Shown here: piece after piece, positions 1-64,000 of the stretch | Position numbering within the stretch: position 1 is the first letter of the stretch | Layout of the letters: every line of letters starts with the position of its first letter | Source of the DNA: Chrysomallon squamiferum | Lineage: Eukaryota > Animalia > Mollusca | Length of the DNA stretch: 64,000 nucleotides | Assembly (NCBI GenBank): GCA_012295275.1 | Contig: CM022670.1 | Location: forward strand, 37,572,001 to 37,636,000 | Direction: 5' to 3' | The notes under the pieces: model-generated | Told to the model about the DNA's origin: nothing | What the model saw: the letters and a program-made list of their open reading frames with translations, nothing else | The model's database searches: none | Program-made: the position numbers and the translations under genes

Positions 1-5
1 GCACA

Positions 6-62
<57 letters not shown>

Positions 63-253
63 AGGATTATTCAGGTAAGTAATATTAATATTTCGATTTT
101 TTTAGGTTCTGGGATTCTTCAAAGTATCGATTCCAACCAAGTTTCTGTGCGGACAGTGGATGTAGGGCATATATATATATATATATTTTATTTTTTTTTG
201 TTATTGTTGTAATAAGTACGTCCTATGTTTATTTTAAGTAATTTGGCTTTCAG

Positions 254-6761
<6,508 letters not shown>

Positions 6762-6958
6762 CTTTCTTGGAAAGTGCTGTGCTGTGCTGCAGGAAAATAT
6801 TTTTTGTTGTTGTTGTCGTAAAACATTTTCATGTAACCACAACTTGATAATTATGTGACTGAAAATATTTTATAATACTACATTTCTATAAACAGTTTGT
6901 GATGTCCTTAGTGTTTAGATGTAGAAATTCCTTAAGCATGTGTTTGTATTGTTTTTAA

Positions 6959-7012
<54 letters not shown>

Positions 7013-7721
7013 TTTTTTATTTATTTTTTTTCGGGTTTGGTGTAACAATTTCAAAATGTGTTCCTTCATTTCTGAATAATAATCTAAAAAGTGTTTCCTA
7101 TCGCTTATTATCATTATTATTATTATTATTATTTTAAATTAATTAATTAATTTATTTATTGTGCATTGATTATCACCAGTAGACGCTTTTTTTTTTTTCT
7201 TTTTTTTTTTTTGGATAAATAACATAACTGGGTTTATATTATATTTTCAAATTCCTTTCCATCTAAATTTATGAATAAAGAAATAGCCGCAACTGTCGGT
7301 TAAAAGGTGTTATGTAATATCTGCATTATGTCACAGAACACAATTAAACTGCATCTCAGAGGTCGTATGTATAATAATTATAATATATTTTGGTATTTCT
7401 GGCTGTGAGAATACATAGAAAATATATTTTTATATTTGCACCTAAAAACGAGTGAAAGATATTTTAGTCGCCGTGAGCACGAAGTTACCAGGAAACGCAT
7501 ATACTTGATGCATACATCACTGAACTTCGTCGGGGAGATAATCCGGGCAGCTCAACTGATCTGGATTCTTTACATCGCTTTTTCTCCATATTAGATATTC
7601 CATGTTATCCATGTCATTATTATTCCAGTATTCTACTAAATTATAATTACAGTCAGATAATGTATCCTTCATAAATGATAAATATGATTATACGTTGTTA
7701 TCAGAAAAAAAAAAAAAAAAA

Positions 7722-7762
<41 letters not shown>

Positions 7763-7799
7763 CAACACAACACAATAAATAAATAATTTTAATAAAAGA

Positions 7800-8800
7800 A
7801 TAAAATGATGTGCATTATATAAAGAACATAAACGACAAAATGGTTTCGAGTTTGAAGACTTCGATATGCTGTGTAAAAACATCACAAACAAAATGCCGTT
7901 GACATTGCTAAAATGCCAACAAGCAAGAAAAAACGAGGACATCATCACTCACGATATAAAATGATGAAACATGGCTGCCACAAGCATTCAGACCACGCAG
8001 AATCAAGACCATCAAAAGGAGAACAAATGGAAGGACATTAGGAAGTACACGATTACACGAGAAATACGTGTAACATCAAAGAGCCTTAGGAAAGCTGGAA
8101 CAACCCATGTCGCAGGTCAAAACAGTCTGATTACACTGTTAGACAAGCAGGTTAGAGAAATCCGATATCAAAATAAGAACATAAAACGAATAAAGGCTTT
8201 CTATACAGAGCTGTGTGACAATGAACATAGTTTACTAATTCACGCTAACTGGAAAAATGCATCCGATGTAACACCCTAGGAGGTCCAAGCAGCGCAAAGA
8301 GATAAGAAAAATGGTCTATGCGGTAATTATAAACATTGAAACGTTAACATATTATGTTTATCTCAAAGACAAATTCCTATGGAAATATGCAGATACTTCA
8401 AAAAGAGCTACAGACCCATATCTATAACACTAAAACACTATAAGACTACAAGACTATAACACTTATAAAGATTACTAACACAAAATTTATAACAAAAAGA
8501 CTAGCCGGAGATATGAGCACTAAACAAATACGCAGTCGCAAAAATGGAAAGAAGTATGATAAACATCACATATTGAGAACGAAAAATAAACATCTAGGAA
8601 AGCAAGAAACCCAATAATCTCAGATATGACTGAACAGTTTAGAAGACGGAAGGAGATATAGGCTCACTGGCAGAAGACAACAAAAACCAGTGGACATAAC
8701 GTATCACCACTTGGAAATCAAACGAAGGGAAACAATCCAGAGGAAGCCCAGCGAGACGATGGAGAAATAAACTAGATGACTATTGGTAGAGAACAGCGCA
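7800..8800 (+). mobile_element. Degenerate, internally deleted RTE-like non-LTR retrotransposon fragment
   Basis: Broken frames with LINE ORF2 motifs: KDIRKY...KSLRK...LITLLDKQ...IKRIKAFYTEL (ORF 7971-8279), SYRPIS (~8405) and the RTE-type C-terminal KQSRGSPARRWRNKLDDYW (~8730-8787), followed by (TGAA)n. Confidence 0.75.
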
Positions 8801-8801
8801 G

Positions 8802-8870
8802 TGAATGAATGAATGAATATTTAACGACACTCCGGAATGAAAAACATACTGACCACTGGATGTCAGATAA
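8802..8870 (+). repeat. Short interspersed repeat end, (TGAA)n-tatttaacgacac; inverted partial copy at ~9294-9320
   Basis: tgaatgaatgaatgaatatttaacgacac here; gtgtcgttaaacattcattcattcatt at 9294-9320 is the reverse complement of the same motif. Confidence 0.55.
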
Positions 8871-9839
8871 AGATAAATACAATAAAATGGTAAATATTTT
8901 TTATATAATAACTCATGCTCGGATAGGTCGTATTTATTTGTCCCATTCAGTCTGAAGAAAGATCGTCTACCTCAGTGTGAACACACTTTGGTGGATTGCC
9001 ATAATCTTTACCTGATCTGTAACTATATTTAACTACCAAATAAATATGACGAAATCATTGCGATTTCATCCTGAAGTTGTTTAAAAATTTTGAGTTACAA
9101 AATTTATCTATAAATTTGAATTTAATTAAACTTGGATACCTCTATTTTTGCAAGCTCTTTACTGTTTTAATTAATTTTTAGAATGTTTATATATAAAGTA
9201 ATCACCATTTTATTTAATTTACCTTTATTTGAGACCCAATAGCCAATATATATATATATATATACTTCTTCTTTCTTTTTTTTAAGTTCTAGAGTGTCGT
9301 TAAACATTCATTCATTCATTACGCAATCCTGTTAAATGTTTCAGTAAAATTCTATAAATCTAAAGTCTTAAAACAAGTTCAATATGGAAACATAATCTGA
9401 AATATCGTATTAAATTTCCAAAATTTTCTAAAAAAGACCCTGCAATTTTTATTTATTTATTTATTGCAATAATTACGTTTTTATGTCTGTGAATAAATAA
9501 ATAAATAAATAAATAAACAAAAACAAAGATTACTGTTTGTGTATGATTTTTTGCATTGGCAGTTACCGCCTTTGCGCGCATTTTTAAAAGGAAACTACAC
9601 GCAGATAACGAAATAGCTTGGTACGCTAAACCAAAACTCCAAAACTGGTTTATGTGACCAGATTAAAATGACCACTGAAATATAATGTGGTCATTTTAAT
9701 ATTTATTCAACTGTCAAAAGAACAAATCGTAGAAAAAAAAATCTTTATTTAATTTACTAATAGAAGATTACTAATAAATAAATAATTTGATATGAAGGTT
9801 AGCGATATACCATTCTATCGCAACAATTTGTTGTCGTTT

Positions 9840-9983
9840 CGCCTTACCGGAAGTACGGTACCCGCACGCGCGTCGTATAAATTCTTGTCTGTTCCTGTCA
9901 ACGAAAACAACAAATGAATTGCAGAACTGAACAGTGATAATTGCAGGGATATCGCAGAAAATATTTAACTGAAGTTAAAAGGG
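9840..9983 (+). promoter_or_regulatory. Probable EFCAB7 promoter and non-coding first exon
   Basis: Local CpG cluster (ccggaagtacggtacccgcacgcgcgtcg) with ETS motif CCGGAAGT at 9847-9854; candidate donor gtaata at 9984 and acceptor ttttcag ending 10432, just upstream of the ATG. Confidence 0.55.
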
Positions 9984-10455
9984 GTAATAGAATTTAAAGC
10001 GATGTGTTTATATCTTTATATTATTTTTTTTTTTTACTTTTTGTTCTGAAAGAATATATAATACATGATGATTGAATTTTTAATTATAACATTATTAAAC
10101 ACCATGTAATATACAATACAGTAAAATATGTGATAAATGATAAACTGATAATTTTATCATAAAGTTCTGTCGAGGATAATTATATTTTTAGCATAAACTA
10201 TAATTATGTAACAACTGAATGATTTTTACGCTGGGCATTGCATATAATGATATATAAATAAATATAAAAAAAACAACAACAACAAAAAACCACAACAACC
10301 TTGCATGCCCGATACAATAACAACAACAACAAAACATTATGATTATGAAAAAAAAAAAAGAATTTGTATACATTCAAAAACTGTTGTTAAACAAAATATT
10401 TAATTATTTATTTAGTTATTATTTCTTTTCAGTTCTTTGTTGCACAGTCCTGATA

Positions 10456-13400
10456 ATGTCGAGAAGATCAAGTCGCCCTTCCTCTGCTGCCTCCCACAGT
10501 AGTCGGTCATCCAATGCAGATGGTGATTTTAAACTGGAATGCAAAGCAGCTTATCTTACTGTTTTCAATGACATCAGAGATGAAATTACCTCAAAAGATG
10601 ACCTCATTTTAGGTTTGTTTTCTGAAAAGAAAGTGGAACATTTTGATAAATTATATGTATGAATATATGAATTCAAAAAAAGATATACTGAGAAATAGAC
10701 ATGTGCAGAAATAAACCCTGATTGACAAAGTGAGATTGATATTATTGTATTTGTAATAACACATTTCAGAAGAAATATCCTCCCAGATGGGTTGATAAAT
10801 CAAAATTATAAATATTTGTAAAGATTCTGTACAGAATGTACAATGCAGACTTTTTTCTGACTTTCTGCTGGGCAAGTTTAATAAAGACAGAATACATTTA
10901 TTTCTAATATTTGTATTGCATATACATAAAATATATTGTTATATATATTCTGTAATACAAAAAAAGATTGGATTGAATCACTGAATTCCTTAATTCCTTG
11001 TTTGTCAGATTATCTCTTTATATATAATTTTTTCTTTCTTTTCTTGAACAGCTAATAAAAAGTTCATTAATTAATATAGTATTTTAAAATGATCTCAGAC
11101 ACTGTATTTAAACAAATGATCTTTCAGTTCCATTCAATTATTTCCAGTTCTTCAACAAACTGGTCGTAACCCTACTCGACGCACACTAGAGAAATACTGG
11201 AAAGATACAACAGGTATGTGATCTATAAAATAACTAGTTTATATCTTACTTTTGTATGCATTCATCATGCTTAATTTTTTTTTTTTTTTTTGCATATTTT
11301 TATTTCCAGAATGGTAGCACAATAGAAACATTCCCATGTATTAGAATAACATAAACACAGAATATTAACTCTTATTTTATAAATTCCATAGATAATTTTT
11401 GAAATATTGTACAATCATTTTACAAAATATATTAAATATCAGACAGATCCTAATTTACTAAGGAAAATCTTTATCTAACTAATATGTCAAATTGTTTAAA
11501 GTGCTGATTACAAACAAACTAACTTCCTTAAAAAAACATTTGAAATGATTTGACAATTAAATAGAAAGAGAAAGCAATATTTGATTTGTGTATTTCTTGG
11601 ATAGGGATGCCTGTGTGTCCAATATTTTCATTAATTTCACTTGCATATTAATTTTAATTTTATAGTTATAATTTTTATTTAAATACAGTGAGCCTTTAGA
11701 TAAGACAGTGTTGACATTTCTTTTTCAGAGTCATTATCTTTCAATGACTTTGTTGATATATGTCATCATGAGCCTGCTACAACTACAGATGATCTTATGA
11801 AAGCCTTCAGAAAAATTGATGTGAATGGTGATGGTTACTTGTCTGTGAATGAACTGGTTAATACTCTTAGTACAGTAAGTGGTGACACAGCACTCAAGTA
11901 TTCATATTAATCATGATTTGCATTAACTGTTACCTCATTTTTACTTCAGTTCATTGCATCTTGAACCAGTAGAGAAAAAAAAGAAAATGTATTAATCTTC
12001 TTTTTTTTTTAATTATTATTGTAAGGTTTTTTTTCTTTTTTAGGTTTTGTAAACTTATACAATTGTTACTTGAGATTGGCAATATTAAGTTAAAAAAAGA
12101 AACAAACTTTGAAAAGTCTTTCTATGAAATCCTTTCTTTCAGAAAGGAGAAAAGATGAGCCGTGATGAAGTAAAAGCTATTATTAGCGATGTGGATGAAA
12201 ATAAAGATGGTAAATTGGATTATCATGAGGTATGTAACCTGCAATGTCTGATTGATAAGAATGTTACAGAACAGTGTTTCATAACCTTGCTACTAGCTAC
12301 AGATCCACAACAGCTGCAGACTGTTGACTTAAAACTTAGAATTGATAAAACTCCATTATGTCAATTGGATATAACCATTATTATATACCTACAGACACAT
12401 TCATGGCATATTTATTCTTTTATAAATATCTATAGCACCAATTTTACTGAAGCAATTATCTTAAATATAAGATGTGTGTTTTATTTATTGTGATTTGAAA
12501 TAGCCTTTTCCAAATATATGTTCCAAGAGAATTTAAACATTTGTTCTAAACAGTAATTAACTATCCAAATTTTTTTTTTTTTTTTAATTTTGAACATGGA
12601 TTTTCCAAAAGATTAGTGATTATATTAAGAATTTTTTTTTTTTATAGCAATAACTTAATGTAAAATCATTCAGAACATTTTTAACCTGCATTCTCCATAT
12701 TTCTATTTTTTTTTTACACCTTTAGAATCCTTTATACGTTTATTAAATTATTTAATCTACTCTTTTCTAACTACTTAATAATAGTGGTATAGTTTTTAAA
12801 TTTTAGCTCTAAACACAGTCAAATTACTTTTCAAAATTATTTTAATATATCCATTTTCTTTGTATTCTGTTTCAAAAATAAAAAAACATAGTTAAATGGT
12901 GTTGGTTTTTTTCATTCAGCAGTCATTTCCCTACATCCAGGTATAGTTTTATCCTACAATCTGCATATATGTACAGTGTTGCATGCATTGAGCTTATATT
13001 TGTTTTATTCACACACTAAGATAGTTTTTGAATGATAGAGAATACATTGTTTTTTTTTGTTTGTTAACTGATGCTGTACAAATGATGTTTAACGACTCTT
13101 TAAGAGAATCACATTTTCTTTGGCATACACAATATTTTATTTATTTTTGATACAGTGTAATTTTCAATTTGTATAAGAAATTTGATCTTTGCTTTTAAAT
13201 CTCACTGTATGTGTTAATGTTTCAGATGGATTAGATTTCTAATTAAATTTCCATTATTTTCCATTAATAGTAATGTTACGAGATTTTAATGTATTATTCT
13301 TAACATATAAACATTTTTTCTTTTCCTTTTTATTGGAATTTTGGAAATCTGAAACCTTTCCAGTCCCAGGCATTTTGCATAGGCAATCTTCAACCTCTAA

Positions 13401-16400
13401 TAAATTTCACAGATTATATTTCTGAATATTCTTGATGAAATAATAAAAAAAAAAATACCAACATAGGCATTAATAAAATTATTTACTGAATATTTCTGTA
13501 GTTCTGTAACATGGTTATGAAGACGACAGAAGAGGCTAAGAAGATGGCACTGAAAGTGATGGAGAGAAAAGAGAGGAAGAAACAGAAAAGCAGACAGTCC
13601 ATATCCAGCAAAAAAGGTAAATCATACTATGTCACAGTAATCAGTGTTGGTTTAGACAAATGGGCAGTGTGAATGAAACTTCTTGTCTTGCATCCTTTGA
13701 ACAGACCTACATAAAACAGCTGCTGAAAATTTCATTATCACAAACACCTGTTATTTAACAAAAAAACCCAGTATTTCACATTATTGTTTGACATGTATTT
13801 GCTATTCTAAAAGATGATGGCTGGTGATTCAGAAGTAACTTACTTTGTTTAACTGTTTGAATGAAAATTTTGCTTGAGATTCACCAGTAAACCATACTAT
13901 TTAAATTTTAAATAGACCGTTAGTATTGTTTTGTCTTTAAGCATGCTTCTGATGTTATAGGCAAAAGGTTTCAGTGCATTATGATTTTATTTATGACCAG
14001 TTTCTGGTTATAATATTAAAAGGTGAAATAGGTCTATAAAGATAGTCTTGAACTTGTTATTTTATTATTTATTTACTTATTTATTTTTTGTTGTTGTTTT
14101 TGTTTTCATATGATGTAATTTTTTAACATTTAATTTAAAAAATATACATTTTAAGGTTTCAAGAATTTTTTCTTGTTAAAATTAATGGCTATAACAAATA
14201 AAACACTGTTCACTTTTATTGTTAGCACTGGTCTAGTCAGTAATGTTCTTTTTGTCATAATTCTGTGGTAATACTATTACTGATGTTAAGACTGTTTTAC
14301 GTTTTCCTTTGTCAGTGGTAAAAATATAAAGATATATATATATATTTTGCATTATGTTTTACCAATTATATCATTGCATCCCTGCCATTGCAGTATCACA
14401 TTTCATGTGTTGTTTGTTTGGAATTAATTTTATGAATCTATAGAATTACTTTATTTGGTATTCTATTTTTCTTTTTTTTCTGTAAGTGACTGAACTTTTT
14501 TCTGTTTTGAGTAATGTTTTGATTATGCATTTGGTACTTGTTTGACACTGCTGTTTGTATATTTGACTGAAGTGTGTTAAAGATGGCCCTGGTCTGGCAA
14601 ATTACAACAAAACATTACTAATTTATTTTACTTAAGCCCAGTGTATATGAAAATTTAGCCATTATGGTTTTCTGTCATGTAGTCATCATACAGATTTCAA
14701 CTTGAAGAAGATTTTTCAGTAGGTCAGAATATTTTTGCATGTGAGAGAGAAGTGTGTGTGTCTGTTGTATTTGATTTTGAACAATGCAGCTTTAGTTGTA
14801 TTTATCAGTTCAGAACCAGCAAACAACATTTTAAATATCCTCAAATGTTTTTATTAGATGAAACAGAAGTTTCTTCAGAGCAACAAGAAACTAAAGAGGA
14901 GAAAAGTAAGGTGTTCTTCTAACACTGGCTTCTGTGTGGCTTAAGTGATACAGCTTTCCTTTTGCTTTCCTTTATTACTTTTTAATAATTTTTTTCATTA
15001 CTTTTCTTTCTTAATGAAAAGCAAATTGTATTTTTGGGGTATTTTTTAAAGTAAATATCAAAACACTAATCATTTATAGTCACAGGTTTGCATATACCAA
15101 ATATTTAGAAATTGCATTAGGGTCAGTCTGTGTCAAATGACCCAATGGGTTAAACCCGACCATCTCAGATTTTTATGAAACTTGGTATACTTGTTGACTG
15201 GGATCCCACAGCACCAAATCAGTGGTGTTGGAGAGATGGCCCACCGAATTTTTAGATTTTTGGCACCAACCTTAGAACCCTCATATCTCAGGAACTACTG
15301 GGCCAATCTTCATAAAATTGGTATTGTTGAAAAGGCAATATGACAAGGATTCCATATTGGAGTACATTGACCTTTTGACCTTTGCTATGACCTTGAAATT
15401 GACCGTGTGGATCACGTGACCTTGAGAAGAAAAGTTTCCTGGGTGTAACATTTTTTGTTTAGTCACAATAACACCTTTTCAGCCATTAATATCTGATTAA
15501 CTAAAACCTGAATGGGCTAAAATCTCAAAATTCGGTGGGCCATATCTCCCACTCCAGTTTTTCTAATCTACTATTATTTTCATATAATAAACACATATCA
15601 CAATACTGTCCTCAATAGAAATATATCTGTTAAAAGAACACTAAAACACATTCATCTTAAAGGATATAGTTTATATTTGTTAAATGAAGACTAAAACACA
15701 CTAATTTTAAATGATATGGTTTATATCTGTTAAATGAATACTAAAACACACTAACATTAACAGATATTGTTTATATTTGTTAAATGAAGACTAAGACACA
15801 CTAATGTTAAAGGATATTGTTTATATTTGTTAAATAATGAAGACTAAAACACACTAATATTAAAGGCTATTGCGTTTAGTAATCATCTGTTGTAATTCTG
15901 AGCCATATTTTAAAAGATTTTTATCACAAAATATATTCAAGAATACTGGTTTAAAAATTAATTATGTAAAACAAAATTGTATTTTTTTCTAAAATGCATT
16001 CTAGTGCATAAAATAACAAATCAGACTATTAAGGCCCTAAGTTCAAATTTAATTATTATTTTTTTTATAATATTCACAAATTCATTGTTCAGCCAAAATA
16101 TATAACACACACACACACCCAATTTGTATCACAACTAGTCATAAATAATATTTCTTGTATTCAGTTAGAAATATTTATTAAAGGAAACAAAGTCATAGTT
16201 TTTAAAAATATTTATTAACTATAAAACTGTTGAATGGTAATGTGTGTATTTTTCTTTCATTTGCAGTTAGTTAACTGTAGTAATACAATAATGGATTTGA
16301 AGCATATGTTAAAATATTTTCATAGTATTCCCATTACAAAAAAAAAAAAAATATAAATAAAAAGCAATACATTAATATCACCATATAATTATCAGATAAG

Positions 16401-19400
16401 AGTGAAGATGTAACTTCATCAAGGACATCTGTACAATCCAAGAAAGTGAAAAGTAAGGTGTTCTTCTAACAGAAGTTTTTGTGTGGCTTAAATGACATAT
16501 CACAGCATAATTTATATTTCAGTTTAGTTTTTTGCATTTTTAAATACTGAACAGAGCTTCTTCTAAGCAAGATGCAAATTTAAATTACAGACAAACAAAA
16601 TTAGATCTACAATGTTTTATATTTTCCAAAATAATTAATGAATTCACATCCCAATATTCAGTAAGAAATTCCAAGTAATATTTTATTAATGACAATTAAA
16701 AGTTAACATTTTTTTAAAAGTGTTTATTGATATTACAACAGTTAAAAGGTAATGGTTAGTTATCTGAAGTATATCATTTACAGAGACTGAAATAAAATGT
16801 CTTGTAAATCAAAAATGCAGTATAATATTCTGTTACATATTAGAAAAATATAAATAAAGACAATGCTGTTAATATAACTGTGTAATTATTAGATGAGGCA
16901 GAAGATGTAACTTCATCAAGGACTTCTGTCCAATCCAAGAAAGTGAAAAGTAAGGTGTTCTTCTAACACTGGCTTTTGTGTGGCTTAAATGACACAGCTG
17001 CTATTGTATTATTTAAAAAAAAAAATTATGTCATTAATAGCTACAAATCTGTTTAATATTGATTTCATAAGAAATGAATATCTAGATGAGCATTTCCACT
17101 TCAAATTATAAAAGCTAATAATAAAAAAATATATATATATATAATGATAAGAATAACAGTACTGGCAAAAGAAATAATTTTATATATTTTAAAATATTTT
17201 GATATTATCGTAATTCAGATTCCAGTATTCCTAATATCAGTTGAAGATTTTTCAGCATGTAAAAAATTTGTTAATAATTAAATATAATTATTAGATGAAG
17301 GAGAAGATGTAACTTCATCAAGGACATCTGTTCAATCCAAGAAACTAAAAAGTAAGGTGTTCTTCTAACACAAGTTTCCTGTATTAAATTGCTATAGATA
17401 TGGAATTATTTTGTAATGAAATTTAAAAAAAAAAAAAAAAATTCTTAAATTTGAGTGATGTTTTTTAATTAAATAGGCTATCCTTTGTAGGAAATTGTCA
17501 AAGTAAATTTTAAAAAATAATTTTATAGCCAACAGAATCCATAACAAAATTTTGAAATCCATATTAATGTTAGTTTTAAGAGAAAATGGTTCATTATTAA
17601 GATTTTTATATTAATTTTAAATGACAATAATTTAAATCTATGAAAAAAGAAAAGAAGATACTTTAATCAATATATGTAATTATTAGATGAGGAAGAAGAT
17701 GTTACATCATCAAGGACCTCTGTACAATCTAAGAAACTGAAAAGTAAGGTGTTCTTCTAACACAAGCTTTCTGTGCCTTAAATAGTTTTGGACAAAAAGC
17801 TGATTTCTGTTCTTCAACTATTTATGTTTATAATGATATGCATCACAAGAAAGTTTTAACTTTTAAAAGCCAAAATGCTTTTTAAAAAAAATGTTAAATA
17901 AATAAAAATAAATGAACTTGGTATCTAACTGTTCACATTTGAATCATAATATCAAATGAAGATTTTTCATTCTCTAAAAAGTATCCTTATAATTATTAGA
18001 TGAGGGAGAAGATGTAAATTCATCAAGGACTTCTGTCCAATCCAAGAAACTGAAAAGTAAGGTGTTCTTCTAACACTGGCTTACGTGTGGCTTAAATAAC
18101 ATACCACAACATAATTTATACTTCAGTTTAGATTATTTTGGTGTTTATTAAACTGATAGTTGCCTATTGAAAGCAAGTTACACATTTTAATTTAGTGAAG
18201 TAACTTGGTTATTTTTGGTTTGTTTCTCGTTTAATGTAATTTAATTCACAACCCTGTATTACAAACCAAACAAATATTTTATTTATGAAAAATAAAAGTT
18301 ATTTAAAAAAAATTTTTAAAGAGTTTATTAATATTAAAACAGTTGAAAGGTAGTATATGTAATTTTGGTATCAGCTTTTGTTTCATTTCCAGTTAGGTTT
18401 TCTCTTGTATATCATACACAAAGACTTTGAAATAAAATAAATTATAAATAAAAAGTCAATTATAATAAGTATCCTTTTGCTAAACTATAATAAAATAAAT
18501 AAAAGGCAATGCATTAAATATAATGTTTTCTATAATAAAAGAAAGTGTAAAGTAGTATCTAATTCTGGCTTCTGTGTGGCTAATATTTCTTCTTATTATT
18601 ATTATAATTAAAGAAATGAAGATCTTGATATAGATTTAGCTTAAAATTGTGTATAATTATTAGATGAAGGAGAAGATGTAACTTCATCAAGGACTTCTGT
18701 CCAATCCAAGAAAGTGAAAAGTAAGGTGTTCTTCTAACACTGGCTTTTGTGTGGCTTAAATGACACAGCTGCTATTTTATTATTTAAAAAAAAAAAAAAA
18801 AATATGTCATTAGTAGCTACAAATCTGTTTAATATTGATTTCATAAGAAATGAAAATCTAGAGAGCATTTCCACTTCAAATTGTAAAAGCTAATAAAAAA
18901 AAAAAAATATAAATATATATATATAATGATAATAATAACAGTACTGGAAAAAGAAATCATTTTATATATTTTAAAATATTTTGATATTATCATAATTCAG
19001 TTTCCAGTATTCCTAATATTAGTTGAAGATTTTTCAGCATGTAAAAAATTTGCTAATAATTAAATATAATTATTAGATGAAGGAGAAGATGTAACTTCAT
19101 CAAGGACATCTGTCCAATCCAAGAAACTGAAAAGTAAGGTGTTCTTCTAACACAAGTTTGCTGTATTAAACAGCTATAGACATGGAAGTTTTATTTTTAT
19201 TTATTTATTTATTTTAATTTAGATGTTATTTTGGCATTAAAAAGGCTTGCCTTCATAATAAATAAGTTAAAGATAAAAAAAAGTTTTACAGACTTCAAAA
19301 TCCATTATTAATTTTTATTTTACATGAAAGTGGTCCATCATTCAGATTATTCCTGTATTAATATTTAATGAAAATGCTTTAAATCAATTATTACATACAA

Positions 19401-22400
19401 TTATCAGGTGAGAGACTCAGAAATAAAATAACTTAAAAAAATATAAATACAAGACAATGCAGTTAATATAATTATTAGATGAAGGAGAAGATGTAACTTC
19501 ATCAAGGTCCTCTGTACAATCCAAGAAACTGAAAAGTAAGGTGTTCTTCTAACCCAAGCTTCTTGTGTTTTAAAAATCTTTCGTTCTTCAGTCATTTAAG
19601 TTTTTTTTTTTTTACTTTTTATATTTACAAAGCCTTAAAAAGAAATAATAATAATAACTATCTTTTTTTTAACAGATTGTTATGACAGCTAAGAAAATTT
19701 ATTTTAAATATATAAGAAACCATCAGCTGATTTGTAACTTCATTACTAATATTAGTTTTAGGTGATTTTCATCTGTAATTCAAATTCCTACTTTATATTA
19801 ATTGAAGATTTTTCAGTCTGTAAAAATTTAATATAAATTTTATTAGATGAGGAAGAAGATGTAACTTCATCAAGGACATCTGTCCAATCCAAGAAACTGA
19901 AAAGTACGGTGTTCTTCTAACACAAGTTTCCTGTATTAAATAGCTATATACATGGCTTGCCTTCATAATAAATAAGTTAAAGATAAAAAAAAAAAGTTTT
20001 ACAGACTTCAAAATCCATTATTAATTTTTATTTTACATGAAAGTGGTCCATTATTCAGATTATTCCTGTATTAATATTTAATGAAAATGCTTTAAATGTA
20101 TGGGGAAAAATAAAAATCAGTTATTACATACAATTATCAGGTGAGAGACTCAGAAATAAAATAACTTGTAAATCAAAAATTCATTATACTGTTCTGTTAC
20201 ATATTAGAAAAATATAAATACAAGACAATGCAGTTAATATAATTATTAGATGAAGGAGAAGATGTAACTTCATCAAGGTCATCTGTACAATCCAAGAAAG
20301 TGAAAAGTAAGGTGTTCTTCTAACCCAAGCTTCTTGTGTTTTAAAAATCGTTCGTTCTTCAGTCATTTAAGTTTTTTTTTTTTTTACTTTTTATATTTAT
20401 AAAGCCTTAAAAAGAAATAATAATAATAACTATCTTTTTTAACAGATTGTTATGATAGCTAAGAAAATTTATTTTAAATACATAAGAAACCATCAGCTGA
20501 TTTGTAACTTCATTACTAATATTAGTTTTAGGTGATTTTCATCTGTAATTCAAATTCCTACTTTATATTAATTGAAGATTTTTCAATCTGTAAAAAATTA
20601 TATTAGATGAGGGAGAAGATGTAACTTCATCAAGGATGTCTGTACAATCCAAGAAACTGAAAAGTAAGGTGTTCTTCTAACACAAGTTTCCTGTATTAAA
20701 TAGCTATATAGACATGGAAGTTTTATTTTTATTTATTTATTTATTTATTTTAATTTAGAGGTTATTTTGGTATTAAATAGGCCTGCCTTCATAATAAATA
20801 AGTTAAAGATAAAACAAAATAGTTTTACGGACTTCAAAATCCATTATTAATTTTAATTTTACATGAAAATGGTCCATTATTCAGATTATTCCTATATTAT
20901 TTGATGAAAATGCTTTAAATGTATGGGAAAAAAGGTATATCAATTATTATATACAATTATCAGGTAAAAGTCTCAGAAATAAAATAACTTGTAAATCAAA
21001 AATTCGTTATACTGTTATGTTACATATTAGAAAAATATAAATAAAAGACAATGCAGTTAATATAACTGTATAATTATTAGATGAGGGAGAAGATGTAACT
21101 TCATCAAGGTCATCTGTCCAATCCAAGAAAGTGAAAAGGAACACTGGCTTTTGTGTGGTTTAAATAACACAGCTACAATTTTATTATTTAAAAAAAAAAA
21201 TTAAAGTAATTAGTAGCTACAAATCTGTTTAATAACGATTTCATAAGAAATGTAAATCTTGATGTGCATTTCAACTCCAAATTGTAAAAGCTAATCAGAG
21301 CAAGAATTAATAATTTGTAGTGGGAAAAGATATGATTTTAAACATTTCTGCATGTAAAAAATTTGTTTATAATTACATGTAATTATTAGGTGAAGGAGAA
21401 GATGTAAATTCTTCAAGGACCTCTTTGCAGTCCAAGAAAATGAAAAGTAAGGTGTTCTTCTAACACAAGCTTCCCATGGCTTAAATAACTTTAGACTTGA
21501 AGCTGATTTGCATTCTTCAAGCATTTAAGTTTATAATGATATGTATCATAAGAAAGTTAGTTTTTTCTTTCTTTATTTTAATAATAACAATAATAAATAA
21601 ATAAATAAAAATCTTTTAACAAATTATGAAAGCAAAAAAAAAAAATCATTTTACTGACAAAAGAAATCTTACGATTTTTAGCTTCATTGCTAATATTAGT
21701 TCCAGTCAATTTTCTGTTCAGTCCAAGAAACTAAAAAGTAAGGTGGTGTTCTAACATAAATTTCCTGTATTAAATAGCTTTAGAAATGAAATTATTATTA
21801 TTAATATTTTTTTTTTGTAATACAAAAACTTGCCTTTATAAGAAATTGTTAAAGCTAAAAAATAATTTTACAGAAAATGTAATTGTAAGAAGATTTTGAA
21901 TACCATTATTAATATTGGTTTTAAGTGAGAATGGTCCATTAAAAAAAATCTCTTTATTAATATTAACTGACGATATAAAAATTCATTATGATTTTTGTTT
22001 TTCTAGTTAAAACGCTTTAAATATTTTTTCACCTTTTCATAAGCAGCTATTAAAGGTTTTTATTTAATTTTTTTAATTTTTGTTTTATAGATAAATTTTA
22101 TAGACAGATTTCTAACTGCATTATCAGTAGTATTAGTTTTTTAATCGGATCTCTATATTAATATAACAACTGAAGATTTTTTCAACATGAGTAAAAAAAA
22201 ATATTCTCTAAAGTATATGTAATTATTAGATGCATAGAATTCAAGAGATCTTAAACAAAAAATATTCAGACACAGGTTTGTGGTGTGGCTTAAATAGCTT
22301 TAGGAAACACAGTTCTAGACTTCTTTTCAAGAGGCATTTAAATAGTTTGTTTATATACAGTAATTGTTTTTGCTTCATAGAATCCATTCTAGTATTTCTA

Positions 22401-22543
22401 ACCAACAGTTACTAAATGAACCATAAAAAGAACAATATGATCAATATAAATCAATCATTGTTTGTATCGATGTATCTAAATAAATGAGTGAGTGAAATTG
22501 TGGGGTGGTGCCACTTATGTCCACACCAAAGAGGAAACATGTT

Positions 22544-22594
<51 letters not shown>

Positions 22595-25500
22595 AGTGTT
22601 TATATAGAAATTCAGTTGCTGATTTAATTGCTACTTACCATATACAGCAGTTTATTTTGTTTAACAGGATCCAAGGAAAACAGAAAACTGATATTTTCAT
22701 GGAATTGACATAACCTGATTTCCTCAAAAACGTTTGCTTTGTGATGCTGTTTTCTCTACACATTTATTTTTTTTTAAATGTTTTTATTAGATGAGGACGA
22801 GGATGTAGGTTCTTCACGAACGTCTTTACAGGCGGAATCTGTAAACCAGAAAAGTAAGGTGTTCTTCTAACACAGGCTTTTGTGTTGGCTTCACTGCCCT
22901 CCCTGAAACAGCCTTTATCTTCCTTGCTCTTTTTGAAACATTATTTGAAATTATTATATTGTCCTATGGAGTGGTGTGGATTTGAGCTTGTATCTATAAT
23001 CTTTTTTTTTTTTTTTTTTTTCTTTACTTATCAATCATCATCAACATCATCATCATAATAAGATTTTTGGTGTTTAGAATAGAAATCCTATCATAGTTAA
23101 ATTCCCACCCCCCACCCCCGAGATGAGCATGTTTGATGAATTATCAGCTGTATGAATATTTTTTCTATAAACAGGTGAATTAGTAATAAGATTTTCTGTA
23201 GTTCAGATTAGAAATTCCACCATAGTTAAATTTCCCAAAATTAACTTGTTTGATAAAATATCGGCTTTTTATGAGTATTGAGAATTTTTTATAGAAAGCA
23301 TGGAACCATTTTCATTCTTTTTAAACTGGATTACTCAGTTAATATTATCTAATAAATATTAGGTTCTAGATAATTTTACATGGTAAGTAAAAGACATTTG
23401 TGTTAAATTGTTAAGAATATGGTAAATGTCTAGCTTGTATCACAGTAGTCAGAGTACTAGCCACCAGCCACTTTTGATGGTCACATACTAAGAAAGTCAC
23501 AAAGCTTGAAATATCTTTAGCCTATGCTTAAATCGTCATTAAAACTGAATCAAGTAATATTTATAAATGACAAATAGAATGTTCTAATAATTAACAATGT
23601 TTTTTTTAAAATGATTTTTAAAAATGAAAGATTCCACTTATTAATCTGAGAATATAATTTATTAGATGAAGACGATATAAATGCTTCAAGAACCTCCTTA
23701 CAGTCAGGCTCTGTATACATGAGGAGTAAGCTTTGTTGTTTTTTAATTATTATTTTCATTGCTTAATTTTAGCTTCACTGACCAAGATGTATAGCTTTAT
23801 GATAAACCTTTTTGTTTGTTTAGCTAAAATAAATGAAAAATTAATTTAATTGTTTTTTAATTTTTTAATTTTTATATTGTATATTATTTTTTTTTTCATT
23901 TTTTTTTTCTTCAGAATATTTAATTTTTCTTTGTTTTATATAACAAATGCAAATTTTGTGGCTTCACTAACCAAGGTTGAAAACTATTCAGTTTTGGGTT
24001 TTATGGTTTTGTATCATTTTGTTACTTGGCTGTTGCTTTTATTTTTTTATTTTACTTAATTATACTCTTTTCTTTTCCTTTCTTTTTTTTTTTTTTGTCT
24101 GATTGCATATCCTAATATTTGGTGGCTTTGTGTGAAAAACAGTTAATTATATAGGCAGAATATGTTAGGCTTTTTTCATGTGTGTTTGTTTGAATTTCAA
24201 TGCTGGCATATGAATTAGAATTACTAGTTCAGAAATTTGTCAGGTTGTTTAATCTTTGTTTTATTATTATTATTTCATTTGTTTGTTTTATTTATTTTGA
24301 TATATTATACTTGGTGTGTTATAAAAGTTATGTAATACACACATACATATATACATACAGTTAAAAAGTACATATCATTGATAATATTCCTAGAAGAAGA
24401 TGTTTGCTAAAGTTATGAGAAGTATCTGATGGCTAAAAATGTTATATGAATTTAAATTTGTCATTAATAATAGTTTGGTTGGTAGTTCAGCACATGCTCA
24501 TACACATACACACAAATGCACATAAATGTTTACATCAACATTTTTCATTGCCTATACACACTGATTGTCATGGATGTGTATCTTAGACAGAGAGATAGTG
24601 TGTGTGTGTGTGTGTGTGTGATGAATATATGCAGATGTACATGAACATATATGTTCATAACACAAGTATAATTTAGTGCAAAACACTTCAAATGTAATAC
24701 TTCAAATGATATGAAAGTGTAGGTTGTTTTCACATTCTATTTTAAATATTTTATACTTCCTTTGTATGAAAAATTTATTTCAATACAAAATAAATAATTT
24801 CTATTAAATCACTTGATAGTTTTACTATCTTTGAAATAAGCTCAAGGAAAATCTATTATTTTGTTTCAGTTGCATAATAAATGTCACCATTTTTAGTTTT
24901 ATCAATATATTTTAGTTTCCACTCACATATTAGTCTTGAATGTCTTCTGATGCATGTATCTGTATTACTGTAAAGATTTTTTTTTTTTTTTTTTTTTTTT
25001 CAATTCAAAAATCTTTATCTTGTTCACATTTAAGTATCACTACACACTGGTTTTGATTTTCAGAGAGGCAAGGTTCAAGGTCTTCACTTATCAGCATTGG
25101 TATTTTTATTTTTGTTTATTTGTTGCTTCACAGTTTGCTGTTGTACAAGAATTTTCACCAGCACAATAGATTTCTGCTTCAGAGCTAGACATGTTCTGTT
25201 TTTTTGTTAGTTCATCCACTCTAGAATGTTCTGGTTGTTGCTAAATTAATTTTATTTGCATTTTTTGAATCTCATCAAACAGAAGCACAGAAAGTTTTAC
25301 CAAATGTTAAATGTGACTTTGCAGATAAACTGATTTGACATTAGATTCAGATATAATGATACAGTTTATTATAGTGGTAAATAGATAAATAAGTATAAAT
25401 ATACAAAAAATATACATACATACATACATACATATTTTTATTTATTCTTTCTCTATGTTTCAAGTGTTTGTGTGCAGATTTGAATGAAAGAGAAAGAATA

Positions 25501-27084
25501 AATAATATAACACACTTAACAAACAATAATAAAAGACAATAATGATAAAAATAAAATGAATTATAGCATCAGAATAATAACACAGTGTCGTAACTCAAGG
25601 CAGACATTTTATTTAGCACTCCATACTCCATCCAACTGCACAGGTTTTTAAGCACTAGCCTGCACATTTCAGCACATGATAAAAATAACATTACACATCT
25701 CCTGAAGCAGTACAGACCATTTTCATAGTTTACACTGCCAGCACTATAAAAAGATTTCTGCACTAACTAAAACATTCACAAAAAGAACAGTCGAAAAAAA
25801 TAATTGTTTTCAGTCCCGTTCGTTTTTGTTTCTGTTCTGTGCAGTATTCAAAACATGTAATTTATAAAGTTGTTTGACAGTTGTTGTTGTTGTTGTTTTG
25901 TTTTAATTTTTTTCAGACATTAATATTCATGTGTTTATGTTCTAGATATTTGTTATAAATATTTACCAAAAATTTTTACTAATAGAAATAAAAATATAAT
26001 AAATAAATAATAAAGGTAATCATCTTTTTTCAGTTGATGTGATGATTTTTTTTTTTTTTTTTCAGTTCATTTCTGTTTTAATTTCTGTTGAATTTTTCTG
26101 AGTGTTTAATGTGTCCGTAAAATTGTTTAAAGATGTAAAGAAATCATTATCAGAAGGATATTTTAAAATAGCTTCAGTCTAGCACATATTTACTATTGGT
26201 TTAAACCATTTTATTTAACCTTTTTGAATATCATGAAACAGAAGTATTTTAAATGATGGTATGCAGTAAAAAAAAAAAAAAACAACATTAAATTAAAATT
26301 AAGAAACTCTGTGCAGTAAATTAGTGAATTATTCAGTTTGTTCATTAGTAATTAGACACATATCTGAACCTCTAAGTGTGTTTCTACTAACAGTAGAAGA
26401 AGAAGAAAAAAAACTGTGTTTGTAGTGGTATGCAGCTTTCAGCAAAGGTTATAATTTATTTATGCATGTGTTCCTGCTGTTCAAAATATAATAGTGATAA
26501 AAAAAAAAAAAAAAAATTAACATTCAGTGTAAATGAAGAAATTTTGTTAGTGGGTTTAAAACCTCACAGACCAGATAGATATTAATATACATATTAAGAT
26601 CCTTCCTATTTGAAAAAAAAGAAAAAAGATTCTGGATATGTTTATCTCTAAATGTAAGACGTATATCCATAAAAGCCACGTTTAAACAAATTTTGGATAA
26701 AAACATGGAAAAAATCAATGAGTTTGATCATTTTAGTTAGCTTGTGTAGTTTTGAAGTAATATTATAGATTCTTGCAAAGGCTTTTCATAGTTTTATCTC
26801 CCCTCACTGTGGACAGTTTCTCTGGGTACATGTATCCAAGACAGATACCCTTGAATTTTCAGTGTGAAGCATAACTTTTACATCATTTAATTTTGAGTGT
26901 TTGCTTGTCATTTATAATTAACCTGATCTATAAAAGCACTTTAGTTTTAATGATATTTCTAAAATGAAATATTTGCAAGTTGTATAATTTTAATAGATAT
27001 TTTAAAATCAATTCCAAAAGGTTTTTAGAGCAGAAAGTTATGTATTTATATATTTATTGATTATAGAATGTGTATTTTTGTGTA

Positions 27085-27139
<55 letters not shown>

Positions 27140-30108
27140 AGATATATTTTTCTGTAATAAAGTGTTAATGGGAGATAACTTAGAAAAAAGATGTGAAGAC
27201 TGAAATGAACCCTTGCATCTGTGTCTCAAAGATGCACTTGTTTAATTTCGATTTGTTTTAAACAGATGATTTACCAAAGCCTTCCCCAAGAAGTAACAAA
27301 GAGAGAGGGAGACAAGCAATCAGATCTCATCTGCCTGAACCAAGTAATCTGCAGGTTTGTATATAACCTGATATTAGTTTTATATTTAATGGTTTTCACT
27401 AGAAGAGTTCCCAGCTATGTTTTTTCTCTGCGATTTTTAAAGTTGCTTCTGTTTGTTATTTTATTTTATTTATTTATCTTTAAAATAATTCACTTTTTCT
27501 GTTTGTTTCTTTGTTTTTATGTAAACATGTTGCTGTTGTTGTTACTTACTTACACACTTATGTGCTTATAAATCCATACTTACTTTCTTTTATTAAATGA
27601 GTGAATAAGCACCACACTAGCACCAAAATAGCAAAAGAAAATTGTTGACCCCATAACACATTTAGCAATATTAATTTGAAATAAAATAAAATTAAATTAA
27701 ATTAAATTAAAATAAAATAAAATAAACTTTCAGTAAAAATATGGAGATTTTATTTTAATTCAGAAATGGACTCACAATGCTAGTAAAGGCTGTTTCTACT
27801 TGGAAGAAGGAAGCATTATGAGTCACCAGTACACACTGGAGCTTTCAGAGAGTACAAGCGTTTGGATGACAATCGAACCTGTGAGGATTGGAGAAGGAGG
27901 TAAATAAATACAGGATAATAACACACAACACGCTGTGTAACATGTAGATATCGTTCTAAGTGGACATAAATCAATTTTGCAGTTTTCTGTTCCAACCAGT
28001 GCTCCACAATCAGTTTATCAAAGACTGCAATGTATGTTTTTGTCCATGTTACAACCCACTAAAATAATAACACAAATTATTTTCTATTTTGATCTGTCTC
28101 TAGGTGTTGATAAAGATGGAAATCCCATAGATACAATCCTGTTTGTTCTTCGAGATAAACCTCGCTCCCAGAGCCAGAGGGTGGTTACTTTCACAGAGAT
28201 GAGAGATGCACATGGGGTAGGTACACCTTTGTGAATTACACGTGTATATTGCATTCTTCATTGCTAGTATTGTTATTCTTCAGCTTAAAAGAACTGAAAC
28301 GAATCACTTAAGAGATCTGTATTAGAGTATGGTTGTCAGGCTTGAAGTGAATGTAAAAAGTAAAGAAAAATAGTGAGACGGATTTTAAGCAAGATAACAA
28401 TCATATAAAACAGATTTCATGATGGTTGAATTATTACTGAATTATTCACATAAATATATACATTTTATATTAAAGCCATTATTTGAATGTCGAAATTGAA
28501 AGCAATGGTGGTATAATTCTCTGTTTGAATCTCAAATCTGCATTTTAATAAATTGGCTTCTTCGTTAACCCATACTGTTAAAGTTTACTGTAATTACAGC
28601 TTATGCAAAAAATCTGTGCTGTTAATAAAATTAATACTTAGTTCTTCTTAAGCTAATGATCAGAAAATTACTGGTGTAATATCTGCAGTAGCTTGCAACA
28701 CAAATATTTTGACTGTTCATAGCTTATCTTTTGTTACACAGAAATTTGGAGTTCGGTGTGACTTGGATGCAGGGAAGTACAAACTGATTCCATTCTCAAC
28801 TGGATGTCGACTGCGACCGAGCAGACATCATTCGAAACAGGATGCAAAGCTGGTAGATAAAGATAAACACAACAAGTTCATTCTCACTAAGGCTTTCAGG
28901 TAAGCTGGAAGTTTTTAATCGAGGAATGTTTAATGATAACGAAGGAACAGTCCAAATATGGTTTTCTGCAGCCAAGCGATCACCTAATCTGTCTGTTGTA
29001 AGACAGCAGCCTTTGTTTTTGACAAAGTAATACAATAAAATAGAAGTCCATGATTTTATTTTGTGTTCACAAGTATAAAAACAAATTCCTGACTCACTGA
29101 GAACATGAGTAACTTCACATTTCTGTCAGGTTTTCTTAACATTTCTGTTTATGAAATGACATTACAAACAATAGGGAATAATGTTTGTTAATTTAAAAAA
29201 AAAAATAAGATGACACATAGAAACTATTAATAACTAGAAAAACTTAAAAATAATAAGAATAATAATAATAATAAAAAGACACATAGTTTTAAAACTGAGC
29301 CAGGTTTTCTACATGGTATTTTTTTATTTATTTATTTATTTATTTTCTTTTATACAAAACTGTGTGTTGAGAGTGAGTGTATGTGCATGCGAGTGTGTGT
29401 CTGTGTGTGAATGCACATTATTTTCTTTCTGTCTTTCTTACTATTTTTTCACTAACAATATTTATATTTTTTTTTTTTTTTTTAAATTATTTATTTATGT
29501 TTTTGTTTTAATATTTACTGACACCTTCATACTTTTAACACTATTCAGACGGGCACTGGAGGAAATATTTGAGATGGTTGACTTGGATGGAAACGGACGG
29601 TTAAGCCGAGAGGAGTTTAGTCTGTACACGTGGAGAACTAGTGGAGAGGGGGTAGCCGATGAAGAATGGGAAGTGGTTGAAAGTAAGACTCATAAATCTG
29701 TGTGTGTGTCCACCAAACCAGAATACTCTTCCATTTTCCAGATTATTTGCTTGTGCTTTTAGCATTAACATCATTTTCCTCAACATTTACAACAGCCAGT
29801 ATGTGTGTGTGTGTGTGTACATGCAAGTGTGTGTCTGTGTGTGCCTATAACTAGTCTGGGTGCATGTGGTTGTGCCTATGCTTATATTCTGTTTTGGTGT
29901 TATTTCCAGCGAGCTGTGATCTGGTAAATGGTGAGATCACAAAGGAAGGTTTTATTCACCTCACAGAAATGGAGGCTCAGGAGACTGAGGGAGAAGAAAA
30001 AGAGTTGTGGATCACTTTAGAGAACATGGGCTACAACAAATCTCTTGATTTGTGCGAGGTAATTTGTTCAGCAGTAATCCACTTCAATTTTTTTTCTTAA
30101 CTTTTTTT

Positions 30109-30142
<34 letters not shown>

Positions 30143-32132
30143 TTTTTTTATTATTACTATTAAAAAAAAGTATTATTTTTTATTTATTCTTGTTGTTTTG
30201 GGGTTTTTGGGGTGGAGGTGGAAATTTCAGACAGAAATGTAAAAGGTATTCTTGAAGATATGATTACAGATACATGACTGATTTGTTATTTTTATATTTC
30301 TATTTAAAGAATGATTTTTAAAAATTTATTTTTGGATCAATTTTTTCGGATTTTCATTAATGTGCACACTGACATTTTTGTTTGGTTTTGTCAAGAATGA
30401 TAATGCCATTTTTTTAAATTATTGTTATTTCCTGTATTTAGGCTTGTCCCTTTCAATTAGATGTATATACTGAGGAATGTGACGATGCAAAACTGTTGGT
30501 GTCAACTCTTGAACCAACTGATGCTCATGTAGAAGACGCAGTGTGTGAAACGGTTCTAGCAAAGGTAATCGTTATGTTTCATAGATTTTTTAATCCTTTC
30601 TGTTTACTTGTAATCCTAAACAAAAGAAATCTAATAATTATTACTGTAACTGTAAAACACACAGACACCGACCAGGTCCAGAATTTTAAGATGCATGATT
30701 TTAAAAATATTTTAAAAAATTGTTTTCTCACATGAAGTCTAATTTGTATATTTTTTTACATGTATTTTGCCATATATATATATATATTCAACAAATACTG
30801 TAGTTATTATTGTTGCTTGTCTCTAGGGTGACAGTAAAAAGGTCAAGGGAAATTCAGATCTCACACTATACAGCTATATAGGAGATGCCAGAGCAAGCCT
30901 GGTTCTCAAGAACAATGTAAGTTTATCTGTGGACATGTGATATAAACTCAGAGTACAAACTAGACGTAAAGCAATATAGTGAGAAGAACACTCGAAATCT
31001 CAATCTTTTCTAAGTCACATCAGATGTATCAAAGATGTAAAGTTATAATTAAAAATATATAATTCGCATATTTTAAATTTTACAGATCGGGTATCATGTA
31101 TTCTTCAGAACAGTTAGGTTTATTCTCCATGTCCCAAAATTACATCCCATGTTTCAGATTTGTAACATTTAAAAATTGTTAAAAATTGCTCAAACTTGAG
31201 CACAAATTTTGGATTAATGTTAAAACAGAAACATCTTTCTTAGTATGTTGCAATTTTTTCACTAAGTCTCACATCCAGATAAGTGTACGAATGTATGATC
31301 ACTGTCTCTGCTGAAACTGATTGAGCTTAAACAAATTTATATTTGACAACACAGAGTAGATTTTTATCAACAGTCCTGGTTCTGCTGTTTATATAGTTTG
31401 TAAAATAATCTGAAATGCTCTCAGAACATTGCCTCCAACAGGTAATATTTTAACCTCTGTGTTTCAGTCATCTTCACAACTCATCTGTAGAACTGGACTG
31501 CAGCAACAGTCGTAACTGTGTGAGTAACCAGAGCAAGCTTAAACATACAGTATCAGTTCCAGCCCATGCCACAGTTGTAAGTACCAAAAAATAGATCATG
31601 CCCTTTTTTATTTTTTTTTATTTTTTTTTAGTTGACCAACTGAAACAAAAATACAAACTAGACAGTCCCTCTGATCTTCAGAATCTTAGGATGTCAAAAA
31701 AAAAAAAAAACAAAAAAACATCACTAGGGTGTCTGATATTGTAAGAAAATTTTATTTAAGCATAAGGAAAACATACAAGAGTGTTGCATTGCATCAGCTC
31801 TGTTTTAATAATATAACAGTGGATATATATCTGTGGTTAAAATCTGACACCGTTTTTTTGCCAATTTTGATAGCCATCTAATTGAATTACAACAGTAATT
31901 ATTTCCATGGGTCTGAATACATTTTTAGAAGTTTGTTTATATTTTCTGTGATATTTAAAGTTTAGAATTATTATTTCAGTGTATGATACATGTATGTATG
32001 CAAGTTATTCGGATTTCATACAGCTCCTTTTGATTTGATGAATGTTTTGTTTTGCAGGTTGGTCTTCATCTCATTCCAGCTGATGAGAGATCAGAGTGGT
32101 TAGTTCAGTGTACAGAGAGGATTGTTAAATAG
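10456..32132 (+). CDS. EFCAB7: EF-hand calcium-binding domain-containing protein 7 (ciliary EvC-complex tether in vertebrates)
   Basis: Exons 10456-10612 (ECKAAYLTVF), 11148-11213 (LQQTGRNPTRRTLEKYW), 11729-11874 (EF loop DVNGDGYLSVNE), 12143-12229 (KGEKMSRDEV...DENKDGKLDYHE), 13502-13616, [array 14858-23725; 25064-25099], 27266-27354 (EPSNLQ), 27764-27899 (KWTHNASKGCFYLEEGSIMSHQY), 28104-28216, 28742-28899 (DLDAGKYKLIPFSTGCRL), 29549-29682 (IFEMVDLDGNGRLSREEF), 29910-30058, 30442-30564, 30827-30916, 31468-31576 (apparent 1-nt frameshift), 32058-32132 (stop). Motifs match my recollection of vertebrate EFCAB7 along the whole length. Confidence 0.93.
13340..13399. mobile_element. Terminal fragment of a Tigger4/MER46-like DNA transposon
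   Basis: aaatctgaaacctttccagtcccaggcattttgcataggcaatcttcaacctcta resembles the end of the 61538-61890 element. Confidence 0.5.
15117..15560. mobile_element. Non-autonomous DNA-element remnant with internal inverted repeat and TGACCTT-rich core
   Basis: ggagagatggcccaccgaatttt (~15230-15252) pairs with aaaattcggtgggccatatctcc (~15527-15549); repeated tgacctt words; GC above the intron background. Confidence 0.6.
15623..15872. repeat. Minisatellite, ~5 copies of a 50-bp unit
   Basis: atatttgttaaatgaagactaaaacacactaat.ttaaa.gatat.gttt repeated head to tail. Confidence 0.85.
21081..21137 (+). pseudogene. Array pseudo-exon: body intact, donor removed by a short deletion
   Basis: 57-nt body after taattattag is followed by ggaacactggc instead of gtaaggtgttcttctaacactggc. 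Confidence 0.8.
25064..25099 (+). CDS. EFCAB7: Candidate 36-nt phase 1-1 EFCAB7 exon, (K)RQGSRSSLISI
   Basis: Strong acceptor ggttttgattttcag, donor gtattt, open and in phase with its neighbours; GSRSSLIS resembles the array's SSRTSLQS. Confidence 0.6.
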
Positions 32133-32576
32133 TAACATTTCAGTCAGACAGACTATCTTATGTTAAATTTTAGCTTCCTTGTATTGTCTTCAATTTATGA
32201 ACACTTTTGTTGAATACAAGTCCAGGTGACACTTCTTTTGGCATAGTAATTGTAGAACTTAATAGTTAACATCTATTTCAGAGTTGTTAATAAGTTATGT
32301 AGAAAAAAATATATATATATATTTATATTTTACATTTGTAATTTATTTAAATCTGTATGATCTACTTCTCGTACAGTAATATGAACTCTGAAAAATTCAC
32401 TGGAAATTTAGTTGTTCGTTTGTCAGTTTTGATTTGTAAACTGCTAAAGAATTTGTTTGGCTAGGATAATTGTTAGAATGGTTATGTACTTCATAAACAT
32501 TGTGGAATTGTTAAGATGTAAAAAATTTGTGATTTATTTTCAACTTTTTAAAAAAAGTACCCTATTATAAATGTTT

Positions 32577-32637
<61 letters not shown>

Positions 32638-34112
32638 CATGAAAATTATAATTTTAACTACATTTTTACATCATGCATCAGTATTTTGTACATTTTTCGT
32701 AACATTTTCCCCAACATATCTAAAACCATTCTTCTAACATAAAATGTTTAAACATAATGATTCCTGTGGGAAGTGACCCACATTTGTGATGTTTTATTTA
32801 ATATTTGAATTTCTGTCCATTTTGTTTTATGAATGTTCTTAATATTTATTCCATACTTTTAAAATGGCAATACTATGTTTATTGTGATTATTTGTTGGCA
32901 CCATCCGTCCTATTTTCAATCATATAATTGTCATGTTGTATATTCTTACACATTAATAACATGACTGGGGGAGGGGGCAATACCATGAATCAGGCTATAT
33001 AAATCTGGGTATACTCCCACTGTTTGGATAGTTTAATACATTTATTTTATTATTTTTTACAAATTTTTCACTAAAAAGTATGGTATTGTATTAACTGTTC
33101 ATATGATAATAAAAAAATATATCAAAGAAGCCATTTTCTTTAATAGTTTGTCACAATATGTTGAGAATAAATATTCTGTTGTGTAATACCAAAAATGTTT
33201 TATTTATTGATCTCCATCATTCCAGTTAAACATATATGAAATAAAATTAGAATAAAAAAACATTTTTGTAGTCTTTTTTTCAGTGTTTTTGTGACTCTTT
33301 ATTTATTTATTTTTGTTGTGTTTGTTTTCAGTTATAAAGTGAATTTTCTAAGAATGAGGAATCTTTTATTTACAGTTGCTCTAAGCCTATTTATAATCAG
33401 TTTACATGGCATCCCAGATAATTGAGTGAAGAAACATACTACACTGTTTTGATTAGAAACAAAATTACTTTTAGATGGATTTCCTAAAGACAGGTATTAT
33501 CATATATCTCAGCCTTTGATAAACCAATTGGCTGGAGTGAGAAATAGTCCAAAGCACACTTTTATTTTAATGGAATTTTCAAGTAAAATGTAAAACAAAG
33601 TTTGCAATGTTAACTTGAAATGGTTTAATTAGGGATAAAATACATATAAAAACCAAGTATCCTTCAGTTTCAGTACAAACTGTTTTTAAAGATGTATAAC
33701 CAGTTTTTATTTTTAAAGTTAGAAAATAAAATAATCTATTAAAAATATAAAACAACTTATGGGCTGGAGAAGTAAAACAAAAAAATAACAATGGTACACT
33801 TACAATCCAAAACGATATTTATTTATTCTTAAATATACATGCATTCTGGAAAATATTAAATTCTTTTCAGTTTAATGAAAAGATATCATACAGGTTTTGT
33901 TAATTTAATTTATACCCATCAGTACAACATAATAATAAGATGAAAATTTTTGATCATCACAAAGAATTCATAAATAAATCTGATAATTTCATTCATTGTT
34001 TTTATCACAACTGTAATCTGCAGAAAACAAAGCAGTTTTTAATCCTCTAAACTTAAATTTCAGACATGGAAGTAAAAATATAGAATTCTATGAGATTCAT
34101 TCTATGATTTTA

Positions 34113-37100
34113 TTAAAATCCTCCAGTGTCATCTTTCAAGGCATACAACACGTCATCCTGACTCACGTTGAGTCGAACTCGGAGATTGAGATCTTTTCTG
34201 CCATGTTCGACAAGAAGCAGACGAGAACTTCCCAGTCGAGCACACATGGCAGACAACTCAGAGGCAGAAGGAGGTTCCTGTCCTGTAATATTTCAAAAAT
34301 GATTTTAATTCAAAATTTATTTTAAATTATCATAGTTAAAACAAACTGTTAATACACGGGTATAGACCCGAATATGTAAAGAAAAAAATTTAAAATTTTT
34401 AAAAAGATTATTTAAAAATTATTATTTCTCTTTTCATGATGGTATTAAATCTGTTCTGCTCAGTTCTTTAAAAAAAAACATTAAAAAAATACAGTGTTTC
34501 TAACTAATAATTTATAATAGTATACATTAACTCGCGTCTGATTGTTCTGTGACACACATAAAACAGTACATGAAGAAAATCACTTGACACTCACCACAGA
34601 AGCGACACAATGCTAGATGCTGACAACACAGTTTTGAAAACTCTGCTTCTTCAACTCCAGTTCTCTGGAACTCAGCAACAGTTGCTTGAAGAAACAACTT
34701 CTCTTGTTTTGACAGATTTCTGTTTGACATTTAAATTTTTAATAAAAACACAGGTGTAAATAATTTAAATTTTATATGTAAATTTATATGTAAAAATTTT
34801 GTATGTCAACTTTGAAATGTACATATAGATTTATATCAAAAACTTGTTGAAAAAGTGGTAAATAACAGAGAATACATTGTTGATTTAATTTTGTTTTTCT
34901 TCTATGAAAAATTTAATGTTTGTCTGAAATGTATAAATGACAGTTACAGAATATAATAACAATCATTTTATGTTAATGTTTCACTGATTTTTTTTTAATA
35001 TGAAATATCTTGTAAATATCTTGAAAGCCAGTCAGTCAGTAAATGTGTTTTCAAACACTATTCTTGGCTCTGCAAGAAAATGTGTAAGACCCTAATCAGT
35101 ACTTTTATAAAAAACACTCACCGAATTGCCACTATTTTAGGAGATGTGAACATTTCCTGCAAAGCAGTGGACACGTGCTTCATCCCAACCAGAACGGCTT
35201 TCTTTGAAACCTCAGCCTCGGACTCGGCAATTTCTACAGCTCTGCGACAGATGTCCAGAGCACGCCTAGCGTCACCCGAGACTGCTGCAACTTTTCTGGC
35301 TGCCAGCTGAATGGCATCGACGTCGAAAACCTTCAGACCAAGCATTCGAGAGGCCACAATCTCCTCCAGCTGTCGAAATGTGTATGGCTGAAATGTCATC
35401 CTGGTTAAACCCTGCAAATTACACAGTTGTAGACTCAAGGTAAAGGTGGACTTGTAATAAATACTTATTAAGTTATATAGTTATACCAGTGAGCTTTACA
35501 AATGAGTTTTTTTCCAAGTTTTTTTCAATTTTTCTGATAATATCCATTTCTCATTATATATTTGTAATAAATACATTTAAAGAAAATACTTGCATATAAT
35601 TATACCAGAAATATAGTTGTTTTTTTCCCCTGGTAATATGTATTCCATCAATATTTATTTACTGACATTTTAAAACATTTTATGTCAGGAATGGGTTTTT
35701 TTTGTATAAGGACCTGAGAAGAAAATTCATACTGATTATTATCAAGGAATTTGTTTTATGTACTTTGCAATTTGCATTAAAAAACAACATACAGTGACTG
35801 TTAGTATTAGATTAACAAGTGTAAACAAAAATACCCAAAGAATGATAGTATGGAGAATGACCATACAACCAATAATTTTTTTATATAAATACTGAAATTG
35901 CAAAATTTTTAAACCTTTCCCTTTAAAACATATTCATCAACTGATTTAAATATCTCCCTCTCTCTCTCTCACACAAACAAGCTACTGATCACCCACATGG
36001 GTTATTTTCCATTACTACTATTTTAACAAAGGCTCTGCTGTGTGCCTTGGGAAGGTGCCCATAAAGGATCTACTGTATAATAGTAGCCTATCACATAGCT
36101 TCATCTGTGACTATTTCTACTGTTCTTAGCTGTGTGTGACTACATATGAGAAACATATTCTGAGTTCATACCAGTCTGCTGGACACTCGTTTCATCATCA
36201 GTCTCTCTGGCAGGTCCATTGTGTTTGCGACGGCTAAAACAACCAGTCTGGCCTGCTGCTGGCTTGGCCAGTCGAAGATGTTGTACATCACATCTTGTTT
36301 CCTTGTCCACAGAAGATCCAACTAAAAAACATATATGTCAAAACATTTTTTTAATAATTATTGTGGATTGCAAATTTGTGTATTTTTTTTAAAAATTGGG
36401 TTCATGTCAATGTAGTATATGAATATTTTTGTTTTATTTACCAGGATTGCAGGATTTTTTAAAATTTATTTTTATTTACATATTAACTGGCAATGTTTCT
36501 ATATTAATTCAGAAAATCTGGATTATGAAATTGAAATTGCCCAAAAAAAAAAGAAAAAAAAAAAAAAAAAAAATAAAGAATTTTCATAATTAATTGGATA
36601 TTACAAGCTTGCTGAAAATTTCATAAAACTCATAGCCTTGCTTTATTTTTCTATGTGTATCAAAATATTTTTTATTGTTGTTATTTGTTTTCTTTCTTAC
36701 TATTTAATGGAGACGGCAAACTTATGAATCACAAAATATTATCTATTTAAAATTTGATGAAGGTTTTATCCGTGAATAGTTGACAAAATAAACTTTAGTG
36801 AAGTCAGTTTATCAAGTGTTAAAAAAAAAAAAATGTACACAGTGCACTAATTCCAAGTGTAAATACAGACTCAAATGTCTAACAAAAGCTGATTACCTCC
36901 TTCTTAACATTATAGTACTACACTGAAACTAACAACTTTAAAATACTCCAAAAATCTCAGCAACATTTGAAATTCTGACGACTTTTGAAAGAAACTGAGA
37001 CTATATTCTCAGACCTTAGACAAAAACTGTAAATCAATATTAATAAATAGTTTTATAGATTATGGTTTTTTTTTTTTTTTTAAATCAATCCGTATCATAA

Positions 37101-38362
37101 TTAATTCAGTAAAATATGTAATATTATGAGCTGCAAATAATTTATATCTGTGAAATTTTTCTTATTAAAATGTCCTTTTCTCATCTTAGTGTAAAAGGAA
37201 GACATTACAGAAAAATGTAACAAATATTTACCTCATCTACTAACATGACAACCGTTTCTCTTCGGCTTCCAGTATTACTGAATCTTTTTCCAAGTAGTTC
37301 TGCTGCATGGTCTGGTGTGGCTTTTTGTCCTGTTAAAGCCTGTGTCAATGAAAACAGTTGAAGATTTTGATATATTTTTGTTTCATAAGAAACGGAAAAG
37401 AAACGGAACAGCATTAAATCAGTAATATTCAACTTAATGACACTTATTAAGTACCATCGTTTAATATTATAATAATTTTTAATTAGATTAATACAATTAT
37501 GACATAAGCCTTTAATAAACCAGTAGGCTGGATTGGGAAATAGTTTAGTGGGAACTGTTCAGTTGATCTCTAATCTTTCACACCTTTGTCTATAAAAGCA
37601 CTCTTTTATTTTAAAGCCATCTTCAAGTGAAAATGTAAATGATCAAGTCTGCAATGCTTCCATTAACAACTTGTAACGATTTGAACAGAGATAAAGTAAA
37701 TATAACAACTAACTGAACAAACTGTATTTTCAAAGATGTATAACCAAGTTTTTATTTTTTTTAGTTTTATTTTAAAGTTCAAAAATAACCATAACAGTGT
37801 TTTTACTAAAATGTGGATTCATAGTATTTACCAGTTACAAAATTAGTAACAACTAAATTTTGTTTTAACCCAAAATTAAGTTTTACTATTAAGTTTTGCA
37901 AAATTATTATATGTGTGTGTGTGTGTGTGTGACACTTTTTAAAGCATGTATCAACAAACACTCTCAATATTGTTCAGAAAATTTGTCATCAATAAAATCT
38001 AGTAAGAAAACATTTAAAAACACAAGACGGTACATTTCAGTTTAACAGTTAGTATTAAGTTAGACACCTGTAGAATCTGTGTATATGCTTGTCTTGGTTC
38101 TGTCAGCTTCATCCCATTAATTTCAATGAACTTGAACTTGGCAATGTCTCCTTGTTCAACACCATTCAACAATGCTCTTGTCACCTCCTTAACTGTGGCA
38201 GTCTTGCCAGTTCCAGGAACACCAGATATGTACATACACCTGAAATTAATAACACAATAACACACATGTATATGTATACACACACACATATACAAATATA
38301 TCTGTATCTCCATATCTATATATAATTAAATATTTCTATCTACAAACACAGATAGACAGATG

Positions 38363-38454
<92 letters not shown>

Positions 38455-41400
38455 ACATGTAAGAACATCTGTACATATTAAGTATTAGATCTTGAATTAC
38501 TTAATTTTTATAAAACTAGATGAAAAACCTATCACAGGATATAAATTATATAAAGTAATACAATAACAGCACCACAGATTAATTTTATTGAAAATTTTAT
38601 GCAGTGATATAAAAATATTTAAAATAAAATGTTAAACAGTTGTAAAATAAATTTTATGTATTATTTAATCTTAATAAAATTAAAATTAAAAGAAATTTTA
38701 AAAGTGAAAGTTTTATAATTACCAATTTGTAACTGTCAGTTAAACTGCATTCATCTATTCAGTGTTTCTTATGAGCAAATTTTTCAAATTTTATGTGGAT
38801 TTTTTGTTTAAATTTTGCTTCATTTTTATAAGCAACGGCTAAGTTTTAATTTTCTGTTCTGTATTTACTGATAATTTTAAAAACTACATCATATCAAATT
38901 AGTTTTATAACATCATTTTTGTAAAGGGTAATATTAAATACTAACCCGCCAGTATTGTCATGAATTTTGCTCTCTACAAAAGAATAAATATCCTCAAATT
39001 CTGTATCTCGACAAGGGAGAGTATCTGGTACTGCTGATACATGTAAACTGAAAACAGACAGTGTATTAAAATATTATACTAACAACTAATCACAACATGT
39101 TTCAGATTATCGTAACAGTACACCTATACACAGTGTAAAAAACTAAGAGACAAAACAAAAACAGTAACAATAATAATAGAGTGAAAGTAAGCTGAAATAT
39201 AACTTTATGGTTTAAATTATTTTAGCTGAATACAAGTTTCATTCATTTTATAAATGCAATTTAGTGTTGCATGTTGATCTTTGGGTGGTTTTTTTGTACA
39301 GTTAATAAACTATTACATAATGTAATATTTTATTTAAAATTTCTTGTTTAATTCTTATTTATGTGTATAGGGTTTTTTTAGCTTTTTTTCTTCTTCTTTT
39401 TTTTCAAATATTTTGTAATCAGAACATGGAAAACACAATTCCAAAGATACAAGTGATGAACTCTACTTTGGTAAAAAAAACCTTTGCCACAAGAAAGTTT
39501 TCAAACCAACAACAGATCTGAATAGCCATAAACGACAAACAAAATGTTAGTGATATTAAAACTAGTATATTATAAAATAAAAATACCGTGATCTTGCTTC
39601 TTCAAGTGCACTGGTTGGAGACAAAAATGTCTTCTCTCTTTTCGGAATGGAAGGAGTGGCACGGCCTATCACAGAACGTCTAGACTAAAACACAGACCAA
39701 ATTTATAGTAAAATGTCACTGATACTGTGTTTTACATATGATAAACAGTCTGTTAGAATAATATGTAAATTAAGTGAAATATAGTTCCAAATTAATTGGC
39801 TTTTTAAATGCAGACAGAGATCACAAAGACTGTTAGATACTGTTTAAATACATGCTGGTATAAAAACACTAAATATTTTGAGGCACATAAAAGATATTTT
39901 TAATAAAATTTTAATCATTTAAAATACTGCAATAATAGTGTTCAGATAATTATTTTTGGGCCAAATTTATTTCTTCAGAGCTCTGCTTCAACATGTTTGG
40001 GATAAACTGATCTAACAATCCATAGTAACATACAGACCATGTGTTGAATGAATTAATGCAGTTATAAAACTATATAATGAAAGAAAACGGCATTTTAAAA
40101 GATACAAAACTGATTTTGAAAGGAAAGGACATACTTTAGAAGATCTGGATGAAGGTGTATGTGATTGTTTTGCAGTTGACTTTCTCCTGATTTAGACTTT
40201 TTATTTGATTTCATCTCTGTTGTGTCAAACACTTCAGGTTCCTCAGAGAGTTCAGATATACTGTAATCTGAGTCCAAGTCTTCATCAACAAAACTTTCAT
40301 CTTTCATACTTCTGTAATGAGTAATCAGAATAGTAACAACAGACATTTGTAAACATGAACAAAATCACAGCATAAAAAAAAAAAAAAATGGAACTGTGTG
40401 GCAGTTTTACCCAAGTTTTGTTATTTTATTCTCCATTATCAGAGAATGCCTTAAATAAAACAAAAAGATAAAATTATTTATGATATATTTGTTTTAATTT
40501 CTATTATAAAAAAATTCATTTTAAAATTGAAAGTTATAAAAACATTAGCATATAAAATTAAAACAGTTTCTGCAAATGCATTCCTGTTTATTGAAACTGT
40601 AATTACAAACATGTTTCAAATCTCATTTTAAAAAAAAAAAAAAAAAATTAACTTAAAATTTATTAAAAAAAAAAAAAAAAAACACATAAAGAAAATTTCA
40701 AAAATGCTTACCCTATTTTTAGCACTGATTTACGTTGCGACCTGCGTGAACCTGTTTCTGCTGTTGCCTGTTTTGCCACCTGGGATTCAAAGTCTTCATT
40801 AAGTCTTCTTCTAGCGGAGCAAGGCCGAGAACTGCTGTCAGGCGTGTTATTTCTGAAAGACTCATAGTGCGTGTCTGAAACTCTTCGCAATGTCACAGAC
40901 TGCACCCGAGAGCCTTGTTTTTTACTTCGAACGCTAGCTGCTCGTGTTAATTTCTTGACACTGTCGACCGCTTCAGGTTTTTTCTTGTTTCGGGGCTCTG
41001 TTTTGGACCTCTTTGTTAAAACTGAATCACCATCTTTGTCAATGGGTAAGCGTTTGATCACTGGAGTATGAGCTTCGGGCAACTGTTTTGAAACAGAATT
41101 CTTTTTGGCACTGAGTCGTGTTGAAGGTCTTGTCAATTTTTCTGGGCTTTTGTCAGTGGGAACGGTTTCTGATTTCACAGTCCGAATTGTCATTTTCATT
41201 GCATTTGCGCTTGCAGTCACTTTTTTACGAGTGCTATGATTCACCATTTCTTTGGAGGATATTTTTGGTTTTTTGACACTGCTGGTTTGGGTTTTCTTGA
41301 TGACTAATTTAGTAAATCCGTCTGTTGATGAATCTTCAGAGTAAACTGAAAAGTTACTTTCATGGTCAACATCTTTCGGTTCTGAATGTTCACTTTTGCT

Positions 41401-42507
41401 CTTTGCGTCTGATACTTCAGAGTGAAGAGAATTACTATTGCTGTCAGAATCACTTTCTTCATCTTGACTGTCACTGAGAAAACTGGTGACATCTTGAATG
41501 TTGTACCATGGGTAAACAGAATTTCCTTGCTTTGGACTTTTGAGATCTGAAAATGAAATAAAAAGATGATGAACTATTCAATGAAAATAATTTTTATACT
41601 AATTACAATATTCATATTTATACAATTTTCAAGGGTGTTTTTAATTTTGAATGCATGATTTCAGAATCTTTATATTTATCTTCCACATTAAAGTAAAAAT
41701 CGTAAAGACAATTTTTAAATTTTACTTTAAAGAAAATATAATTTTACTGTTCTCTTTTTAATTTTTTAACATTATTTTTCTTGATACTAAATTTATTTCA
41801 TTTTCTTCTTATAAATGTACACTAATCATTTTAAATTGATATCATGGAGAAAGCCAATATTACTTTAACCTAACATTTAAATTTATCAAAGTATGGATTG
41901 CAGTTAATTTCTAAATATCAGGCAAACAAATAATTTAACTGAAGCATCAACAACAGAAATAATTATCAACTATTGATGGCAGCAATGACAAGTTATAACA
42001 TTAAAAAAAATCAGTAATTAATAATATGAAAGATTCTTAGCTCTACCCTATGGAACCACAGTACATATGCAACGTAAATAAAACCAAAAAGCAAACAAAC
42101 CTATTCTGGGTGATTTTTCCGTTTTCTTTCGAATATTTCCTTGAAGTGGAATGACCGGTGACATTGTTGGTGGTGTGCTGACAGCTTTAACCTTGCCTCC
42201 TGAACTAACACCTATTCTCAGTTTTAAGTTCAAAGGTTTAACTTTGGGACTCAAACTGCACTTTTTCACACTCAAAAGAATCTTCAGAAGATCTGTGTTT
42301 CCCTGTATTTTGGTCATTACCATCAAGGTCCGCATCACGCAGTCTTTTTGAAAGAGATGACCTGTTTAATTTGACTCCATTTGAATACAGAATCCCTGGT
42401 TTTGTGCATTGTTGTACACTTTTCCTGGGTGACGATCTTATGACAGGTATGACCCTTAATTTAACATGTCTTCCTTCGTCTTCCTCTGAAATTCCATTCT
42501 CTTGCAT
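34113..42507 (-). CDS. ORC1: Origin recognition complex subunit 1 (long disordered region, AAA+ ATPase, winged helix); 5' end uncertain
   Basis: Minus-strand exons: ~42507-42101, 41546-40712, 40311-40135, 39684-39587 (TPSIPKR...LEEARSR), 39047-38946 ([17 protein letters not shown]), 38239-38068 ([16 protein letters not shown], Walker A; [10 protein letters not shown]), 37339-37232 and 36321-36172 (MLVDE|[19 protein letters not shown], Walker B; ANTMDLPER), 35411-35122 ([22 protein letters not shown]), 34719-34595, 34282-34113 ([15 protein letters not shown]...*). Confidence 0.95.
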
Positions 42508-43417
42508 TTTTGCTATCTGTAACAAAGTTCTTTCAACAGTTTCAAAATAAATTCCACTGAAAGACTTCCACACATTAAAAATGAGAAAAGCAGCACTGTG
42601 TATTTTCTGTCAGGTACATCATCTACAAAAATAAAGCTTGTTTTTAACTCTTGAAAAAGTAAAATTTTAAAAAACAATTATAATAAGTAATCACATAATA
42701 AAAACAAATTCAAAAAATTCAAATTAATGTTCAAAAACTTTTAATTTTGTTTTTCAAAACTTTATTCGTTTATCATTAATGGATGTTTTAACTGCATTCA
42801 TGAAAATTTAAATGCATTAGTGTATATTTTTAAATAATAATTATGATTTCAAGAGAAGATCAAACAGTTTACAGACTTAAATCTTATGTTTTTTAAATAT
42901 TTAAACAATTTTGAATAAAATCCAGAAAAACTTGTGATTCATCTTCCAGTGAGTTGTAACTGACATCAGATTTATTATATTTAATGAGGATTCAAAAAAA
43001 AGGTGGGGAAAACTGAAATTAAAAATAAATAATTTTAGAGTCTGATAGCTGAATTTTTTTTCTTTTTACTATTAACAAGATTTCTTATATAAAAAAAATT
43101 TTAATTTTTTTTTTTTTTTAATTAACATGTTCATAAATTGTTATCTCCTAAGCGGTAACAAGACAAAACTCTACTCATTCAACAGTCAACTAGGACATAT
43201 TCCTACTTCACTGTGTTAAGCCAACATAAATAACAACAACAACAACAACAACAATAATAAAATATAAATAAATAAATAAATATAAAAGCAATCTTTTTTC
43301 TTTTTACTTGTAAAACAAAAAAAAATAAAAAAATAAAAAACAGCCAGTTTCTGTCTCTATTTCCATTGCTTTTAATATTTCAGAAACTGTCTTGGTACTA
43401 TGATGGTTAGCACAGAT

Positions 43418-43450
<33 letters not shown>

Positions 43451-43544
43451 GTGGCTTACAAATATGCATTTTGTTGGTGTTTCACCAGGTTTGTCACACT
43501 ACTTCATGGCATCAACTAAATAAATATCTTCAATGACTGTTTGC

Positions 43545-43935
43545 AACAGGACAAGCTTTCCCTCTCACTTTGAAAATGATGGTGTATATATATGCATTCT
43601 ATAAGGACAGTAGATACTTAAGTGACTTTCGACACATGGAGAGTATAGATACTGTGATATCAGGATGTTATGATATTTAGCTGAATCTGAGAATAAGTAC
43701 CGGACACATAGAATCTTCCAAACTACTCCAGAATGGATTCTAAATCATCAAGAACATTCCAAGTTTTAAAGACTATGCTACTTCATCTTGTAAGACTATT
43801 TAGCATTCTAAGAGCTTGATATCCCCTTCCCACAATAACACTTTACCAAACCAGACTCTGGAATTTCCTGCATCTCTGCATAAACTCAACAGGAATCCTC
43901 AGAACCAAATTGAAATTATAATTAAAAACCTTTCT
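43545..43935 (+). mobile_element. Highly degenerate CR1/L2-like LINE 3' fragment in the first ORC1 intron
   Basis: Broken motifs resembling TL..MY..FIRP.MEY.D (~43567-43650) and LPN..RLWN.L (ttaccaaaccagactctggaatttcctg, ~43843-43870). Confidence 0.4.
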
Positions 43936-44725
43936 TTTGAAGTGCAGTTAGAAATAACAGCATTTTGTACAGAAATCTGACTAATGAATGGACTTTTGTC
44001 TTGTGTTTTATCCATGGGAATTTTGCCCTGGATACATACTATGATATCAGCCTCTTGCAAAACTGCCACTTTTATTTTATTATTATAAAAATTAGCAAGT
44101 GTTGATGTGTCAAAATAAAAATTAAAATATAAAAAATGTCATTTGCTTCTAGTTATACAGAAAAAAAAGTATTTATTCTATTCATGCACACCTACTGCTG
44201 TATTTTAATCATGAAATTACTGAGCTGCTTTAAAGTCAATGTAGTAAGAGAATAAATAATTTTTAAAAAACGTAAATATTTGTATGTAACTGAATATCGT
44301 AACTTAAGTATACTTAAAATTAATTTAGAATCATTTCAGATTTCTTTTTCTTTGAATACACATATCCAAGTTACGCAATTTTCACAGCTCATGCAATTTG
44401 TTATGCTGATCTTTTGAATGTGATATTCTAAAACAATATTTGCTTTAAACTATTAATACTAATAATAATAGTATTATATTTAAACTAATAAAAGTTATCA
44501 AGAATCAAGTCTGTCTCTCACTCTTGTCTAGTCAGACAAATATTCAGTAAAACCTATGACAAAGCATATACCATTATACCTAAACAACGGATTAAACATT
44601 CCATAAATGTCTTTATTAAAGATATTACTAAATTCATATAATCCATGAAACTAAAAACAAAACAAAAAGAGACGATTTCTGTCAGCCCACTCATGGCCTC
44701 GTTATGATTAAAGTTTTAAACTTAC

Positions 44726-45000
44726 TTTCGAAAGTTTATTTCATATTGTTTTCCAGAGAATATTTCTGAAGATCCAGTGGCATAATCGATTAATTACAAT
44801 TTCAATGTCAGCACTGGGAACATTTTGTTTATATTCTATATGATATTTGGAAACACACACAGGTATTACTTTGAGATGATAGCACATGTATTTTGTTGTC
44901 AATTTATTAGCGCCCTCTATACTCCCGCCAAATGTTTCGGAAACTAAATCCTTAAAAACGGAAAGAGCCGAATAAGAAAATCAACACCGACCGCGCCACA
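44726..45000 (-). promoter_or_regulatory. Probable ORC1 promoter and first exon
   Basis: E2F-type site TTTGGCGGGA on the minus strand (44923-44932), a second GGCGCGG-like site ~44991-44997, tagcgccctcta ~44908-44919, local CpG enrichment; minus-strand donor gtaagt at 44725. E2F control of ORC1 is known in human and Drosophila. Confidence 0.65.
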
Positions 45001-45032
45001 CACATTTATAAGCCACTTAAGTTTACGATATT

Positions 45033-45063
<31 letters not shown>

Positions 45064-45112
45064 TTATTTTTATTTTTCTGTCAAAAGTCTCTGTCTCTCA
45101 CTCTCTGAGCTG

Positions 45113-45172
<60 letters not shown>

Positions 45173-46198
45173 TTATAAATGTGATATTTAAGAAACAATT
45201 TTCGAATATTATAAATACTAATTTAAAATGTTTATCTCTAAATGCCTAACTGATAAAGCACATGATATTATTTTTGAAAAATCGAGTTTCTAACTACAAA
45301 ATTTTCTTTCACGGAATTACATCTGTTCTATAAATTGGGTTGCTCATGTATGCTTGAGTGCAGTTATGCATTACATACTTTGAAATTTTAATTACCTCTT
45401 CAAAATCATGCTGTGTGTCTAGATTGCCTGTTACAGATAAAGAGGTTACATACAGATAAGAGAGAGAGAGCGATCCCAGTGAATTGGAGAAAGTGCGGTT
45501 ATAAATACAACGATCCAGAAATAAATTTATCCACCGGGAGAAATGTTTTGTACAAGATTTTACTCTTATCATATTACCGCTGCAAGTAAACACCGACAAG
45601 TTTTATCTTCTGTTGATCTGACTTATGGTGTCGTAATGTAAGATAACAGCCATCTTTAATTTTTCACACAAACAGAAAACAAACTTTTGAAACTTGCAAA
45701 ATGTGTAAGATTCTTTCTTTCTCTCTCTTTCTTCATACAGTAGCGATGCTCGATACATTGCGCTATTTTTAAGGTTCGTAAATGTTAACTTTTCAAATAA
45801 AACATTTCGTACATTACAAGAAAACCTCACAACTACAGAAAAATGGCGGACTAAAACATATTTAAACTAATCTTTATTTGGGATATTTCGTTATTAATTA
45901 ATACCGGATGGGTAAAAACAAATAAAACTTAACTAGGATTTATATGTAGGTATGTAGAATATTTAAGACTATTATTTTCTTCGTTTCACTAAAGTACACT
46001 TTAACATACGTCGTTATGGATGAGTAACCGTTTGTTCTGCTCCGTCAAATCGAGGATCTACTGTGTTTACTTATTTATTTATTTATTTTAATATTCTTTT
46101 AAAATAACGTTTATATTTTATTTATTAATATTATCTTATCTTATTTTATTATTCTTGTTCTGCAGCAGTTTAACTGACTTTTATATAATTTAATTTTA

Positions 46199-46229
<31 letters not shown>

Positions 46230-47116
46230 GTGATAAGAATTATACTATACTAACGCATATTAGATGTATACATGAATTATTAATATACTGCAAATATAGA
46301 TAGTAATACCAGAAAGACCTATACCGAAAATAAATCAACACTACATTTACGTTTTTTTTGTGTGTGTTTTTTTTTTTTTTTTTTATATTCGTGCGTTTAT
46401 GCAGGTTTCTCTCTTTCTGGGTTCGGTGTATTATCGTCGACTCCGCTACGAATGGAAAAACAAAAGTGGCTATAAAACCGAAAAAGAAATAAAATCTCCT
46501 CGGCTGGTTATAAATAATGATCATTCAGTTTTTTTTTTCAGAATTTAATTTACTTGTAGGTTTATTTCGAGTGCTTTTCTTCAGCTTTGATTATAAATCA
46601 CAACAGAGGCATCGACATGAAAAATAAATGGAACCTCGCATTGACTGACATCTGACTCAGACTGACGCTGTGTTGTAGACTGACTGTCTGTTGGAACTGA
46701 CAGACGTGGCGTAGTTACCGGACACAAAACAAAATCAACAAATCAGTTACCGCGGTACGCCACGTAAACAAGCCCGGTCTCGGAATAACTGCTCTGTTTC
46801 TATATTTAGACGATCGGGTTATTTGTATTACCAGCAGCAGCAGAGAACAAACAAATGCTAATCGAAATCGGAAAGAAAAAGGAAAAGAAATAACCGCTAT
46901 AAAAAGAAGAAGAAGAAAAGATCTGAAGGAAAAAAAAAACCCAGTATATTCCTATTTCTCTATCTTTCTCGCTCACCGATTTTGGCTTTCCCACTTCTCC
47001 AAGGCAGCCTTTTTCTATTTTTATTTCTTTATCTTACTTTTATTTTATTTTTTTTTTTTTTTTTTTCTATCTTTTCTCCTACTCCCAACCCCTTTGATTT
47101 GCTTAAAGCAGTACCA

Positions 47117-47297
47117 GATGCATCTGTCCTATAAATTAACTCAAAATTAATTTAAATAGCAAATTTAAAATAATAATATTAGCCATAAAAAAAATAACGT
47201 TAGTTTGCATCTGTCCTATAAATAAACTCAGAATTAATTTAAATAGCAAATTTAAAAAAAAAAAAAAAAAAAAAAAAGAATAACGTTAGTTTGCATT
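47117..47297. repeat. Tandem duplication, ~90-bp unit x2
   Basis: tgcatctgtcctataaat.aactca.aattaatttaaatagcaaatttaaaa...aataacgttagtttgcat occurs twice. Confidence 0.8.
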
Positions 47298-47492
47298 ACA
47301 TTATTATAAACAGATACACAAATATATACAATGTGTATGTATGTATTGTATATATGCTAGCATTTATGAATGTATTCTTTTATTATATCAGCATTGGCTT
47401 ATTTATTTAAATTATTGTTTGTTCGTTTGATTATTATCAAGAGGAACACAACTCAAACTTATTTTTTTTTTTTTTTGTTAACCGTCTCTCTC

Positions 47493-47528
<36 letters not shown>

Positions 47529-48149
47529 GAAATGTGGATCCACATCTATTATTGCTATTTACAGATTTACTGTTATTATTATTATTTTAATCTTATATAC
47601 ATTTTTAAAAGATGTTTATTTTAATAAAAATAATAATAACAACAACAACGACAACAACAACGACAACAACACCAACTGCATCAATATTATTAATAATAAT
47701 TACTACTAACGTTTCAACACTTCTATTACTACTACTACTACTACTACTACAACTACTACTACTGATGATGATTATCAATGATGATGATGATCAAATACAA
47801 TCATTACTATTTTATTGATCACTGTATGATTTTTAAAATCTCAGTAATTTCTTGTCAGTCTAATAATTTCTTATATGAATTATGAAGGCAAATAAACGTC
47901 ATAGTGTTTGCACCTATTTAAAAGATTTTAAATAAAATAAAATAAAATAAAATAAAATAAAAGGAGAAAATAAAAAGCAATCAATTATGATCGGTAACTG
48001 GCTGATATCGCGTGCTATCTTTCCGCTCGGAATAAGTTTCTTTCAAATGTTTTCTAAACATAGATATTTCTTGGTTTTCTCTCAACTCAAAATAACTTAA
48101 CATCCGTAACAGTAGATGAGCTGAGCAATTTCTTTCCCCTCGGCGAAGA

Positions 48150-48245
48150 ACTTCCTATTGGCTGAAGTTATAATCGCGGAATTCCGGTAAAACTCGTTCA
48201 CTATTTAATGTAGTGGCGTTAGGTTTGCGCATGTATTTTAGTATC
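48150..48245 (+). promoter_or_regulatory. Candidate core promoter of the KY-like gene
   Basis: Reverse CCAAT (ATTGG 48157-48161), TATA-like TATTTAA 48202-48208, Inr-like TTAGT ~48238-48242 about 30 nt downstream, CpG-rich context. Confidence 0.45.
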
Positions 48246-48274
48246 TCCGCAGAGAAGTTGTTAATTCAAATACG

Positions 48275-48946
48275 ATGGCGAAAAGACCAGAAATTGATGA
48301 CTATTTTCTTGGGGCCCAAGAAAACTTCAACGAACTCGGCCTCACCGTTAGCAATTATACGAGTCCAGAATTTAGTGTAGCTGATAACGAATGTGAAATC
48401 ATCTTTAATGCATCGAAACCGGTCAAAACTACGACTACACTTATTCAATGCCGCGACGAATCGAAAAATCTAGCCGAATACGTCTTCACGCAAAGGAAGG
48501 GAGAGAAGCTCTACTTTACGATCAGTTTCCCCGAATCAGGGTACTACAAGTTTCAGTTATTTGCTTTACCCGCGGAGGATGAAAGTAAGTCTCTGCCCAA
48601 CGTCTATAACTATCTGATCAAAGTGGAACGGGCCGTAAAAGCCGTTTACCCCTTCCCTAAGCAGTATGCTCAGTGGAAAGAGGGTTGTTACCTGTACGAA
48701 CCCCTCATCCTTAATTCTTCGTCTCGTCTCAGTAGAGTCTTTTTTAAAGTCTACATCCCCAACGCTATTAAGGCTGCTATTGTTGCTAACGGAAAAGATT
48801 GGAACCATTTGGAATTAAAGGGAGATAACTTTGAGGGAACCTTCGCTTTGGATCAGTACAGAAACAAAGCGGTCAAGATCACATTAAATGCTTGTTTCGG
48901 AAAAGGATCTAGTTCGTACCCTACCCTCTTGGAGTACTCTCTATAA
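48275..48946 (+). CDS. Intronless 223-aa protein resembling the C-terminal Ig-like domains of kyphoscoliosis peptidase / hillarin / LTD-1 family proteins
   Basis: Uninterrupted ORF with coding-like GC; motifs FLGAQ..F..LGL, YVFTQ...FTISFPESGYYKFQLFA...SLPNVYNYLI, PFPKQYAQWKEGCYLYEP, FKVYIPNA...W..L....FEG, terminal LLEYSL; no transglutaminase-like catalytic core seen. Confidence 0.78.
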   Translation: MAKRPEIDDYFLGAQENFNELGLTVSNYTSPEFSVADNECEIIFNASKPVKTTTTLIQCRDESKNLAEYVFTQRKGEKLYFTISFPESGYYKFQLFALPAEDESKSLPNVYNYLIKVERAVKAVYPFPKQYAQWKEGCYLYEPLILNSSSRLSRVFFKVYIPNAIKAAIVANGKDWNHLELKGDNFEGTFALDQYRNKAVKITLNACFGKGSSSYPTLLEYSL

Positions 48947-49221
48947 AGATGTTTGAAAAGATTCCTTGCATACTGTTTTACAAACAAACTTATTTTCGTT
49001 ACAAAGTTTATTAACATTTATTGTCCGTTGATATTATTTTATGATTATTCAACACTGTACTTGCAAGGAATTTTTGGGGATTCATATCTTTTTTTGAGAA
49101 GGTAAGATGTGTTTTTTTTTTTTATATTTTCGGACAGTGATAAACTACATACAGATATTTTTATACCATTAATGAAAATAATTATATTTTGTAAAATTAC
49201 TTGATTTGTGGAAGGGGGGGA

Positions 49222-49328
<107 letters not shown>

Positions 49329-50070
49329 GTAGATATTTTCAGGTTAAACTGGTTATCGATAACAAATATTCATTAGTTTTGAAATTTAAAATCCAGTCTC
49401 GTACAAGCCCTCCAACACCCGCCGCTCAACTCATAAAACATACTCGAGGACCAGTTGATTTAAAACTTTTATAGTGTCTAATAAATCTTTATAGACTAAA
49501 TCACAGTAAAAAAAAAAAATATATATTTTATTATTTTAATTTTGTTATGTTTATTGTTATTTGTTATTTAAATAGCAATGTAAATACACCCATTTTACCC
49601 AGCCGTGTTTTACGTCACATAAGAATAAAAATAAAACGTCTACACTTGGGTCTAAAACTCACGTCTATGCAAATAATTAAGACAACGCGATTTTATTTCA
49701 AGTAATTGTTTTAATGATAAAACTTACGTATATTTATGACAGTTACTTTCATAACACTTCGGAAGGAATAAATTCTGATTTTTGAAAAAATAATAATAAT
49801 AATTTTTTTTTTAATAATAATAATAAGATAAATAAATGATGCTGGTCTTCCTAATTTGTGTCAAACTGCAAACAGTTCCATAAATTTGTTGTTTTAATCT
49901 GTTACAGATATTTTGTATTACGTTCCCTATTAAAATTAGTTTATTAATTTCTAAAAATGCGATAGAGTAATTATGAAAAAAAATATCATGTAATTCTAAA
50001 CAAAAGTCTAATTATAAGTCTTATAATGCGGTTTGACAGTATACTTTACATTTTTATTCCCCATTAGAGT

Positions 50071-50125
<55 letters not shown>

Positions 50126-50550
50126 CTGGATACTCCACCGCACAAACTACATTTCATAAAAATATGACGTATGTAACTGACGACACATATAGTTGCTAAT
50201 GCTATTTGCAATGTCCACGCTAACAGTATTATTCATTTTTACGAATAACTCATGTAACCAGAGAATGGAGGACATATATCCTAACTTTGCAGTATATCAC
50301 CAAAAACACAGGTTTACGATTTCTCATTTAGCCCACGTCTGACATTCGAGCCCATTGTATTATTTATCACAGAGTAGTTTGTAAACATATCGTGTAATTA
50401 AAAACTTATCCCTTTTGTAAACACATCGTGTAATAAAAACTGATCCCTGGATTGTTATCTATTGTTAGGTCTACAAAATAAAATTTTATTATATGCAACT
50501 TTTAAAGTGGATGTCTACATAAGGAAAATTAAGGCACTAATCTTTTTTTA

Positions 50551-50648
<98 letters not shown>

Positions 50649-51744
50649 AGCCACAGAGATTTTTGAACGATAAAGATAGCAATATATGATTTTTCAGCAT
50701 ATTATGTTCTAGATAAAAGCTGAGTCATCTGAGATAAAGCAAGGATATCAACTTAAAAGTATCTCCAGTTCGTTCTCGTTTGAATCAGTGAAATGAAACG
50801 CGGGGGAAAAAAAAAAAAAAAAAGAGCAGCTGCAATCAAAATTTTATCAGCGTAGAGTGTAACCCTAAATTCCACGATGACTCATACCTTAGCAGTATAA
50901 ACCTCTTTTGTACCCGGCTGTCGCATTAAATGTAAATAGCGTCAAGCCATTAAGCAAATAACATAAGATAACTTGTTTGTAAAGGGTGGGACTGAGCGTA
51001 AATGAGGTGGAACATGTTTTTTTTATCTTTCTTTCTTTTTTCTTTTTTCCTTTTTTAATGGCAAAACCCCCACAAAACTGTTCTTTGTTCACAGATTCAT
51101 GACTTTATTACGTTATCTTCGGTTTTTCTGTAAATATTCTTTTCAATGGTTTAAGGTTCACGAAAACAGTGATTGTCATTACACGATCCATTGCTAGAAA
51201 TATGTTAACTGCCTGTTTAAAAAAAAAAAAAACAAAGAACCTTATTTCATGATCTTGTTTTCATGTTTCCTGGATGTAACTTCGAACTTTATTATTATTA
51301 TTATTAATACTGTTATCATTTTTTTCCTTTCATTTATTTATTTATTTATTTATTTATTTATTTTGGTTTGTTTATTTAAATCCACGTAGAGGTACAAATA
51401 CAGGACATTTAAATGAATTCTCCTAACACCGAAGTCAGAGGTCGGTGTGTATATATATATATATATATATATATTATTATTTTTCCAAAACCTTTATCAC
51501 CTTTTCACAATATTATTATAGTAATTAAAGAATATTCTATATAAACCCAGTTATCTCTTTGTTATATGGTGTCATACGCAAAACTATGAATCATAAAAAT
51601 GATGAAAGAGGAAACCATTCTTCCTTTTTCTGCAGGTTTCTGTTTAATGAGTGTAAGAAATCCGTTAGCGGTAAGGAATCTTTTTATATACACCTACCCT
51701 ATGGTTACCTGCGATAAACTAGTCAAGACTCACTGACAGTAATC

Positions 51745-51812
51745 GACCGAGGGGCGCAATGAAGAATCGAACCTGGGATCCACAATGTCTCCCTTAGCTC
51801 TACCCACAATGC
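51745..51812 (-). mobile_element. Degenerate tRNA-derived SINE head
   Basis: Minus strand: gtgggtagagc (A-box-like) ... ccaggttcgattc (B-box); not foldable into a complete tRNA. Confidence 0.45.
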
Positions 51813-51856
51813 AATACTCTGATTCCTCTGACTTAGGGAATGAAGACTGTATCATC

Positions 51857-51918
<62 letters not shown>

Positions 51919-53352
51919 ATTCGTCATTTTGATCATCATCATTATTATTACCATGATATTCCCTGTTGTAATAATATCTTTTACTTTAACATTAATACTC
52001 AGTTAAAATATACAAGCCGACTTAACATTATCTTGTTTAATATTTGGCAGATGAACTGTTCCTCTCGGATGGAAATTCTTTCTTTCTTACTTTCTTTCTT
52101 TTTTTTTTTTTTTTTTTTTAAAAGATAACAAAACATTGTTGAGAACTATCCAAAATAGTTTGCATTGTAGCATATAAGTTAGGAAGTCTTATTCGAAGTA
52201 AAAAAAAAAAAAAAAAAAAAAAAAATGGTACATTACGCGAGGCTAAGCTCTGAGTCGTTCATCTGGAATGTATTCTACACGGTAACAAACTTATTAAATT
52301 TGAACTTGTGCGAGTGCAGATATAATTCAATCGGTTCCTTTTTTAACCTCAGGCATTCTCTTGGTTAAAAAAAATAAATAAATAAATAAAGCACTCTAGA
52401 TAAATAAGCACGAACAACCGTATTCTTTCTTCATTTTTTTTTTTTTTTTTTTTTATATTTTTTAAATCTTCTTTTTCTCTGTAAATAAATTGCTTTTCCA
52501 TTCTTTCGCAAGTGTAGGCAGCTGCCTCTGCCAAGCATATTTAAAAAATGATGCAATTCCAGAGGTTTTCCGGTCCCGGGGTCTAGAACTGAGATGTTCA
52601 ACTGCAGTTCCATATGTGGCTTTACGCCTCCAACTGCAACGATAAGGTCAAGGTCTCCTCAGTTAGAGTTTAAAAATATCTGAAGAAAGATAAATTATTA
52701 TTATGCCGTCGAATTTAATGTATTTAATCACCTTTTATAATTATGTTTGTATGTATGTATGTATGTATGTATGTATGTACTGCCTATAACATTTTCTTTC
52801 CATTTTAAAAGTAAATGAATAGGAATGTAGAAAGAAAGGAAATTATCTGCCCTTACTCCTAGCGGCGAAAATATAGAACTTTATTAACGACGTAAGCGTC
52901 AAGGGTCTTTATGTTATTATTTATTTATTGTTGTTTAAACTATTTTATTTAACTTGTTTATTAGAGTCTTTACTTTTAAATATTACTCAGAATTAATCTT
53001 AAGAAAAGAAAAAAAGGAAATAAGTAACGATGTAACAAAAACTTCCCAGCCGAGTATCTTGATACAAACTATAAAGAAATCTGAAACATGAATGATGCAT
53101 TATGTATAATTTTTCATAATTGTTACGCCCTTCATATATCACTTAAAAGATATATTAGCATACATCCCGATTTTTAAATGATTTTTTTTTTTTTTGTTTT
53201 TTTTTTTTTTTTTTTAGCTCTATCAAAGGTTTCCTTGTTAATATTTTTAACAAACAGAATAAAACTGTGGGGAGAAGTAGAATATTTATATTTTTGGAAT
53301 ATTGTAAAATTTAGTGAATCAATCTAAGGTAGCATATTGAATGAACTGAATC

Positions 53353-53619
53353 CAGTGGTGAGCAGAGGTCTGGTGATGCCTAGGGCCAACTCCTTGACTC
53401 TATGCCCCAAAGACCCAAGTATAAGGCCTAGTATTGAGAAATATTATGAAAAAGGAAGATATTTTGAATACGTAAACACAGATGAAATATTAAATAAATA
53501 CTTTATTCTATTTAAGCATAAATCAACCAAATTTATTTAGTTCTCTTCTCTGATTGGATGCCCCCCCCATTTGTATGCCCGGGGCAACCTTCGCCCCCAC
53601 CACACTCTGCACGCCAAAG
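53353..53619. mobile_element. hAT-type MITE, 267 bp
   Basis: Imperfect TIRs cagtggtgagcagag / ctctgcacgccaaag and a perfect 8-bp target-site duplication actgaatc (53345-53352, 53620-53627). Confidence 0.8.
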
Positions 53620-54259
53620 ACTGAATCCAATTTTTTCACTTGCTTATGCTGATGGTGGTGAAATATACAGAGGAAACGTCTGTCAAAACTTTTTTAAAGA
53701 GAAATAAAGCAAAGATTAGAAAAGCGAAAGAAAAAGAGTGTGATGTATCACAGACAAAACGATAGAGATCTAAAAAAAAAAAAAAAAAAGAAAGAAAGAA
53801 AAAGATAGATAGATAGATAGATAGATAAATAAATAAATAAATAAATAAGAATAAAGAATAACATAAGTGTTGAATGCAAAATCTTATGGGTATGGCTGAT
53901 GACAGGCGGTCTTTGATTGCTGTTTATCACACTCACCAACACGTGCAGGCAGCGCACGCATTCCAGCAGAGGAAAAGAAGAAAAAAAAAAAAAAAAAAAA
54001 ACCGCTTTCATTTCAAGATTTATCTGCAGCATAGCATCTCGAGCAAGTTCGTCTGCCGAGAAAAAAATTTTTTTTTTTTTTCTTTCTTAAATCTAATTAC
54101 ATTCCTTTTTAAACTGTGAGATGAGGAGTTTCCCGTTTAAATTTGGTAGCCCACGGTTCATCTAGATTTAAGATTATTTTTTAACTTTAAAAAAAAAAAA
54201 AAATTGTAATTCGTTATTTAATTAAACCTTAGTAAGTGTTTTATGTTTAAAGAAAAATG

Positions 54260-54293
<34 letters not shown>

Positions 54294-55739
54294 TTTTTTA
54301 AAGTGTCTTTTCCGATCTGTTGATTTATGTATACTGGCTATTATATATTTTCAACAAAAAAATAAAAAATAAAAATGTATATTAAAAACGTTCAAAATCA
54401 CTTAACTAAAATACTCGGCATATCTGTGGCGTCTAGCTTGTCAGAAATCGGTGCCAGCCGTCACAAACTTTCCACCTGCTTCAACATTCCTGTACTAACT
54501 AACAGGGCGTATGTTAAGAGTAGCAGTATCTAAAAATTCTAGCTGATTAGCCAGGTGTTTTAGTCGATCACAAACTTCTAAATAGCTTTCTCGACGAAAA
54601 CGCTCTCAGGAACTTTTTTTTTTTTTTTTTTTATTGACTTTGCTTTACTGCATATTTCATTAAGGATATACAAATAACGTAAGCGTTTTGGATTAAACAG
54701 TCTACAAGATAGATACAGATATATATTGAAAACGTATCGCATTTTTTTTTTTTTTTTAAATTTTATTTCCCGTGTGAAAAATATAGAGAATATGGCTTCT
54801 TTTTTGTTTAATATTCTCATTTTTGATTTAGTATACATAGATATTATTTGATTGAAAATGCGCATGCGTCTAATATGGAATTAGAATCATTTATTGTTCT
54901 CGTCAGCGTAATGTGTTTTTTTTTTTCCTTATTGACTTCTTTTTCTTCAGTATTATTTTCTTCGCATCGTCTTCCTTTTCTTCTTTGCGAAATAAATGTT
55001 TGAGTTTGCACAATATCTGCACTTGGTAAAACGTCTTTGCCAATAAGCGTCAATGACCTCAAACAGAAAACAAGAAAAAAAAAAAAAAAAAAATGTTACT
55101 TCATATTTTTTATCATACTGCTGTCACTCATCTCTGATAAACACATACTTTTCCACTGACGTCAGCCCTCTCTTCTCTGAAGTTTTAACCGAACACATTT
55201 ACCTGATGCAACTGCTGCATACACTTTTGTATTTTATTACCCCATTTTTTAAATCACGATACATTAACTAAAACAAAAACAAACTTCTTGATGGTGATAG
55301 CTTTTTGTGTGTACCACTTTTCGTCTAGTTTATACATTCAAAAATAAAAAATTTACGATATTTAAATTCTTATTAGTAAATATAAATACAAAAATATAAA
55401 AAATTTTTTTTTTTTTTTTTTTTTTTATAATTTGAATCCATTAAGCAAATACAGAATAGCACAGTATATGAGAAATGAACCAGATGAGTTTTATCTGCGA
55501 ATAAAATTTTAGCTCCCGGTAGCTTCTGAAATCCATTTTGATGTCTTCTCCATCATTTAACGCCGCTGATAAACAGTGATAAATCTCTGTAGTGTTTACA
55601 GTAAATCTACATTAGGTATATCTGTATTTGTGTACAGTGATGATTTGGACAGCTGGGTTTCATTTCGAATGTTCATCGTGTCTGTTACTATTATTCATCT
55701 TCTTCGTTTTGATAAATTTATAAATTTTAATGACTTCCC

Positions 55740-55777
<38 letters not shown>

Positions 55778-56014
55778 TCTAATCAGTTAGCTTCTAAATA
55801 AATGCAAAGATGTTACTTTACTGGCAGTAATATGAAAAAAATAATTTAATTTTTTTTTTTTTTTGTTAGAATGACCTTTTCAGATGGTCGTAATATATTT
55901 GAATTTCTGTGTATTTAAATTTTTATTTATGTTATCTTTCTTTCTTTTTTTCTTTTTTTAATTTGTTTTTATCATTTAATAAAAATATTTCTTTGCATTT
56001 AATTTTAGTGTTTT

Positions 56015-56094
<80 letters not shown>

Positions 56095-57623
56095 ATATCA
56101 TCTTCCTTGCTTTCATAAAGATAAAATTGTATATATATAGTTTGACATGAGGAACGTTTTGGCATGTAGACCTGACATGCAGTTATTTTATAATTGCAAA
56201 TTTAATAAAAAGAAAACAAGCGAACAAAAACAGCGGATTTTCTTCGCCATAACGAAGCTAACGAAGAAACACGTTATCAAATTAACTAATTTAGATCGGT
56301 TGTCAGTGGTATGCCTCCAGAGTAAATAACTATCCATTAAAGTAGGCACTGAACGTTTGAAAGAAGCTATTAGTTCCAAAGCAGTGGTCAAACAAGCTGA
56401 AAGCGGTACGTACGGAGAATGAAAATAGAACTAATTTGCCCATTACGCAGAACAGATGCGAGATCAAACTCCCTTGTCAAGTGAAATAAACGTTAAGTTC
56501 GAACCAGACGTAAACTTGTAAATGTTGTTTACCGAAAATTTGACTTTGACTACCACGTTCGCTATTTGTGGCCGCCATTGTTTGACTGGTTTTCTGGCCT
56601 TAACGCCAAACGAACTTGATACTTCTGTAGCAATGAAATATACAAGTAAAAGAAAGTAAAAGTTTTGGGCGTCTGTATTTTGTAAAGTTTTTTTTTTTTT
56701 TTTTTTTTTGAAGAGAGAAGGTGTGTGTGATATTGTTGAAATTACAGAATACATTAACTTGGGTTTTGAAGATGCATAACGTAGTTGAAGTTATGGAAGA
56801 CATTAACGTGGGTGCAGGCTTTTCGTGGGAAAACGATACAAATAAAAATGTTAATGTTCTTTTGTCTCTCTGTGTTTTAATGGTTCTTGTTCGTGCGAAC
56901 GAAAGCATCTCTGCATACAGTGGTATCTAAGACACGGCTATCCAGAAAAACAGAGATTTGAAAGTAAGAAAAGGGTGAAGGCTATTCAGTTCTATTATTT
57001 CTGAAGCACTATTTACACCCATGAATACGTTTTGTCCCTTTGTTGTTGTTGTTTTTTTGTTTGGTTTTAGCATTGTTATCATTATATCTATTTTAAAAAT
57101 CTTAACAGTCTTTCTTAATTCATTTTATAATATGCTTTTCTCTTAATGTTTCCATTTACTTGTTTATTTTATATTCTCTTTTCAGATATTGCTGCAGCCA
57201 TTTTTTTTTTTTTTTTTTTTTACTCACACTTTTTTTATGGGTCCTACTTACTAGAGAAATTCATAAAAACAGATTAAAAAGAAAAGAAAAGATCATCCAT
57301 CATCCGTTCTGGCACACATTTTTCGAAACGATCCGACACCATGTGGAAGAAGTGTAGAAGAACATAGCCTAGGAATGCACTAACTCTGACAACTGTCTAG
57401 TGTTGGACTGAAGCCGAAAAATCGTCTCCTCTGAACACATATAAATCAGAATTCACTAGGTGGATAGATATACCATACAATCCTCTAAGTTAGACTTTCA
57501 AGCGGGAATCATGTGTTGTTAGCCGAAGATTGATGATTCAGTTTCTGGAATTCAGTCGCTGTCAGAAATATGATACTATGTAGTTGTTGTTTTTTTTTTT
57601 TAAATTTAATTTAATTTTTCTCT

Positions 57624-57655
<32 letters not shown>

Positions 57656-58046
57656 TTTTTATATTTTTTATAAATTTTTAAGTTTCTTTTTATTATTATT
57701 ATTTCTTTTATCGCAGATTGAAATGAACTGTTTATTAAATATTACTGGATGAAATAACCAAAATATATATAATGCATTTTATAGCTTTGTATACGTTTAG
57801 CAGTGTTAAACGCTCTTTTTTATCTTTTCATTGATAAGTTATTTTGTGTTATTGCGCTTCCTAATTCATATACAGAACATATTAATATTGTGCTTTTCTT
57901 TATATTGCTGATGATTCGTTTTGATAATCGAAATAGTTGATATGTAATTCATTTTATACTGTTGTTTAGCATTAATGTGTTTGCTGTATCTAACTGTAAT
58001 TGCTGTTGTGTTTTGTGTTAAAAACCGTACACTGTCCGAGTTTTAA

Positions 58047-58158
58047 CTGATGAAAAAGCAGTTAGTTTCTGTTGATGGTTATCAACCAGAAAATACGTTT
58101 ATAATTGATGAAAAAGCAGTCAGATCTGCTGATGGTTATCAACCAGAAAATACGTTTT
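58047..58158. repeat. Tandem duplication, ~59-bp unit x2
   Basis: tgatgaaaaagcagt.ag.t.ctg.tgatggttatcaaccagaaaatacgttt occurs twice. Confidence 0.8.
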
Positions 58159-58959
58159 ATTAGATTTTGTTAATTTTTAATTTTTAATTTTAGATTTTTT
58201 ATACATTTGTTTTAATTTATAAATTTTTTTTTAAAGATTTTGCACGAAAGAAAAGATAAAAGAAGAAGAAAGGAATGAAGTTTTATGGTGCTTAAAACGT
58301 AGTGCCGACAGTGTACGTTATTGTAAAATACTGTATTGACTAGCTAGTTTTATATTTCATTATTATTAATAAATAATTGTTTTGGATGTTGTGTGATGGA
58401 TGTTTTATTTCCGTATTTTTTTGTTTCTCAGTTGTAATACAATGCACTTCAGTGTAAAGAACAATCTTGAGATGTAACAGTTCGTACGATCAATCCTCCT
58501 CATCGCAGTCATTGCTACATTTCCCGTTCCAGCTGGCATCACAGGCCTGGTAAGAAGAATATAAACGATACTTTGCTCCAAATCGATAACAATGGCAGCA
58601 GGTTTCTTATTTTTATTTTACTGCATATGCTCTTTGCATCTAACTGTCGTTAATAATAAAATGAGCTGACAAATGTTCGTTCATTCAGTTACTATGTGTC
58701 TCTCTGGGACGTAATGGTTTTTGTAAATCTAACTGGTTGTTTTCAGTTTCGACCAGAATTTCACTACCGGTGTAACTAAGCAGGTACATCAAAATAAGCA
58801 TTTTGGCCAGTTCGTGAAAATGATCTCTGGAGTGATCGCAATTTGTTCATCGTCTGTCGAAAACCTGTTATTAACGAGTAAATCACTGTTTACATAATAC
58901 ATGGATTTGATACGGCGTGATGAAATAAAGGAAAGGAAATCCAGCGTCATTGCGCGATG

Positions 58960-59085
58960 TATTATTCCTTTTCCACTGTCAGTAAGAGATCGTTTGTATT
59001 ATATTCACCTTCTCAAAGAAGGGAAAGCACATACCACGATTTTATTGTAAAGCAATCGTGAAGCACTGGCTGGAACTGGAAACAG
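58960..59085 (-). mobile_element. SINE-family fragment; related degenerate copies at ~27985-28050 (+) and ~58520-58560 (+)
   Basis: Minus strand reads ttccagttccagccagtgcttcacgattgc...tggtatgtgc, similar to tgttccaaccagtgctccacaatcag...tgtatgt at ~27988. Confidence 0.5.
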
Positions 59086-59267
59086 AGAATCATAAGAATC
59101 TAGTATATAATAATACACAGTACACTCTACCAGTTAGTTCACTGTCAAATGATGTGAATAGATAACTAAATGCTGCAGAAAACCTTAAAGAAGTATATTT
59201 TGCTGTTGTTTAATTACGTCATCGAGATTCGTTGATAAAGGTTAAAAAAAAAATAATTAAAAAAATT

Positions 59268-59376
<109 letters not shown>

Positions 59377-60399
59377 AAGAGAGAAAGAAATAAAAAAAAA
59401 GTTCCGAGTATTAGATGTGGAATAAATACGTAAACGCCAAAACTGGACACATGATTTGAAACTGAAGCAGTCTTTTGAGAAAAACACTGCAGCTATAGTA
59501 CGAAACATTAAAAGCAAAATAACACAACCAAACGAAAAACTGGAAAATTCTACAGAACCAACATTTGTATAAATTAAAAAGCATCATTCGCTTAAAGAGA
59601 AATGACAAGCAGATGTAAATATATTCTGGTACTCTAACTTGGGGCTAGACTAATTTACACTCACGTGCAACACCACTTGATAACACTGCTCACTTAGATA
59701 ATTATTCTGAAATATAACCAGAAAATATTATTTCTGCTACTTCTTCAACATTTTTGTAATAATCTCACTGTTGATAAACAGTCTGCAATAGAATTATTTA
59801 TCTTCAGAAGATTTTAACAATATTAAGACAGCTATTGAAAATGCCGTCTGCTGTAATTTATTCACGCAAATAAAAGAAATCACAGTCCAGGACAAACCCA
59901 CAAAGGATGGTAAATTCATGATAAATTTTAAATTCGCTCGTAGGAATATTTTAATCATAGATCACAATAGGAAACGATTTTATTTCTCTCTCTCTTATGA
60001 AATATGGCGTTGTTAAGACAGCACTGCACACGGCACTATAGATCTGTTGTGAAAGGACATGGGGCGGGGTGGCAGGATAATGAGAGATAAAAATGTCGGT
60101 TTCAATATCTAGGTCTTGAAAGTCGCACGTGCTTTTCTATTTTCAAAATTTAAAAATATATTTTCCAAACATTATAAAATAGTTTTTTTTTTTTTTTTTT
60201 TTTTTTTTTTGTTGAATATTTCATTTCGGGTAAAAAAAAAATTAAAAAAAAAAAAATATATTTTAAATAATATTTTTAAATAATAATAACAACAACAATA
60301 TTAATAACGACTCAGATGATCCATACCTAACAATACCTGAATATAAAAGATTATTCTTTACCATAACTTTTGTATCTACACCTGTTACGTCGTCGGTCA

Positions 60400-60679
60400 C
60401 TGGGGCGTATCCAGCTTTTCTGATGAGGGGGGGAGCGTCCCTGACAAAAAGAGAACCATGACATTATGAAAAGGCACTACTGAAAAATTACACACGGTTC
60501 ACATGGACCATAATATAACAATGCTACAACAGGGATGCTGGCAGACATATTCTACAGTGTTCTATACACTGATAGATTTTAAAAAACTCAATAAATTTGT
60601 AAAACAAAAACAAGAACCTATACATCCTAAATAACAGAGACACTTCTCAAATTGGACCCCCCCTCTAGATCCGCCCCAG
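60400..60679. mobile_element. MITE with GGGGCGGATC-type TIRs, 280 bp
   Basis: ctggggcgtatccag at the left end; ctagatccgccccag at the right end (reverse complement ctggggcggatctag); subterminal G-run and C-run; no clear TSD. Confidence 0.7.
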
Positions 60680-61055
60680 CGTCAATGGTGCAGAAATAAT
60701 ATTTGTGCAGCAGGAATTCAACATTTATCTTTGCAATAAAATTCTTTGAAATAATAATCCTATAACCTACAACGCTGTGAAGTTACGAATGTCCGTGAGA
60801 AAGTGAAAACGTAAATAAACTCAACACAACAACTGTAGTTTTCCAGTCCTAAATTCTAATATACTCATATAATAATTGACAAGTAAAGAATTATTGCTTT
60901 AATAAAGAAGAAGAAGAAGAAGAAGAAGAAGAAAGATTTTATTAAACAATTCTGGTGTCGGTTTTGTTACTTTCTTTTCTTTTTCCTTATTTTTTCTTTT
61001 TTCCTTATTACTATTATTTTTTCATTTTCGTTAAATATTGTTATTGTTATTGTTG

Positions 61056-61116
<61 letters not shown>

Positions 61117-61537
61117 AATTTGTATATATATTTATTATAAAAAAAATTATCTCTCTCTCTCTCTCGCTTTCATGTTTGTTAGTCAATGTATGAAATAAAA
61201 TTAAAAAAAAAAAACAAAACAAAAACAAAAACAGATTCTGATGTAAATGACTGTTTTATGATCCTTCTTCAAAAAGCAGTAAAACAAATTTAGATATTTA
61301 CCAAATTTTAGAAACAGTTGCAGTAATAATAACAATAACAGACGTTACTGGTGCCGTAGCTCGTTCTTGGCATCAGTGCAAGGTTTGGTTTTGGTAGTTT
61401 TTCTAATTGTTGTAGAATTAACAACATCAGAGATAGATTATAGACTGAAAAGAAAAGGCAAAAGTTTCGTTTGTAAAAACAGGCCCGCAGAAGTTGCAAA
61501 CCTGCAGAGGTTGCATTAATTATGTAGTTTTATATTA

Positions 61538-61890
61538 CAGGTTGATAATTCTTTATCCTAAATTAGAAATTTTTTCCGAGCATCAGAAGAGATACTTTTT
61601 AGAGTTTCTGAATAGTTTTGCGTACATAAACTTCATTTTATTTTATTTTTATTTATTTATTTATTTATTTAGTAATAGTAGTAGTAGTAGTAGTAGTAGT
61701 AGTTTTTTTTTTTTTTTTTTGTAGGGTTGTTTTTTTAATTTAGATTTTGTTGTTCTGTATAAGCTATATATATGACAAAAAAATGTAATTCGAATTTAAA
61801 CTTTGAACCTATTCTCAGACTAAACTCCGTATATACCAGAATCCGAAACACTTCCGGTCCCAAGCATTTCGGTTAAAGGATTCTCCCTTG
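61538..61890. mobile_element. Tigger4/MER46-like (pogo) non-autonomous DNA transposon
   Basis: Left end TA-caggttgataattctttatcc; right end aatccgaaacacttccggtcccaagcatttcggttaaaggattctcccttg-TA. Confidence 0.65.
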
Positions 61891-62337
61891 TAGTACGTTT
61901 ACGTTAATAGAATGAAAACGAGGCCTTATACACGTGTAGGATACAAGCCTAAGAACGACAGGTTAATGATTAATGCCTGTATGTTTGTATGTTTGTACAG
62001 GTCACAGTTACACACGCCGTAGCTATGTTAAACAGTGGGAACCAAACCGGCATTCTAATTGTTTGAAAGGTCACAACGGTCGTGAAAAATAGACGAATGT
62101 TGTTAAACGATACACCTGATGAAGATTTCTAAAAGTAGCTAGAAAACATAGGCAGGGCTAATAAAAACAGAAAATATCCACAAATGTTATCGCGTGTGGT
62201 GAAAGTGTCGGCATACCGCGTTTCCTTAAATAGAAAATTAACTTGAACAGTAGTTATCGTGATCAGAGCCAGAGGGAAAGGGGTTAAACAGGTCACATGA
62301 ACTTTTAATCCATTTATAAAAGGTCCCGTGAATGGAG

Positions 62338-62419
<82 letters not shown>

Positions 62420-62528
62420 GTTAAATAACAGCATCATTATCAGGCTTTGAAAAATGAGTGTTGTTATTTGCAGTGTGGAATTTTGATGCGTTTATTTTCT
62501 GGTTTTCTTAAAAATAGTATCTGTTGAT

Positions 62529-62770
62529 ATTATGCTATTCTTCAATACAACACAACAAAAACAAAAACAAAATGGAAATGTCTTTAACAGAGCAACAATA
62601 ACAGTATTTGTTTATAATTATGTTATTCTTCACAACAAAAATCAAAAACAAAATGGAAATGTATTTAACATCGAACAGTAATAGTTTTTGTTTGCAATTA
62701 TGCTATTCTTCAACACAAGACAACAAAAACAAAAACAACATGACAATGCCTTTAACATCGCACAACACAT
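62529..62770. repeat. Minisatellite, ~3 copies of an ~80-88-bp unit
   Basis: attatg.tattcttca...acaacaaaaa.caaaaacaa.atg..aatg..tttaaca repeated three times. Confidence 0.75.
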
Positions 62771-63486
62771 TCAGTTTAGTAAACAATTACTTCAGTCATT
62801 TTTGCTGTATTTGGACCAGTTACCAAAGCATTGCGAATAAAAGAGTACATTACTTCTTTAACCTAACAGCACTTCCAACGCGATATTTTGTTGACCTACA
62901 TTCAAAATTGATAACACATTTCACAACTCTTACTGTCTTTCTTTCTTTTTTCTTTTTTTTTTTTTTTCTATCTCTCATTGATTACCAGTAATAAATGTAA
63001 AATAATTAAAAATAAATAAATAAATATAAGGTCCACAAATTCAGTGAATATTATATTTTTTTATAATGCAGTTTTTCTTGCCTGAAGGGTGTTTCTTATA
63101 TTTTCTTCTTATTTTAATTTATCTGTTCTTTAAACAAAAAATGTAGATGTTTGTAAACCAAAGGAAACTGCACAAGTTAAATTTATAATTACGCTGAATG
63201 TAAATATTATAAACAAACAATAGTTGAAAAAGTTTGAAGCCAAAGCCTCAGTCCAATATGACTTTTTGATACCAGTAACGAAAACTAACTTTCCAGAAAA
63301 TTTTAAACATAATGTAATTAAAATAATCTTTATCAGAAAGTACATTTGATTTATCGTAAATGAATTTGATTCACACGCACGGAAAGCACGCAGACACACA
63401 CAAAATAAGTTTGTGATCTCACTGATAGGGTTATATAAATTGTTCCATTTACAAACAACAAATTAATAAAATAAAATAAAATTAAA

Positions 63487-63530
<44 letters not shown>

Positions 63531-63679
63531 TAATAAATAACATGCAGACAGTAAATCGGGAAGATCGTGTGTGTGTGTGTGTTGAGTACTTGATTATTTT
63601 AATGGTGAATCCATATATTTGTATCTATGATTTTATTTCTACTACTGAATATTTTATTATTAATTATTATTGTTCTGTT

Positions 63680-63931
63680 TTAAATATTGCTGATCGATAT
63701 TGCTTCATAATGATAATCTAAAAAGTAACCCGCTTCCTGCATGACAAAGATTACCGGTGAACTTTCATTAATAACAGCATAGCTGGTTTCTGAACAGCCT
63801 CGATATTGCAGTTTACTGAACGACTGACAGTATTCAGGAACTAATGAGGGTGATGGATATTTAAGGCCAGAACGGACAAACTCCTTTCTGACTAAATCCT
63901 GATGATACAAGACTTGCTTGAATAATATAAA
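63680..63931 (-). other. Coding-like segment; possible P-element/THAP transposase C-terminal remnant or terminal exon of a gene beyond the window
   Basis: 83 open codons after a cag acceptor, higher GC than the flanks, motif RSGLKYPSPSLV...C resembling the GGL..PS..V...C tail of P-element-type transposases. Confidence 0.3.
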
Positions 63932-63947
63932 CTGAATCTTGATTTAA

Positions 63948-64000
<53 letters not shown>

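Follow-up and report, generated by a model that had tools for sequence, protein, structure and literature searches.

The EFCAB7 gene and its exon array

The stretch of DNA analyzed here (the window) comprises 64,000 nucleotides of contig CM022670.1 of Chrysomallon squamiferum and carries a gene which, judged by sequence similarity along the protein, is EFCAB7, as an earlier sequence-only reading of the window had named it. The closest named protein is EFCAB7 of Gigantopelta aegis (79% for exon 28742-28897), and in an alignment by eye the exon translations track this protein from end to end. Pfam EF-hand matches were obtained for 3 of 12 exons and an EF_assoc_2 match for 1 of 12, and a fold search returned calmodulin-like matches only. 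Beta-rich domains, candidates for the two ECH beta-sandwiches of which the last binds EVC2, are present in the predicted structure of the G. aegis protein, to which this observation is confined. Early in the last domain (exon 31468) there is a +1 frameshift within the window, which is likely an assembly slip; a search for a micro-exon restoring the frame before this exon gave seven weak candidates, none of them convincing.

Between exon 5 and exon 27266 lie 15 exons (Table 1), each preceded by AG and followed by GT, a multiple of three in length, free of stop codons and in phase 1 at both ends. One exon has 48 nt, twelve have 57 nt, one has 63 nt and one has 60 nt, together 855 nt or 285 aa, and the start-to-start distances are 313-1538 bp. 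All 15 had been proposed in the sequence-only reading and were found where it had placed them, and the exon model bears out that the exons at both edges of the array share phase 1. The homologous exons have been copied along with their introns and keep the same phase at both ends, as expected for tandem duplication. The twelve 57-nt copies differ from each other at 2-12 nt (mean 5.6). The Haliotis cassette and the final G. aegis repeat are, by sequence comparison, likely orthologous to exon 23666-23725, and 25064-25099 is a sixteenth symmetric exon beyond the array.

Table 1. Positions of the EFCAB7 exons, array copies and intron element in the window
Feature	Positions	Strand	Basis
EFCAB7 coding region, modeled with 16 exons outside the array	10456..32132	+	79% G. 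aegis match, EF-hand Pfam matches
Exon 5, last before array	13502..13616	+	Ends in phase 1
First array exon (48 nt), acidic and diverged, S-R-x-S lost	14858..14905	+	AG/GT, frame; indirect RNA join to exon 5
57-nt copy	16396..16452	+	AG/GT, frame
57-nt copy	16893..16949	+	AG/GT, frame
Invariant intron element (example)	16956..16967	+	Donor-flank comparison; same in 14/14 donors
57-nt copy	17295..17351	+	AG/GT, frame
57-nt copy	17687..17743	+	AG/GT, frame
57-nt copy	18000..18056	+	AG/GT, frame
57-nt copy	18664..18720	+	AG/GT, frame
57-nt copy	19077..19133	+	AG/GT, frame
57-nt copy	19479..19535	+	AG/GT, frame
57-nt copy with a single change, at donor +4	19847..19903	+	AG/GT, frame; donor comparison
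57-nt copy	20250..20306	+	AG/GT, frame
57-nt copy	20607..20663	+	AG/GT, frame
Broken copy, body intact, donor deleted	21081..21137	+	Copy alignment; RNA-run contig crosses deletion without gaps
57-nt copy	21390..21446	+	AG/GT, frame
Broken copy, 3' half and donor left, 5' half and acceptor lost	21713..21737	+	Copy alignment
Decayed copy with in-frame stop, acceptor flank retained	22230..22275	+	Read by eye
Array exon 14 of an older type, 63 nt	22791..22853	+	AG/GT, frame
Array exon 15, 60 nt, no invariant element	23666..23725	+	AG/GT, frame; relatives' proteins
36-nt symmetric exon, conserved mollusc cassette	25064..25099	+	Exon model and mollusc protein comparison
First exon after cassette cluster	27266..27354	+	Starts in phase 1

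Two statements of the sequence-only reading have to be amended. That the exon lengths differ only by whole codons is right for the intact copies, but three broken copies, absent from its list of the array, had been overlooked. The insert does lie behind the EF-hands, but not directly, as the G. aegis model predicts a long intervening helix. The linker encoded by the array is serine-rich and has no proline, and each 57-nt copy encodes an acidic patch, a run of the form S/T-x-x-S-x-x-S and a basic patch. By motif match alone the runs are putative casein-kinase-1-type sites. With the G. aegis X1 model as a proxy, in which pLDDT is below 50 at residues 192-245 over the cassettes, the linker is predicted to be disordered.

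Contig coverage and coding constraint

An array of this kind could be an assembly expansion of fewer true copies, and the region is repeat-rich and AT-rich; in another part of the gene the assembly has likely slipped. We compared short-read contigs of runs X1-X3 and X5 (X4, one of the five, was excluded) with the region 13400-22040, which contains 13 of the 15 array exons. The contigs of X5, possibly the same sample as the assembly, cover 30 of 30 bins, and several of them span copies with their own flanks at a depth of about 29-56. In addition, contigs of the RNA runs match separate array copies, and the copies and their introns differ throughout the array. Since contigs cover these 13 of the 15 exons, we do not regard the array as an assembly expansion, which has only a minute probability.

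The RNA evidence consists of contigs from one study, among the matches listed. Exon 5 is covered without mismatch in all three RNA runs compared. A 2374-nt contig of run X2 runs through exon 5 and cannot hold 7 of the 13 array exons compared, although its length does not identify which short isoform it represents. This contig, together with the optional use of the homologous exons in relatives' models, makes it highly improbable that all 15 exons are constitutive and give one fixed 285-aa linker, even though the frame is open throughout and the copies show coding constraint. RNA contigs of two runs stop 4 letters past exon 5, at the point where the starts of the array exons diverge, and one contig of run X3 enters exon 14858 with an overhang fitting a join to exon 5 and extends from this exon 25 nt into the intron. 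The RNA contigs thus indicate skipping of array exons and, indirectly, the joining of exon 5 to 14858. Several array exons have no RNA contig in single runs, which we did not count as evidence of silence.

A dN/dS-type check among the twelve 57-nt copies gave a pN/pS of 0.26, that is, coding constraint overall. There are 14 synonymous and 10 non-synonymous alleles (p 0.0005-0.008), and variable sites fall on 10 of 18 third positions versus 8 of 36 first and second positions. In 13 exon bodies no indel was found, versus roughly 16 expected from the intron rates (a rough estimate). The 57-nt copies as a set are under coding constraint. Among the sister pairs, the four youngest have a pN (0.033) close to the intron rate (0.041), so that for young copies taken singly constraint is not detectable. 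The copies have also been mixed, with 10 of 21 column pairs failing the four-gamete test, and by gene conversion an older signal of constraint can be carried into young copies.

These observations bear on the possibility that only the older exons (14858, 22791, 23666 and 25064) are used and that the twelve 57-nt copies arose by unequal crossing-over, are for the most part silent and have been homogenized by gene conversion. The youngest pairs, with pN no lower than in introns, and the three broken copies would fit such an origin, as would the acceptors of the 57-nt copies, whose pyrimidine share is low (0.47-0.59 versus 0.59-0.76 in 14 other exons). Likewise, among the RNA matches listed for 13400-22040 none joins another exon to a 57-nt copy or two such copies to each other; the pieces over these copies are all unspliced, and one contig carries a rearranged array unit. 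Silent copies would, however, not be expected to keep a pN/pS of 0.26, twelve bodies without stop or indel and an invariant intron element, and the G. aegis models chain their own repeats. We therefore consider widespread silence unlikely.

The invariant intron element and the mode of splicing

At donor +7 to +18 lies a 12-nt intron element that contains CUAAC and is invariant behind all 14 donors which carry it; it is absent behind array exon 23666-23725. The adjacent positions, donor +19 to +30, occur in 13 variants, and CTAAC is found at none of the 15 other (non-array) donors. In 5 of the 14 copies GUGUG follows the CUAAC element. Quaking sites have the form ACUAAY, unlike the UCUAAC contained in the element. 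According to PMC1331982, CUAAC downstream of donors is enriched in mouse at muscle- and brain-included exons, and by analogy the invariant element is a candidate tissue switch for splicing. A hairpin pairing the acceptor with the element was rejected, since over 15 copies the pair probability never exceeds 0.03. About half of the folds contain a local 5-bp hairpin over the element, with uncompensated outer changes.

Reading through the donors gives S-K-V-F-F-stop in 13 of 14 copies and S-T-V-F-F-stop in the remaining one. Such short tails could mean that the copies are alternative last exons for truncated proteins with EF-hands only, the element being kept for its coding content, and the X3 contig running from 14858 into the intron could be such a transcript. 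But this contig is accounted for by a splicing intermediate, and the element shows no synonymous change while the sole change nearby is non-synonymous, so that we think this explanation very improbable.

In Dscam1 many duplicated exons stand in a row and are mutually exclusive. The sequence-only reading had left open a cassette of this type, with a single copy per transcript. A conserved element beside every copy does resemble selector sequences, and the donor-proximal CTAAC is similar to the steric distant branch points in the OGDH exons 4a/4b (PMC7969005), which are also duplicated exons in a row. However, each intervening intron has 8-69 AG dinucleotides after the element, the AG-free zones being 13-105 nt, which is incompatible with a distant branch point. 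Nor did a docking partner emerge (16 tests; the best outcome, reached in two, was 1 of 20 shuffles). Both a steric distant branch point and a docking site were thus ruled out for the array. As all 15 exons are multiples of three, NMD cannot enforce single inclusion; the copies are 88% alike, so little diversity would be gained, and relatives' models are additive, G. aegis chaining four copies. Having failed the tests of docking site, branch point and frame, mutual exclusion has become very unlikely.

Optional, combinatorial use, the other option of that reading, is the likeliest mode, given the skipping in the RNA contigs and the additive models of relatives. We favor, with a probability of roughly 60%, a tandem-amplified optional exon whose copies are spliced additively, none to several per transcript, lengthening a disordered Ser/Thr-rich linker. 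One exon with its flanking intron would have been amplified in tandem, starting from an exon that is optional in the models of related snails, and the included copies would lengthen the linker that connects the N-terminal EF-hands of EFCAB7 to its C-terminal beta-sandwich half. Most copies would commonly be skipped in the sampled tissue because of their weak acceptors. A STAR/Quaking-type protein may bind the CUAAC element at donor +7 to +18 and so, in some cell type, favor the joint inclusion of many copies, and the number of copies would set the length of the linker, its charge pattern and its number of phosphosites.

The linker in relatives and comparison with known systems

Of 20 proteins tested, four, from G. 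aegis and three Haliotis species, carry a cassette homologous to the array unit (none of 1000 shuffles scored as well), whereas the Pomacea and bivalve cassettes match weakly (12-857 of 1000 shuffles as good), and by pairwise scores no match is present in the bird and fish EFCAB7 linkers (96 and 103 aa). A profile HMM of the units matched G. aegis only, in 2 of 22 proteins; since HMM shuffle values are meaningless for rows without a match, we relied on pairwise scores for homology. The repeat had no match in metagenome contigs, and none of 1334 candidate short ORFs carries it.

In the RefSeq models of G. aegis EFCAB7 the cassette is skipped, present as one copy or chained as four copies, the two four-copy models being 5'-incomplete. 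Of two Logan proteins, one has 590 aa and the other 608 aa, the difference being one 18-aa cassette in the linker. RefSeq model isoforms reach X18 in Haliotis, X16 in Pomacea and X20 in Mytilus edulis, with further examples in Mya and Mizuhopecten, and in the models mollusc linkers range from about 46 to more than 300 aa. The array had been called lineage-specific: this may apply to the amplification to twelve near-identical copies, but the exon itself is an older optional cassette shared with Haliotis and G. aegis. Nor is linker variability the novelty of one lineage, as the models of other molluscs already vary the linker with dissimilar cassettes.

The cassette cluster of other molluscs resembles the array in its position in the protein, its additive optional pieces and a recurring G/S-S-R-x-S-L motif; unlike the array copies, these cassettes are mutually dissimilar. 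Among the other proteins compared only G. aegis has a near-identical repeat, with 4 x 22 aa versus 12 x 19 aa here. The array can be seen as such a cluster caught growing: older linkers hold dissimilar pieces, and here one has been freshly amplified. Gene models of other molluscs also differ in the length of this spacer, and the array is an extreme case.

The exons of titin PEVK are small, symmetric, duplicated and optional and encode disordered sequence. The EFCAB7 repeat differs in having no proline, and a mechanical role is known on the titin side. The class of mechanism, duplication of symmetric mini-exons, is already known; our literature search found no paper on an EFCAB7 exon array. As described by Schad, Kalmar, Tompa 2013 (PMC3632108), disordered modules arise from tandem-duplicated symmetric exons and share with the array the small exon size, internal duplication, predicted disorder and optional use, whereas the copies here are young, near-identical and inside a 600-aa ciliary adaptor. 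Like the mouse muscle and brain exons (PMC1331982) and C. elegans unc-60, regulated by ASD-2 and SUP-12 (PMC3469465), the array has CUAAC close behind the donor, followed by GUGUG in some copies. The exons regulated in those systems have repeats of CUAAC, in contrast to a single one per copy here, in a putative binding element, and the unc-60 elements repress a 3' splice site, unlike the inclusion role proposed here. The array and its strictly kept intron element offer a natural series for how duplicated exons inherit regulation and how a disordered linker gets tuned.

Vertebrate EFCAB7 has the orthologous domain order in common, and the tether role rests on mammalian data: EFCAB7 and IQCE tether EVC-EVC2 at the EvC zone (PMC10413113, citing Pusapati 2014). 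If long forms are made, they would give this ciliary tether a feature controlled by splicing and phosphorylation which is absent from the bird and fish proteins compared. It is conceivable, though speculative and rather doubtful, that in molluscs the EFCAB7 linker is a splice-tuned phospho-spacer, and that here it acts as a "digital dial": through the regulatory element duplicated behind every copy, a single splicing factor would switch in as many as 15 repeats and thereby set, per cell type, how far a Hedgehog-related ciliary tether reaches and how many phosphosites it has. EVC2, IQCE and EFCAB7 were all found in two annelid transcriptomes.

The exon array and its reality in DNA

All fifteen small exons proposed from the sequence alone have AG/GT ends, a length divisible by three and a stop-free reading in phase 1, and together they encode 285 amino acids. 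The flanking phases were also read correctly, exon 13502-13616 ending and exon 27266 starting in phase 1. A search with exon 28742-28897 returned two proteins among three candidates, both Gigantopelta aegis EFCAB7 (79%), which confirms the gene assignment and points to a likely gastropod source related to that species; EF-hand families are matched by 3 of 12 exons. The 15 intact copies of the sequence-only reading stand; three broken copies had been overlooked (see table). Exon and intron were duplicated together, often in two-exon blocks, and array intron pairs reach up to 98% identity. Copy 14858-14905 has a 12-nt stretch in common with the 57-nt unit, which by eye it reads in a different frame, and carries the same donor element.

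The array is real DNA and, over the aligned part, not an assembly expansion. Contigs were aligned to the region 13400-22040, in which 13 array exons out of 15 lie. Those of sequencing run X5 (likely DNA, possibly from the same sample as the window) cover 30 of 30 bins and span single copies with their own flanks, and contigs of the RNA runs also match separate copies. One RNA contig (X2 record 12; window 19340-20052) links the intron that follows copy 19847 with a unit of the 19479 type, an order or allele absent from the window. This junction reflects allelic variation or a rearrangement of the array and hints at array polymorphism between animals.

Broken copies and further features of the window
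Feature	Position	Strand	Remarks
Broken copy	21081-21137		donor absent
Broken copy	21713-21737		5′ half absent
Decayed copy	near 22230		read by eye
High-copy repeat	15100-15560		first array intron; summed contig depth >200000 in run X5, ~460-1020 in RNA runs; joints linking opposite strands; resembles a MITE or comparable element
50-bp minisatellite, five units	15622-15872		adjoins the high-copy repeat
Extra base	31468-31490		near start of second-last EFCAB7 exon; frame shift relative to G. aegis; due to a slip in the assembly or to a loss-of-function allele, which would truncate the last domain
ORC1/Cdc6-type gene	34000-42600	-	3′ of EFCAB7, tail to tail; AAA and lid domains
Exon with KY-like immunoglobulin domain	48242-48943	+	PF23265
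Decayed stretch	7850-8800		by eye like a retroelement reverse-transcriptase end; no Pfam match in the one frame tested

Constraint on the copies and their use in RNA

The 12 intact 57-nt copies have a mean pN/pS of 0.26, with 14 synonymous and 10 non-synonymous alleles (p 0.0005-0.008 depending on the mutation model). Of 18 codons, 10 are variable at the third position, and first plus second positions vary at 8 of 36 sites. No indel was found in 13 exon bodies, where about 16 would be expected by a rough estimate from five intron pairs (22 gaps per 80 substitutions). The coding constraint on the copies is real. It may partly predate the latest duplications: pN in four young sister pairs is 0.033, close to the intron rate of 0.041, with pS at 0.087 (the sum omits a fifth pair that aligns poorly), and the four-gamete test fails for 10 of 21 column pairs.

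The five runs found, all in contig form, include four RNA runs from a single study; three RNA runs and X5 were aligned. X2 record 9 (2374 nt, depth 16) matches exon 5 (13502-13616) exactly and continues for 1497 nt. Its bin depths rule out 7 of the 13 array exons of the aligned region and leave 6 possible; if this contig reaches the stop, the cassette space would be at most ~320 nt, compared with 855 nt for the full array. X1 record 1 stops 4 letters beyond exon 5, and so does X3 record 16. Since ATGA opens exon 27266 and 13 array exons out of 15, which diverge at the fifth letter, these ends are an indirect sign of branching into two or more downstream exons, which a SNP could mimic. X3 record 17 enters 14858 with 24 unaligned letters plus AG, and then runs into 25 nt of intron; 26 and 4 make 30, the expected overlap of 31-mers, 31 being presumably the contig k-mer size. 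This overhang fits exon 5 joined to 14858, indirectly, as its letters are not displayed.

At the 57-nt copies the RNA pieces among those listed are all unspliced (51 joints and 2691 pieces lie beyond these), and use of these copies in mature RNA is a prediction. We favour the reading that an older optional exon was amplified, truly and under constraint, and that the copies are likely used additively (probability about 0.6). That they are mostly silent is possible but less likely.

Donor positions +7 to +18 are invariant in 14 of 14 copies, even in 14858 and 22791, which are diverged. By contrast, +19 to +30 shows 13 variants, and the third positions of the exons are free to vary (Fisher p 0.0015). 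The element is missing at 23666, and CTAAC occurs at 0 of 15 other donors. In the 57-nt copies the acceptors contain few pyrimidines. CUAAC 3′ of donors is reported as enriched at mouse exons included in muscle and brain (PMC1331982), and in C. elegans ASD-2 and SUP-12 have been described as bound by CUAAC with UGUGUG (PMC3469465). We propose that the element is protein-bound and co-regulates the copies, any candidate factor being a guess. A steric distant branch point, as described for OGDH (PMC7969005), was rejected because there is no AG-free zone, and in a search for docking partners no candidate stood out.

Age of the cassettes and the protein linker

Nine RefSeq models of G. aegis were compared. 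X6 and X7 skip the cassette region, X4 and X5 contain the 36-nt exon, X3 one repeat, X1 and X2 the 36-nt exon plus one repeat, and the 5′-incomplete X8 and X9 four consecutive repeats. An extra optional 7-residue piece directly precedes exon 5 in 4 of the 9 models (proteins P0002-P0005). Exon 23666 and the last G. aegis repeat share 75% identity. The cores are 88% identical among units of the window and 86% among G. aegis repeats 1-3, versus 59% between the two sets, which would fit separate expansion or homogenisation.

Among the best 120 of 619 homologues, linkers differ in length by added cassettes: 47-187 aa in Haliotis, 60-158 aa in Pomacea, 76-225 aa in Littorina and, by a slightly longer measure, 247 aa in scallop and 318 aa in Mya. 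Logan proteins of 590 and 608 aa, whose linkers are identical to those of Pacific oyster, are set apart by a single 18-aa piece. In shuffle tests on 20 proteins the 23666 unit outscores 1000 of 1000 shuffles in four (G. aegis and three Haliotis). For Mya, Mytilus and Pomacea the match is weak (12-43 per 1000 shuffles), and there is none in the remainder. Among gastropods and bivalves, 10 of 13 match exon 25064 with at most 2 of 1000 shuffles scoring as well; 0 of 7 others do. Because of these matches and the variable linkers of relatives we take the cassette cluster to be old and the near-identical amplification to be its new part.

Tandem-duplicated symmetric exons encoding disorder are a described class (PMC3632108). 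Titles and abstract openings of the EFCAB7 papers listed (40 of 117) hold nothing on mollusc splicing, though supplementary gene lists could mention the gene; the sole match for EFCAB7 with mollusc concerns annelids. EFCAB7 is reported in a sea anemone ciliome (10.1101/153437) and two annelid transcriptomes (PMC9695228), and in mammals it is described as tethering EVC-EVC2 together with IQCE (PMC10413113; PMC11889548).

In the G. aegis X1 protein model the cassettes lie in residues 192-245 with pLDDT <50, with a long helix on one side and the first beta domain on the other. Of 270 residues in the insert, 84 are Ser/Thr, 51 acidic and 55 basic, and none is proline. The CK1 consensus is given as primed pS/T-x-x-S/T or an acidic cluster upstream (PMC4032983). 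Of the 15 units, 13 contain S/T-x-x-S/T-x-x-S/T and 14 contain R-x-S, and phosphorylation of the linker is predicted.

Follow-up and report, generated by a model that had tools for sequence, protein, structure and literature searches.

A conserved intronic box beside the donor sites of a cassette-exon array in a gastropod EFCAB7-like gene

The EFCAB7-like gene and its exon array

The window, i.e., the whole 64-kb stretch of DNA that was analysed, carries on its + strand an EFCAB7 orthologue (EFCAB7-like) from a gastropod, a relative of Gigantopelta aegis, and in this gene an array of small exons is placed after the first EF-hand pair and ahead of the C-terminal domains. The constitutive exon 5 (13500..13616), the last before the array, was located by RNA contig joints (12227 to 13500 and 13614 to 14856, cut +2) and by tblastn to G. 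aegis isoform X1. It ends in G, so that a G|AT codon (Asp) is formed where it meets the first array exon, E1. The array unit is a 57-nt phase-1 exon coding ~19 residues, (N/D)EGEDVTSSRTSVQSKKLK; the array introns are A/T-rich and 256-1490 nt in length, with a repeat insertion in one of them.

Wherever an array exon still has acceptor, donor and open frame, as 14 of them do, the 18-mer GTAAGGTGTTCTTCTAAC follows it directly on the + strand. These intact exons are all phase-1 and comprise E1 (48 nt, 14858-14905, with its box at 14906-14923; 14858..14923 in all), twelve exons of 57 nt (16396 to 21446) and the divergent E17 (63 nt). Exon and box together occupy 16396..16470 in E2, 16893..16967 in E3 (with the class-1 continuation ACTGGCTTTTGTGTGGCTTAAAT), 17295..17369 in E4, 17687..17761 in E5, 18000..18074 in E6, 18664..18738 in E7, 19077..19151 in E8, 19479..19553 in E9, 19847..19921 in E10, 20250..20324 in E11, 20607..20681 in E12, 21390..21464 in E14, whose first bases are GT, and 22791..22871 in E17. 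The box is exact in 13 of them, including E17 as claimed in the first-pass annotation, and begins with GTACGG (1 mismatch) in E10. The C at 19907 in the E10 box is A in the sole run-X2 RNA contig covering that base. The exons starting at 14858 (E1) and 16893 (E3) had been called very different; they are indeed divergent (34/57 in the alignment), but the E1 exon is a recognisable nucleotide-level homologue with indels and not an unrelated sequence.

It had also been stated that only the last exon is without the box. The last array-type exon, E18 (23666..23725, + strand, 60 nt), identified by tblastn as orthologous to DKEEEDIQSSRTSLQSGSGHLK, an exon of G. aegis, does have the donor GTAAGC without an intact box, the homologous stretch being TGTTTTTTAAT. 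However, it is not the sole exception. E13x (21081..21137, + strand) is an open 57-nt exon from which a small deletion took the donor together with the box (AAAAGGAACACTGGC...), and + strand relics at about 18538..18583 and about 22230..22299 carry decayed boxes. The former has no usable exon, its box having decayed to GTAGTATCTAATT while CTGGCTTCTGTGTGGCT after it is retained; the latter retains its acceptor, and the continuation GGTTTGTGGTGTGGCTTAAAT is recognisable although exon and box have decayed. A further + strand relic (21713..21755) combines an acceptor-less 3' exon fragment with a box that has 2 mismatches (GTAAGGTGGTGTTCTAAC; 18-mer match at 21738). Downstream of the array lies a 36-nt phase-1 cassette exon, RQGSRSSLISI (25064..25099, + strand), which has no box and is optional in G. 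aegis isoforms.

Cassette use of the array exons

The RNA evidence consists of assembled contigs from one study with four runs (X1-X4), from which inclusion levels are not derivable; contig coverage leaves out E17, E18 and the exons past 22040. Exon 5 was joined to E1 in three of the four runs (X1, X3 and X4), this joint being absent from the main run-X2 contig, and one run-X2 contig joined the donor of E5 to the acceptor of E11 (17743 to 20250, GT..AG), by which five exons were skipped. No joint between adjacent array exons was found among the listed RNA contig joints. Several low-depth contigs were unspliced across E2, E9, E10 and E11 and could possibly represent pre-mRNA or DNA carry-over. 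The EFCAB7 isoforms of G. aegis contain 0, 1 or 4 array-type exons in series: the E18 orthologue is present in isoforms X1-X3, and array-type exons occur solely in isoforms X8/X9, where three of them and the last one are arranged serially. The isoforms of Littorina span 605 to 790 aa. The array exons are thus cassettes of which the number used varies. They are not mutually exclusive, because of the E5 to E11 joint and the serial exons of G. aegis isoforms X8/X9, and since every array exon length (48, 57, 60 or 63 nt) is divisible by 3, multiple inclusion carries no penalty.

These observations bear on a steric model put forward in the first-pass annotation, in which CTAAC at +14..+18 is a real branch point for the next array exon and lies too near the donor, so that neighbouring exons would be unjoinable and mutually exclusive. 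Exons 2/3 of alpha-tropomyosin are reportedly spliced in this manner by a distant branch point. The same has been described for exons 4a/4b of OGDH, and PMC7969005 gives a steric threshold of ~50 nt, which the branch-like A at +17 falls under. The array resembles such systems in this respect, in its duplicated exons and in belonging to a Ca2+-binding protein gene; the box-less last exon, and a sole array-array joint that skips five exons with none between neighbours among the listed joints, would also fit. However, in the steric systems a single short intron is free of AG and rich in pyrimidine over a long distance, all the way from the donor-proximal branch point to the acceptor that follows, and new AGs lying further than about 8-12 nt beyond the branch point are used (PMC7969005). 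In contrast, the array introns measure 256-1490 nt, are A/T-rich and in one case interrupted by a repeat. From +19 up to the following acceptor they contain 8-69 AG dinucleotides, the acceptors are preceded by an AG-free zone of just 13-58 nt (105 nt at E17), and a YTNAY motif of its own is found 10-35 nt upstream of 13/13 acceptors following a box. The steric model is therefore unsupported, and as array exons are joined to one another here, four are strung together in G. aegis and all lengths are multiples of 3, it is very unlikely to account for the box.

Conservation of the donor box

When the window was searched for the 18-mer with up to 3 mismatches, 15 matches were obtained, all on the + strand and from 14906 to 22871: 13 exact, one with 1 mismatch at 19904 (GTACGG) and one with 2 mismatches at 21738 (the 5'-truncated exon relic). 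The chance expectation was 0.05 matches, and 15 were reached in 0/100 shuffles. The box was absent at 16 other donor regions of the gene (five RNA-joint exon ends, E18, the 25064-25099 exon and nine predicted ends). Over the entire 64 kb, the + strand has 14 occurrences of GT[AG]AG with CTAAC in the following 3-25 nt, all of them inside the array. A metagenome scan for the box gave 10 matches, all unrelated.

The core of the box is formed by the twelve bases TGTTCTTCTAAC at +7..+18, which are invariable in the 14 usable copies. Among the 12 copies of the same length, 19/57 exon columns vary (10/19 third codon positions), as do 1/6 columns at +1..+6 and 9/12 at +19..+30, the last against 0/12 at +7..+18 (p = 1.7e-4). 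With E1 and E17 added, 28/45 ungapped exon columns are variable versus 0/12 in the core (Fisher one-sided p = 7e-5), which bears out the earlier claim that the box is better conserved than the exons. The introns have also diverged: past +18 their identity across unit lineages is only 0.35-0.70, and in nine or more lineages the introns are close to saturation, yet each retains the box at 18/18.

It seems improbable that the box is functionless by itself and owes its identity to recent duplication or gene conversion among the copies. The array did grow via segmental duplication, as can be seen in intron identities of 0.93 for E3/E7, 0.94 for E9/E11 and 0.76-0.80 for E8/E10/E12, but only these young pairs or groups are so similar. 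The intron starts after E1 and E3 are identical at 47/50 positions, as previously noted; besides 18/18 in the box this includes 29/32 at +19..+50, possibly a tract of gene conversion. Against this explanation stand the at least nine old lineages and the contrast with the adjoining 12 nt, and the block is flanked on both sides by varying, recombining sites, 5-8 nt upstream (a Val/Leu/Met codon) and 1-5 nt downstream, in mixed combinations. Moreover, the box decays where the exon is dead, being damaged in 4/4 dead copies and intact in none of the four. The invariant core, the diverged exons and introns and the damaged boxes of dead copies together point to an RNA-level signal under purifying selection and not to recency. 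Short-tract gene conversion in combination with selection on the adjacent coding sequence could contribute to the homogeneity of the box.

Selection on a protein tail is the least probable explanation of all. If the donor were unused, the frame would run Ser-Lys-Val-Phe-Phe-stop, so that EFCAB7 would be cut short and end in a conserved tail, which would agree with the in-frame TAA at +15..+17 (ORF 14683-14922), with the end of conservation at +18 and with the unspliced RNA contigs across several array donors. However, none of the six synonymous positions in this would-be tail differs among the 14 copies, versus 10/19 variable third positions in the exons, no such protein occurs among the relatives' isoforms examined, and the unspliced contigs have the low depth and doubtful origin mentioned above.

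A role in RNA pairing, whether as a donor-masking hairpin, as one arm of a stem formed with the purine-rich first bases of the box's own exon (loop-out) or as a Dscam-type selector, is likewise improbable. The small hairpin proposed earlier, with GUGUU and AACAC pairable, is not conserved: z <= -2 was reached in one of the five box-bearing copies folded (the class-1 extended hairpin, -9.2 kcal/mol, z = -2.0), whereas the other four gave z from -0.67 to +0.85, and the stem positions +19 and +20 vary without compensation. RNAalifold pairs exon GGAGAAG with box UUCUUCU in most copies, but with a covariation term of 0.02, and on the exon side one purine is exchanged for another opposite U, a change that pairs trivially. 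Complementarity of 12/14 to the box exists at two + strand sites (15629-15642 and 30979-30992); however, the best-complement duplex was equalled in 12/30 dinucleotide shuffles, and loci at <= -16 kcal/mol numbered 3 versus a shuffle mean of 1.7. The Dscam/srp docking-selector clusters are similar in that every exon of the tandem array was duplicated along with a conserved intronic element, but their defining outcome is one exon per mRNA (PMC6071210). The array differs in having no docking site above chance and identical "selectors", and in allowing more than one array exon per mRNA.

Downstream of the core, conservation is looser. The continuation class GGCTTYTGTGTGGCTTAA reported previously is present, and older copies have a second box, YTTYYGTGTGGCTTAAAT, at +25..+45. 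A UGUGUG-like stretch follows CUAAC within about 15 nt in the older copies E1, E2, E3, E6, E7 and E17; UGUGUG is lost in 7/14 usable copies and CUAAC in none.

Possible action of the box in splicing

Since it is a selectively retained signal that accompanies the array donors, the box is best read as a repeated splicing element, and it probably serves to control splicing in some way. The "repeated splicing switch" of the first-pass annotation thus holds for a repeated, selectively retained signal, not for a steric choice of one exon. A narrower reading, adopted tentatively and at somewhat less than even confidence, is that the box is a repressive, protein-bound, donor-proximal regulator of repeated cassette exons. 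The maintained signal at +7..+18 is predicted to damp the use of its own exon's 5' splice site, which is so near that the occupant of this putative protein-binding site might compete with or modulate U1 snRNP. Runs of pyrimidine with UCUU are the motif of PTB-type proteins, and the box run with UCUU is a candidate site for them, although it is short. The branch-site-like UCUAAC is of the type recognised by SF1 and also by STAR proteins, among them QKI/ASD-2; it departs, however, from the QKI core ACUAAY at the first base. Acting as a repressor site or decoy branch site, the box may cause most array copies to be skipped by default, and a single factor could then dial the repeat number in the EFCAB7 linker. 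If the box tunes splicing, it would set how many repeats reach the protein instead of forcing a one-exon choice.

The direction of action, silencer over enhancer, can be inferred weakly. We lean to repression because E18 has no box and isoforms X1-X3 of G. aegis include its orthologue, whereas array-type exons are confined to X8/X9, and because perfect retention in 14 redundant copies would suit a site that is harmful if lost singly better than an enhancer. Box-bearing E1, on the other hand, was included in 3/4 RNA runs, which runs counter to repression and agrees with a less probable alternative, namely that the box is a donor-proximal intronic splicing enhancer, where a STAR-type or U-rich-binding protein at +7..+18 would aid U1 snRNP and switch the exons on in particular tissues. 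Such help could plausibly be needed by 57-nt exons whose acceptors (E2-E14) are poor in pyrimidine (0.45-0.55 of the last 20 nt), and loss of the box from dead exons would also fit. However, 13 near-redundant copies would lead one to expect weak selection per copy, yet no change is found at +7..+18 in usable copies; E18 has no box, yet its G. aegis orthologue is included in isoforms X1-X3; and the long U runs that make up TIA-type sites are absent. In favour of an enhancer, UACUAAY in the downstream intron goes with exon inclusion in muscle (Sugnet 2006, as quoted in PMC13004596); the same quoted study links it with tissue-specific inclusion or skipping.

Among the known systems nearest to the preferred, repressive reading, QKI/SF1 competition and In100 of caspase-2 serve as precedents for action from this position. 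A parallel with intron 1A of C. elegans unc-60 had been drawn, and the binding of CUAAC repeats and UGUGUG by ASD-2 and SUP-12 is correct; in unc-60, however, these elements are located close to a 3' splice site, which they repress (PMC3469465). The array copies with a UGUGUG-like stretch share the order of the two motifs, but their CUAAC is single and at the 5' splice site, with UGUGUG dispensable and CUAAC constant. SF1 and QKI compete for ACUAAC branch sites (PMC13004596), an example of a branch-point-like sequence serving as a regulatory protein site instead of a branch point, for which the array box is only a candidate. The high-affinity site described there is bipartite (ACUAAY with UAAY, or two ACUAAC) and the documented repression acts from upstream of the regulated exon, whereas the array box lies downstream and has one UCUAAC with no UAAY half-site in the 20 nt after it, only UUAAAU.

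In100 is a decoy 3' splice site with PTB sites downstream of caspase-2 exon 9, which blocks the 5' splice site of that exon (PMC2082412). In100 and the array box both combine, in the downstream intron, branch-site-like with U/C-rich PTB-type sequence, but In100 exists in one copy of ~100 nt, in which the pyrimidine tract and the CAG look authentic. The array box has a 12-nt core abutting the donor, 14 repeats and a putative function, and the stretch following it is only weakly pyrimidine-rich and not the same in all copy classes. In100 is also said to sit further from its donor. In the array, the first AG past +25 is found at +39..+69, ~22-52 nt after the branch-like A.

Organization of the EFCAB7-like gene and its exon array

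An EFCAB7-like gene is encoded on the plus strand of the window. Its 5' exons (10432-10610, 11146-11210, 11726-11874, 12143-12227 and 13500-13616; coordinates adjusted for cut offsets and checked against the genomic sequence) are joined in RNA contigs from four runs of one study, and tblastn with isoform X1 of Gigantopelta aegis placed the rest of the exons between 25064 and 32129. In a collection of 5.8 billion proteins, the nearest proteins were isoforms from G. aegis, annotated as 'EF-hand calcium-binding domain-containing protein 7-like' and 79-80% identical across two exons, followed by proteins of Littorina, Elysia and Batillaria; queries with exon 1 and exon 28742-28900 against this collection returned only relatives and not the protein of C. 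squamiferum itself. EF-hand pairs were recognized by Pfam in the G. aegis protein. None of the 18 entries listed in literature searches on the gene in molluscs and its splicing named EFCAB7, which is not proof of absence.

Between exon 5 (13500-13616) and the exon at 25064 sits a tandem array of phase-1 exons on the plus strand, comprising E1 (14858-14905, 48 nt), thirteen exons of 57 nt each from 16396 to 21446, E17 (22791-22853, 63 nt) and E18 (23666-23725, 60 nt), with three relic copies interspersed. The 57-nt exons encode xEGEDVTSSRTSVQSKKLK, and since all array exon lengths are multiples of three, any subset of them preserves the frame. The 36-nt phase-1 exon at 25064-25099, which encodes RQGSRSSLISI and which G. 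aegis isoforms may include or omit, has the motif S-R/K-x-S-L-x-S in common with the array exons. The same motif occurs in the proteins of Littorina, Elysia and Batillaria, and the array therefore multiplies an old short linear motif.

Conservation of the box behind the array exons

Fourteen array exons are usable in the sense that acceptor, open frame and donor are all preserved, and each is followed by a conserved block starting at the donor (the box, +1 to +18, with its core at +7 to +18 and CTAAC at +14 to +18). With up to three mismatches allowed, GTAAGGTGTTCTTCTAAC had 15 matches, all on the plus strand and inside the array, where 0.05 would be expected by chance. Fourteen of them adjoin the usable exons, 13 being exact and one carrying GTACGG, although the deviating C at 19907 is an A in the sole contig (run X2) that covers the site; the fifteenth, with two mismatches, lies behind an exon relic without its 5' half. 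The box was absent from the other donor regions of the gene that were inspected, and across the window as a whole, the combination of GT[AG]AG with CTAAC 3-25 nt behind it has 14 plus-strand occurrences, every one inside the array, and a single one on the opposite strand. A metagenome scan for the 18-mer gave ten loci in prokaryote-like coding DNA, none with exon context.

The view of the first-pass annotation that the box is more conserved than the exons was borne out, beyond what duplication age would explain. Among the twelve copies of the same length, 19 of 57 exon columns vary (third codon positions 10/19, first and second positions 9/38), and the variable intron columns number 1/6 at +1 to +6, 0/12 at +7 to +18 and 9/12 at +19 to +30. 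Including E1 and E17, variation was seen in 28 of the 45 exon columns free of gaps and in none of the 12 box columns (p = 7e-5, one-sided Fisher test); the comparison of the box with the next 12 intron bases gave p = 1.7e-4. Past +18, intron similarity between unit lineages is merely 0.35-0.70, and young pairs are limited to E3/E7 (0.93), E9/E11 (0.94) and E8/E10/E12 (0.76-0.80 intron identity), so that the 18 bases have stayed unchanged in at least nine old lineages. The variable sites flanking the box, namely a Val/Leu/Met codon a few bases before it and ACTGG, ACAAG, CCAAG or AGAAG just after it, occur in mixed combinations, which speaks against one recent conversion tract. The box is damaged in all four dead copies (the three relics and exon 21081-21137), but in three of them donor loss is itself part of being dead and is not independent of the damage; the sole independent case is the 5'-truncated relic 21713-21755, with two box changes. 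Judged from these alignments, the box is a real, sharply bounded conserved intronic element.

Two details reported earlier required correction. It had been stated that only the last exon lacks the box; however, the open exon 21081-21137 has lost its donor and box through a small deletion, and E18 is thus not the sole box-less copy. Exon 14858 (E1), described as very different, is a recognizable nucleotide homologue with indels (34/57 aligned identity). The identity of 47/50 between the intron starts after exons 14858 and 16893 was reproduced, and the class continuing with GGCTTYTGTGTGGCTTAA exists as noted. A second, looser box follows in the older copies (E1, E2, E3, E6, E7, E17 and the three relics), which continue with ...YTGGCTTYTGTGTGGCTTAAAT. 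Its TTAAA part is present in 13 of the 14 usable copies, while TGTGTG is missing from the younger classes. E1 and E3 have 29 of 32 bases in common in this stretch, and further into the introns the similarity is at background level (37/62).

Usage of the array exons and the steric branch-point model

The RNA contigs were examined over 10200-22040, a region ending before E17, E18 and all downstream exons, and being assembled contigs of one study they inform on presence and not on levels. The joint from exon 5 to E1 is found in contigs of runs X1, X3 and X4. The main contig of X2 (2374 nt, depth 16) extends to where exon 5 ends and has another 1497 nt after that point, with no joint listed within 10200-22040, which suggests, but does not show, that E1-E14 are skipped. 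A joint with GT..AG ends in one X2 contig of depth 3 connects the E5 donor at 17743 with E11, whose acceptor lies at 20250; several private bases identify E5 there, and its partner could be any exon starting with ATGAAGG (E4, E7, E8, E9 or E11), the neighbour E6 being excluded. Several low-depth contigs are unspliced through E2, E9, E10 and E11. As non-quantitative evidence, these contigs point to infrequent inclusion of most array exons, E1 still being included in three of the four runs.

Two local features of the RNA data were also observed. At 15080-15560, in the E1-E2 intron, contig depth is 74-559 compared with at most 17 elsewhere in the examined region, with many loose ends; the stretch probably belongs to a dispersed repeat, or to a fragment of a transposon, with expression from many loci. 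At 19340-20052, one X2 contig maps to 19867-20052 and then back by 713 to 19340-19527, and the same contig has the A at 19907. The backward jump could be caused by a different order or number of units in that individual, or by an assembly chimera of near-identical units.

The box had been interpreted in the first-pass annotation as a repeated splicing switch that fits a steric branch-point model. Steric mutual exclusion would put exactly one exon of the cluster into each mRNA, which is contradicted by the E5-E11 joint and by the isoforms of G. aegis, in which X4-X7 have no array-type exon, X1-X3 have the E18 orthologue alone, and X8 and X9 have three array-type exons of 22 residues and the E18 orthologue in series, i.e., four in total. 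The Asn at each junction of X8 and X9 is exactly the residue that an A|AT junction, as in the exons of the window, would produce. In Littorina, cassettes in this region distinguish isoforms of 605-790 residues. In the contigs over 10200-22040, direct joining of one array exon to its neighbour was neither observed nor excluded; the E5-E11 joint and the isoforms of both relatives show cassette use rather than mutual exclusion, and the array exons are therefore cassettes in variable number.

The intron sequences are likewise not in concordance with the steric model. Donor-proximal exclusion systems combine a branch point less than ~50 nt from the donor with a long AG-free, pyrimidine-rich zone up to the next acceptor, and AGs more than ~8-12 nt past the branch point become acceptors (PMC7969005). 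UCUAAC, a candidate branch-point motif whose A falls at +17, occurs in 14/14 usable copies. The array introns are 256-1490 nt long, one of them containing the repeat of very high RNA depth, and from +19 to the next acceptor 8-69 AG dinucleotides intervene; in all 14 copies the first AG past +25 is at +39 to +69. The AG-free zones preceding the acceptors are short (13-58 nt; 105 nt for E17), and the pyrimidine content of the last 20 nt before the acceptors is 0.45-0.55 (E2-E14). Moreover, all 13 acceptors following a box have their own YTNAY with the A 10-35 nt upstream, and TTAAT or CTAAT lies at 12-20 nt in eight of them. Because of the intervening AGs, the short AG-free zones and the separate YTNAY motifs, the prerequisites of the model are missing, and the steric-switch interpretation does not hold. 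Duplicated exons with a donor-proximal CTAAC are by themselves no indication of steric mutual exclusion, and it is necessary to check the AG-free zone and the mRNA forms.

Possible action of the box and comparison with known systems

The box is best explained as a probable cis-acting splicing signal tied to the donor of each array exon. The identical box behind 14 exons resembles a selector-like sequence beside each variable exon, in its repetition alone and not in pairing. The small GUGUU/AACAC hairpin proposed beside the donor is extended and stable solely in class-1 copies (-9.2 kcal/mol, z = -2.0); z was -0.67 to +0.85 in the four other box-bearing copies folded, and +19 and +20 vary without compensation. 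RNAalifold paired the purine-rich exon start with UUCUUCU, with a covariation term of 0.02 and with the changes being purine swaps opposite U. The donor hairpin and the exon-looping stem were dropped on account of inconsistent stability and absent covariation. Two plus-strand sites (15629-15642 and 30979-30992) are 12/14 complementary to the box. A duplex scan with shuffles for a docking site common to all boxes found the best complements at chance level, 12 of 30 shuffles matching the best energy, and the complement at 15629-15642 was consequently dropped as a lead; it lies in the first of five units of a 50-nt tandem repeat (15622-15872). An Rfam search of the window returned no families. 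Read-through of each array donor (14906-22871) would give Ser-Lys-Val-Phe-Phe-stop (SKVFF), with an in-frame TAA at +15 to +17 that coincides with the end of conservation; all synonymous positions of this tail are invariant, and an RNA signal therefore fits better than a peptide. U12-type signals and extended U1 pairing were dropped as well, the donor being GTAAGG and the box agreeing with the U12 branch consensus only in UAAC.

The box combines a UCUU-containing pyrimidine run with a branch-site-like UCUAAC, and any protein or U2-type complex bound at +7 to +18 would take up room that U1 snRNP requires. A repressive action is favoured in this analysis because, of the array exons, relatives include the orthologue of E18, which has no box, because most box-bearing exons seem rarely spliced in, and because a site that is harmful to lose would be expected to stay intact across numerous redundant copies. 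The main rival is an enhancer role. Precedents exist for such a signal: UACUAAY in downstream introns is associated with tissue-specific inclusion or skipping, and QKI competes with SF1 on ACUAAC (PMC13004596). The STAR element recognized by QKI or ASD-2 has the core ACUAAY, or CUAAC repeats for ASD-2; CUAAC is present in the box, within a single UCUAAC that has U instead of A before it, and there are no repeats. A second site (a UAAY half-site or second core) within ~20 nt is also expected (PMC13004596), but no UAAY is found there in the array, with just UUAAAU at ~18-20 nt downstream in 13 of 14 copies. In a further precedent, CUAAC and UGUGUG are bound by ASD-2 and SUP-12, which act at a 3' splice site (PMC3469465); the array box differs in its position at the donor. 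Another precedent is In100, a decoy 3' splice site with PTB sites through which use of the caspase-2 exon 9 donor is blocked (PMC2082412). An In100-type silencer would have a branch site, a pyrimidine tract and an AG, placed downstream of the exon it regulates, along with PTB-type U/C repeats. In the array the branch-like A is at +17, UCUU is part of the box and the first AG past +25 comes at +39 to +69 (14/14); the tract between the branch-like A and the AG is weak and not conserved between classes.

The box would best be placed among donor-proximal intronic splicing regulators, as a new case in which the element has been multiplied together with an array of cassette exons. A more specific proposal, which seems rather unlikely, is that it is a donor-abutting decoy branch site copied with each exon, by which one SF1- or STAR-type protein sets the number of 19-residue modules in the EFCAB7 linker; a spliceosomal signal placed where catalysis is impossible would then act as a rheostat for the number of identical, Ser/Lys-rich modules. 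As this is a gene of a non-model gastropod, the practical reach is limited. Paralogous exon arrays provide an internal measure of constraint: a 12-nt intronic block that is stricter than adjacent coding bases over at least nine old lineages would pin a splicing signal to exact nucleotides without cross-species data. If worked out, the action of the box would show how an animal sets the number of repeated short modules within a linker rather than picking one variant, and would also test whether a branch-site look-alike against the donor acts as a decoy.

Other features were noted in the window. A (TG)23 microsatellite occupies 22546-22592 in the intron upstream of E17, and numerous further di- and trinucleotide runs are present throughout. 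Exons of a Cdc6/ORC1-like AAA+ ATPase (Pfam AAA, AAA_lid_10 and Cdc6-ORC-like lid) lie on the minus strand at 35118-42609; this gene has a long Ser/Lys-rich exon and is convergent with the EFCAB7-like gene. On the plus strand, a 234-residue open frame at 48242-48946 contains a KY-like immunoglobulin-like domain (Pfam PF23265, E = 3e-20).
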